The notes under the pieces: generated by a model
Told to the model about the DNA's origin: nothing
Seen by the model: the letters and a program-made list of their open reading frames with translations, nothing else
Databases searched by the model: none
Shown: one piece after another, positions 1 through 64,000 of the stretch
Layout: the number at the start of each line of letters is the position of its first letter
Numbering within the stretch: the stretch's first letter is position 1
Assembly (NCBI RefSeq): GCF_035594765.1
Contig: NC_085846.1
Coordinates: forward strand, 8,171,190-8,235,189
Reading direction: 5' to 3'
DNA from: Anolis carolinensis
Taxonomy: Eukaryota
Length of the DNA: 64,000 bases
Program-made: the position numbers and the translations under genes

Positions 1-164
1 TAAAATGTATTATTATTTTATTTACAAAGATCCCCTCCACAGAAGCATTCAACCAATTCCACATATGTCAACACGCTTCTCTTTACCTGCTGTGAAGACC
101 TACTGTATATACACAAAACCTAGAGTGAGAGAGTAAAACAAAGAAGGAAAGCATGGATGCTTAC

Positions 165-279
165 CATTCCCAGGTGGGGGGCTCATATTCATTTGTTTCT
201 CGACCTCATTCTGCAACTCTTTCAACTTCTCGGCTTCCTCCTCCATCTCACGTACTCGAGCTTTAATTGCTTCCAACTC
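165..279 (-). CDS. PABPN1: PABPN1 coding exon 2 (coiled-coil region); later exons lie left of the window
   Basis: 115-nt exon with ttccag acceptor and gtaag donor, encoding [38 protein letters not shown], which matches vertebrate PABPN1 exon 2. Confidence 0.97.
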
Positions 280-980
280 CTGGAATAAAAACGAGTGGAC
301 AGGGAAATGCAGAGGAAGTTGTTAGAAAGTATTCCAGTAGCCCTGAGAGCTTTCTCCCCTTCAAACCTTCAGTTATTGCTGCTGTTTTCCTTGTTACTTC
401 CATCAACATCTAGTGCTTCTCCAGCCACAAGACGCCTGCCACACAATTCCTTTTTTTTCTAGTCATTACTCTCTTCTACAGAACAATCCAAAATCAACTT
501 ACATTATTCAAGCTTGTGTAATCCCAAAAGCCTGTCCCAAAGAGCAAACCCTCAAATCCAGTTCCTTCACTAGATAAATTTCCAGTCATTGACAGGCAGT
601 TATGTCATCTTCCAAAGGCTGGGAGATGTTTGGCTTAACTCAATATGGCCAAACTATTTTTCTCCTAAGTATTTACTTTATGCTCCCAACCCTTTAATTT
701 GCAAGCAAAGGTTAGCAGCATTAAGAAATACTTATTCAAATTTTTCCTTAAGAGATCACCTGCCAAGGATTCTTTTCTCTTCAGCTGCAGTTTCCTGTTG
801 GTTTGCAAACAAGAGGGCTTTCTTTCCAGGACAAGGAGCAAAACAGTCAAGTGGGCTGGCAGAGAAAAGAAGGGTTCCATTCCTCCCCCATTCCCTGCAA
901 GACATTCATAGCTATTTGTGCTGAATTCCTAGTCATGTTGTTAAAATACAAGGCTTCCGCCAAGAAATATTCATTTACTT

Positions 981-1110
981 CAGTGGTTCTCAACCTGGGG
1001 TCCCCAGATGTTTTTTGGCCTACAACTCCCAGAAATCCCAGCCAGTTTACCAACTGTTAGGATTTATGGGAGTTGAAGGCCAAAAACATCTGAGGACCCC
1101 AGGTTGAGAA
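981..1110. mobile_element. hAT-type MITE with SPIN-like TIRs
   Basis: cagtggttctcaacctgggg...ccccaggttgagaa, palindromic body. Confidence 0.7.
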
Positions 1111-1825
1111 TCTTCTTGAAACTGAATTATATGAGTCCCTATTGCCAGATAACCTGGGATAAACATATAATCGGATATCAGATCCTGGGATAAAGGAGCA
1201 GTGTAAAAGGGGCATGTGGGAACAAACTTGGCGGCATACACTTCCATAGACTGAGGCTCCTTCTACACTGCCCGATAATCCAGGCTATCAAAGCAAAACA
1301 TCCACATTATCTGATTTGAACTGGATTACAGTATATTAATCTACACTGCTTATGTTTTTAGATTGTGTGATTTTAAGAAATTGTTTTAATTGACAAGTTT
1401 TAATGATGTGATTTTAAAGTATATGTTGTTTATGTTGTTATATGTTCAGAGCATTGAATTGTGCCCTTGTTGTAAACTGCCCTAAATCCCCTTCAGAGTG
1501 AGATGGGCGGGATATAAATAAATAAAATAAAAATTAAAAGAAGATGAGGATTTTAAACAGCTGTGTAGAAGGGAGCAATGTTTATTGACTTGGATGCATA
1601 AAGTGAAGGGCCTATTTGACTTAAGTGTACTCCATCAGATGGATAATAGGATGAGCTTTTGTAGACGAAAAGCTTACTTCATAAGATGCATGGAGTAAAG
1701 TATTTAGGAACACACCTTTAGAAAACTCCATGGATAGTCTATAGGTTTGTTTCTAGACCCTAAGGAGGTAGACTTAAGCTTAGAAATAGACCCTTCACTC
1801 CCTGTATCTTTGCGGGGAGGCAGAT

Positions 1826-2361
1826 GCTTTGGGTCCAACCTGTCTTCGAGACCGCATCTCCTATGAACCGGCGCAAGCCTAGAGATCTGCCCGAGAGGCC
1901 CTTCGCTTGGTCCCACCCCCATCTCAAATACAGTTGGTGGGGATGAGAGCGCCTTCTCAGTAGTGGCTCCACAGCTCTGGAATTCACTACCTAAAGAAAT
2001 TAGACTTGCTCCCACCCTTCAGGCCTTTCGGATGGATTTAAAAACATGGCTCTTCTGACAGGCCTTTGAGCCTGTATAATTCTGGCCAGCCCAATAACCC
2101 GATTGTGCCACTCCGCACTATATTGCTAATAGTTAACTTATTTGCAAGTTTTATTGTATTTTTAGGAATTTTATAATTCTGACAATTTTTCATGAGATTT
2201 TATGTACATTATCTACTTTATACCTATGTTGTACACTTTATATTTGTGAATTTGTACACTGTGTATTGTGATTCAGATGCAGCAATGTAATACTTCTGCG
2301 AGTCGCCCCGAGTCCCCCTGGGGAAATGGTGTTGGGGTACAAATAAATATTTATTATTATT
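1826..2361 (+). mobile_element. L2 LINE 3' fragment
   Basis: Similar to the end of the L2 ORF2 in this window (RAFSVVAP.LWNSLP), followed by the L2 tail. Confidence 0.8.
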
Positions 2362-2366
2362 TATAA

Positions 2367-4082
2367 CAGTGTTTCTCAACCTGGGAGTCGGGACCCGGGG
2401 GGGGGGGGGGGGGTTGCAAGGGGAGTGTCAGAGGGTCACCAAAGACCATCAGAAAACCATGTCTCCTTTACCATCAGATGGGAGCACTCCCCTCCCCCCC
2501 CCCCCCCCCCCGCGCCAGGTCTAACTGCTATTCTGGACCAGAATGAAGAAGAGGGGGCCAGGAAGACATCTTTCCACCATGTCTCCTGTATCAACTTAAT
2601 GATATAATAATATATAATATTATACTATACTAATATAATATATTGTATATACATGTAATAATAATAATATGATGTAATACAATGTAATAATAATTATAAT
2701 TCACTATTATAATTGTATATTTATATTACATGCAATATTACTAATAATATGGCAATATAGTCATATAATATAATACATTGTATGTATATATACTTGTAAA
2801 CCGCCCTGAGTCCCCTTCAGGGAGAGAAGGGCCAAATATAAATGTCGCTAATACATTAGAGTCTTACTTATCCAACATTTCCTTATCCAACGTTCTGGAT
2901 TATCCAACACATTTTTGTAGTCAATGTTTTCAATACATCGTGATATTTTGGTACTAAATTCGTAAATACAGTAATTACTACGTAGCATTACTGCATATTG
3001 AACGACTCTTTCTGTCAAATTTGTTGTCTAACATGATGTTTTGGTGCTTAATTTGTAAAATCATAACCTAATTTGATGTTTAATAGGCTTCTCCTTAATC
3101 TTTCCTTATTATCCAACATATTTGCTTAACCAACGTTCTGCCAGCCTGTTTATGTTGGATAAGTGAGAGACTATTGTAAATAAATAAATATACTGTATTT
3201 CTGATGGTGTTAGGAACCCCTTAGGGAGAGAAGACTGGATGTAGGTGAACTACAACTCAAAACCCACCAACCCTCCCAGTATTTTCTGTTGGTCATGAGA
3301 GTTCTATTTCATTGTTAGTGGAATTCAGAATGCTCTTTGATTGTTGATTAATTATAAATCCCAGCAACTACAACTCCCAAATGACAAAAATCAATCCCTC
3401 TTTCAACTCTACCAGTATTCAAATATGGGCATATCGGGTATTTGTGCCAAATTCGGTCCAGTGAATGAAAATACATCTGGCATATCAGATATTGACATTA
3501 TGATTTATAAGAGTAGCAAAATTAGAGTTATGAAGTAGCAACAAAAATGTTATGGTTGGAGGGGTCACAACAATGCGAGGAACTGTATTAAAGGGTCGCA
3601 ACACAAGATCCTTAAGGTCATCTGGAGAGGCCCTGCTCTCGGTCCCGCCTGCCTTGCAAATGCGGCTGGTGGGAATGAGGGACAGGGCCTTCTCGGCGGT
3701 GGCTCCCCGGCTGTGGAACACCCTCCCCAGAGAGATCAGACAAGTTCCAACTCTTTTGGGCTTTAGAAGAGCCCTAAAACATGGCTATGTGCCCAGGCTT
3801 TTAATGAATAAATGATAAAGATGGCACAGACTGACCTATGAATAAGGCATGAGGTTTTCGGATGAACGGATCTGACCATATTTATTTTTTTTTAATTTAT
3901 ATACTGTAATTTTATATTGTATTTAATTGTTTTCAACTGAATTTATGTATTGCTGATTGATTTTGTATAGGCATCTAATTGTGCCAGTGTTGTAAGCCGC
4001 CCTGAGTCCCTTCGGGTGAGAAGGGCGGGATATAAATATTGGAAATAACTAAATAAATGAATAGGAACGTGGAGAACTACTG
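2367..4082 (+). mobile_element. Non-autonomous SPIN-like hAT element with nested insertions
   Basis: 5' cagtgtttctcaacctggg; 3' part gaggaactgtattaaagggtcgca...taggaacgtggagaactactg, split by an L2 fragment (3604-4060); mariner-like MITE at 2856-3177. Confidence 0.7.
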
Positions 4083-4211
4083 ACTATTCATTCCATACAC
4101 CTGGGGAGGTAAACCTAAGCTGACAAACAGGCCCTTCACTCCATGCATCTAAGGAGGCAGGCTTAAATAAACGAGCCTTCATTCCATTCATTTGGAGAGA
4201 AAGGCTTCAAC

Positions 4212-4401
4212 CAGGCATGGGCCAACTTGGGCCCTCCCTCCAGGTGTTTTGGACTGCAACTCCCACCATTCTTGACAGCCTCAGGCCCCTTCCTTTTCCC
4301 CCTCAGCCGCTTAAGCGGCTGAGGGGGAAAAGGAAGGGGCCTGAGGCTGTGAGGAATGGTGGGAGTTGAAATCCAAAACACCCTGAGGGCCAAAGTTTGG
4401 C
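4212..4401. mobile_element. Palindromic hAT-like MITE (centre cagccgcttaagcggctg); other copies at 8257-8454, 19850-19953, 33951-34064, 54574-54707 and 57237-57431
   Basis: caggcatgggc TIRs, near-perfect fold-back, multiple copies in the window. Confidence 0.8.
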
Positions 4402-5400
4402 TAGAACAAGGCCTTGGCTCCCTGCTTGCGGGGCCTCACCGGGTCTTCGATGGCGGAGTCCCCGGCGTCGCTCTCCCCGAGGCCGGCCTCCTCCTCCAGC
4501 TCCTCGGCGGCGTGTGGGAGGTGGGCCCCGGCCTGCCCGGCTCGGGAAGGCAGCGAGGCGGAGGCGGAGAGAGCTCCGCGGGGCCCGGTCCCCCTGCCGC
4601 CGCCGCCTCCTCCTACCGCTCCTCCTCCGCCCGCCGCTCCCCCGGCGCCTCCTCCTCCTCCGGCCTCGAGCAGCAGCTCCTCGTCCTCGTCGTCCTCCTC
4701 GTCGTCCACCTCGCGGCGGCCCCTGCCTACCTCCCCGCCGGGGCCTCCTCCTCCGCCTCCTCCGCCCCCGAGGCCGTTTCCGTACTGCGAGGAGGAGGAG
4801 GACGAAGAAGGCAGGCCGCCGAGGCCTCCGCCGGGCTCCCCTTCCCCGGCCAAGGCCGCCGCCGCCGCCAGGGCTCCGCGCCCGCCGCCGCTCGTGCCCC
4901 GCACCGACGCCATAGACCCCGCCACTGCCGCCTGCCGCACCGCCGCGCTCCGATTGGACGCTCCGCGCCCGGCGCTCCCATTGGACGGCTCCCCACGCTG
5001 CCGCCCAGCCGCCATTGGTCCGCCCGCAGCCTCGCGCCCTCGGCGTCGAAGCCTATTGGTGGACTTTCCTTGTCAGTCACAGCGACGCGGGTTACCATTG
5101 GACGTCGCTCCTAGGTGGGGAAAACGTTAGGCATGGTTGGTTCGAAAAAGCCTCGTCGCCGCCCTCTAGTCGGATTGGGTAGAAATCATTGGCCGGGCTT
5201 TTTTGTCAATCATAATGAATCGGGCTGCGATTGGGTGGCACACCGGTTCCACATAGGTAGCGCTGGTTGGTTCTGGAAAGTGCCTTATCACCGTCCTGCT
5301 GCCTGGTTGGGCAGAGCTCAAGTTCTTACCCGCCTCCTTTTCTCTGATTAGAAGCAACGGCTATCAATTAATGGAATGGCTAGGAAAGGATTGGTGGGTG
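4400..5400 (-). promoter_or_regulatory. PABPN1 CpG island and CCAAT-box-rich promoter
   Basis: Very high GC/CpG. ATTGG (CCAAT on -) at 4953, 4980, 5014, 5055, 5097, 5174, 5188, 5230 and 5390. Confidence 0.8.
4440..4913 (-). CDS. PABPN1: PABPN1 coding exon 1 (low-complexity acidic N-terminus, 158 codons)
   Basis: CpG-island ORF with PABPN1 anchors AGEGEPGG, YGNGL, EELLLE and GESDAGDSAIEDP, then a GTGAG donor (phase 0, matches exon 2). ATG 4913 preferred; an in-frame ATG at 5015 lies within a CCAAT box. Confidence 0.9.
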
Positions 5401-5756
5401 CACTCAGCATGCATACAATCATAAAGTATTAGAATTGGAGGAGACCACGTGGGCCATCTAGTCCAACCCACTGCCATGTAGGAAAAGCACAATCAAAGTA
5501 CCCCCAACAGATGACCATCCAGCCTCTGTTTGAAAGTGTCCAAGGAAGGAGCTTCCACCACCCATTCATGTGGGCAAGCAGATAGTTTTTCTTTTCTTTT
5601 TGAAAGTTAATTGACAATTTAATAGACTTTAATAGATCGTTTTTATTATTAAATAAATGTAATAGATAGTTTTTTTGATGTTGTGAAATATGTTTTGTTG
5701 GTCTTTTATTGTGATTTGTTTTTTAATACTGTTTATCTGTATTATATTTTAATTTA

Positions 5757-7545
5757 TTAGCTTGGGGACCTGGCGTTGCCTTGGTTATTTGAAAAAGTCA
5801 AACATTTTGATTAAGATTGTGGGTGAATTACAACTCACATCATGCCAAGTGAACCCCTAGAAACTCCATCAGTGCTTAAAGTTTGTTATGTTGGGCATGT
5901 TTGCTCAGGATGCATCATGGGTGGGGTTCAGGGTGCTCTCTGGCTGTAGGGTGAACTATAACTCCCACTATGGTGAGTCAGTTCCCTCAAACCCCTCCAG
6001 TAGTTGAGTTAGTCATGGGGGTTCTGTGTGCCAAGTTTGGTCCAGGTCCATCATCGGTGAAGGACACAGTTTCTCTGGTTGTGGGTGAACTACAACTCCC
6101 AGAAAAGAAGGTCAGTTCCCCCCAAATCCCTCCAGTAATCAAATTTCAGCATATCAGGTATGTGTGCCAAGTTTGGTCCAGATCCATCAGTGTTTGGGTT
6201 CACATTGCTCTCAGGATATAGGTGAACTACAACTCCCTCAAATCAAGGTGAATTACCCCCAAAGACTTCCAGTATTTCTTGCTGGACATGGGGGCTCTGT
6301 GTGCCAAGTTTGGTCCAATTCCATCTTTGGTGGAGTTCAGAGTGCTCATTGGTTGCAGGTGAACTATAAATCCCAGTACCTACAGCTCCAAAATGACCAG
6401 GCCAGTTCCCTCAAAACACACCAGTATTCAAATTTGGGCATATTTGGTATGCATGCCAAGTTTGGTCCAGATCCATCATTGTTTGTGTTCATAGTGCACG
6501 CTGGATGTATTAATTTTTTTATTAGCGACATTTATATCCCGCCGTTCTCACCCCGAAGGGGACTCAGGGCGGCTTACAAGCCATATGTACATACAATATA
6601 TTATATTATTCGTATAGCACAATGTAAGCGTTATATATTACTATATTGTACTATAACACTATATTGTAATATTATTAGTAATATTACATATAATATAAAT
6701 ATACCATTATAATAGTGTATTATTATTATTATATTGTATTACATTATAATAGGGGCCCCTGGTGGCACAGTGTGTTAGAGTGCTGAGCTGCTAAACTTGC
6801 GGAATGGAAGGTGCCAGGTTCAAATCCCGGGAGTGGAATGAGCGCCCGCTGCCAGCATAGCAGTTCGAAAACATGCAAATGTGAGTAGATCAATAGGTAC
6901 TGCTCCGGTGGGAAGGTAACGGCACTCCATGCAGTCATGCCGGCCACATGACCTTGGAGGTGTCTATGGACAACGCTGGCTCTTTGGCTTAGAAATGGAG
7001 ATGAGCACCAACCCCCAGAGTCGGTCACGACTGAACTTAACATCAGGGGAAACCTTTATCTGTAATTACATTATAATATTGTTAATATTCTATGCATATA
7101 CAATATATTATATTATTAGTATAGCATAATTATAATTATTGCATGTTAATATAATAGTAGGTGAACTACAACTCCTATAAATCCCTCCAAAGACCTCTAG
7201 TATTTTTGTTGGTCACAGGGGGTTCTGTGTGCCAAATGAATTCCAGGTCCATCATTGGCGGAGTTCAGAGTGCTCTTGGATTGCAGGTGAACTATACATC
7301 CCAGTACCTTAAACTCCTATAAATCATGGTGCATTTTTCACAAATCTCTCTAGTATGTTCAGTTGCTGATCAATTCCTCTTTTTGCTGTGAAAATAATAG
7401 GAAAGGGTTATGGGAGAGGCAGTGGGCAGGATCATGCAAATTCCATACCAATTGAGAGAGTAAGGAACACTGGGATGTCCGTGGTGGAAGAAACACATAA
7501 AATCTAAAATGAAATTGTCCCTGTATGAAAGCCTTAACTTGGGTG
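5757..7545 (+). mobile_element. Repeat with internal ~135-bp tandem units (possibly a non-autonomous Helitron/Helentron), interrupted by SINEs
   Basis: ggtgaactacaactccc...gtgccaagtttggtcca units at ~5822, 5950, 6084, 6221, 6358, 7160 and 7286; family assignment tentative. Confidence 0.5.
6752..7060 (+). mobile_element. Sauria SINE; other copies at 23363-23557 (-) and 62130-62455 (-)
   Basis: tRNA-like head (tggcacagtg, ggttcaaatccc), body gagtagatcaataggtac, Bov-B-like tail cagagtcggtcacgactg...aaccttta. Confidence 0.85.
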
Positions 7546-8489
7546 GTGGGCAGAATGGTGTTTGTGGAGGACATTGGCCAGGCTCTCGGACATCTTTGGA
7601 GGCTTTTGAACAGAAACTGAGTGGCCATCTGTCAGGGCTGCTTTGAATGCAATTTTCCTGCTTCTTGGTTGGGGGTTGGACTGGATGGCCCACGAGGTCT
7701 CTTCCAGCTCATTATGATTGGACAGCATGATGTCAATCATGTAGCAAGTGGCTTTTCTATTGGCCAAGTTAGCATTTCTCACTAGACACTCTAATAGATG
7801 GAATTCCTTTTAGCCCAGCCTTTTCCCTCCAAGGCCATTTCAACCTGCAATTTTCTATTGGCCAGTGAAGCTAGTAACTCTAACGCTATTGGATGCTCGT
7901 TTAATGGCGCTAGCTTCTCTTTTTTCTTATTGGCTGCCTTTTTACTATAGTCTTCCACGATTGGCCAGACCAAATCTAAGCAGCGCTCTCTACATGATCA
8001 GGTTTCCCACTGCAGTTAGGAGAGTTGACCGTGTTGTGAAAAGGACAAATATCAATTAATAATTAATACTTAATTAACAATTAATGAGGATAAATAATTA
8101 ACAATATGGCCTCTTAGTCTAAATGGCAGGTCTGTATTTCTGAAACTTGATATGCTTTTGTGGCAAAGAACAAAATAAAGTGAGATAAATTGGAGTTTTT
8201 AGAATGTATTTATCCAAAAATATTTGAATAATAACAATAATGCAGAGAGAATAGGGCAGGCATGGGTGAACTTTGGCCCTCCGGGTGTTTTGGACTGCAA
8301 CTCCCAGCATTCCTAACAGCCTCAGGCCCTTTCCTTTTGCCCCTCAGCCGCTTAAGCGGCTGAGGGGCAAAAGGAAGGGGCCTGAGGCTGTTAGGAATGC
8401 TGGGAGTTGCAGTCCAAAACACATGGATGGAAGGCCCAAGTTTGCCCATGCCTGCTCTACACTGTCGAAATACTTTCCTGTCCATGGGG

Positions 8490-9745
8490 ACTCCAAGATC
8501 TTTTTCATATATCCTGCTGTCATATCAGGCATCCCCCATTCTGTCTCTTTACATTTCATTTTTTCTGCCTAAGGGAAGCTTTTTGCATTTGTCCTTGTTG
8601 AACTTTTGTTAGTTTCGGCCAATTTCTCTCGAGTCTGTTGGGATCGTTTTGAATTCTGCTCCTGTCTTCTGCAGTATTGGCTCTCCCAATTTGGTGTCGT
8701 CTGCAAACTTGATGATCATGCCTTCTAACCCTTCATCTAAGTCAATGATGGGCAACCTTTTGCACTTGGTGTGTCAAAATTCACCAGAAACCTAACATGA
8801 CTTGGGTGGTGTGTCACTTTGAGAAAAAAAAACCCATAATTTTGCAATATGTATAGTTTAAATAACAAAAATGTATAATTGTAATGTATAACTGTATTTA
8901 ACAAATCAAAAACTATTTACTACAGTAGAGTCTCACTTATCCAAGCCTCGCTTATCCAAGCCTCTGGATAATCCAAGCCATTTTTGTAGTCAATGTTTTC
9001 AATATATCGTGATATTTTGGTGCTAAATTCGTAAATACAGTAATTACAACATAACATTACTATGTATTGAACTACTTTTTCTGTCAAATTTGTTGTCTAA
9101 CATGATGTTTTGGCGCTTAATTTGTAAAATCATAACCTAATTTGATGTTTAATAGGCTTTTCCTTAATGCTTCCTTATTATCCAACATATTTGCTTATCC
9201 AACATTCTGCCGGCCCGTTTATGTTGGATAAGTGAGACTCTACTGTATTTCCATGTACAACAATCTATGGTACCTCTTGCAGTTTCCACCCTGCTTTCTC
9301 TCTATTCTAGTTTCAATGTAGTCATGAATAATGAATAATAGAATAATAATATAATAGTAATAATATGATAAAATAATAATAGAATAATAATAGAATGATA
9401 TAATATATATATAAATGTAATGTGCATAATTCCCGTGGAGTAAACAACAAAACCACTGGACCAAATCACACCAAATTTGGCCACAAAAGACATAGTCACC
9501 CAATCAATCTGCATGCGGCAGCGTGTCAGCAAAAATGACTAGGCGTGTCAGTGCTGAGACGCGTGTCATAGGTTGGCCATCACTGATCTAAGTCATGAAT
9601 CAAGATCCTAAACAGAACCGGGCCCAGGACAGAACCCTGCTTATGGCACTCCATTCATCACTTCTTTCCAGGATGAAGAGGAAGCATTGGGGAGAATCAC
9701 CTTTCGGTTTGTTCACTTAACTAATTACAGATCCACCTAGCCTAG
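8490..9745 (-). mobile_element. CR1 LINE fragment interrupted by a hAT element
   Basis: Reverse-strand CR1 RT sequence (KFADDTKLG, QGSVLGPVLF) on both sides of the 8743-9585 insertion. Confidence 0.75.
8743..9585 (+). mobile_element. Non-autonomous hAT transposon with 8-bp TSD ATCTAAGT, containing a mariner-like MITE (8923-9245)
   Basis: TIRs caatgatgggcaacct / aggttggccatcactg; TSD at 8735-8742 and 9586-9593. Confidence 0.9.
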
Positions 9746-10169
9746 TTTTGCCTAGGCTGAGGCTGAGGCTAAAAGGCTTGTGATAGAATTGGCAGATGAG
9801 GAAGGCATTCCATAACTCCGGCTCCAGACACTGTTTATAAATCCTTTGTTAATAACGTTCCCCAGGAGAGGAGTCGCTTTGGGAGTTTCATCTCGCATAA
9901 TGTTTTGTGGCAATGTCTGCCAGTTCAGGAGTTTCACTAATATGGAGACTAAGAATAGAGGCTTAAGGTGCCTCTCCAAGGCAAAAGCGGAGAGTGAAAG
10001 GCCCCATGAGGTAATCTGGATTCAGAAACCGGGTTGTATGACAGTGTAGATCCATTCAGAGAAAGAAACAGGATTATAAAAGTGGCTGAAACAGTGGGAT
10101 GGTAGAGCATTAACTGGGACTTCCCTGCCAAATGGAACCTTTTGGACCAAACTAGAATGCTCAGGATGG

Positions 10170-10490
10170 ATTTACATTGCCATATAATCCAGTTTCCGAA
10201 TCCAGATTATCTGCTTTGAACTGCATTATATGAGTCCACACTGCCATATAAGATAGTTCAAAGGAGATATTGTGGATTCAGAAACTGAATTATATGGCAG
10301 TATATTTATCTGACTTGGATTATATGGCAGTGCCTTTATCTGAGGCCCCTTCTACACTGCCATATAGTCCAGATTGTCAAATCAGATAACCAACATTATC
10401 TGCTTTGAATTGAATTATGTGAGTCTACATTGCAATATAATCTGGTTCAAAGCAGATGATCTGGATTTTATATGGCAGTGTAGAAGGGAT
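10170..10490. mobile_element. PIF/Harbinger-like palindromic MITEs (ggccccttctacactgcc family); also ~27000-27365, 58305-58447 and 59006-59503
   Basis: Fold-back copies; 3-bp TSD TCA seen at 59423-59425 and 59504-59506. Confidence 0.65.
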
Positions 10491-10529
10491 CCGATTGAAA
10501 GTCAAAGGATGCATCTACACTGTAGAATT

Positions 10530-10915
10530 TGTCAGAGTAATTTGCAGCGCAGCAGCAGTTGGATGGAATCAGTGGAACACAGAACGAAGTGACACCAAGA
10601 CTTTAGTAAAACTATATACAAAGTTTTACTGTAAGCAGTAATAATCAAGACAAACAGACTTGCAGACAAACACAGGACTTGACTTTCACTCTAGGCAGAC
10701 AGCACTCAACTCAGAACGGATGCAATCAGTAATGCACACATACTTGTGTCTGGACACTCCTCCCTGGTTCCAGCCACACATCAAGGTCATCACAGCTTCT
10801 TAGTAATTAACTCTTTCCAAACTATAGTACACTCTGGATGATGCAATCAGTATGCAATACAGACAAGACACAAATTTCATTTAAACACTACCAATACACA
10901 AATCCCACATAAACA
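10530..10915 (-). mobile_element. Solo LTR (TG...CA, 386 bp) inserted in a palindromic MITE
   Basis: TG/CA ends, 5-bp TSD gaatt/gaaat; the host MITE continues on both sides; orientation tentative. Confidence 0.6.
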
Positions 10916-11371
10916 GAAATTAAGGCAGTTTGACCCCACTTTCACTGCCATGGCTCGATGTTATGGAATCCTGGGAGCCGTAGTTTGGTGAGGCCCCAGT
11001 CCTCTTTGTCAGAGAAGTCTGAAGACCTTGCCATACTACAGCTCCCAGGATTCCAAAGCATTGAGTTGTAGTAGTTAAAGTGGTGTCGAACTGCATTACG
11101 TCTATAGTGTAGATTCAACTGAAGTCAGCTAAGAAGGCAGGAGGAAGCCATGCTCTCCTCCAAATATTTAATAGCCCTTGATAATACGTTATTGAGTGAT
11201 ATTGACTTTGCCAGGGCTATTAAGGCAACCCTTTGTCCAAACTGCAACATTAGAAGCATAAAATGAATTTAATTGAGTGATTCATGGTTATATAACCCAA
11301 ACCTCCGAAGTTTATGACTGTTTCTCTTACAGCCACCTTTCCTGGAGAGGAAACTGATAGAAAGAAAACTC

Positions 11372-12085
11372 TGGATGCATCCACACTAGAATTAATGCAG
11401 TTTGACACCACTTTTGCCACACTGGCTCAGTGCTATGGGGCCGTGGGAGTTGTCATTTTCCAAGGTCTTCTGCCTTCTCTACAAAGAGTGCTGATGCTTC
11501 AACAGTATCTTCCAGGTTAGCACTGACCATGGCAGCAAAAGTGAAGTCAAACTGCATTTATTCTCAAGTGTAGATGCACCCACCATTGGATTTGTTCTTT
11601 AGGGGCTCAGCTCTGCCTTTGCCTGTGAGCGATAGCAGAACATTGGTGAAAGTGCTGGAATGCTTCTCCGCTGTAGACCATCTGCTGCATCACTGACCAC
11701 AAATAAAGCTTACCTTACAGTGATAATGTGCCTCCATGTTCAGGACTGAATGGAGTCTTGGTGAGGCCTGGAACTGAGCCCAGTTTCAGAACAGAGCTCT
11801 GTATGTGGGTAGATGGGTGGGGGTTATGTTTGGATCAGAAAGATGGAATAAATGTGAGTAGGAGGTATTTTTCAGATGTCGCTTCAAATTAAGGAAGGCA
11901 GATTGAATTCGGGGTGCATCTATATTGCAAAATTAATGCAGTTTGGGGAGGCTGTAGTCTGGGGAGGCACCAGCACTCTTTAGCAGAGAAGGCCAAAGAT
12001 GTTGTAAAACTTCGACTCAATTCCATCACATTGAGCCATGCCAGTTAAAGTGGTGTCAAACTGCATTAATTCTACCATTTAGATC
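11372..12085. mobile_element. Harbinger-like MITEs (gggtgcatctacactgtagaatta family); also 10508-11115, 17890-18112, 18720-18900, 60729-61190 and 62749-62968
   Basis: Palindromic ~210-bp copies; TTA TSD around the 62.7-kb copy. Confidence 0.65.
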
Positions 12086-12199
12086 AGTCAGTCAGTCTGT
12101 GATAAGGTCCATTCCTAGGCATGGATGGGCAGACTGGCACATCTCAGTTTAAATTAGGGCTGATGAATAAAGTGCATGGGTCAGATAAGTAGGGCAAAA

Positions 12200-12932
12200 T
12201 AAGATGGGGAAAATAAACTTAGGGCGGAAAACAACAGTAAAGTGCCAGGACAGATTTCAAATCTTAATAGGAGCCAGGTTGTTAGGGGATTGTCTGATCA
12301 AATGCACATCGGAACATCCATTTTTTAGATCTTTACGGAAGATAGAGCAGGTGGGTGCTAGCCTAATCTCCCCATGAAGGGAATTCCAGAGTCGGGGAGC
12401 CACCACAGAGAAGGCCCCCTCCTGCGTCCTCACCAGCCTTGCTTGTGATGGGGAGGAAGCAAGAGAAGAGCCTCCCCAGGAGATCTTAGAGATCACACAG
12501 GTTCATAGGGGAAGACGCGGTCACGAAGATAGGCTGGTCCCGAACCATTTAGGGCTTTCTAGGTGTTAACCTGCACCTTGAATTGGGACCAGAAACTTAT
12601 CGGCAGCCAGTGGAGCTGTAACTGGCTCCTGTTCAAAGCCTGGCTGCTGATCTTTGAACCAGTTGTAGTTTCCGAGCCGTCTTCAAAGGCAGCCCCATGT
12701 AGAGTACATTACAGTAGTCCAGTCTGGAGGTAACTAAAGCATGGGCCACCTTGGTCAAGTCAGACTTCTTGAGGTACGGTCACAGCTGGTGCACAAGCTT
12801 TAATTGTGCAAAGGCCCTCCCAGCCACTGCCATCACCTGAGCCTCAAGCGTCAGTGCTGAATCTAGGAGGACCCCCAGACTGCGGACCTGTGTCTTCAAG
12901 GGAGTGTAACCACACTGAGCACAGGTTGCCAC
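12200..12932 (-). mobile_element. L2 LINE 3' fragment
   Basis: Collinear with 42160-42830 of the intact L2, with deletions. Confidence 0.85.
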
Positions 12933-14687
12933 AGCAGACACAAGCAGACACAAACGTAATAGAAGCCGAGTGAGAAGCTATGGCAATGGCAGCCTTGAGA
13001 TCTTTCAGGAGCGTAATTGAATATAGGGGAGTGATGTGATGTGGTTGCCTTTCCTCCTCCCTTTCTGTTTACAGAGATGGAGCGAGAATAAAGCCATAAG
13101 CCCATTTAACCCTTTTGTTCTGGCCCAAGCGATGAGGCAGGCGGGGAGGGGATCTTAAGGGGATGGAGAGTGCACCAGGCCTGATCCATTATTCATGACC
13201 GGATGCCTGCAGTTTTCTCGATAATTCATATACACAGAGACGCTCTTGGGCACCTGGTTAACACGGCACGAAGCCAAGAAAACATCTCCGCCGTGGTGAA
13301 AAACTCCATCTCTTCTCCCACTGATGGGTTTCCACTTTCCTTCCAAGTCCTATTGGTTGTCTGTCTTGCCGGTTTTTAATATTCATTATTTTCCCCCTTC
13401 TTATATCCTAATATCCCAGTTTGGGGTTGCCATTTCCAATCTGTTTCAGATCTCACCCGCTGCCCCTTTCCCTGACCAGTGTGAGGCATTTGGCTTTCTG
13501 GCTCTCTCATAATCCATTAGTTCCATTTTCTCTCCTGAATAATTCATCCCTCCCCTTTGGAAATCTCTTTAAACATGTCTTCCTTTTTGGGTACATCGTG
13601 TCCTTGGCACCTGGAAGGGGGTGAGGTGTCCTTTTGCTCAGTGTTAATAAAAGCTCCAGGTTTCTGGACACAAAGACTTTCCCATTTGCTTAGGTCTCGC
13701 CATCTGGCCTTGGTTGCTAATCCCTAGGAGAGCTCTTCCTTGGAGCAGCATCTGGAAGGGCCAGGAGATTTGAAGGAGCAGCTACTCTAATAATTATGGT
13801 AATATCTGAGTCACCTTTGCCTGGACCACATTGAATATGAAGCTAGCAAGCCAGTGAGCTGGGGAGCTATCCAAAAAGGAGTGCAAGGGGTAAACAGCCT
13901 CTTTCCTGAGAGAGACAAGAGAGGAAATATCTAGGATGCATTGACGTGGAAGTATTGCAATCGCCAAATGAGAAGAGGAGGAAGACTCCATGGAGATAGT
14001 CCTCCTGTATAGAGAATGTCTGCATTTCTATTATTATAAGTCAGTCGAGTAGAGTGAAAGGAAATGAGACAAGCAGATAGGAGACCTCACTGACCAAGTA
14101 CTAGAAGGCAGGAGAGCGGAAAAGATAAACGGAGGCCACCCCGTTGGATCAATACAGCCAGACAACAGCACGGATGGAATAGTAATAAAAGACACCGTGT
14201 TTCCAAAAGGCACAGCGACAGAATGAAAAAATAAGACAGAAGGGAGGGGAATCGCCAAAAGGAAAAAAAGACAACGGAGACGTAGAGCAAAAGCTCAGCT
14301 TGGCTGGATCGGCTGATGGAAACCAACACGTTCACTAAGCTGGTGAAGGGACAGCAAGAACAAAAGTGATCCACAGACGAACTCAAAATCCTGCAGACCA
14401 TTTGAAGGGTGGTGCAGACAGAACCATCGGCAGCAATGGTGTGACGAGAGAGACTACCAGACATCCAAAGACTGAGAAGCAGAAGGGGATTGCCAAGGTG
14501 GAGCATCCTTTTCCTCCCCAAATGGAACCATAGGACTCTTCATCCCAGGCAGAAGGAGCAGCTCTGACTGGCAGACAGAAAAATAACTCTTCACTTGATT
14601 CTTTCGGCTGCAGGGTCAGAAGGTGAATCTTGCCCTGCTTGGACTGTGTCAAAATAGCCAAGAGCTACTAAGGACACCAGCTTCTCC

Positions 14688-15140
14688 ATGGCCTGTGCCC
14701 CACCATCACCTCTCACCCCTGGCAATATCCCCCGCAACCTCAGCTACATCGCAGGCCTCTATGAGCGTGCCTACTACCGCACCGCCCGCCCAAGCCTGGC
14801 CGAGGACTCGGGCACCGAAGGCTCTGAATCGGAGTCGGAGGGCAGGCCCCGGAGCCGGCCACGCAGGCGCCGGCACCTCTTTGGGGGCCCCAAGAGGAGG
14901 GGAAGGCGCCGGACCCGCTCGGCCCCAGCCCGGGGCAGGAGCAGGGGGCCCTCACGAAGCCGCAGCCCAGGGACACGCAAGAGGGTCCGCTTCGCCGACT
15001 CCCTGGGCCTCGAGTTGACCAGCGTCCGGCAGTTCTGGCCCAACGATCTTCCACAAGTGCCGGAGCGTGTCCACACCCAGCTGAGGCGGGATTCACTCAG
15101 CCATTTCGCCCCTTGCCTGCCTTTTTGCCCACCAGTAAAG
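14688..15140 (+). CDS. PPP1R3E: PPP1R3E coding exon 1 (PP1 glycogen-targeting subunit)
   Basis: IPRNLSYIAGLYERAYYR N-terminus, RVxF motif KRVRFADSLGLEL, AAG|GTAATG donor, phase 0. Confidence 0.93.
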
Positions 15141-16372
15141 GTAATGGTGTTATCTGGGGGAGGGAGGGATGAATTCGGGATTGCATTGGGAGGTGGTGTA
15201 AATTGAAAAAGAGAGGAGGAAGACCTTTTCCCACAATTTCCAGGCTCCTTCATGGGCCCTACTGTCTTGGATATTCTGGGACATATTACTATATATGTGT
15301 GTGTGGTGTTTCCTTCTTTGGAGGTTTTTAAGCAGAGGCTGAACGGCCATCTGTCAGGAGGGCTTTGATTGTGTGTTCTTGCACTGCAGGGGGCTGGAAT
15401 GGATGACCCTTGGGTCTCTTCCAATGCTATGATTCTATGATTATACATATACACAGATGATTATATAAATTCCTGTTCCAATAGTCTAGAAGCCTTAGTT
15501 CCATATTCATTCATTTGTACAAGACAAAAACTGTCATCTCCAACTGTCCCAATTAGTATTCTGTTGTCCCACTTTTTAGCTGCTCTTAAAATGCCCTAGC
15601 TTCTCTCTCTTCCTTTCACTTCAGTCTTCGTCCTCAGCTTATTTTATCTGCTGCAAAGAGCAAAAGTAGTTTGTGCTTGGTTATCCCAGAAGAAGAAACA
15701 GGAGCGGAGAAGTTAGAATCTTGCCTTTCCTATATGGTTAAGGCAATCGCTTCAGTCTCTCCTAGATTGACTGTTCTTCCCTCCTAACAGGGAAGTTCTA
15801 GTGCTTCCCCAAGCTGCAAATCCTACAATAGCCATGGCATTTAAAGTGGCATCAAAACGCTTTAATTGCACTGTTTGACAGAATAATTTTTATGTGCCTC
15901 TATTGACCACGTGGGGATGCTGTTGTAACCTAGGTTCTGTGAAACCAAAATGAAGACCTTAAGATAATTTCCCAAACTTCTAGGATTTCTGCAGTATTCT
16001 TTTTTGCTCTAGAATGCCCAATGTTGAGTAACATTTCACCAAACCTGTTTTTTTAGACTCAAGTTGACATCCCAGAGATTTCAGGACATTTCAGGATTGA
16101 ATCCATTTTGCATGAATGCAACTGTAAGGATTGCAACCGGTATCCACCAACTTTACTTTAATTGAGAAGATAGGCAAGATCATTCTTATCAAAGGGTCTG
16201 ATATTTCTGCTGTTTAATGCCAAATGCCTTAAATATTTACTAATCTATACCTACATCTGAAATGTTAGCATGTATCAGAAACAAAATTAACTCATAAGAT
16301 ATCCAGTAAACCTGGATCATCCAAATGTCAAAAATGTCAAATGAGATATAAAATGTATAAAAATTTCATATA

Positions 16373-16691
16373 CAGTAGAGTCTCACTTATCCAAGCTAAA
16401 TGGGCCGGCAGAAGCTTGGATAAGCGAATATCTTGTATAATAAGGAGGGATTAAGAAAAAGCCTATTAAACATCAAATTAGGTTATGATTTTACAAATTA
16501 AGTGCCAAAACATCATGCTATACAACAAATTTAACAGAAAAAGTAGTTCAATACGCAGTAATGTTATGTTGTAATTACGGTATTTACGAATTTAGCACCA
16601 AAATATCATGATATATTGAAAACATTGACTACAAAAATGGCTTGGATAATCCAGAAGTTTGGATAAGCGAGGCTTGGATAAGTAAGACTGT
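16373..16691 (-). mobile_element. Tc1/mariner-like MITE in the PPP1R3E intron
   Basis: TIR cagtagagtctcacttatccaa, TA flanks; same family as 8923-9245. Confidence 0.85.
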
Positions 16692-17244
16692 ATAATCCAG
16701 AGTTTTGAAATGTTATTCATTGTGTATTGATTTTACCCCTTATTATCCTACTCCCTTTAGATATTATTATAACCACTGTTTTACTTTTAATAACATTTCT
16801 CTAATTCATAAATGCAACAGATGACATTTGCCCCCATCGTCACTGTGAAAAAGTAATAAGCAAGTCCCAGTCTTTCTGGAAATTGGTCATGGATTTTTCC
16901 TTGATCAGCAGCGTCGGTTTGTCTGTCTCAGCGAAATCTCAGATCTTCATTGGCCATTCTTCTTACATTGGGATAACTGCCATAGTTCCTTTCATTTCTG
17001 TGCATATATGATTCTTGCTACAGTTATCATATACTGCATTGTAGTAATCTTCCATGTTTCTAGGTGGTCATCCAGCATTCCTGAACATTCCTGACTCCAA
17101 CCTTAACATCTTTTGCCATCATATGTATTTGAGTCCAATATTTCTGGGCCCTTTTTGGGCTAGTAAAATTAAAGGAACTTTGCCATTTCTCGCTTAGGGC
17201 CTGTTTTCAAGTTCTGATCCTCTCCCTGTCATTTCTCTTCCCAG

Positions 17245-17724
17245 GATCCTTTGAGCCTTCAGTGCCTGCTAGAACCCACCTTCCTGGATCCCCTAAGCAT
17301 GCCGGATTTCTCCCAACGCCTCCTGGCCCAATGTGTGTTGCTGGAAGGAGCCCGTGCCGAGGGATCCTGTGTATCCGGCACCATCCGGGTGCTCAACTTG
17401 GCCTATGAGAAACGGGTCTCCGTCCGTTACACATGGGACTACTGGGCCACCAAGCATGATGCCCGGGCCTCCTACGCCGCCCCTGCGGGACGGGGCCGAG
17501 ACCATGCCGACCGCTTTGCCTTCCGTTTGCTGCTGCCCGTCCCGCTCCCTCCAGGGGTCTTTCTGGAGTTTGCCCTGTGCTACCTGGTGGGTGGGAAGGA
17601 GTTTTGGGACAACAACGAAGGTCGAAACTATTCCTTCCGTCCCCCACCTTGTGTGGATGAGGAAGAGGAGCCTCCCAGTCCCACTCAGGATTGCTGTGAG
17701 ACGGGATGGATACACTTCCTCTAA
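17245..17724 (+). CDS. PPP1R3E: PPP1R3E coding exon 2 (CBM21 glycogen-binding domain)
   Basis: Pyrimidine tract plus CAG acceptor, in frame. GTIRVLNLAYEKRVSVRY, FWDNNEGRNY and the GWIHFL* terminus are typical of PPP1R3E; total 310 aa. Confidence 0.94.
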   Translation, partial: DPLSLQCLLEPTFLDPLSMPDFSQRLLAQCVLLEGARAEGSCVSGTIRVLNLAYEKRVSVRYTWDYWATKHDARASYAAPAGRGRDHADRFAFRLLLPVPLPPGVFLEFALCYLVGGKEFWDNNEGRNYSFRPPPCVDEEEEPPSPTQDCCETGWIHFL

Positions 17725-18370
17725 GAAGGAAGGAGTGATGTCCATCCACAAAAACACTAAGATGGAGGAGGAAGCCGGGGGAAGGGGGAAGGGACAAGGG
17801 AAGGGGGAAGTTTCCAAAAACTCAAGAATTAAGATGGTGTGATAGCTCTCCTATCCACAGCTTGAACCCTTGGCTTCTATTGGTCACCTTAGGCACATCT
17901 ACAATGCAGAATAAATGTGGCTTGACCCCTTTTGATTGCCATGGCTCAATGCTATCAAATCATGGGAACTGTCATTTTACAAGGTCTTTAGCCTTCTCTG
18001 CAAAATGACATGAGCACCTCACTAAGCTATAACTTCTGTGCTTCCATAGCATTGAGGCATGCCAGTTAGAGTGGTGTCAAACTGCATTATTTCTACAGTG
18101 TAGACACACCCCTTGTCATTTTAGCCTTAAGATCTCTTCCCAGGAACTGACCAGACAAGCAAGATCCACTCTGATAAAGTATGATGGCATCATTGCTGAT
18201 CAATACATCAAATTACCAGGAAACAAAATAGTGAAGATTGATGGTCTGACAAATAAAACAGGCATCTAGCCTTATGTTTGTTAAACACACAGGACACTTG
18301 AAACACTTGTTTCAAACAAAGGATACATTTAGTTTGGAACTGATGCATTCCATCAATTCATTGATGCATT

Positions 18371-18699
18371 GGGTTATTGTGTGTTTTCCAGGCTATATGG
18401 CCATGTTCCAGAAGTATTCTCTCCTGACATTTCGCCCACATCTATGGCAGGCATCCTCAGAGGTTGTGAGATATACCTCACAACCTCTGAAAATGCCTGC
18501 CATAGATGTGGGCGAAATGTCAGGAGAGAATACTTCTATGGCAGGCATCCTCAGAGGTTGTGAGATATACCTCACAACCTCTGAAAATGCCTGCCATAGA
18601 TGTGGGCGAAATGTCAGGAGAGAATACTTCTGGAACGTGGTCATACAGCCCGGAAAACACACAAGCCTGTGATTCTGGCCATGAAAGCCTTCGACAACA
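18371..18699. mobile_element. Penelope-like element end arranged as an inverted repeat with a 94-bp tandem duplication
   Basis: ggccatgttccagaagtattctctcctgac... in both orientations; flanked by cattgatgcatt at 18359-18370 and 18700-18711. Confidence 0.75.
18423..18463 (-). ncRNA. Minimal (Penelope-type) hammerhead ribozyme motif
   Basis: CCU-CUGAGGA-U-GCCUGC(loop)GUGGGC-GAAA-U-GUC-AGG: CUGANGA and GAAA core, stems I and II, GUC cleavage triplet. Activity untested. Confidence 0.6.
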
Positions 18700-20239
18700 C
18701 ATTGATGCATTAGTTATGGAACTGATGCAGCTGACACCACTTGTTAAGTGCCATGGCTCAATGCTTTGGAATCAAGAGAGTTGTAGCTTTACAAATAGTT
18801 TTGCCTGGTACATCTACAAATCTCAGGATTCCATGGCATTGAGCCACAGAAGTTAAAGTGGAATCAAACTAAATTACTTCTACAGTGTAGATGCATCCCA
18901 TTGTTTGCCAGTGAAATGGCAACAGGAAATGGGCATCTAAGTCTCCTGTGGGAGGGAGTTCCATTGGGAGCAGCCACTAAAAAGACCCTCTTGTGCTCAC
19001 AAAATATTTGGCAGGGATAAGTGTTCTATAGCTATCCTGGATCCAAAGGCCCTTCCAGAAAGGCCCTATATGCCAGGATCTGCTCCCAGGTTTTCTGTTT
19101 ATCCCAGGTTATCTGGCAGTGTGCGGACTCATATAATCCAGTTTAAAGTAGAAAACCTGGAATCAGATCCTGGGATATAGGGCCTGTTTGGAAGGGTCCC
19201 AAGTCCCTGTGGTATCTCATTTGTGCCTTAATGTGAAATGGAGTAAGCTAAATGGATAAGGAAGGAAGGAACTAAGACTTTGGTGAAAAGGAAAAACAAT
19301 GTTTTCCACTGCCATTGAGGAGCGGACTTTCTTGTGCCACCGCATCCTCAATCGTACTTAAAAACACAGGTTATCATTTCCGAGAACTCATTTACACATA
19401 TTACCATCGTCCTCTTGCATGAATACATGGGAAACGTGGAATGTATGAATGTGATATGTTTGTATTGATATTTCATCTTACATGTTCTGAACTAGCTGCT
19501 TTTTTCTAATGTTATTCGTATTATTCCTTGCGCATGTTTTCCATCCGGATAGTGTGGGCTGCTTCGTAACTACTTACGAACTAACTATTTTTCCAAATAG
19601 AGAAAGAAAAGAAAAAATAAGAAGAAAGGGGATTTTGTGTGTGAAAATGGATGCGTGGTTTAGCAATCTGTCCCTTGATGTGAAACCAGCGAATGCTTGT
19701 ACCAGGTTAATGCGCAACAATGTCAATGTGCATCAGATGTCTCAGATTTCATATCCCAAAATGTGTTACAGTGGATCTGGGAATTAACAGGTTTAAGACA
19801 TTGTTTTTTTAAAGGGATGATCAGATTATTTCGGAAGACATTTCTAAACTCAGCTTAAGCGGCTGAGGGGGAAAAGGAAAAGTCCTGAGGCTGTTAGGAA
19901 TGGTGGGAATTGAAGTCCAAAACATCTGGACGGCCCAAGTTTGCCCGTGCCTGGTGTAGATGCACCTAAAGTGATGGAATTATGTGATGTTGTTACACCC
20001 TTAGACATTGGGTTTAGACAGATACTGGATATGGTCTAATCTGCATTTGCGCTTCTATGTAACCATGTAATGCCATCCATGAAAGAAAGTTTACATTTAT
20101 GATTGTAACTAATCAATACAGCAGGAAGGATGATTTGTCTGAAAAACCAAAGAAATAAAACAGTGGAGAAAAAAATACCAGACTGAAATGATTTCAACAG
20201 CTAGTTCACCTGACGTATACATACACATATATGTATGTC

Positions 20240-20640
20240 CCCAGGCAGGAAGATGCCAGGCTCTGAAGCTGCCAGGCCATTCAATGCTAATCAAGGTGGC
20301 CAGTTGCAACATTCACACTTGCCTCGAACAGACAACAGTTCTTTCTCCCACCCTGGACATTATTCCACAGATAGATAGATAGATAGATTCGCAGAGTTGG
20401 AAGAGACCTCACGGGCCATCCCGTCCAACCCCCAACCAAGAAGCAGGAAAATCTCATTCAAAGCATATAAGATAGATAGATATCCCACTTGCCTAGTTTT
20501 CATCAAACATCACAACGTCTGAGGATGCCTGCCATAGATGTGGGTGAAACATCAGGAGAGAATGCTTCTGGAACATGGCCATACAGCCCGGAAAACTCAC
20601 AGCAACCCAATGTTTCTAGCCATGAAAGCCTTCAACAGCA
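20240..20640 (+). mobile_element. Penelope-like 3' fragment with hammerhead motif (20516-20556) and a CR1-tail insert
   Basis: ctgaggatgcctgccatagatgtgggtgaaacatcagg...catgaaagccttcaaca. Confidence 0.7.
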
Positions 20641-21424
20641 CATTATACATGCTCTCTTTGCCTCCGTTAACAAAACACCATTTTTAAACATTATTTTATT
20701 AATTATTTGGCACAAACAATGTATGGTAATATAAAATCAGAAAAATATACATTCAAAAATAATGAACCGTGTCTAGATCTGTATTCCAATGGCAACTTGT
20801 GCAAAACAAGTATAACATACTTTACCATTCACTCAAATTCAAGACATTTTCAAAGCAAAATCCATGCAAACAGTTCCTAACTAGAATTATGTGAAAAGCA
20901 GTGAAAGAAAGAGAGGCTTGTGGTACTTTTAAAGATCATTTTAGCAAGACTTGTGGGTTATAATGCACTTCATCAGATGTGCTGACGGGGTGCGCTATTC
21001 CAGCCTCGGGCAGAAAAGAAACAATTGTTATCACAGGCCTTAAACCTTGAAAAAGGATGGTTTAACACAAGCATCCTGACATTTATACAGTAATATACGG
21101 GTCTGCTGAGTTGTTAATTGCCTCTGAAATCGCTGAAGCTTTGAGGCCTGTTCCTGGAGAGATAAGGAAGGCCTGGTGAAAGGAACTTGTGCGAAAGGCA
21201 GAACTGAGATCCTGGGCAAACTGAGGATGACTGAAAGGTATGTGTGGTTGTTTGGATGTGCTGGAGACAAGGAGGAAGGGATGATGGAACATGATTTAGC
21301 AATAATAAGGGTGGGAAGATACGCAAAAAGATGAGAGGGAGGCTGAAGAGTGCATATGTGGAGACAGACTGGAAAGGAGTTGCATAAAACGAAAGATGGA
21401 AAAGGGTAAGAGCAGAGGGAAGAG

Positions 21425-21895
21425 GGGGCCAGGCTGTGGCGCAGGCTGTTGAGCAGCTGCAATAAATCACTCTGACCATGAGGTCATGAGTTCGAGGCCA
21501 GCCCGTGGCGGGGTGAGCACCTGTCAATTAAAAATAAAAAACAGCCCCTGCTCGTTGCTGACCTAGCAACCCGAAAGATAGTTGCATCTATCAAGTAGGA
21601 AATAAGGTACCACTTATAAAAAAAAGTGGGGAGGCAAGTTTAACTAATTTATGACCTGGAATGAGGAAGTGCCGTCAGAGTGGATGATGAAGCAGCTGCT
21701 CCCCCCTGTGGCCAGAATCAAACATCCCCTCAGGAGAAGTTAAATTGCCTCTGCGTCTGTCTGTCTCAGTCTCTGTTTGATGTGTTTATGGGCATTGAAT
21801 GTTAGCCCTGTGTGTATAATGTGATCCGCCCTGAGTCCCCTTCGGGGTGAGAAGGGCGGAATATAAATACTGTAAATAATAATAAATAATAATAA
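21425..21895 (+). mobile_element. tRNA-derived SINE with L2-type tail; an internally deleted copy lies at 26015-26225 (-)
   Basis: A/B boxes (tggcgcagg, gagttcgaggcc); tail gatccgccctgagtccccttcggggtgagaagggcgg...(taaa)n. Confidence 0.8.
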
Positions 21896-22070
21896 AAAAG
21901 TAGAAGAGGCTATAAAAGGCAAAGATGGCAGGAAAGGAAAGGCGGGAGGGAAGAAAGAAGGATGGAAGGATATCTATGGATGGATAGTGGTAGATGAGAC
22001 TGAAAGGCAATTATGGCAAGACAGGAAAGAAGGGAGGATGGATCAAGGTAGAAAAGGCTATAAAACCACG

Positions 22071-23358
22071 GTATACCACGGTATCCTTCTGGGACACCTG
22101 GCAGGAATGGGTCTTGGAGGTACTGTTCGACAGTGGCTCCAATCCTTCCCAGAATGTGTTGTTAGGGGACACCTGCTCGGCCCCAAAGCCATTGTTCTGT
22201 GTGGTCCTGCAGGGTTCAGTACTGTCCCCCATGTTGCTTAACATCTACATGAAGCCGCTGGGAGAGATCATCCAGAGTTTTGGAGTTTAATGTAATCTGT
22301 ATGCAGATGACGTTCAACTCTATCACTCCTTTCAACCTGCTACTAAGGAGGCTGTTCAGGTCCTGAACCAGTGTCTGGCCACTATGACAGTCTGGATTAA
22401 AGTGAACAAATTGAAACTGAATCCAGACAAGATAGGTGTATTCCTGGCCAGTCACAAGACAAAATAGGGGATAGGGTTACAGCCTGTGCTGGACAGGGTC
22501 ACACTCTCCCTGAAGACACAGATTTACAGCTTGGGAATTCTCCTGGACTCATCGCTGAGCATGGAACCCTAGGTTTCGGCAGTGGCCAGGGGAGCATTCA
22601 CACACTTAAAACTTGTGTACCAGCTGCACCCGTACCTTGGGAGGTCAGACTTGGCCAAGGTAGTCCACACTCTGGTTACATCCTGAATAGACTACTGCAA
22701 TGTGCTCTATGTGGGGTTGCCTTTGAAGACTGTTCAGAAGCTTCAAATGGTCTAACAGGTTGCAGCCAGATTGCTCACCAGAGCAGTGTACAGGGAGTAC
22801 ACAACTCCCCTGTTACGTCAACTCCACTGGCTGCCAATCTGCTACCGAGCACAATTCAAAGTGCTGACTTAAGCCTATAAAGCCCTAAACAGTTTTGGCC
22901 CACCTTAACTGTCCGAACATATCTCTCCCTATGAACCATCTCAGAGATTCAGATCATCTGGAGAGGCCCTGCTTTTGGTTCCGCGATTGGTGGGGACGAG
23001 AGACAGGGCCTTCTCAGTGGTGTCCCCTCGGCTATTGAACTCCCCAGTGATATCAGATCAGCCCCCTCCCTCCTGACCATCAGAAAGAGAGTGAAAATGT
23101 AGCTTTGGAATCAAGCCTTCGGATAATAATTGTAGTGCAATAGATAGATATGGAATTATGTGCAATGACTGCTGGAATGGCCCGGATTACGACTGCGGAT
23201 GGCGTGGTTTGAATAGTGAATGTCATGTTTTAAATGTTTTAATGAGTTTCATATTCAATGTAAATGTTTATTTTAATTGTACATGGTTTTTAAGGCATCA
23301 AATAGTTGCCTATGTGTAAAGTGAGTCCCCTTCAGGGGTTGAGAAAGATGGGGTATAA
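22071..23358 (+). mobile_element. Degraded L2 LINE 3' fragment
   Basis: QGSVLSPMLLNIYMKPLGE and LYADD similarity, with stops and frameshifts; L2 tail. Confidence 0.85.
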
Positions 23359-23869
23359 AAAAAAGGTAAAGATTTCCCCTGACATTAAGTCCAGTCATGT
23401 CTGACTCTGGGGGTTGGTGCTCACCTCCATTTCTAAGCTGAAGATCCGGCTTTGTCCATAGACACCTCCAAGGTCATGTGGCTGGCATGACTGCATGGAG
23501 CGGTACCTATTGATCTACTCACATTTGCATGTTTTCAAACTGCTAGGTTGGCAGAAGGAAAAATAAATAAATAACAGGGAAGGATGGAAAGATAAGGCAA
23601 GGAGAGAGGAACAAGAAAGGAAGGACAGAAGAGGCTATGAAAGGCAAGGATGAAAGGAAAGGAAAGGAAGGAAATAGAGGATATAAAGGGCAAGAATGGC
23701 AAGGAGAAAAAGAAAAGAAAGGAAAGGGGAAAAAGAGAGAAATTAAGTGTCTATATTACGATAACAATGCTCAAAGCAATTCTTTCTGTTGGTGCGACTT
23801 CTGTCTCTTGAGGGGAGCAAATGGAATTTGGCAACACGGGAGGGACCCCAAAGCCCAGGCTGCCCCTTC

Positions 23870-24116
23870 CTCCCCGTCCTCTGCCTCTCTCTTTCCCCAC
23901 CTCCAACCCCCTCTCCTCCTCCTCCTCCTCCTCCTCCCTCCATCTCTCCTTCTCTCCCTCCATCCAAATTCCTTTCTCCCCTCCTCTCTTTCTGTTCAGA
24001 TCCCTCCTTCTTTTCCCTCCGACGGAGAAAGAAAGAAAGAAGAAAGAGCGGGGGTGCCTGTGCTCGCTCCGAAGAGACAGACCTCCCACTGCCCTCATTC
24101 CCAAAACTTCCCTCAG
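23870..24116 (+). promoter_or_regulatory. Candidate promoter / non-coding first exon of the TWSG-like gene
   Basis: Long pyrimidine tract, local CpGs, CAG|GTAAAC donor at 24117; the next exon at 26660 starts with an acceptor and 5'UTR. Confidence 0.4.
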
Positions 24117-25134
24117 GTAAACTTTTTCAGGTTTAACATTCCTTCCAATTGAGATCGGGCCCGAGGAGGGGGGGGAGCAAAATTTTTATGTAGCCATCAG
24201 ACATCTAGCTTCCCTCCTCCCATCCTTTATTACAGCAGGGGATTTGGATTAGTTCGATTTTGGGGGGAATTGTATCTCTGATCCGACATTTCTGATCCAA
24301 ACTTTGATGGGCAGGAGGGGGTTGTTTCTATACCGAAGCCCTTTTCTCGCCCCCAGGAATGAGTCCTTAGTTACTACTTGTTTTATTCCACCAGAAAGGC
24401 CGCTATGCGGTGGAACAATTTGCAACACCCCCAAGGACAGAACATATAATATAATAACAACAGAGTATTTCAACATCCTGAAGACCTTTGTTAGGGCATT
24501 TGCTTTAGGACAAGAAGTTAGGGAAAGTGGAAGTTTATGTGAGGATCTAAACATGTGAAATCTTTCAGGATAGGTGCATTTAGTGCCTTTAATTCCAGGT
24601 ATATTCACCCAGAATAGTTACTTACACCTCCACCTCTATTTTGTGATTGATTCATTGTTACTAACGCTAGGGGAGTTCACACCTCTGTAATTATCTGCTC
24701 AGCAAAACCACTTTCTTCAATACTGATTTGAAATTGCATTAAATGGTCAGTGTAGATGGGGCCTTAGGCTTCCCTTACATATCTATAAGCTAGCTGGCAT
24801 TGCCCCCCTCCCATGTGCGATGGGAAGTTGCTGCCAATTGCGAGAGAAATAAGGCTGAACACTGTGAAAGCCACCCACTGTATGGCTATTAGCCTCCTCC
24901 CAGTAGACTTAAATCAAGGAAAAGCTTCATGAGAACCACCACTCTTCTTCATGTTGCTCCACCAACAGCAAGAATATCCCTGTGGGCAGCAAAATCAGGC
25001 AATCCCAACTGGATGGCCCCCCAGGAGGGCCTTCCTTCAGTTGACCAAGAATTGGCAACTTGGAAGTCCCTGAAGAGACTCAGAAGCAAGTTGGCAGATC
25101 CAAAGACAACCTGGCAAAGTGACACTACCTAGAG

Positions 25135-25943
25135 CAATGATGGGCAACCTTTTGCACTTGGTGTGTCAAAATTCACCAAATAAAACTTAGCATGACTTGG
25201 GTGGTGTGTCACTTTGAGAGAGAGAAAAACCATAATTTTGCAATATTTATAGTTTAAATAACAAAAATATATAATTGTAATATATAACTGTATTTAATAA
25301 ACCAAAAACTATTGACTACCATTATTTCCATGTACAACAATCTATGGTACCTCTTGCAGCTTCCACGCTGATTTCTCTCTATTCTGGTTTCAATGTAGTC
25401 ATGAATAATAAATAATATAATAATAATATAATAGTAATAATATGATAATATACTACAATAATAATAGACTAATAATAGAATGATATAATTTTATACACAC
25501 ACACACACACGTATTGCACAAGGTGGAGGATTCCTCTAGGTCAGTGATGGCCAACCTATGACACATGTGTCAACACTGACACGCCTAGCCATTTTTGCTG
25601 ACACGCTACTACATGCAGATTGATTGGGTGACTATGTATTTTGTGGCCAAATTTGGTGTGATTTGGTCCAGTAGTTTTGTTGTTTACTTCATGGGAATTA
25701 TGCACATTACATTTATGTATATATATATACACACACACGTATGTGTGTGTGTGTATATATATATATACATAAATGTAATGTGCATAATTCCCATGAAGTA
25801 AACAACAAAACTACTGGACCAAATCACACCAAATTTGGCCACAAAATACATAGTCACCCAATCAATCTGCATGTAGTAGCGTGTCAGCAAAAATGGCTAG
25901 GCGTGTCAGTGTTGACACATGTGTCATAGGTTGGCCATCACTG
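25135..25943 (+). mobile_element. Non-autonomous hAT transposon (same family as 8743-9585) with 8-bp TSD ACCTAGAG
   Basis: TIRs as in the first copy; TSD at 25127-25134 and 25944-25951. Confidence 0.9.
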
Positions 25944-25971
25944 ACCTAGAGGAATCCTCCACCTTGTGCAA
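25514..25971. repeat. Near-perfect 458-bp palindrome (fold-back inverted duplication)
   Basis: 25514-25738 is the reverse complement of 25742-25971, apart from microsatellite length. Confidence 0.92.
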
Positions 25972-26691
25972 CTGTGGAGCAGAACCAACAACTTAGCATC
26001 TCTATGCTTACCCAGTATTTATTTATTTACAGTATTTATATTCCACCCATCCCACCCCGAAGGGGACACAGGGCGGATCACATTGCACATATAAGGCAAA
26101 CATTCAATGCCTTAGCATAGAACAGAGACAGATGCAGGCACAAGCTGGCCTCGAACTCATGACCTCTTGGTCAGAGTGATTTGTTGCAGCTGGCTGCTAA
26201 CCAGCCTGCACCATAGCCCAGCCACTATGCCCTGTCTCATGCCCAGATGAAGAACTGTTTAAAGCTACAGACAATGCCGTTGCTGTTGCCCGTTTTTGGT
26301 CTAAAACTATTTAGCAGCTTGTGATCGCTTTATTTTTTATCACTTTTAAACTTATCTATTTATGCAATGCTTTTGACATGAAATAAACATTTAAAAAAAG
26401 ATCTTGACACTCGCCATAGCTTATATAACAAACAAGTGGATCTCCACAAATTATTGGACTAAAACTCCTATTATCCTATGCTGGCTAGAGTTGATGGCAA
26501 CATGCCCGCCCCCAAAGTTGCCCTCTGCTATTTTAGTGCCATAAAACACATTTAAAAGTAGTAAAAGGTAGCAGTCAAGTTAAGCTTTTGAGGGACTATG
26601 AAGCCTCAATTGTAATTGATCAGAATGGAAACTTTCCTTTGATTTTGTTTCTCTCTTAGGTGTATCTACCCTGTCCCCAAACACCACAGCA

Positions 26692-26805
26692 ATGCCTCAT
26701 GGCATGAGCTTGCTTTTGGTGGCAGTGACGTGGGCCGTGGCCTCCCCTGCCGACACTTGCAATAAAGCCCTCTGTGCCAGTGATGTCAGCAAATGTCTGC
26801 TGCAG
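26692..26805 (+). CDS. Twisted gastrulation (TWSG1-like) paralogue, coding exon 1: signal peptide and start of N-terminal Cys-rich domain
   Basis: MPHGMSLLLVAVTWAVASPADTCNKALCASDVSKCLLQ; acceptor before 26660, CAG|GTAAG donor. CNKALCASDVSKCL is the Tsg signature. Confidence 0.93.
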
Positions 26806-27766
26806 GTAAGATCCCAGAGATAAAAGCAAGATACTAAATAGTACTAGTATTACTACTAACAAAAATAATACAAAAAGCATTTTTGAGGCATGCTTCTTAA
26901 ACCTCCAAGTTAAAGTAGGTAATTCACATAAAATGGAGAATAATTAGCACCATTTTGGACTGAGCAGGACTGATATTGTATGTTTTTGGAAGATAATTTC
27001 AGCCCCTTCCACACTGCCCTATATCCCAGAATCCCAGATTTTCTGCTTTGAACTGGATTATATGAGTCTACACTGCCAGATAAGCAAATAATCTGGGATC
27101 AGATCCTGGGATATATAATGTAGATCCAGCCACCTACTTTTGTGGAGTTAATATTTTCTGTTGCTGAATTGAATTAACCATTGCTCTGAGTTTTGAGTTT
27201 GGTCGTACTGATAAACTCAGGCCCCTTCTACACTGCCCTATAAGATCCAAATTATCTGCTTTGAACTGGATTATGTGGCAGTGTAGACTAATATAGTCCA
27301 GTCCAAAGCAGATAATGTGGATTATTGTCTTTGATAATCTGGATTATTTGGCAGTGTAGAAGGAACCTTAGTTTCTTCTTGCAGAGATCCAGTGGGACAA
27401 CTAACCCTTGCATCTTTGCACTGGGTGAAACTCTATGATCCAACTATATCCAAAGATGGGACCAAATCTTTCATCCATAGGTCACTGTAAAGACCCTAAT
27501 GGAAAGAGACAGTAGATAGCCTTCTGCTTGGGAACTATGCAGTTTCTTGTTCATCCTTGTTTTCACCCTTTTAGAAATTAGGTGCCCTTTGTTGTTGTTA
27601 TTGTTGTTGTTGTTGTTATCGTGAAACAGTTAGAACATAGAATTCAAAGGCATAGTTGTGTTAGTCTGGATCAGTACACAAAAGGATTTTGGAGCACCCT
27701 TGATTTGGTGGCTTTCATAGAGTGCATCCACACTGTAGAATTCATGCAGGATTTCTTTTTTGGCAG

Positions 27767-27866
27767 GAAGTGTGCCAGTGTGAAGCAAACCGTGCTGGCT
27801 GCCCATGCTGTCGGGAATGTGCCTTTTGTTTGGGCAACCTCTGGGAGACTTGCTGTGATTGTGTGG
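27767..27866 (+). CDS. TWSG1-like coding exon 2
   Basis: 100-nt AG/GT exon EVCQCEANRAGCPCCRECAFCLGNLWETCCDCV(G), with the same Cys spacing as TWSG1. Confidence 0.93.
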
Positions 27867-28344
27867 GTAAGGAATATCCAAGGACAGTGGCATGCTCCTC
27901 CTCCTTGTCTACTGAGGGATTCTGAGAGTTGTTATCCAAAACAGAAAGCTGTGCTGCTGCTTGGGGACATCAGAGCTCACATCCCATACTCACATTCCAA
28001 ACAAGCAAAGTGTTCCAGAATAAAAGCGAGGATTGTCAGATCAGAATGATCTCAGACTATGAGATTTCAGGTCATAACCTGGACCCTGGGGGCAACCCCT
28101 CATGATACCACAAAAGGCCAGTACCTTTTGTGTTCAAAGGGGTAGTTTCTGGTGTTGTGACCTGAGGGGTATTGTGGCCTGAGCATACATTTTCAAATTA
28201 GATGATTTGCAAAAAAAAAAAAATTGAGATTGTCTCTTGCGTAGAGATTTCACCACCTCACTCAGGATCATGGGAAGTAGACCAGGCTTTGAGTGCTAGC
28301 AGCCTTACCGAGGAAGGATTCTGACTTGACTTTTTCCTCCTGAG

Positions 28345-28560
28345 GGCTCTGTGATGAACGCCCTCTCTCAGCCCCTCGCCCAGCCCAGCGAAGCTCCATG
28401 CACAACCTGATGTCACCCGTGCCCTCTCTCTTCCGGGCACTCACAGCCATCTCCGACAATGAGTCTCCCATGGGCTGGAGCATCTTGACTCTGCCAGTTG
28501 AGGAGGAGCTGAGACAGAACCATGTAGAGACAGACCATCTCTTGCTGGGGCCACACACAG
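28345..28560 (+). CDS. TWSG1-like coding exon 3
   Basis: (G)LCDERPLSAPRPAQRSSMHNLMSPVPSLFRALTAISDNESPMGWSILTLPVEEEL...; PSLFRALT and W..L.LPV.EEL are Tsg motifs; CAG|GTAAGT donor. Confidence 0.88.
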
Positions 28561-28680
28561 GTAAGTATAACCTGTGCAGAGGAGAGAGCATTGATGTTGG
28601 AATAAGATTCCAGGCGATTCAAAAAGTGAAGGAAGAATACGAGCGATACACAACCATGAACTTTCCCTTTCTTTTTGCAG

Positions 28681-28901
28681 GCTTGGTTCTCCCAGATGCT
28701 GAAGGCCTCAATGCCACCGCACCACCTTGCCAGTCCATTTTCTTCAACGAGTGCCTATCCATGAGCCGATGCCGGACAGCTTGCCAGTCGGTGGGAGCCT
28801 GGCGCTACCGCTGGTTCCACAATGCCTGCTGCCAGTGTGTAGGGCCTGACTGCCGGGGCTATGGTGGAGCCCAAGCAATTTGTTCCAACTGCCGGGATTA
28901 A
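28681..28901 (+). CDS. TWSG1-like coding exon 4 (C-terminal Tsg domain)
   Basis: CQSIFFNECLSMSRCRTACQSVGAWRYRWFHNACCQCVGPDCRGYGGAQAICSNCRD*; YRWFHNACC motif. Spliced CDS is 651 nt = 216 aa. Confidence 0.93.
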
Positions 28902-29088
28902 CTCACCATTTTTATCTTTATATGTACATGTACACATACAGATCCACATATGCAGTGCCTTCAACAACCTACCTACCTATTTACCTCTCTCTCCCACCTT
29001 CCCTTTCTTCCTATTCCTAGTGTTGTGAGCAAGACTAGTCCAATACATTTTTGCTACCCAAAGTGCTAAAGCCACCCAAGTGCTGAAG

Positions 29089-29930
29089 GATCCCTGTAGT
29101 CACATAGGAAGAATCTCTCTTCAGATCTTTCCCCAGTCCTGAACTTTCAGAACTTTCCAAGCCTATTGCTTCCTATGGACCCATGTACAGATTGTCGGAC
29201 TGCCTATCTCCTTTTTTAATAATAAATAAATAGTTTTGTCTGTAGGTTTTGTATTTCAGTTGTGAAATTCCAAGATGCCCTTGGTCCTGTGTATCCGAGG
29301 GCTGTGCATCCACAGATTCAACTAACAAAGTATTGGTTCTCAAACTGCTATCCTTCCGATGTTTGGAACTTCAAGTCCTGATATTCCTGAGCATCAGTCT
29401 TGAACTACCATAATCCCTTAGCCAGCATTATAATCTAATAAAGTAACTGCTTGAGGCTCTTCTCCCCTCTCTTATATAGAATATCTTGACTGTTTATGTT
29501 CTGCTTCCTGATCTAATCTTATAGGCAAGTTCTCCTGGTGGCTTTCATCTGCTCCCCATAGATGTGCCATAGGGAACAGAGAATTCATTTCATTGGCTTT
29601 GGCAGCATTGGGATACTGTACCTAGCAAAGATCCCTGTAGCCATATAGGAAGATTCTCTATTCAGATCTTTCCCCAGTCCTGAAGTTTCTGAACTTTCCA
29701 AGCCCATTGCTTTCTATGGACCCATGTACAGATTGTCGGACTGCCTATCTCCCTTTTTAACAATAAATAGTTTTGTCTGTATGTTGTGTAAGTCAACTGT
29801 TAAATTCCAAGATACAGTTGGTCTTGTGTATCCAAAGGTTATACATCCACAGATTCCACTAACAAAGCATTGGTTCTCAAACTGCCATCCTTCAGATGTT
29901 TGGAACTTCAAGTCTTGATATTCCTGAGCA
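29089..29930 (+). repeat. Diverged direct duplication (~300 bp; 29089-29393 and 29630-29930) containing the TWSG-like poly(A) signal
   Basis: Both copies begin gatccctgtag and end gatattcctgagca; AATAAA at 29221 and 29762. Confidence 0.85.
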
Positions 29931-30876
29931 CTGCTCATATTAGCTGAAATCAAAAATATCTCATCTTTTTGAAAACTCCTGGCAGGCCAGGATCAATGAG
30001 AGAAAATATCATTCTTGAAGTATGACATGTCCACTTGAAAATACACAGTAGGCAAAGCTTTTGAGATCAGCTTTTGACACATGGTTAACCACAGAATGTG
30101 GGCTTGCTGAGGTGTCTGATAACAGCTGTATCTTTAATCTCAGGTAAGCAAGCAGAAAGCATGTTTGAAACCTTGATAGGCCACCAGAAGTAGCAGGTGG
30201 ACTGAACTGGTGTGAAATAGATTTTGAGAGCTCTATTCCTCAGGCTGTTTTGTGAAGTCTTTCTGAAGATGCCAATCCATTCATTCATCTCTTTAATTTC
30301 TTCAATCAACACCACCCTTGCATTTTATTAACCACATACATATCTGCAGATGCACTTACTTTTGTCAGGGGTGAGCAACTTTAGCAGGTCTGGGGGCCAC
30401 TGGAGACTGCATGGGCTACTAAAAGTGCTGCAGGAGACTTCTAGATGTACCATGGACCACCACAGAGACAAACAAAGGGTATGAGAATAAATCAAACCAA
30501 AATGATTAAATGGAGGCTGTCATACTTAGGATGCATATGGGATGATATGACTCAGTGGAAAAGAGGATAGTTCTGGCAAAAGGAAGAGCTGTAAAAAAAG
30601 AGGAAGACCATCACAGACCACAGACTTGGTAGTGGTGGTGGCGTGGGCGACTAAGCTTTCTTCTGAAATGCTTTGGCAAAACTGGATCACCAAGACTTCT
30701 GCCTTCTCAGGAATAATCAGTCAAAAAGATATTAAGTAATCAAGAGCTAAGAAATACCAAGGCATATCTTGTTGTTGACCACCCCCAAAGGAACAAGGAT
30801 GTAGGGTCGGCTGGAGTAGAATCCTGATCTTTCCCAGCTCAAGGCTCTATTGCATTGTTTACTACAGACAGGCCAT

Positions 30877-31496
30877 AAATAGGAGTCTAGTGCCTAGATC
30901 CAGGGAAGTCATGCTCCCCCTCTATTCTATTCTGCCTGGGTCAGACCACACATGGAACCACACTGTATCCCATTCTGGGCACCGCAATTGAAAGGAGATG
31001 TTGACAAGCTGGAATGTGTCCAGAGGAGAGCAACTAAAATGATCAAGAGTCTGGAGAACAAGCTCTATGAGGAGCGGCCTAAAGAGCTGAGCATGTTTAG
31101 CCTTCAGAAGAGAAGGCTGAGAGGAGACATGATGAGAGCCATGTATAAATATGTGAGAAGAAGTCATAGGAAGGAGGGAGCAAGCTTGTTTTCTGCAGCC
31201 CTGGAGACTAGGACGCGGAACAATGGCTTCAAACTACAGGAAATAAAGAAAATTCCACCTGAACATTAGAAAGAATGTGATAGTGAGATGTTCACTAACT
31301 GTGATAGTGAGATGTTCAGCAGGGGAACTCTCTGGCCCGGAGTGTGGTGGAGGCTCCTTCTTTTGAGGTTTTTAAACAGAGGCTGGATGGTCATCTGTCG
31401 GGGGTGCTTTGAACGCGATTTTCCTGCTTCTTGGAAGAAAGAGGTTGGACTAGATGGCCCATGAGGTCTCTTCCAACTCTAGGATCCTATGATTCT
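30877..31496 (+). mobile_element. CR1 LINE 3' fragment
   Basis: [28 protein letters not shown]...[11 protein letters not shown]; CR1 3' end cttccaactct...atgattct. Confidence 0.9.
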
Positions 31497-31899
31497 TGCA
31501 ATCCAACTAAAAGTCCCTTTTCCCAGCTTTGCTAAGCTCTATTTCTCCAGCCTTTCCAAGGGGATGCTGCTAGAAACCTTCCAGTTAGACAGAGGATGAG
31601 GAAGAGAAGTAGAAGGCCCATGAAAACCTGAGCAGGCTTTATTAACTGAGGTGTCAAGGACAAAATCCCAGTTCCCTTTCACCTGGTCACAAGCTTTCCC
31701 TTTCCGCCCTAAATGTTCCAGAACGGGTGAAGCAACAATGAAGGGAAAGCATGCCTCTGAGAGTGTGCAGAGTGAAGTCTGGCAAGCCAGCCCTCTGCAT
31801 CTCGGGGAGGGGGTTGGGGTTGAAGGTAAAGGGGGTGTGGTTTGAGGCTGATCTCGGGCTCCTCTTTGTTGTGTTGCTTTGTTATTATAAAAAAAAATA

Positions 31900-32260
31900 G
31901 TTGGTTCACCTAAGCAGCTGGATTGCGCCTTTCTTCCTTTCTCGCTGCCTTTGGAGAGCCGAGCACGGACAGACCGCCGCCCCGCCTCTTGCGGGACCTG
32001 CCAGGCCCTGGATGGCACCGCCGGTCCCTCCCGGGCGGGTGAGCTTTGCTTTGCTTTGCTGGCGCCCTCCGCGCTCCTCCTTCGCCCCGATGAGGCTCTT
32101 AAAGCCCCCTGGCCTCCCCTTTCTTCCTGGCCTCCCTCTTTTTGCTGCCATTCTCTCCTCTTTTGCTTCCTGTTCCTTTTGTCTGCCTCTTCTTTCCTTC
32201 CTTTTGTCTGCCTCTCCGCTTTTGCTCTTCCCTCTTTCTCTCATTTGGGGGAAGAGAAGG
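31900..32260 (+). promoter_or_regulatory. HOMEZ CpG-island promoter and first exon (candidate donors at 32039 and 32260)
   Basis: Local CpG island with GC boxes; CGG|GTGAGC and AAG|GTAAGT donors; upstream of the HOMEZ acceptor at 36989. Confidence 0.65.
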
Positions 32261-32742
32261 TAAGTGGCTCCAAAGAATAGCCATTTGCTTTCTCTTCCCA
32301 AAACCGTCCTGTCTTTGCTGAGACAATATAAGGTGGGGAGATAAGGATGCTGTGATGGTGATCCTTCCTGCGCTTTCCAGTTTCTCTTCAGGGTTGTTGT
32401 GAGTTTTCCGGGCTGTATGGCCATGTTCCAGAAGTATTCTCTCCTGACGTTTCTCTTCATCTTTTACTAAAAGGGAAGCTCTAGGGAATTAGGGGTAAGC
32501 TTGGAAGCATGGGGACAGGAGGCGGGTTGAATGGCATGGGAGAAAGTGTGGGATTGTTTGTTTCCTCGTTCAAGCACATGCTGCTTCAAAGTGCCAAGAC
32601 AATTCCTTGCCCCGAAGGGCTTATATCTTTGTGTTGTCGAAGGCTTTCATGGCTGGGATCACTGGGTTGCTGTGACTTTTCTGGGCTGTCTGGCCATGCT
32701 CCAGAAGCATTCTCTCCTGACGTTTCACCGGCATCTATGGCA

Positions 32743-33140
32743 TAGAATCATAGAATCATAGAATAGTAGAGTTGGAAGAGACCTCACGGGCCATCCAGTC
32801 CAACCCCCTGCAAGAAGCAGGAAAATCTCATTCAAAGCACCCCCGACAGATGGCCATCCAGCCTCTGCTTAAAAGCCTCCAAAGGAGCCTCCACCACAGC
32901 CCGGGCGAGAGAGTTCCACTGCCGAACAGTTCTCACAGTGAGGAAGTTCTTCCTGATGATCAGGTGGAATCTCCTTTCCTGTAGTTTGAAGCCATTGTTC
33001 CGCGTCCTAGTCTGCAGGGCAGCAGAAAACAAGCTTGCTCCCTCCTCCTATGACTTCCCCTCATATATTTGTACGTGGCTATCATGTCTCCCCTCAGCCT
33101 TCTCTTCTGCAGGCTAAACATGCCCAGTTCTTTAAGCCTC
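32743..33140 (-). mobile_element. CR1 3' fragment inserted in a Penelope-like fragment (32630-33240)
   Basis: (catagaat)n tail, [17 protein letters not shown] on the - strand. Confidence 0.85.
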
Positions 33141-33572
33141 ATGCATCCTCAGAGGTTGTTAGGTCTCTTAGAAACTAGGCAAGTGGGGTTTATATATCTG
33201 TGGAATAATGTCCAGGGTGGGAGAAAGAACTCTTGTTTGTTGGAGGCTCCTTCTTTGGAGGCTTTTAAGCAGAGGCTGGATGGCCATCTGTCGGGGGTGC
33301 TTTGAATGTGATTTTCCTGCTTCTTGGCAGGGGGTTGGACTGGATGGCCCATAAGGTCTCTTCCAACTCTATGATTCTATGATTCTATGATTCTATGAGG
33401 CAAGTATGAATGTTGCAAAAGATCACTTTGATTACCATGCCATGTCAGGCTACACAGAGAAGCCATTGAAATCCACAAGCAGTGCTTCTTGCTTCTTTCT
33501 CCCAACTTGGACCTCCTACAAATATCCTTGGACTGGACCCATTGTTTTGGGTTGTTTTACTACAGGTGTGGG

Positions 33573-33870
33573 TAATTTCAACAGAAAGGAGGAAACCATG
33601 AAAATTAACAGTAGCTGGCTTCCAGTATTTTTAAAAAAACTCTAAAACCAGGACAGTAAAATAAAGAACAACATTCAGAGAACTGGGGAATTCTAAACAA
33701 GAAACAATCAGGGCCAGTTAACACCTCTCAATAAAGGATTTCCTCAGGCAGGAAGCAGCAAGGCTTTGAATCTGCAAGGTCATTCAATGCCAATCAAGGT
33801 GGCAAATTGCAACATTCACACTTGCCTTAGGCAGACAAGAGTTTTTTCTCCCACCCTGGACATTGTTCCA
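33573..33870 (+). mobile_element. Penelope-like fragment flanked by an 84-bp direct duplication
   Basis: Similar to 20240-20370; 33489-33572 is identical to 33877-33960. Confidence 0.7.
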
Positions 33871-35685
33871 CCCCATTTGCTTCTTTCTCCCAACTTGGAC
33901 CTCCTACAAATATCCTTGGACTGGACCCATTGTTTTGGGTTGTTTTACTACAGGTGTGGGCAAACTTGGTCTTGCTGAGGGGGAAAAGGGAGGGGCTTGA
34001 GGCTGTTAGGAATGGTGGGAGTTGAACTCCAAAACACCTGGCTGGACCAAGTTTATCCATGCCTGTTTTACTCCCATGTAAATTTGATGACACCCTACAA
34101 ATAACCGATGTTGCTATCAACAACATCAACCACATCTATGGGCAGAAAAGAAACAGTTGAAGTGTAGAGCTAACTCTTTGTTTTGCCTTGGAACCCACTA
34201 GGAGTTGGTTTGTTTTTGACAGCGTCCCTGAAAGTTTATTTCTGAGTGGATCCTTATTTATTAAACCTCTTCTTTTGCCTTGACCCTGTGAGATCTTTCA
34301 AATCATTCTCCAAACATGACTGGAGGAAGGAATGGAGAGCAGGAGGCAAGTGTATTGTTAGAACCAAATGCCACATTTGATTGCTTACTTCCAGAGAGTC
34401 AGTCATCGAGGGACCTCATCACACTAGAGTTTGGATCCACTTTAAATCCACAGGGAGGGGCCAGACAGGTCCTGGGCCTCACCAAACTACAAACCCCAGA
34501 ATTCTGCAGGAGGCAGAAGCTGGATTTAAAGTAGATCCATGCTCTTGTTCAGAATTCCTCTTCATTTCTCTTCTTTCATTTCTAGTCTCTTTTCTTATAT
34601 GTATGGATTTTAGGGTTAGCTGATCCAGGACATTCAGAAGAGAGTTCTGGGCAGTTAAATGAGAGAAGCTGTTCTGGTTGGGAGGGGGCGATAGGGAAGG
34701 AGAGCACAGAAGAAGATATAGATTCAGGAGGACAAATTCAGGGTCTGGCGCCTCTTAAAGGGGCAGCTTCCCAGGATTACGGAACTCCGCCTTCTCCCCT
34801 CCTTTCCCAGCGTGCACTGCAGGGAGCAGGGGAGAGAGAAAGAAGGAAGAAAAGTCCTGAAGTGGGGGAGGAGGAGTTTCGGGGAGAAAAGTGAGTCCGG
34901 GCAAGAGAATCCAGTTTTGGGAGGTGGCTCGCGGGATTGCAACGCGTGGAGGGATATGAAATGTTTGGTGTGGGGTTTGGAGAGAGGGCGGTGGTATTAA
35001 GGAAACCTTAGGGGTTGGAAGAGGAGGAAGGGCCTTCCTTGGAGGGTTTGGTTTGTTGTCGTCCCAGAGATCTGTTAACACAACCTGCCTACCCATCACG
35101 TGTCCTACTAAATCTCTGCTTTTTGCAATATTAAATCTGCGGTACCTTATACAAAAACATTTGCAAAATTTGGGAGGTTTGGTTTCATATTGTCCCAAAC
35201 TATGATGGAGTGGTTTCCAGTAAATGCTGGCTTCGGGCATCCAATTTTCTTCGTTTTTTTAAACTGGCATTAAGTGGTCCCTTATTGTTATATTTAATCC
35301 AAGGCTATATTGTTTCCAGGACAGTTAAAATGAAACTGGATTTTCAGTTTGACCAATTAATGCTGCTTAGTGCTAAATTTTGTTTGGATTTATTTTCTGT
35401 CCAATTTTAAGTTCCTGGCCTGTGCAAATTATGGAAAATCAAAATGTCACAGTCTTCTGAAATGTTTTCAGTTGGAAAAGCTTAAACAGATGTAAGAGAA
35501 CACATAGGGAGCAGCAGGAGTGGGATTGAAGTTGCTATTGTCCAAAAGTTAATTTTTCCAAGACGAGACATCATCTCTAAACTAATACACATTTTTCAAG
35601 CAATATTTCCAGCTCACATGTGCTTAAGCAGGTCATTCTGTATCTTTGCATTTCATTTTTTCTGCCTAAGTGGAGTATCTTACCG

Positions 35686-36428
35686 GGACAAATGCAAGAT
35701 ACTCCACTTAGGCAAGAAAATGAAATGCAAAGGTACAGAATGGGAGACGTCTGGCTCGACAGCAGTATGAGTGAACAGGATCTTGGAGTCCTCGTGGACA
35801 ACAAGTTAAACATGAGCTGACAATATGATGCAGCAGCTAAAAAAAGCCAATGGGATTTTGGCCTGCATCATTAGAAGTATAGTGTCTAGATCCAGGGAAG
35901 TCATGCTACCCCTCTATTCTGCCTTGGTCAGACCACATCTAGAATACTGTGTCCAGTTCTGGGCACCACAGTTGAAGGGAGATGTTGACAAACTAGAATG
36001 TGTCTAGAGGAGGGCAACTAAAATGAGAGAACAAGCCTTATGAGGAGCGGCTTAACCAACTGGGCATGTTTAGCCTGCAGAAGAGAAGGCTGAGAGGAGA
36101 TAGGATAGCCATGTATAAATATGTGAGGAGAAGTCAAAGGGAGGAGGGAGTAAGCTTGTTTTCTGCTGCCCTGGAGACTAGGATGTGGAGCAATGGCTTC
36201 AAACTACAGGAAAGGAGATTCCACCTGAATATTAGGAAGAACTCCACTGTGAGAGTGAGCTGTTCAGCAGTGTAACTTCTGCCTCGGAGTGCGGTGGAGG
36301 CTCCTCTTTGGAGGCTTTAAAGCAGAGGCTGGATGGCCATCTGTCAGGGGTGTTTTGAATGCAATTTTCTGGCTTCTTGGCAGGGGGTTGGACTGGATGG
36401 CCCATGAGGGCTCTTCCAACTCTATGAT
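35686..36428 (+). mobile_element. CR1 LINE 3' fragment
   Basis: [46 protein letters not shown]. Confidence 0.9.
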
Positions 36429-37042
36429 ATCAGCACCAAATTTTCAAATATGAACAGAGAGGGTATTCAACCTATTCTCTAGTTGATAATTATCTTTTAT
36501 GAGTTTGGGATATATACATTTGAAGCAGATGAAAAAAGCACTCTCTTGAAGGGAAGCTGTATTGGTTCACAGTACTGAAACAGATCGTGGCATCAAACAC
36601 ATGACCATGCATCTTTGTAATGTCACACAACAGTGCTTCTCGATATGCTCTCTCAAATCTTTGCATAGGAAAACAAGAAAAGTTGACTACAAGTTGCCTT
36701 AATGTGTTAGGTTATTTTTAAAATTCTGCACCCAGGATTTATATATATTCAGTCATGTAGTTTCACATGTGCCTTCTGAAATGATGTATGTAGTTAGAAA
36801 AAGATTTGCTACCTTGCTGAGAAGTAGGTCTGCGAGAGATGCTACGTATTTGTCTTCTCTCAAATAGTACATTTATTTGCTCTCCATTTTCTCCTCCTGT
36901 TTCCTTTTTCATTGGTAGCCCTTCTTATCTGTTCTTCCACTAATTCATATCTTTGTTTCTTTCTACTTCTGTTTCTTTCTCTTTTTCAGCTGTTCCAAGG
37001 GACTGAACTCTAGAGATAGAAGACATCTAGACCAGAACAGTC

Positions 37043-38506
37043 ATGCCCCCCAACAAGGATGCCCCAGGCTGCCTTGGCTCACCCCCAGGCTTGATCTGCT
37101 TGCCCCCCATATCTGAGGATCTCCAGTTGGTGTGGACCCAGGCGGCACAAACAAGTGATCTCGACAACAACCAGCATTTGCTGCAAACATTTAGCTACTT
37201 CCCCTATCCCAGCCTTTCTGATCTGGCCTTGCTCTGCCTGCGTCATGGTCTGCACATGGAGAAAGTCAAGGCCTGGTTCATGGCACAGCGCCTTCGCTGT
37301 GGCATTAGCTGGAGTGCTGAGGAGATTGAAGAGACTCGGGCACGGCTGATTTACCATCAGGATCAGCTTCACTTTAGTTGCCTGCTTGCTGGGAACGACG
37401 TTGACCCCTGGCACCAATCTTTTAAAAGTCAGGAGTGTCACCAACTGTTACCTCCCTCTGTGTACTGCTCAAACAAATATCCAGAGAACCAGCAAACTTC
37501 TATAGATTCTTTAAACAACTGCAGCCCAGCCCAAGGAAAAGAGGAGGTTGAGAGAATCACTCAGGATATTTGGAAACTGAAGAAAAATGCTTTGTCCAAC
37601 CACAGCAGGGCTCAGGAGAACTACGAACCTTTAGGGGCCTCTACACATCTTCACAATACCAAAGAGGCACCTTCTGGTGCTTATCTACCTACCACATCTG
37701 CCAGTCTGGGCCATAAGTACGAGAACTCTCACAGTGTCACATGGGGACTTCCTGCAGCCTCCATGCATCCAGCTGACCCTGTTGTGTCTGCAGTAAATGG
37801 TGGGCATCACCCAGGGATTTTTTCAGCAGGTTCTTCTATCAAAGCTACCCCATCTTTGTCTACAACTACAACTAGTGGTATTGACTCATCTAACCCTCAA
37901 AATTATCAGTACAGTACGGGAGACCAGCAGCATCCTTCAGGTTGCTTCTCAGACACTCTTCGCAGAACTAGGCGAAAGACAAAGGAACAGTTGGATGTGT
38001 TAAAGTCTTTCTTCCTTCGTCACCAGTGGGCCCGGAGAGAGGATTATCATCAACTGGAGAAGATCACTGGACTACCACGTGCTGAGATCATCCAGTGGTT
38101 TGGAGACACTCGTTATGCACTAAAACATGGTCAGCTGAAGTGGTTTCGGGACAATGCAGGGCAGAGTCCAGAGTCTGTCTCCTCACTGCCTCCTCATCCA
38201 CTTCAAAGCAACCATCCAGACACAAGTCCACTGGAGCGCTATTGGACAAACCATCTACAATTGCAAGAGCATGATTTACCAGCACTCTGTCACGAGTCAG
38301 GTATGGATGCTGAACAGGTGATACAATGGTTCAATTCACACTCACCTGCCCCATGTGAAGTAGAAGTATGCTTGAGTGAGGAAGAAGAAGTAGATGAGGA
38401 GGTGGCAGCCCATATGACAAAATATGACTATGAAGACTATGAAGAAGAAGAAGAAGATGAGGATGAAAATGCTGATGATGATGATGATGAAGATTGGGTT
38501 GCCTAA
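37043..38506 (+). CDS. HOMEZ: HOMEZ homeobox and leucine zipper protein (ZHX family), 487 aa, single coding exon
   Basis: MPPNK...LICLPPISEDLQLVWTQAAQTS...WFMAQRLRCGISW (HD1), RKTKEQLDVLKSFF...QWFGDTRYALKHG (HD2), LERYW...VIQWF (HD3), acidic tail; acceptor at 36988-36989. Confidence 0.96.
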   Translation: MPPNKDAPGCLGSPPGLICLPPISEDLQLVWTQAAQTSDLDNNQHLLQTFSYFPYPSLSDLALLCLRHGLHMEKVKAWFMAQRLRCGISWSAEEIEETRARLIYHQDQLHFSCLLAGNDVDPWHQSFKSQECHQLLPPSVYCSNKYPENQQTSIDSLNNCSPAQGKEEVERITQDIWKLKKNALSNHSRAQENYEPLGASTHLHNTKEAPSGAYLPTTSASLGHKYENSHSVTWGLPAASMHPADPVVSAVNGGHHPGIFSAGSSIKATPSLSTTTTSGIDSSNPQNYQYSTGDQQHPSGCFSDTLRRTRRKTKEQLDVLKSFFLRHQWARREDYHQLEKITGLPRAEIIQWFGDTRYALKHGQLKWFRDNAGQSPESVSSLPPHPLQSNHPDTSPLERYWTNHLQLQEHDLPALCHESGMDAEQVIQWFNSHSPAPCEVEVCLSEEEEVDEEVAAHMTKYDYEDYEEEEEDEDENADDDDDEDWVA

Positions 38507-39757
38507 TCTTCATGTGGATACTGGAAATTCTGGGCTTTAGTGATGGGTCTCAGGGATGGATCGACAAATAAAAATGAAAAGAAGTTGAGAGTTCCTACTT
38601 CATCAGTATCCTGCCATTCCCATTACTACTCAGTGGTTGCCCTTTCATGTTCTAATATCTGTTTATATTTTCCTTATGCTTTTAATTTTTAAGTTAAAAC
38701 ACTGGTCCCTGTCATTCAGTGATCATGTCTTAAATCCTAGAGTTAAAACGATGCTGGAAATGGAGCTGGCAGTACCCTATTAGATTCCAAGAACCATAGC
38801 AAGAACACCTTCAGTAGTTTGCTAGACTTGGAGGTTTCTTTTACATAGCTTTTATGTTATTACCTGTTCGTTATGCTGATAGTTCAGATTGGTTTCTACT
38901 TCTAGAATCATGTTAATATTTTCATCTGCTGTTTTTGATTTTTAGAGCTGGTATCTTCCTTCATTATAAGACCTAAAACATAAATCTGGGATGACATGTG
39001 TGTCTTGGTTTCTCTTTTATTTTCCATATACCTCTTTTATACCTGCTTCTAGATTGGAAATGGGTCGTTCTCATCATTAATAGAATTGCATAGTCATAGA
39101 TTCAAGTCTTTCCAGACATCTTTGTGATTTCATGTACAGTATTTTCACATCAGCAATACCTTTTTCAGATACCATATGGGTTGTATATAACATCTGGCTG
39201 TCCTAAACCTAGTTTATTTCATTCTGTTTTAGGGAATATGATTTGTTTCTCAAAGTGAGAATTCCTTATGTTTTGTTTTTGCAAACCAAAAGTGCATTTC
39301 AAAGAAACAGTGGAGAAATATCCAGATTTTTGAGTTGTAATTCATCCTGTCTTGGTTTTTCTTCTTTTAATTATGGATATCTGCATTGCTTGTTTAAAAT
39401 TTGACTTTCACAGAATGACAAATATGAATGTTTGACCGTTGATAGGTGTTCTGGTGTTTAAAATTATGTCTGTGGATCTTGTGTGCTCTAATCTTTGTTA
39501 TGTGCATGTCCTAAGCATTTTATTCATTTTTGTATCTTTCTTGCCTGTCATTCTTTTATGTCTTTTAAGTTGCTACATGATTTCCATGTTGCTTTTCATG
39601 AAATGTCATGTTACTCTTCTATTCTTTCCTTCCCTCCTTCAGTGCCTTGATTTCCCACCAAAGTTTTTCTTACTCCATTTCATTCTTCAGGGGACATCTA
39701 TCCATTCTGACTAGTTGGCACAATGAGCTTGAAAAATCACCTTTTTGTTCCACTTAA

Positions 39758-39955
39758 ACCACTTAATACGGAATCCTGCCTGATCATGGAAGCTAAGCAA
39801 GGTCAGGCTTGCTTAGTATTTTGGGGGAAGATCACCAGCGAATAACAGAAGCTGTAGTCTGTATTTCAGAGTATTCCTGAATATTCCTAAGAAAAACCTA
39901 TGAAATCCATAGGGTGGCTATAAGTTGACAGGCAACTTGAAGACATGCACACACA
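39758..39955 (+). mobile_element. 5S rRNA-derived SINE with Bov-B-like tail
   Basis: ctgatcatggaagctaagcaaggtcaggcttgcttagta resembles the 5S internal promoter region, followed by a non-5S tail ending acttgaagacatgcacacaca. Confidence 0.7.
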
Positions 39956-40944
39956 TGTCTCTCTTATAGAAAAGCTGTAAGAAAAGGAGAAAGCATGACT
40001 AATTCCTTGGCACATTTGATGCATTTAGCAAAACCAGACCTTAACTGGGACATCCTTCAGAAAATCTGTGAAATAGGGATAAGCTTCTGTTAGCTCTTAA
40101 GAATGATTTTTTGTTACACATGATGATCAAGGTAGACTTGGCAATTATAGAGGTATTAGGTAGGAACCTGTACAAAAGGATACTAATAATTTCCAATTTA
40201 AATCATTTATTCAACCATTTTTCCAAGAGTTTTTTACAGAGAGAATGGAAGACTGCACACAGAGAAAAGATGGCCTGTACAATTCTGTGTGAATCAGTTT
40301 AAAGATCACAACTTGTAAAAAATATATTGAAGGAGCTACATGAGATATAGTGACATGTGGACTGGTTACTTAATAGCCATAAAGTATTATTTTGTAGTTT
40401 CTCAGTGATGAGTTTGGATTTTAATAAACCATACTTTTCTTTTCCATCTTTTAAATTAATGTTTTCCACCCCAGACTGGACTGTTATGCCCTGTGTTTAA
40501 AAAGCAACCTTTGTTATATACAAAATAATTATATATTATATGCAAGCAGGATCAAATAGAGTCTCAAATGTTCCAAACATTTACTAGATGCATTTTATCC
40601 TCTAGCAATCTCAAAAGATATCTGCGCTGTTCTTAACATATGATCACACTCCAGGCAAAATTATTTTGGGAGCCACTGAGTGCTTCAAGTACAGTAGACC
40701 ACTACTGTTGAGATAAAGTCTACCATCTAGCCTTCTAATTATATTTCCTCCAGTAGGAATCTTACAAACACTTGTTACCATACCTGATATATTACCAGAA
40801 ATACCATGTTTTATGTCATGCTAAAGAGAATGAACGTGATTAGTAAATCACTTTTCAATACATGTCCAAAACATAGAGAATGCAGATTGTCAAAAACTTG
40901 CCCATAGTTATACTGATTAAGAACAGTGGCTTTGGTTCTTCTCA

Positions 40945-40978
40945 TTATTGTTGATGGATTTGGCTGACAGATGGGTAC
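40945..40978 (-). CDS. RNF212B: RNF212B candidate terminal coding exon 15
   Basis: tcttcccag acceptor then (R)YPSVSQIHQQ*; gives a 936-nt CDS (311 aa). Supported by splice signals only. Confidence 0.5.
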
Positions 40979-41591
40979 CTGGGAAGACAGTACAATGAGC
41001 ATCACTGTTCAGTTACTAAACCCTACTTATCACACAGTTATATTCAATAAAAAAATCTGGTATATGCTCTTGAGAAAAAGTTAGATTTGGGGGGAAGCTG
41101 GATGCTATACAAAGTGAAAAGCTGGTGAGGAGTGATAGTTGAAAAAGTCCTCTCACCAGCTACTGGCTACTCCAATTTCAAACTAAGGTGGGGGTGGGGA
41201 GGTGGCTGCTTGATACTGCATTCCGAAAACTTTGACACATTATATTAGGGACCTTGAAAGAACTTGTAAAACAACTTTCAAAGATTAACAAAGTAATATA
41301 CATCATTTTGCATTTTGGGAAAACTTCCATCTTCTTTAATATTTTCATACCTTTTTTCTGCACGGTATGCAGTCTTGTTGATGACTGTAACCTAGCTTTC
41401 ACGAAAATCTTTTTTGTATAATAACCATTTTCTATAGCCTTATGTTGGAGTCATTAACAGTAGGTGAAGTCTCCCTTTTGTCCCTGGTTAATATGGAGTG
41501 TCTATGGTTTTTCAGAATTTTCTTAGATATTATCTTGTCCTTTTAGCTACTAATGTCAGGATTGTGAAAAGATAAGTGCTCTCCCACTTAC

Positions 41592-41632
41592 CTGCTGTTA
41601 AATGAAGGTGTTGTGTGAGGGGTGAACCTCAG
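41592..41632 (-). CDS. RNF212B: RNF212B coding exon 14
   Basis: LRFTPHTTPSFNS, 41 nt, long pyrimidine tract, CAG|GTAAGT donor. Confidence 0.7.
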
Positions 41633-41723
41633 CTGGGAAGGAAAGGAAAGGAAAAGAAAAATAATTACTCAAAAAAAAAACCCCTTAACAGGTGATATAT
41701 AATCTGTAGAGACTGCCACTCAC

Positions 41724-41785
41724 CTGTATTGGGTGCATCCTTTCAGTATTGTGACGTTCTGGCACAGATGCTCCATCTCTCTGAT
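41724..41785 (-). CDS. RNF212B: RNF212B coding exon 13
   Basis: DQRDGASVPERHNTERMHPIQ, 62 nt, CAG acceptor and CAG|GTGAGT donor, phase consistent. Confidence 0.7.
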
Positions 41786-41828
41786 CTGTGAGCCAAATAC
41801 AACATGGAATTGAACTTTTGAGAATATA

Positions 41829-44800
41829 TAATAATAATAATAATAATAAAACTTTATTTATACCCCGCCACCATCTCCCCTATGGGGACTCGGGGCGGCT
41901 TACATGGGGCCATGCCCAGACACCATACAATATAACAAAATAAACAGCAAATCATAACACAATATAACAGTGCAAAATCATCGTATATATATTACAACCC
42001 AAATCGGAGAAAACAATGAAAACCAGGGCAGGCCACATGATCACTTAATTAAAAACTCAGGAGAGAGAGACATAGGAATAAGGGGAAACAGGGAAATAAA
42101 ATGGTGAAGCAGTCTAAAGGATAAAAACCAAGGGGAATAGCCAGAGTAATATATTACATTTACTCCCCAAAGGCACATCGGAAAAGCCATGTTTTTAGAT
42201 CTTTCTTAAAGGCTAACAAGGTGGGGGCTTGCCTAATCTCAGTGGGCAATGAATTCCACAGTCGGGGGGCCACAGCAGAAAAAGCCCTCTCCCTCGTTCC
42301 CACAAGACGGGCCTGGGACAGAGGCAGTGGCGAAAGGAAGGCCTCCCCGGATGAACGAAGGGAACGAGCAGGTTTATGGTAGGAGATACGGTCCCTAAGG
42401 TAGGTGGGTCCCAAACCGTTTAGGGCTTTATAGATGATGGTCTGCACCTTGAATTGGGACCGGAAAGTGAACGGCAGCCAGTGGAGCTCTTTAAACAGGG
42501 GGGTAGATCGTTCCCTGTAGCTCGCCCCTGTTATTAATCTGGCTGCCGAGCGCTGGACCAATTGTAGTTTCCGGGCCGTCTTCAAGGGAAGCCCCACGTA
42601 GAGCGCATTACAGTAGTCCAGTCTAGAGGTAACTAAGGCATGCACCACCGTGGTCAAGTCAGACTTCACGAGGTATGGTCGCAGTTGGCGCACAAGTTTG
42701 AGTTGTGCGAAAGCCCTCCCGGCCACCGCCGACACCTGAGCCTCAAGCGTCAACGCTGAATCCAGGAGGACCCCCAAACTGCGGGCCTGTGATTTCAGGG
42801 GGAGTGCAACCCCGTCCAGCACAGGTTGCCACCCAATACCCCGATCAGATGGGCGACTGACCAGGAGGGCCTCTGTCTTGTCAGGATTGATCCTCAGCTT
42901 GTTCCTCCTCATCCAGTCCGCCACAGCGGCCAGGCACTGGTTCAGAATCCGAGGGGCTTCCTTGGAGTTAGATGGAAATGAGTAGTGGATTTGCGTGTCA
43001 TCTGCGTAGAGATGGCAACACCCTCCAAAACTCCGGATGACCTCTCCCAACGGTTTCATGTAGATGTTAAATAGCATGGGGGATAAAATAGACCCTTGCG
43101 GGACCCCACAGGTCAATGGCCAGGGGTCCGAGCAGGTATCCCCCAGCTTCACCATCTGGGAACGACCCTCCAGGAAGGACCGGAGCCACTGCAGAACCAT
43201 GCCACCGAGCCCCATCCCGGCGAGCCTCCCCAGAAGGATACCATGGTCGATGGTATCGAAAGCCGCTGAGATGTCCAAGAGAACCAGCAGGGTCACACTC
43301 CCCCTGTCCAGCTCCCTGCGGAGGTCATCCACCAAGGCGACCAGAGCCGTCTCGGTACTGTGCCCAGGCCTGAAGCCAGACTGCGAGCGGTCCAGAAAAT
43401 CAGTGTCATCGAGAAATTCCTGGAGCTGTGTGGCAACCACCCGCTCCAGAACCTTGCCCAAAAACGGGAGGTTGGAGATTGGTCTGTAGTTGTTACAAAT
43501 AGATGGATCAAGCGAAGGCTTTTTTAGTAGTGGTTTTACTACCGCCTGCTTAAAGTAGGATGGAACCGACCCCTGAACCAAAGAAGCATTTATTATGGTC
43601 ACAAACCAATCCAACAACCCATCTTTGGCCAGCTTGACCAGCCAAGAGGGACAAGGATCCAGAGCGCAGGTGGTCGCCCTCACAGACCCAAGAATCCCCT
43701 CCACGTCATCAGGAAGAACAAGCCGGAAAGAATCCCATAAGATCGAGCAGACAGGTACCTCGGTTACCTCCGCTGAGACCACAATTGAGCTGGAGTCTAG
43801 CTCAAGGCGTATCTGAGCAACTTTGCCTGCAAAGTGGTGCGCGAAATCGCTGCACCCAGTTGCCAAGTCATTGGGAAGCCCCTGGGCCTCAGGAGGCCGC
43901 AGGAGCTCCCCCACAACTCGGAACAACTCCGATGGCCTGTTGGCTGCAGACGCTATGCGGGCAGTCGTGAAAACTTTCCTGGCTGCTCGCAGAGCCACGG
44001 AGTACGCCTTAATAGCGGCTTTAGCCCGTGCTTGGTCGGACACGTCCCGAGATTTCCTCCAGATGCACTCTAGTCCCCTCCTCCTACGCTTCATCACAGC
44101 CAACTCCTCGGTAAACCAAGGAGTCGACGCGACTCTACGCAGTGAGAGGGGACGTTCGGGAGCGATCGTGTCCAATGCCCTTGATAGCTCACTATTATAG
44201 CGATCAACCAGGACATCGACAGGATCGCCAGTCTCCAGGACAGGAAGATCCCCAAGAGACCTCAGAAGTCCATCCAGATCCATCAGTCTCCTGGGGCGGA
44301 CCATCTTAATGGGTCCACCACCCCTGCGGAGGTTAGAAGGCACGGCGATACTTAAACAGATCAGATGATGGTCAGACCATGACAATGGAAGAATATTTTG
44401 CTCTTCCACTCTGACTGTCCCACCGTCCACAACAAAAACAAGGTCCAAGGTGTGTCCTGCCTGATGTGTGGGCCCTGATATAACTTGAGACAGCCCCATG
44501 GTTGTCATGGCAACCATGAAATCCTGAGCTGCACCTGTCAATGTGGACTCGGCATGAATGTTAAAGTCTCCCAAAACTATCAGTTGTTGGGAGACAAGGG
44601 CCGCATTGGAGACCACATCTGCTAGCTCGGACAGAGAGACTGCTGGGTCGCGGGGTGGACGGTACACCAACAGAATCCCCAAGCTGTCTCGGGCTCCCAC
44701 CTTCAGGAAGACGCAGTCGAACCTCGGGGATTGTGGAACGGCGCATCTGATCAGGGCGATGGACTGCCGAAAGATCACCGCAACTCCTCCTCCCCGCCCC

Positions 44801-45190
44801 CCAACTCTGGCCTGTTGATGCACCCCGAAACCAGGAGGACACAGCTGAGTAAGATTCACACCTCCCAGCTCATCCAGCCATGTCTCGGTGATGCATGCCA
44901 GATCTGCTCCCTCATCCAGGATCAAATCCTGGATGACAGCTGTTTTACCATTGACAGATCTGGCGTTCAAAAGCAGGACCTTAAGGTTGGGGGGTCTGTC
45001 CTGAAGACTACCACACTTAATCCTCTCCAGGGTCGCAAAAACTCTGTTGCGCTTCTCCCTGGGTTGGTGGCGACCATGCTTTCTCCTCCCCCATATCACC
45101 TCAATGGAGCCACCTCCAATCAAGCCCTCCTCCCCCTGATGGAAGAACTGGGCGGAATTGCCAGTTGCCGGGACTAGTCAACTGTCCTGG
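41829..45190 (-). mobile_element. L2-clade LINE with complete ORF2, apparently 5'-truncated, (TTA)n tail, inside an RNF212B intron
   Basis: Open 987-codon frame, 3' stem-loop region gccgccccgagtcccc...ggcggggtataaat, and short tandem tail; 5' boundary approximate. Confidence 0.92.
42160..45123 (-). CDS. L2 ORF2: APE endonuclease plus reverse transcriptase
   Basis: EN motifs LLLNARS, ITETWL, LGDFNIH, WSDHHL; RT motifs NYRPISNL, QSGFRPGHST, LDISAAFD, GVPQGS, LYADD; no stops or frameshifts. Confidence 0.93.
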   Translation of the reverse strand: MIGGGSIEVIWGRRKHGRHQPREKRNRVFATLERIKCGSLQDRPPNLKVLLLNARSVNGKTAVIQDLILDEGADLACITETWLDELGGVNLTQLCPPGFGVHQQARVGGRGGGVAVIFRQSIALIRCAVPQSPRFDCVFLKVGARDSLGILLVYRPPRDPAVSLSELADVVSNAALVSQQLIVLGDFNIHAESTLTGAAQDFMVAMTTMGLSQVISGPTHQAGHTLDLVFVVDGGTVRVEEQNILPLSWSDHHLICLSIAVPSNLRRGGGPIKMVRPRRLMDLDGLLRSLGDLPVLETGDPVDVLVDRYNSELSRALDTIAPERPLSLRRVASTPWFTEELAVMKRRRRGLECIWRKSRDVSDQARAKAAIKAYSVALRAARKVFTTARIASAANRPSELFRVVGELLRPPEAQGLPNDLATGCSDFAHHFAGKVAQIRLELDSSSIVVSAEVTEVPVCSILWDSFRLVLPDDVEGILGSVRATTCALDPCPSWLVKLAKDGLLDWFVTIINASLVQGSVPSYFKQAVVKPLLKKPSLDPSICNNYRPISNLPFLGKVLERVVATQLQEFLDDTDFLDRSQSGFRPGHSTETALVALVDDLRRELDRGSVTLLVLLDISAAFDTIDHGILLGRLAGMGLGGMVLQWLRSFLEGRSQMVKLGDTCSDPWPLTCGVPQGSILSPMLFNIYMKPLGEVIRSFGGCCHLYADDTQIHYSFPSNSKEAPRILNQCLAAVADWMRRNKLRINPDKTEALLVSRPSDRGIGWQPVLDGVALPLKSQARSLGVLLDSALTLEAQVSAVAGRAFAQLKLVRQLRPYLVKSDLTTVVHALVTSRLDYCNALYVGLPLKTARKLQLVQRSAARLITGASYRERSTPLFKELHWLPFTFRSQFKVQTIIYKALNGLGPTYLRDRISYHKPARSLRSSGEAFLSPLPLSQARLVGTRERAFSAVAPRLWNSLPTEIRQAPTLLAFKKDLKTWLFRCAFGE

Positions 45191-45397
45191 CAAGGAAAGC
45201 CTCCAAAAGTGCTTGTTTGTTTAAAAAAGGAGCTTCTCTCCAGATGCATTGAATCTGGAGCAAGGTGGTATCTGTTGTTTTTCTATCTTATGCTACATTA
45301 TTGAGCTCGAACATTCCACTGCAACCTCTCCTGAAGAGAGTGTTGGGTACAGTTAAAAGAAAGAATACAGAGAAGAAATTATAGCATCTGTCCTTAC

Positions 45398-45528
45398 CAG
45401 GGAAGATGCTGAGACTTAAGTAAGGAGTTTCCTGTCGCTGCCCAGTATTGGTAGCACTCTGATTTTGCCGCCTCACTGGGGGCTGTTGGTTGAAGATGCT
45501 TGAACTAGGGGTATGGGAAGGAGAGGCT
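45398..45528 (-). CDS. RNF212B: RNF212B coding exon 12
   Basis: ASPSHTPSSSIFNQQPPVRRQNQSATNTGQRQETPYLSLSIFP, 131 nt, AG/GT, phase consistent. Confidence 0.75.
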
Positions 45529-45676
45529 CTGAAAGGAACGATAGAGGAATTATCAATCATAATAGCAAACAATATTAAATTATTGGCTTTTTAATGATCA
45601 GACCATGGTAGTATCCTGAAAAGAAATCTGCTTTGTCTCCCCTCTCCACACACACACACACACAGTTGCAACTTAC

Positions 45677-45716
45677 CTGTAAAATAAACTTTGAGTTGAA
45701 GCTGGAGAGGGAGTAG
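45677..45716 (-). CDS. RNF212B: RNF212B coding exon 11
   Basis: ATPSPASTQSLFYR, 40 nt, strong AG/GT; resembles mammalian TPSPASTHSLSYR. Confidence 0.88.
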
Positions 45717-46127
45717 CTGAAAAAAAAAGAACTTTTAAATATGATTGGAATTAATGTTATATAGAGTATAAGCAAAGGTGACAAACAAGGGTAGAATGAG
45801 GTTAAGCATATGGAACTTTGTTGCAGGAGTCCTAATTTAATACGAATCTGTGGGTTCTTAGTTATTATTTTGCCCTTTGGAGAGGTGGAACACTTTACCT
45901 ACTTAGGGACTGAATAAATTCAATTGTGCTTGTAGGCCATGCTGTCCCATTTGGCTGAAGCTGATGCCATGCCCTACTGGAGCTGTATTTGAAATCGAAG
46001 AAGGGGGCGAAAGCTTGTTCTCGGTTATTTTTGGCACTGTGTTGCCACCTTCTGGTATTTGTCATAACAATTCTATGACATGTCAAGAGTTCACTCTACC
46101 TTTTGCATCAAACATTGTATTTCCTAC

Positions 46128-46173
46128 CATTAGCAGAGTCAGCTGGAGTCATCCTTGAAGCTCCTATGGGGTG
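46128..46173 (-). CDS. RNF212B: RNF212B coding exon 10
   Basis: HPIGASRMTPADSAN, 46 nt, AG/GT, phase consistent. Confidence 0.78.
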
Positions 46174-46687
46174 CTGCATAAAAATGATAAATCTTAGCAA
46201 TGTATTGTTTTTTATTTTGAATATTTCAAAAAAAATTATAACCACTTATATGGTAAAATAGGACAACAGTTAAAATATTTGGCAACATTTTTCTTATCAC
46301 TTCCTAGAGTTACACAAGACTCAAACCAGAGGTTATATTGGCAGCCTTGATTTTGGGGTTTTCCATGGATGTCGGTATGGAAGGAACAGTGATGCAGAAG
46401 CTCACATGCTTCCCCCCTCGTACATACAAGCATACATTTTGTTCTTTTTGTTTTCTATGAAGCAATTAGCAATCACAACATAAGACTTCATCCCCAATAA
46501 TACTTTTTTTTTACTAAAAAAAGTATTCAAATAGGGCAAGAATATATTTTCACTTAGTGTATATTACAAATGACTCCTAACTTTCATGTATAACTTCCCA
46601 TGACCTCATGAGTCCATAAGGAAGGAAACAGCATATCCATTGTTTCCTTCACTTCGATGAAGAAAGAAAAGATCTATGCAGACTCAC

Positions 46688-46745
46688 TTGCCAGTAGGAT
46701 GGGTGGCTGCCTCTAGAAGAAATGGACTCCATGGAAGAGGAGCGG
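46688..46745 (-). CDS. RNF212B: RNF212B coding exon 9
   Basis: RSSSMESISSRGSHPSYWQ, 58 nt, AG/GT. Confidence 0.88.
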
Positions 46746-47067
46746 CTATAAAAAAGGCAGAAAAAGTCAAGGAGTTGTCGGTGAAAAAGGTAAATAGACA
46801 AGCAGATGGTATTTGCATAGAACCTTTGCCAAGAAGTTTAGAATTTAAAGTATAGATTTCCTGTTTTCCTAAGTAACAGGCAGAGGAGAGAACAGTGGTC
46901 ATAGCAAAAAATGTACTGCGTTATCATGTGTACAAGTTAGCGTTTTGTTTTTCCTGCATTGGGAAAAAGGAAATTCTGCTAGAATTTAGAATATGCTCCT
47001 AGATTCTTTGGTAAAAGCTATTAATTGCACCCAAAACTAGAGAACATTCATTTCTTCAGGTAATTAC

Positions 47068-47110
47068 CTGACAACTGCACTGGAGCGCTGAAAAGTAGGC
47101 CGCGGTGTAA
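47068..47110 (-). CDS. RNF212B: RNF212B coding exon 8
   Basis: VTPRPTFQRSSAVVS, 43 nt, AG/GT. Confidence 0.9.
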
Positions 47111-48204
47111 CTGCAAAAAATAGGTTCATGTGTTAAATGTGGATCAGCAATATACTGTGCTAGATGTTTGTGTTGACATGGTATCATACACCAGCAGTTT
47201 ACACAACCAGAGGAGCTATTCTCTTCCTCAAAGACAAAAAAGTAAGCATGGCTTTGTTCAAAGACCAAGATGTGTACACACTTTTGTATTGAGGGAACAG
47301 AGAACAATGAGAATTTCTTGAACACATTTGTGTAAGTACATGCAAACATCTTTTCTGTCAAACAAGCATACATTTGTTTTCTATGTAAAGGCAAGAACAT
47401 ATATACGGATATGTTTATCTACAAGAAGAATTCAGAGCTTGTAAAGTTTTTGAAAGAAGTCTGTTCTTTCCTCAGCATTTTTATTATTCATTATATTTGA
47501 AAAATATTTCAGTACATTTACAATACCCTCCTGGGATATCATTACTCTTTGTAATGAAAGCATCTTTCTTTTTGCATTGTTTAAAAGTAATTTGTGTTTC
47601 TTGTTAAAAAAAACTTCAATGGAAAAATGGTAAAAAGCTTTTAAAATTCCTGTTAAAATGATTCTAAAATGCCTTAAAAAGCCCTTTAATACAAACTGAA
47701 ATGTTAGTTATTATAATAAGTAACATTTTCAGTTTCTTTTCAAGGGCTGTTTGTATAATTAATCATACAACTAAAGTACAATTGTCCTCACTCTGGCTTG
47801 TAGAATGCAATTTTGTAACACACTGGTTGCCTTAAAAAGTAACCCACTATAACAGGCAACTGTTACACTATTTGTAATTACAGTATGACCTGTATCTATG
47901 AGGGATACATTCCAAAATCCCCCATGGATACCTGAGACCTTGGATAATAGTGAACCCTGTATTTTTACTGTACTGGGTCCAGAAGTATATCATAGAATCA
48001 CACTGGAGAACCTAGAGTGCCCCACAGATCCATCATGAGAGGGATCTTTTTGGAGCTTGGATAAGTGAAACCATGGATACTGAATCTGTGGATAAGGATG
48101 TTGTATTGTATTGTCATTACTTCTGGATTTCAATAAACTGCCACTTGCACAGTTGCTCAGGGATGTCACTGCATGTTAGCAGGGCACTCATTAAATTTAC
48201 TTAC

Positions 48205-48251
48205 CTCTTTGTGATGGGGGAGTGATGGCAACTGGTCGTGGGGTGCTGTTT
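48205..48251 (-). CDS. RNF212B: RNF212B coding exon 7
   Basis: NSTPRPVAITPPSQR, 47 nt, AG/GT. Confidence 0.9.
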
Positions 48252-48433
48252 CTGCAGAAATTAAAATTATTTTATTTAGTTAAGGTAGAAAGTAAATCAT
48301 CTTCATCCAGATACTTGCTGCTCCATATCCTCAATTCCAGCTCTTTTGCTTGGGATAAAAATCTCTACTGGCTAAAATTTATGTGCTGAAGCTACTGATA
48401 TTTGCTCCCAAAGGGTAGAATGGACACACTGAC

Positions 48434-48462
48434 CTGCTACCTTCATGTTGTCTTGAAAAAGC
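48434..48462 (-). CDS. RNF212B: RNF212B coding exon 6
   Basis: AFSRQHEGSR, 29 nt, AG/GT, phase consistent. Confidence 0.8.
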
Positions 48463-48632
48463 CTATTGAGAGAAAAGTGAGAGTAGGTTTGACTAAAACC
48501 CAGATATGCACTATGAGATAACTTGGTTCACTTTCTTGTTCCCAATATAAGAAGCAAGACTAACTCAACCAGCAGAGGGTATCAGGAACCAAAAAACTAA
48601 AAATGTGTATGGTTTCAGCAAATAGCTCTTAC

Positions 48633-48693
48633 CTTCAAATTGAGGTATTTCTTTCTTAATTCTTTGTTCTCCTTCTGTATTGCCTCCAGCTCC
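48633..48693 (-). CDS. RNF212B: RNF212B coding exon 5 (coiled coil)
   Basis: ELEAIQKENKELRKKYLNLK, 61 nt, AG/GT, phase consistent. Confidence 0.9.
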
Positions 48694-49176
48694 CTAAATA
48701 AGGTGACGTGGGGTGAGGAATGAGGAAGGGAAAGATACATGATAGTCTGACTGAACATTTGACAATGCTTGATACATTCTTCAATGCCAGGGATGGAGAA
48801 CTGAACTAACAGTCAAACAATTTCAATATGCTGGCTCTCTATGTCATCTCTTTTTATACGTTTGTGTGTAAAGAGTGTATTCTTCTGCACATGCATAGTA
48901 CAAAATGTAAGGATACCTTTTTTAATATTATTAATTCCATTTATAACCTACGCGTCTTGGAATAATCTTAGTACAGGTTACAAGGTTCTCCTTCCCCCCA
49001 TTTGATCTTCTCATCAGCTTCATAAAGTAAGCCATCCTGAGAGAAAAATGTGGACCCAGGATAATCTGTAAGCTTCACAAATAAGTGGGATTTTAAACCT
49101 GTCTACTGCTGGTCCTCTACAGACATGACTAACACTATTAGCATTTGTTCATGTGAACACAACCTTCATGTCTCAC

Positions 49177-49292
49177 TTTTCCTGGATAGTTAGTTTCTGG
49201 AGAGCTTGTTGCAGAGCCCCATGGGATTTTGAAGCTTTATGTTTATGGAAAGAAATCAGCAGTTCCATCTGACCTTTCTGGAACATCCACAC
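49177..49292 (-). CDS. RNF212B: RNF212B coding exon 4
   Basis: VWMFQKGQMELLISFHKHKASKSHGALQQALQKLTIQEK, 116 nt, AG/GT. Confidence 0.92.
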
Positions 49293-50584
49293 CTTAAAAA
49301 AAATGAGAATGAGAAAAAGAGATATTCAGGCAGGTGTTCTTTTGAGGTCAAATCTGGGGGTTCTGACTGCTATGAGAAATAACATGTGAGAACTTCCAGT
49401 TCTGTAAGCCATATCTTAAGAGTAAAGCATATGTCTTGATTATATGTGGTCATAGGCCCAATCCTGTCTGTCAAAACAGAGGAAGTATTAAGAGCATTCA
49501 GGCATCCAGATGTTGGATTCACATCATCTCAGTCACTGTGACTAATGGTTTTGAATGATAACTATAGTATAACAAGTGGTTGCTCCCCACAAATAGGTAA
49601 TTCTAGGTTACATGAGGAGATGGTCTGACTGTGTAAGGCAACTTCACATGTTTAATATTGCCTCAGCCTTAGATATAATCATTTACATGATGGTCTGATC
49701 CTTGCAAAACATATTGCATTGAGCAAATGGCTCAGATCTCAAGTAAACAACTGTAATATAATAGGATAATATGAATAAGCTTATGCATGTATTTTCAGAT
49801 TTTACTTTTTTGTGAAAAAGCCCTAAATGTTTTTTTTAATTTGGGAAAATAAAAAAGCAATTTCTGGATTAGGAAGAAAGAATCTCTAGAAATGAAATTT
49901 TACCAAAATATCCTGGTGCACTTATAGATCTACGAATTAATCTTCTTCAACCTGCTCCATTAAAAAGGTGGGATACAGTAGTGATAAGGAACCTCTGACC
50001 AATGGGCCAGTTGTGACCTGTGTGTGTTCTCCATTCTACAGGCTTTTTTTGTCATTTTATCTAGTCAGTGATTTGAGATAGGAAGGATTTAGAGGCCATA
50101 CTTTTGCATGAAACAAAGGCTCTCTTTGCAGCCTAGGCAATGTTTGTATGGAACTGGGCTATTTGATAGCCTAGAATTCAGCTAAACATTATAAGAGGTA
50201 AGTAAATGCAGTACTACCAAATAATATCAGCTCCTAGTATACAACAATCTGAGGGCGTGTGCTTCCATATCACAATATACTTTATAGCGCTATATTCCAT
50301 TTTAACTGCCATGACAACATCTTGCGGAATTCTGGGGTTTATAGTTTAGTGAGGCCCAAGAACTCTCTGGTTGAGAATTCAAATGTTTCCCCTTAAACTG
50401 CAACTACCAGGATTCTATAGGTTATCCCATGGAGTTAAAATGGAATATAGTGCTATACATTGTGGAATAAATACACTTAATGCATTGATACCTGTTTGAA
50501 AAATATAACAGTGATGAAGAACTACCCAAGAACACTGCAAATGAAGCAACCTGGAAAGATCTAAAATGGACAAAGGTCGGGAGA

Positions 50585-50930
50585 CCATGCCTTTTGAGGA
50601 ACGTCTTAAAGAGCTGGGTATGTGTAGCCTGCAGAAAAAAGGTTGAGAGGAAACATGACAGCCATGTTTAAACTAGGACTCAGAGCAATGGGTTTAAATT
50701 ATAGGAGAGGAGATTCCACCTGAACATTAGGAAAAACTTCCTGACTGTAAGGGCTGTTTAGCCATGGAACTCTGCCTCAGAGTGTGGGAAGCTCCTTCCT
50801 TGGAAGCTTGTAAACAGAGGCTGGATGGCCATGTGTTAGGGGTACTTTAATTGTGCTTTTCCTGCATGGCAGGTGGTTGGACTAGATGGCTCATGTGGTC
50901 TCTTCCAACTCTTATTATTCTATGATTCTA
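50585..50930 (+). mobile_element. CR1 LINE 3' fragment
   Basis: LKELG...GRRFHLNIRKNFLTVR similarity and attctatg tail. Confidence 0.8.
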
Positions 50931-50995
50931 TTGAAAATATAGCTTTGCCAACTGTCCCTGCCCACATCCTGCAAAAGATTCAATTATATTTGTTC

Positions 50996-50996
<1 letters not shown>

Positions 50997-51037
<41 letters not shown>
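50997..51037 (+). repeat. (TAA)n microsatellite at the tail of a reverse L2-type end
   Basis: ~13 TAA units followed by tttattcgtatcccacccc...gcagcttaca. Confidence 0.8.
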
Positions 51038-51039
<2 letters not shown>

Positions 51040-52264
51040 CTTTATTCGTATCCCACCCCATCTCCTCGAAGGGACTTGGGGCAGCTTACATAGGGACCAT
51101 GCCCAGTAATGCAATAATAAAATACAACAATATAAGATGCATTCAATTACAATGAATAAATACATAAAAACATGTAAAAATCATAAAAGCATAAACTCAA
51201 CAATAACCAATAACCATTTGATGTTAGATGAAGACATTTTATGTCTTTAAAAATTATCTGTTTGACTATGGTTTGAAAGTGTTTTATTGTTGTGTTGGTT
51301 AATTTTTAATTGTTTTTATATTGTAAAATGTCCTGTAGCAAACAAATGAAAAAATTCTCACAGTCATCTTACACCATTAAAGGAAAAAGTTAATTTCATG
51401 TAAATATCACAAATGCTCTTATCATTCTGTATTTATTTTAACTCTCTTAGTATCTAAATATATATTTGGATATGTATTAATGTTTTGTCCATTCTCTTCT
51501 TTTGCAAAGGTATTTTAGGAATGATTTCAGATTTTGCCATTTTTAGCAAGACGGCTGTATAACAATAAAACTGGTAGCAAATGCCCTTAACAGAATCACA
51601 AGATATTAATTCACTAGAGGACTGAAGTTTTTAACTATTCATCACAATCAAGCCATCTAGCTTAGGGAGAACGTTGGGATGGCGATTACTGCTAGTGAAG
51701 TTTATAAGATATGGCATACATATAAGGCAAGCCTGGTGGATTTCAATATTGAGGTACTGCTGATTCAGCTGAATTTCTTTTCTATGATTAACTAGCTTGT
51801 GCCTATGTTTAACTGTGTCTTTGTTTCCGTAATTAATTAGTAATGTTGGGAAATGGAGTTTTTCTTCAGGTTGGTTATTAAGTAATCCTCTACCTAAACT
51901 TGGCTCAACAGCCATGCCTTGAATCCCCTAGGCATTAAAAGTGGGGCAAAACATAACATAATTTCAGGGCATATTACTAGTTTGTTTGGCCAGAGAATGA
52001 ATTACTGATTTCTTTCTTCTTTGGATGGAAGGCATATTGTGCAAGAACCCCTTAAGCATGTCATAATACTTTTATCAGTTCACACATCTCTCATTTCTTT
52101 GAGGTATCTTATCTTTTAAAAATCCAACTGATTAATTCCATATTCTTTTATGCTGAGTTTTTCTTCTTTGCTTTCCCTCTCACTTAGCCAATTATTGCCA
52201 CTCATTTTAGGATCTAAGACCTATGAACAAAATGTGTCCAGGATACCTGATCTGTTATTCTTAC

Positions 52265-52339
52265 TTGAGAGATTTGAGTAATATATTTGAGAGCAGTTTC
52301 CACTGGGTTTTTGAAAAACTTCTTTTCTTCTGTTTTCAT
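52265..52339 (-). CDS. RNF212B: RNF212B coding exon 3
   Basis: MKTEEKKFFKNPVETALKYITQISQ, 75 nt, AG/GT. Confidence 0.93.
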
Positions 52340-53025
52340 CTGAGGACAAGAAAGAGGAGTAATAAGTATCAGCTTGAGGGTGAAGCAGGAATTTGAACTG
52401 GGATATCCATAATACCACACATAATGATCCAACTACTGTGAAAATAAATAGAGCCTGAAATTTTGCAGAATGAAATTATGTTATAACAATTACTAATACA
52501 ATAACTTACATAATTTTACAGGTGGTGTGCTGCTTAAGGTATGAGAGGAAGCCTTGCTCAATCCAACCATCATATCTACTATGTAGATACAATCTTATCT
52601 TAGGAATGATTATAGATGCAACTGTTTATGAGAAAGACTTGTCTATAATGATTTGCTCCCACATTCCCAGATGACTACTCTTTCAATTCCAAACAAGATA
52701 ATAATCTGAAGCATCCACTCCTGCACTCCATACCTCCACATTGTCACAGCTGTTGCTTGAAGTTCAAATAGTGTATTTAAGGAACGTTATTGAGACCATC
52801 ACATTCTCAAATGAATAAAAAACTACAACGAGGATGTTTCTCATGCTGGACTATATCTAAGCAAAGCAATATAATTCAAAATTCTCCTCAGTGCTTGTTT
52901 CCTTGCATTGTATAAATACAAAGCTTACAACATTAGCCCAGATGGCTATGGTATAAATAGAATTTATGTGTTTTAGAGAACAAAGAAAGAGAGGAAGGTT
53001 CTGCCTTAGAGAAACCACAACTTAC

Positions 53026-53078
53026 ATTATCGTTGAGAAACAAATATTTGCAGCTTGTTCCACAAGACGGGCACTTAT
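53026..53078 (-). CDS. RNF212B: RNF212B coding exon 2
   Basis: DKCPSCGTSCKYLFLNDN, 53 nt, AG/GT, completes the RING. Confidence 0.93.
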
Positions 53079-53484
53079 CTGCCAAGATTAAAGGGCAATG
53101 TTAATACAACCTACTGGAAAATTATCATAGATACTATTAAGTGCTCTGAAACTGTCATATCAATTGTCTTATAAAAAGAACACTGTATTTCCCAGTGCTC
53201 TATTAGTGTTGCCCTCTAGCATTCTGATCTGTTAGAGGCTAAAAATTCCTAGAATGTTTCGTGCAATCACATGACTTCAGAATGTTACTAAGGGGTAACT
53301 AACACTTTGTCAACATATTTTCATATGTAGGATCCAGGAGATTAGTATGAAGGTTTATATTTCCTATATTTGTTCTCTCGCTCTCTGTGGGGACCAGTAC
53401 TCATACTGAGGCATGTAATTGTGTGCGACTGAATATTATATTTAAAGGCACATACCACATCAAATATCACATTGTTATTCTTAC

Positions 53485-53584
53485 CTGAACCAGCACATTT
53501 TTTGCAAAAGATGTGTCCGCAGCTGGTGACACAAAAGTCAGATGTTTCCTGACTAAAGCAGTGATTGCAATGAAACCAATCCAT
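53485..53584 (-). CDS. RNF212B: RNF212B coding exon 1 (RING finger)
   Basis: [33 protein letters not shown], 100 nt, G|GTAAG donor. Confidence 0.95.
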
Positions 53585-53814
53585 TTTGCAAGAGGGAAAG
53601 GTAAGCCAAATGCCCCATTCAAGTTCTGTTGGGAAAATGGATCAGGATAATACATCAGGCTTTGTGGGGGGAAAGTATAGAGGCTGACAGACTGAAAGAT
53701 ATAGTTAAGAGATAGTGGTATACATAAAGTAGAAAAAAAGTATGATTAAAATAAATAAATAAATAAATAAATAAGCAAGTTGTTTAAGAATATATTTATT
53801 TGTAGGTGAGTTTA

Positions 53815-54137
53815 GGCTGAGTATCTCTTATCCAAAATGCTTGAAATCAGAACGGTTTTGGATTTTGGATTTTAAAAATTATTTTGGAATACCTGTACAT
53901 AATGAGATATCCTGAACATGGAACCCAAGTATAAACATTAAATTAATGTATATATCATATATACACTTTAGACACATAGCTTGAAGCTGATCTTATACAT
54001 TAGTTTTTAACAAAGATTGTGCACACTTGAACTATTAGAAAGCAAAGACATCACTATCTCAACCACCAATGTGGATAGTTTCAGCTTTTGGAATATTTCA
54101 GATTTTATATTTCTGGATAAGGGATGCGAAACCTGTA
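53815..54137. mobile_element. Tigger/pogo-like MITE
   Basis: Imperfect TIRs ggctgagtatctcttatccaaaa / ttctggataagggatgcgaaacctg, TA flank. Confidence 0.55.
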
Positions 54138-55306
54138 TACAGCAATTAGGGGATATTTAAAACTGGAGTATTTATCCAATAAAGCATCACGGGACAGTGT
54201 GTTAAACTTAGATGGGGGTATTGCCATTTGGCATTCATTTTCAGTTTATTAATCACTTGAATCTTGAATTCCGGACATGAAAGCCTTCGACAACACTTTG
54301 GAAAATGGTTTTTATTATATCCTTCAAACCTACGCCATCTTATTGCAACCTAATCCTAAGGTTTTCTTGGCCAGATTTGTTCAGAGGAGGTTGAGAGAGT
54401 GTGACTTGCTGAATGTCATGCAGAAGATTTCTATAGCTGAACAAGGCATTCATAATCTGTTGGCATAATGATCTATTCATTTCAATAGTATAGTTAAACC
54501 ATGCACTTAAATGCATTCTATGTCAACAGTTTGGTTTCAGAGGAATTAAAAGTGCAACATTATAGCACATGCACAGGCAAACTTTGGCCTTCCTTCAGGT
54601 GTTTTGGACTTAAACTCCTATAATTCATAACAGCCTACTTGCTGTTAGGAATTGTAGGAGTTGCAGTCCAAAACACCTGAAGGAAGGCCAAAGTTTGCCC
54701 ATGCCTGGTGTAGCAGGAAAAAATATTGCTACATAATATGTGTGACAGTAGATACACTGCAGTCATGGCCTCCGATCCAGTATATTGCAGAAACACTTCA
54801 GCCCTTTAACAATAGTGTGAGATGTAGATCTTCATAGTCCTTGCGGTTTTTACAAGCCAGCGCTTGCATTCATCTCTTGTTAAATCACGGTTTGCGTCCG
54901 TTTTCATCTCAATGCTTCTTTTTTTTTTTGCAGCAATTGTGCAAGAAGGAGCAAGATGTATATTAGTTTTATAGCATAGTGATTATTAGACCAAGAGTCC
55001 AAAGATAGGCAATTCCCAATGTGTGAGTCTGTCTACATAGCTATAAAGTGTACCCTTTGAGGACAGATTAAGAGGGTTGTAGTCCACTGCCAGTCTGTTG
55101 GCATAGCTGTAAACTGAAGGAAAAGAAATGATAAATTTTGCAGACTTTTTCAAACTTCTGAGGGGATCAAAGCTCATATTTGGTAGGCAGAAGTTTGCAG
55201 ATTCAATTTCAGGCCTAGCCTGATAGATGCCAAGGAGAACCTTCAAACTGAAATATCGGAGAGCTTACATGTGAACACGACTGCTCTATATGACTCATTC
55301 AAAATA

Positions 55307-56603
55307 CAGTAGAGTCTCGCTTATCCAACCTTCACTCATCCAATGTTCTGTATTATCCAACACAGTCTTCCTTTAATGTTTTTATAGTCGATGCTTTCAA
55401 CACATTACGATGGTATGGTGCTAAATTCTTAAACACCGTAATTACAGTAGAGTCTCACTTATCCAACATAATCGGGCCGGCTGAATGTTGGATAAATGAA
55501 AATGTTGGGTAAGAAGGAGGGACTAAGGAAAAGCCTATTAAACATCAAATGACATTATCATTTTACAAATTAAGCACCAAAACATGTTTTTCAACAAATT
55601 GACAGAAAAAGCAGTTCAATACACGATAATGTAATGTAGTAATTACAGTAGAGTCTCACTTATCCAATGTTCTGGATTATCCAACGCATTTTTGTAGTCA
55701 ATGTTTTCAATAAATTGTGATATTTTGGTGCTAAATTCGTAGATACAGTAATTGCTACATAGCATTACTGCATATTGAACTACTTTTTCTGTCAAATTTG
55801 TTGTGTAGCATGATGTTTTGGTGCTTAATTTGTAAAATCATAACCTAATTTGATGTTTAATGGGCTTTTCCTTAATCCCTCCTTATTATCCAACATATTC
55901 GCTTATCCAACGTTCTGCCAGCCTGTTTATGTTGGATAAATGAGACTCTACTTTACTATGTTTATGAATTTAGCACCAAAATATCTCAATGTTTTGAAAA
56001 CATTTACTACAAAAACATTGACTACTAAAACACAGACTGGTTGGATAATACAGTAGAATCTCACTTACCCAACACTCACTTATCCAACATTCTGGATTAT
56101 CCAACGCATTTTTGTAGTCAATGTTTTCAAAACATCATGATATTTTGGTGCTAAATTTGTAAATACAGTAATTACTACATAGAATTACTGCATATTGAAC
56201 TACTTTTTTTGTCAAATTTGTTATATAACATGATGTTTTGGTGCTTAATTTGTAAAATCATAACCTAATTTGATGTTTAATAGGTTTTTCCTTAATCTCT
56301 CCTTATTTTCCAACATATTCACTTATCCAACGTTCTGCCGGCCTGTTTATGTTGGATAAGTGAGACTCTACTGTACAGAACATTGGATAAGTGGAGGTTG
56401 GATAAGCGAGACTGCTGTACTACATAATGCTATTGTGTATTGAACTGCTTTTCCTGTTGATTTGTTGTAAAACATGATGTTTTGGTACCTAATTTGTAAA
56501 ATCATAACATAATTTGATGTTTAATAGGCTTTTCCTTAGCCAACATTTTGGCTTATCCAACGTTCTGCCGGCCTCTTTATGTTGGATAAGCGAGACTCTA
56601 CTG
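55307..56603. mobile_element. Four nested copies of one Tc1/mariner-like MITE
   Basis: A 55307-56603 contains B 55445-56417 (reverse), which contains C 55646-55953 and D 56051-56373; each has cagtagagtctc-type TIRs and TA TSDs. Confidence 0.85.
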
Positions 56604-56859
56604 TACAGTTGTTTTCTCTGAGGATGCCTGCCACAGATGTGGGCGAAAAGTCAGGAGAGAATGCTTCTGGAACATGGCCATAGAGGCTGGAAAACTCACA
56701 GCAACCCAGAGTTAAGAGTTTTTAGTGATGCTTGAGTAGCGTCTTCACAATAATCAGTTTATTTCCCACAGCAAATGTGAGTTATACCTAGTGCATTATA
56801 ATGCCTCTGTTTCTCTTTCAGGAGAGGGAATTTTGACAGGATTTTTTTTTTTGTTCTCT

Positions 56860-57065
56860 CCTCACTTTTCCGCCCCGCCCCCCCCTTTTTTTTTTTTTCT
56901 TTTTTTTTTTTGTTATTCGGCCCACTTTCGTTCTGAAACGACCGTTAAAAGAGGCGGGAAAACAAGCTTTTTAAAAATAAACCGTCGCGAGGCTCAAGGG
57001 GGCGTGGCTTAGGAGGAGGAGGAAGGCCCTCAGGGGGAAAAGAGGACAAAATGGCGGGAGGGGCA
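56860..57065 (-). promoter_or_regulatory. RNF212B CpG promoter and non-coding first exon (donor after 56866)
   Basis: Small CpG cluster. GGCGGGA at 56953 and 57053, TAACGG on - at 56942-56947, GC box at ~57000, AAAATGGCGG at 57048; minus-strand AAA|GTGAG donor. Confidence 0.65.
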
Positions 57066-58004
57066 TTGAGGGGATTACAGGCCAATACATTTTCTCTGTT
57101 ATGGCTCAATGTACTGTATTTTGGGCTGAGCAGGCTAAAGAGCTTGTAAAACTACAAATCCCAGGATTCTGGAGCAGGCTAAAGCAGCCATGGCAGCAAA
57201 AATGGTGCCAAACTGCATCCATTCTACTGTGTAGATCAGGCCTGGGCTAACTTGGGCCCTCCAGGGGTTTTGGACTCCCAACTCCCACCATTCCTAACTG
57301 GCTCAGGCCCTTTCCTTTTCCCCCTCAGCCGCTTAAGCGGCTGAGGGGGAAAAGGAAAGGGCCTGAGCTAGTTAGGAATGGTGGGAGTTGGAGTCCAAAA
57401 CCCCTGGAGGGCCCAAGTTCGCCCAGGCCTGATTGTAAATGGATTTCTTCACATTTCATAATGAGGTAGGTGTGTGTATGTGTGAGAAAGTGTGTAGTTT
57501 ATCTTAGTATATATCTCCTGCCTTTCCCTTTCCTAGAACTGGGAACCACATTTAAATCCAATACGTAACATGGGGATGTGTTGCAATTTTTAAATATTTG
57601 TTTATGCAACAGTCGCATCTCTTTTTTTTACACGGGTGCAGAGCAAGAAAGAAACACAAAGCAAAACAACGTATCAGAAGAGCAGATAATAATACAATAG
57701 TGATGGCCTATTTATGAAAACATGAGGCAGTAAAGTAGAATTTGGAAGACAATGGAAAACAGAGAGAGAGAGTGGGGGAGAGAAGGAAAGAATGAGAAAA
57801 AGCAAGAAGAGGGACAAGATCTTTGAGGAAAAGCAAGGAAAGAAGGAAAGAAACGGCCATAAAAAATACAGGCTTGGGCAACACCAAGCCTTTAGGTCAA
57901 TTTATTATATACATATCCTGCCACTCCTCTGGTGGATGTGAATCAGTTAGGTATTACTTGTGTGAAAAAGCACAAATTAGATAATCGGGTAGCTGTATTT
58001 TTTT

Positions 58005-58283
58005 TTCATGTCATGAGCAAACTGTAAGTCACTTCTAGTGTGAGAGAATTGGCCGTCTGCAAGGACGTTGCCCAGGGGATGCCTGGACATTTTTGATGTT
58101 TTTACTATCCTTTTGGGAGGCTTCTCTCATGTCCCCCACATGGAGCTGGAGCTGATCGAGGGAGCTCATCCACGCTCTCCCCGGGGATGGATTTGAACTG
58201 GCAGCCTTCAGGTCAGCAACCCAACCTTCAAGTCATCAGTCCTGCCAGTACAAGGGTTTAATCCACTGCACTACCAGGGGCTG
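58005..58283 (-). mobile_element. tRNA-derived SINE
   Basis: Minus-strand head ccctggtagtgcagtggattaaacc...cagttcaaatcc; squamate SINE-like body. Confidence 0.6.
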
Positions 58284-58689
58284 CTGGTAGCTGTAATATG
58301 ACTCCCCTTCTACACTGCCATATAAAATCTAGATTAGCTGCTTTGAACTGGATTGTATGGCAGTGTAGACACACACATTCCAGTTCAAAGCAGATAATGT
58401 GCATTATCTGCTTTGATAATATGGATTATATGGCAGTGTAGAAGGGTCCTGAATGTCCTTCCAGACAGGCTAAGCAGGGATTAGAATCCTGGTTGGTTCC
58501 ATGCTCAAACCACAACATTATGCAGAGTCTCAGGACCCTTCCAGGCAGGCCTATATCCCAGGATCTGATCCTAGGTTTTCTGTTTATCCTAGATTATCTG
58601 GCAGTGGAGATTCATATAATCCAGTTTAAAGCAGAAAACCTGGGATCAGATCCTGGGATATAGGACCTGTCTGGATGGGCACTGAAACT

Positions 58690-58905
58690 CAGTGTAATGT
58701 CGTGGTCTGAGCATGGAACTGACCAGGATTTGAAACCCTGCTCAGCCATGGAAACTCACTGGGGGATCTTGAGTAAGTCACACTCTCTCAGCCTCAGAGG
58801 AAGGCAAAGCAAACTCCCTCTGGGAAAAATCTGCCAAATAAACCCCATGATAGTTTAACTTTAGAATCACCATAGTTCACCAATTATTTGAAGGCACACA
58901 ACATG
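58690..58905 (+). mobile_element. SINE with Bov-B-like tail
   Basis: ctcagccatggaaactcactggg...aagtcacactctctcagcctcag...ttgaaggcacacaac. Confidence 0.6.
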
Positions 58906-61900
58906 GACCCATGAGTCCCTGTATTGGGAGAAAGTCAGGATAAAAACTAAAGTAAATACCTATTTTTGCTTGCTACCAGCAGGAGGTAGGAGAAACATCA
59001 CTCAGGGCCATTCCACACAGCCATATAACCCAGAATATCAAGGCAGAAAATCCTACAATATCTGCTTTGAACTGGGTTATCTGAGTTCACACTGCCATAT
59101 ATTCCAGTTCAAAGCAGATAATGCGGGATTTTTTTCAGCTGTGTGGAAAGGGCCTCACTGTGGAGACAGTTGGAAAAAATGATTGAGGACAATGTTACAA
59201 TTTAGTAGCAACAGCCCACAAAGATTCCTTTCTAGACTGCCATATAAAATCCAAATTATCTGCCTTGAACTGGATTATGCGGCAGTGTAGACTCATATAA
59301 TCCAGTTCAAAGCATGTAATGTAGATTATCTGCTTTGATAATCTAGACTATATGGCACCGTAGAAGTGGCCAAAGTTGTTGTGCTGGGATATTTTGATTA
59401 GCAGGGATGACTAGATCATCTCTCAGGCCCCTTCTGCACTGCCATATAATCCAGATTGTCAAAGCAGATAATCTGGATTTTATATGGCAGTGTAGAAGGG
59501 GCCTCAGTCCTTTTAGGCTCCCCAAAACATTGCCTTCAACCAGAACAGTAGTTGAGTGTTAATGGATTGTTTCCAAAACCTATTTGTCATGAGAAGTATA
59601 ACATGTTGGAGTGATTAAAGGTGGGCAGTTAAGATCCAGCAGCTTTACAAAATATGTGCTCCTGAGAATGATGAAAAGTTTGGTTGGTATGGATTAAAAC
59701 AGCTACCTAAATTTAAAAACAGCATGACCCACCAAATATGCGGAGGATGTGTCTCCAGACTTTGTGTCGATATGCAAAATCACAGATAATAGCAAACATA
59801 ATTGAAGTAAAGGTCTCTAGGCCCAGAAATAGTACAGAGTCATGCTGGAGAACCTACCAAGTGCCTAGAAAGGACATAGATTGTTGAAGTGGATAAATGA
59901 AACTTGGGATACCAAGTCCCATGGATTTGGACTCATACTGTATTCTCTTTGGCTGTCATAGTAAATGTTTGCACTTGAAAATGTACTACTACATCACTAT
60001 TTGGAAGTGGTGTGATGCAAAAATCCTATATAGTATAACCCCCTCATCCATGGATTTAATATCCATGGTTTCATTTACCCACATTGCAGTAAGGTATGCT
60101 TCCTATTCAAACGTATTCAAAATATAGGGTTCACTTGAAAGCTAAACAAAGCCTCCTCCCATAAATGCAGTTTGACGTTTCTGAAGCTATTTGTAGTCTG
60201 CAACCTCAAATTCCAGGATAATGTGCCAGTTTTCCAGGTGCCACGGGACCTCTTGTTGTTGTGGTTTTCTTGCAACAGAGCTATTCCTTTCGAAATTGTT
60301 TGCGGCACAGTTCTTGCTAATGAGCCATTCCCCTGCCCCCAGAGGCTGCTTTCTTATTCTTTTTGCTGTTATCATCTCTCCTTCCCAGTCCTGACCTTTG
60401 TTCTTTTCTGTTCTGGCTGATATGATGATAAAAGAGTCAAGGTGCTCCCCAAAGATTGGACTTCATCCCCACATTGCAAGAGAAGGTGCAGGATCAGCAG
60501 AGAGAATGTGACAAACAAGGGGAATTGGGGACAATGAACAGAAGGGATGGAACATGGTGCGGGGGAAGAAGGAAGCAGAATAGCAAGGCACAAAGGGTGT
60601 GTGTGCCAAAAAGTTTTGTCATTTCAGTCCTCATTTTATTTCAGTTGCTTTTCTCCTTTTGCCAGCTGTCTCATTTCTTCCTTTTTGATTAAACTCTCCA
60701 ATCTCCTGAGACTTAAAACACACACACAGGGTGCATCTACACTACGGAATGAATGCGATTTGACATCTCTTTAACTGCCATGGCTCAATACTATGGAATC
60801 CTGACATTTCTATTTTGCTAAAGCAACAACACTCTGTGGCAGAGAAGGCTAAATATGTTGTAGATCTACAACTCCCATGATTCAACAGCATTGAGCCATG
60901 GAAGTTAAAGTGATGATAAACTGTATTAATTTTACAATGTAGATGCACCCTTGATTTAAATTTTGGAATCTCCTAAAACACACACACAGTGGGTGCATTT
61001 AGACTATATAATTAAAGCCTGACTCCAATTTAACTGCCATGGCTCCATGCTATGAAATCCTGGGAGTTGTAGTTTGCTGAGGCACTGGCCCTCTTTAGCT
61101 AAAGATCTTGTAAAACTACAGCTTCCAGGATTTTACAGCATTGAGTGATGAGAAAGTCAAACTGCATTGATTCTTCAGTGTAGATGCTCCCACAGACACA
61201 CACAAAGCAAAATAGCCATCAATTTTTCTCACATATTTATGTACATGAAATGCCCCGATATCTGAAGAAATAAAAAATGAAAGTAATTAATGAAATTGAC
61301 TGTGTATATTGATCAAAATTTGGCTAAACTGAAGCACTCCACAGTGAATCACAGTATGTGGATTAGCAGAAAATATGTCAATGGTAGAAAGATTGCTATT
61401 ATTTCCCAAGGACAGCTTGGTGTATGTATACTTTTTCAGCATGCCCCCTTATCATAAAGGCCCAGGCTGAAGGGCAGCAAGTTATCTTTTACATACTGAG
61501 ACAGTTTACAGTACTTCAGGGAGAAATCTGGCTCTCATGTGAGGCTTTTTGCAATCTGAAATACCATAAGAAAGTGCCATCGTGGGAAGGAAGAAATTTA
61601 ACAGAAATTCAAAGTGTAGTGTTTTTAGAAGATTACTTATTTAATTTTTTAAAAAACTTTGTAATTATACATTTTAATTGTGTTTTGCTTCAAACTATAT
61701 TGTAAGTCCCCTTGGGTCCCAGTTGAATAAATATTGAGGGGAAATCAGATAGAATCCAAATCTGACTTTGTTTGCATGCAGTTTTAGGAGTACAGTGCCC
61801 CTCCATATTCATGGATTCAACCACTCACAACTTGAAATTTTTCCCTGAAAAATTTCCCAGAAACAAGTGTTTATTTTGGCATTTTATGGAAGGGAAACCA

Positions 61901-63057
61901 TTTGCTACAACATTGTATATAATGGGACTTGAGCATCCACAAATTTGGGTATCCCCATGAGGTCCTGGGAACCAAACCCCAGGGGATACCAAGAACCTAC
62001 TGTAATTAGAAGGAGAAAATATATAATAATGTTAATGAAGAACAATATTATTATCTTGTTTTTCTCTTTCTTCCCCTTCTATCATTAAGCAGGCATCAAC
62101 TTATAATAACCCTGAATTTAAGATCAGAAGTAAGGTAAAGGTTTCCCCTGATGTTAAGTCCAGTCATGTCTGACTCTGGGGGTTGGTGCACATCTCAATT
62201 TCTAAGCCGAAGAGCCGGCATTGTCCGTGGACACCTCCAAGGTCATGTGGCTGGCATGACTGCATGGAGTGCCGTTACCTTTCTGCTGGAGCAGTACCTA
62301 TTGATCTACTCACATTGGCATGTTTTCGAACTGCTAGGTTGGCAGAAGCTGGAGTTAACAGTGGGCACTCACTCCGCTCCTGGGATTTGAACCTGGGATC
62401 TTTCAGTCTGCAAGTTCAGCAGCTCAGTGCTTTAACACACTTCGCCACCAGGGCTTCAAAGTCAGAAAGACACCTGAATTTAAAGTTTTTAAAATTTGTC
62501 CTCTATCATTACAACATGGAGTTTGTGCTGACACTTCAAACTATTTGGACAAATAAAGAGTGAAATGATAAGATATATAAAATGATGATCAGATTTAGAC
62601 ATCCTTTACTAAGATTATGCAATACAAGAGAAATTTTGGTGTTTTTTTTTTCTTTTCAGAAAGTATGCACCAATTGACTCAAGAAATTACCTGCCTCAAG
62701 ATTTCACAAAAATGAGTGGCAGTCTGGAAATAGGCTACAAATCCCTTAGGGTGTATGTACACTGTAGAATGGATGCAGTTTGACACCACTTTCTGCCATG
62801 GCTGGATTCTATGGAACCATGGGACTTGTAGTTTAGGGAGGTACCAGCACTTTTGGGCAGAGAGGCTTCAACAGATCTTGCAAAACCACAACTCCCATGA
62901 TTCCATAGCATTGACTCATGGCAGCTAAAGTGAGGTCAAACTATTATTTTTACAGGGTAGATGCACCCTTAGTTTCTTGTAATGAAGGCTCATATAAACT
63001 GATATATACAGGTCTGGTACAGAGCTGGTGTCACTGCTTTAAATTCGTTCCAACTAA

Positions 63058-64000
63058 TGTATATTCCTCGCCCTGAAACAGTGAATGGACAGAACACGAT
63101 GGCTGTTATCTAACATGAGGAAGGCAGAAAGCTAAGCAGAGATGAGTGAGTCTCCGTTTGCATGGGAAGAAGAGGGAGCGATGAAAATTGGATCTTTTGA
63201 CTGAATCAGCTATTGATGTGAGCAGGAAGGTAAGGGAGGAAGGAGGAGTCTGGCTCTATGTCTCCTGGAATCAAGGACTGACCCCCACCACACCCTTAGT
63301 CCGGCAGAAGCCGGTTCAGGTTCAGGCACATGAGCAACCCAGAGAGAGAAAAACACAAGAAGAGGGGAGCGGGGAGAGAGAAGGAACTGAGCTGAGGAAG
63401 GGAATGAGAAGCCAAGACGTTTGGTGTGAAAAAATCTCAGCCGGAACAAGGAAACGAGCTTATCAACAACAATCCAAAGGAGAGAAAGCCAGCTGCGATG
63501 AGAGAATAGCCTGGCAAAGAACACTCCAGGGATCTCTTTACAAAACTAGCCAGAAGGAAGATCTAAGATAGTGCTGCTGATTAGAATGACTCTGTGATAG
63601 ACGCGTGGGAGCTGAACAAACAAGATCAAACCAGTCGCTTTCCTTACGCTATTGTGACTCTCCTCCTAGACTTCAGGGGAAACTTTGCAGAAGGAAACGG
63701 TCAAAACGAGAGAAAGAAAGGAATTCCTCGCCATCAGAGGCTGTGATTGGAGCCTCAACCTCATAGACAGGAAGATCAGCTTGGACCAAAAATGGTTAAC
63801 TACTAGCACATATATACCAAAGGGCAATAGAGAGATCCAGCTCAATCTTAGCAGAATTGGTGTGAGAACCAAGGTAGGTTGAACTAGAATTAAGAAAGAG
63901 ATACAAGTAGTTTGGATATCCGAGAGAAGGACTAGTTCTGAAAGGTAATTGGAACACTTTGATTCTCAAAATAGAAGCCCAGTATCAAAGTCTATACAAA
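63058..64000 (+). mobile_element. Possible LTR, truncated by the window edge
   Basis: Begins with TGTA, then an abrupt shift to purine-rich, CpG-retaining non-coding sequence; the 3' end and TSD are not visible. Confidence 0.3.

Follow-up and report, generated by a model that had tools for sequence, protein, structure and literature searches.

Amniotes are usually regarded as having a single Twisted gastrulation (Tsg) gene. The green anole, Anolis carolinensis, carries a Tsg gene between PPP1R3E and HOMEZ, and the question is which member of the family this is, how old it is and what its product may do. The window, i.e. the whole stretch of 64,000 nucleotides that was analysed, contains PABPN1 (-), PPP1R3E (+), the Tsg gene (+), HOMEZ (+) and RNF212B (-), in this order. 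This gene block is that of human 14q11.2, which is not known to have a Tsg gene; TWSG1 itself is on human 18p with ANKRD12 and RALBP1 as its neighbours. The initial annotation, made from the sequence letters, had read the anole gene as an intact second Tsg paralogue. As described below, sequence comparison identifies it as the squamate orthologue of Xenopus twsg2, and we refer to it by this name.

Gene structure, transcripts and current annotation

The gene has four coding exons with AG acceptors and, at the three internal donors, GT (local frame check). The introns between them are 961, 478 and 120 nt long, in phases 0, 1 and 1, respectively (Table 1). The open reading frame that starts at 26692 encodes 216 aa and has a single terminal stop and no internal stop; a second in-frame ATG is found in coding exon 1 at 26704. 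The 24 cysteines, arranged as 14 + 10, can be aligned to those of human TWSG1, and the N-terminal leader of 22 aa has a hydrophobic core (mean 2.5 over 9 residues) and is a putative signal peptide. Searches were run with single exons or with the stop-free genomic stretch 28347-28898, and later with the database's own Anolis protein. Taken singly, each exon exceeded the gathering score of Pfam Tsg_N or Tsg, and the annotated Anolis protein matched Tsg_N (PF23782, 1e-22) and the C-terminal Tsg domain (PF04668, 8e-40). The window sequence does not contain any N. The frame check and the exon-by-exon Pfam matches agree with the initial annotation in that there are four AG/GT exons, an intact frame of 216 aa, 14 + 10 cysteines and no lesions, and all the motifs it quoted (including PSLFRALT and YRWFHNACC) are present. 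Its exon count holds for the coding part, but it did not list a fifth, non-coding 5' exon that ends at 24116.

Table 1. Position of the exons of the Tsg gene and of its flanking genes in the window.
Feature	Position	Strand	Content
PPP1R3E, upstream neighbour, two coding exons	14688..17724	+	CBM_21 1e-26; both exons match the frog gene
5' non-coding exon	23944..24116	+	start approximate, deduced from upstream transcript length
Coding exon 1	26660..26805	+	ATG 26692, putative signal peptide of ~22 aa, predicted BMP-binding helix, first three Cys; Tsg_N 5e-6
Coding exon 2	27767..27866	+	remainder of Cys-rich N-terminal domain, including Trp67 equivalent; Tsg_N 1e-9
Coding exon 3	28345..28560	+	predicted Chordin-binding helix (Leu103/Leu107 equivalents), Trp116 strand; Tsg 3e-7
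Last exon, coding part	28681..28901	+	linker with N-glycan sequon, ten-Cys C-terminal domain, TAA; Tsg 1e-26
3' UTR	28902..29930	+	end approximate; duplication with a period of ~540 nt; AATAAA at 29221, 29437 and 29762
HOMEZ, downstream neighbour, main coding exon	37043..38506	+	Pfam Homez and homeodomains

The 3' part of the gene is present in 18 public runs from seven studies. Four of the runs, each from a different study, have one contig that joins all four coding exons, leaving GT..AG gaps of exactly 961, 478 and 120 nt. These contigs have no mismatches, and there is no depth over unique intron sequence. The pattern is that of spliced mRNA, the runs themselves being only presumed to be RNA. 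Two of the spliced contigs extend upstream, and their loose ends match 24085-24114, which is followed by AG|GT at 24115-24118; one of the extended contigs has 171 letters before 26658. At the other end, contig coverage of the 3' UTR reaches at least 29500, with a joint that "goes back 412".

Pairwise dN/dS values between Anolis, Podarcis, Gekko and Python are 0.06-0.12 at dS values of 0.67-1.3 (about 193 codons). The gene is functional and under purifying selection; a pseudogene is ruled out by the open frame, the spliced transcripts and dN/dS values well below 1. Expression and purifying selection, both of which the initial reading called for, are found in the contigs of four studies and in the dN/dS values.

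A few further features of the locus can be mentioned. The third coding intron (28561-28680) is in frame and stop-free, so that its retention would add 40 aa to the linker; it is spliced out in all four runs examined. The duplication in the 3' UTR extends over 29086-29930, its units are 88-89% identical with an AATAAA in each, and both units are present in transcript contigs. Within the 5' UTR intron there is a perfect inverted repeat (25514-25971, 225-nt arms, 8-nt spacer) flanked by an AT/AC microsatellite, which is either a foldback element of recent origin or an artefact of the assembly.

When translated, each of the exons is contained letter for letter in the A. carolinensis proteins XP_008121138.1/XP_062813626.1 (RefSeq) and H9GCL3 (UniRef), i.e. 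the gene is already annotated. The names given to it in the databases are "twisted gastrulation protein homolog 1" and "Twisted gastrulation BMP signaling modulator 1". The copies of other squamates are named "1-like" or "1-B-like" while the Anolis copy carries the plain TWSG1 name, a case of hidden paralogy in annotation. The Tsg family, its mechanism, the Xenopus orthologue and the class of ohnologues that reptiles have kept but mammals and birds have lost are known already; our literature search returned no paper that names twsg2 or ties the squamate gene to it.

Orthology, distribution and genomic neighbourhood

The window protein and whale TWSG1 share 45% of residues in the mature region, and 37% at non-Cys sites. 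The TWSG1 proteins of lizards (92-95%), turtle (98%), bird (99%) and bamboo shark (83%) are far closer to the whale protein in the same region. The initial annotation had noticed a strong divergence from TWSG1 at non-Cys positions, with human TWSG1 as its reference, and the identity values agree with it. Trees were built under LG+G4 (45 rows) and under a mixture model (25 rows), with echinoderm and fly Tsg as outgroups. In both models the Anolis copy falls into one clade, with a support of 100/99, together with copies from Xenopus, coelacanth, lungfish, salamander, sturgeon and sharks, the sharks being the first branch within the clade in both trees. The Xenopus members are X. tropicalis NP_001015756.1 and X. 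laevis NP_001088758.1, "twisted gastrulation homolog 2", and it is by these database names that the second Xenopus Tsg is equated with twsg2. A separate TWSG1 clade (88/99 and 100/99, respectively) contains TWSG1 from shark, fish, frog and amniotes. The duplicates of teleosts, twsg1a and twsg1b, which had been proposed for inclusion in such a tree, fall within this second clade, so twsg1b is not the orthologue. Forcing the squamate copies to group with amniote TWSG1 was rejected by the AU test (p-AU 5.8e-8), which rejects both a TWSG1 orthologue and a squamate-specific duplicate. Both genes are present in Pogona, Podarcis, Gekko and Rhineura, with an identity of 43-46% between the two. Thamnophis, Crotalus and other squamates likewise carry twsg2 as well as TWSG1, and several snakes are found in both clusters. 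The reading of the gene as a paralogue orthologous to the second Xenopus Tsg is thus borne out under two models.

Since both clades are represented in sharks, the duplication is older than the split of sharks and bony vertebrates. All copies examined, and also Pogona TWSG1, have the first two coding introns at identical residues, which shows that the duplication occurred at the DNA level and excludes a retrocopy. The third intron lies in the variable linker, and its distance from the C-terminal domain differs. The lamprey protein groups with the twsg2 clade at 96/84 under LG+G4 and at 83/28 under the mixture model, and the placement of hagfish Tsg is also unstable; because of this the tree does not separate 1R, 2R and a segmental duplication.

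Close relatives of the window protein were found in lizards (geckos among them), snakes, frogs, salamanders, lungfish, coelacanth, sturgeon, paddlefish and sharks, with dozens of squamates among the carriers of twsg2. A profile of the twsg2 clade gave 285-372 bits for full-length members and at most 269 bits for TWSG1 and lamprey proteins, and all named proteins of mammals, birds, crocodilians, turtles and teleosts were classed as TWSG1. Three protein searches and this classification, all on annotated proteins, found no member in mammals, birds, crocodilians or turtles. This distribution, which comes from annotated protein sets and not from genomes, suggests that the gene was lost independently in mammals, in turtles together with archosaurs, and in teleosts. 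The genomic region in question assembles poorly in birds. The initial annotation had proposed a gene kept in squamates, giving reptiles an extra Tsg, and lost in mammals. The pattern is there in the annotated proteins, but "reptiles" is too wide, as among amniotes only squamates have twsg2 in these sets. The reading as a whole is supported and extended, i.e. this is an ancient paralogue that is carried by amphibians, lungfish, coelacanth, sharks, sturgeon and paddlefish as well. The search of representative sequences also returned an unnamed, invertebrate-like Tsg of 335 aa with two C-terminal Tsg domains in tandem; long proteins with multiple matches in the same search were Ig repeats and were discarded as spurious.

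The position between PPP1R3E and HOMEZ was given correctly from the start, as both genes were found on the same strand by their CBM_21 and Homez domains, respectively. The order in the frog Spea is BCL2L2-PABPN1 (-), PPP1R3E (+), Tsg (+) and HOMEZ (+). PPP1R3E, Tsg and HOMEZ are in order in gecko and python, and PPP1R3E is upstream of Tsg in Podarcis. In the paddlefish Polyodon HOMEZ is downstream and NOP9 upstream, and no other gene was called in the 10-kb flanks of the shark and X. tropicalis Tsg genes. BCL2L2 (Bcl-w), which the initial annotation counted among the neighbours, was not found in the window: tblastn at E 0.05 gave no match in this gap-free sequence, 5016-14687 included. The frog locus differs in this respect, since BCL2L2 still adjoins PPP1R3E in Spea, where it lies between PABPN1 and PPP1R3E (positions 2628-3152 of the Spea piece; Pfam BH4 and Bcl-2). 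This is also the arrangement in human, and BCL2L2 may have been lost or moved in the Anolis lizard. In the RNF212B region of the window a LINE ORF2 lies on the reverse strand (42160-45123); its open frame of 987 aa has domains of an endonuclease and a reverse transcriptase.

The predicted protein compared to known Tsg proteins

In the structure of human TWSG1 with GDF5, helix 1 fills the type I receptor site with Ile40 as a hydrophobic finger, and makes further contacts through Lys28, Ala32, Ser33, Asp34, Val35, Lys37 and Glu42 (PMC11167000). All seven of these further residues, as well as Trp67, are kept in the lizard protein. Leu is found at position 40 throughout the twsg2 clade; lamprey, echinoderms and some teleost TWSG1 have it as well. 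In the C-terminal domain, Leu103 and Leu107 are required for Chordin binding, and the Chordin patch also has Ile100, Leu114, Trp116, Phe172, Met176 and Met188 (bioRxiv 10.1101/2024.07.08.602551). The lizard protein keeps Leu103, Leu107, Trp116 and Phe172, and the changes in the rest of the patch are conservative (I100V, L114M, M176L and M188V). The glycan sites N52 and N81 of TWSG1 are absent; one sequon in the linker, near the N147 region, is conserved in the twsg2 clade. Glycosylation is said to matter for BMP binding, according to work cited in PMC5080453. The net charge of the mature protein is -5, as opposed to -11 to -16 in TWSG1. The predicted structure matches only TWSG1 crystal structures in the PDB (E 1e-17). 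The model has a pLDDT of 76 and is weak in the N-terminal domain, and for this reason it was used for fold identity only. As the residues for BMP and Chordin are kept, the protein most likely functions as an ordinary Tsg.

Xenopus twsg2 is one of the nearest known systems. It shares with the lizard gene the clade (100/99), the first two intron positions, Leu40 and other clade-diagnostic residues, and Spea shares the neighbours. The two proteins are only 53% identical in the mature region, and the frog protein differs from that of the lizard in still having the N52 sequon and in a tail at its C-terminus. When microinjected, the second Xenopus Tsg reportedly acted as the first did. Vertebrate TWSG1 (human structures 8BWA, 8BWI and 8BWL) has the 14 + 10 cysteines, both Pfam domains, the contact residues, the fold and the putative signal peptide in common with the window protein. 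The differences are the 45% identity, Ile40, the N52 and N81 sequons, the more acidic character, the other locus and the slower evolution of TWSG1. Teleosts with twsg1a and twsg1b also have two Tsg genes per genome, but these are of independent origin and nested in the TWSG1 clade. Drosophila, with tsg and crossveinless, is another case of two Tsg genes in one genome, there by a separate insect duplication.

The general features of twsg2 also resemble those of the "elusive" genes of reptiles, defined by presence in at least two reptiles and absence from mammal and bird genomes (PMC5901865). Ohnologues of this class such as FoxG2, Bmp16 and Pax10 are kept in squamates, amphibians and fishes and evolve faster than the retained paralogue. 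In the same way twsg2 was not found in mammals or birds, in its case among annotated proteins. No match to twsg2 by name or accession is present among the entries listed in the accessible part of Table S10 of Hara et al. 2018 (PMC5901865), nor among those listed in the accessible parts of the 2018 and 2023 supplements.

Origin, function and significance

We think it probable that the window gene is an intact, transcribed squamate twsg2 that split from TWSG1 before the divergence of sharks and bony vertebrates, most likely by whole-genome duplication, that was later lost in other lineages, and that works like TWSG1. The RefSeq and Ensembl/UniRef names imply a fast-evolving TWSG1 orthologue that has moved to this locus, and no second A. 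carolinensis Tsg appears among the cluster members or the matches listed. This reading is nevertheless hardly credible in view of the AU test, the frog synteny and the many squamates, from Pogona to Crotalus, that carry both genes. Given the date of the duplication and the known paralogon, we infer that the DNA-level duplication most likely took place in the early-vertebrate whole-genome duplications. Human 14q11.2 forms a paralogon with 8q/18, 16q and 20q (NFATC, SALL, TOX, CHD6-9, NDRG and JPH families). A local or segmental duplication or a transposition is a rather improbable source, even though the tree dates the split only to before the divergence of sharks and bony vertebrates, the third intron is at a differing distance from the C-terminal domain, and PPP1R3E/HOMEZ and ANKRD12/RALBP1 are not known to be mutual paralogues. 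Against it are the four-fold paralogon (14q11.2-8q/18-16q-20q, with TWSG1 on 18p) and the shared introns, which exclude a retrocopy. In addition, Tsg is directly downstream of HYDIN, a gene of human 16q, in two Lampetra assemblies (pieces 1-15509 and 1-15507), and this linkage fits the same paralogon. Later the gene would have been lost independently in mammals, in turtles, crocodilians and birds, and in most ray-finned fish.

On the side of function, the conserved contact residues make it most likely that twsg2, like TWSG1, is a tuner of BMP gradients that binds BMP as well as Chordin. Its N-terminal helix, once the protein is secreted, would plug the type I receptor site of BMP dimers, with Leu in place of the Ile40 finger, and its C-terminal domain would bind the vWC domains of Chordin-family proteins via Leu103 and Leu107. 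The resulting BMP-Tsg-Chordin complexes may inhibit or shuttle BMP, and the tissues or stages in which twsg2 acts would differ in part from those of TWSG1. It is also conceivable, though unlikely, that the ancient paralogue has diverged in function: it might bind Chordin well while its affinity for BMP is low or its choice of ligands different, acting mainly as a (pro-BMP) Chordin sink, or have a squamate-specific role fixed on the stem branch. This branch has 1.06 changes per site, as opposed to 0-0.11 on the branches to lizard tips, and at seven positions that are the same in every other Tsg group squamates have a fixed residue of their own, five of these positions being in the C-terminal domain; the long stem and these fixed changes leave room for a shift of function early in squamates. 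The change of Ile40 to Leu, the loss of the N52 and N81 sequons and the lower net charge point in the same direction. However, Leu40 also occurs in the lamprey, echinoderm and teleost proteins mentioned above, the remaining named contact residues are all kept, and elusive ohnologues are generally fast-evolving owing to their genomic location (PMC5901865). A wider version, in which twsg2 is an unrecognised ohnologue of all jawed vertebrates with at least three losses and a burst of change in squamates that fixed a new role, strikes us as quite doubtful. If true, the new role could consist in an altered BMP preference or chiefly in sequestering Chordin, possibly in squamate patterning or tail regeneration.

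The gene brings in no new kind of protein or mechanism. Lizards and snakes have two Tsg genes, and since the twsg2 of the green anole bears the TWSG1 name in RefSeq and UniRef, expression studies may be reading the wrong paralogue. The gene would add one more member of the BMP pathway to the ohnologues repeatedly lost from the 14q11-like region, and the TWSG1/twsg2 pair offers a natural test of how a Leu versus an Ile finger and the glycan sites affect the binding of BMP and Chordin.
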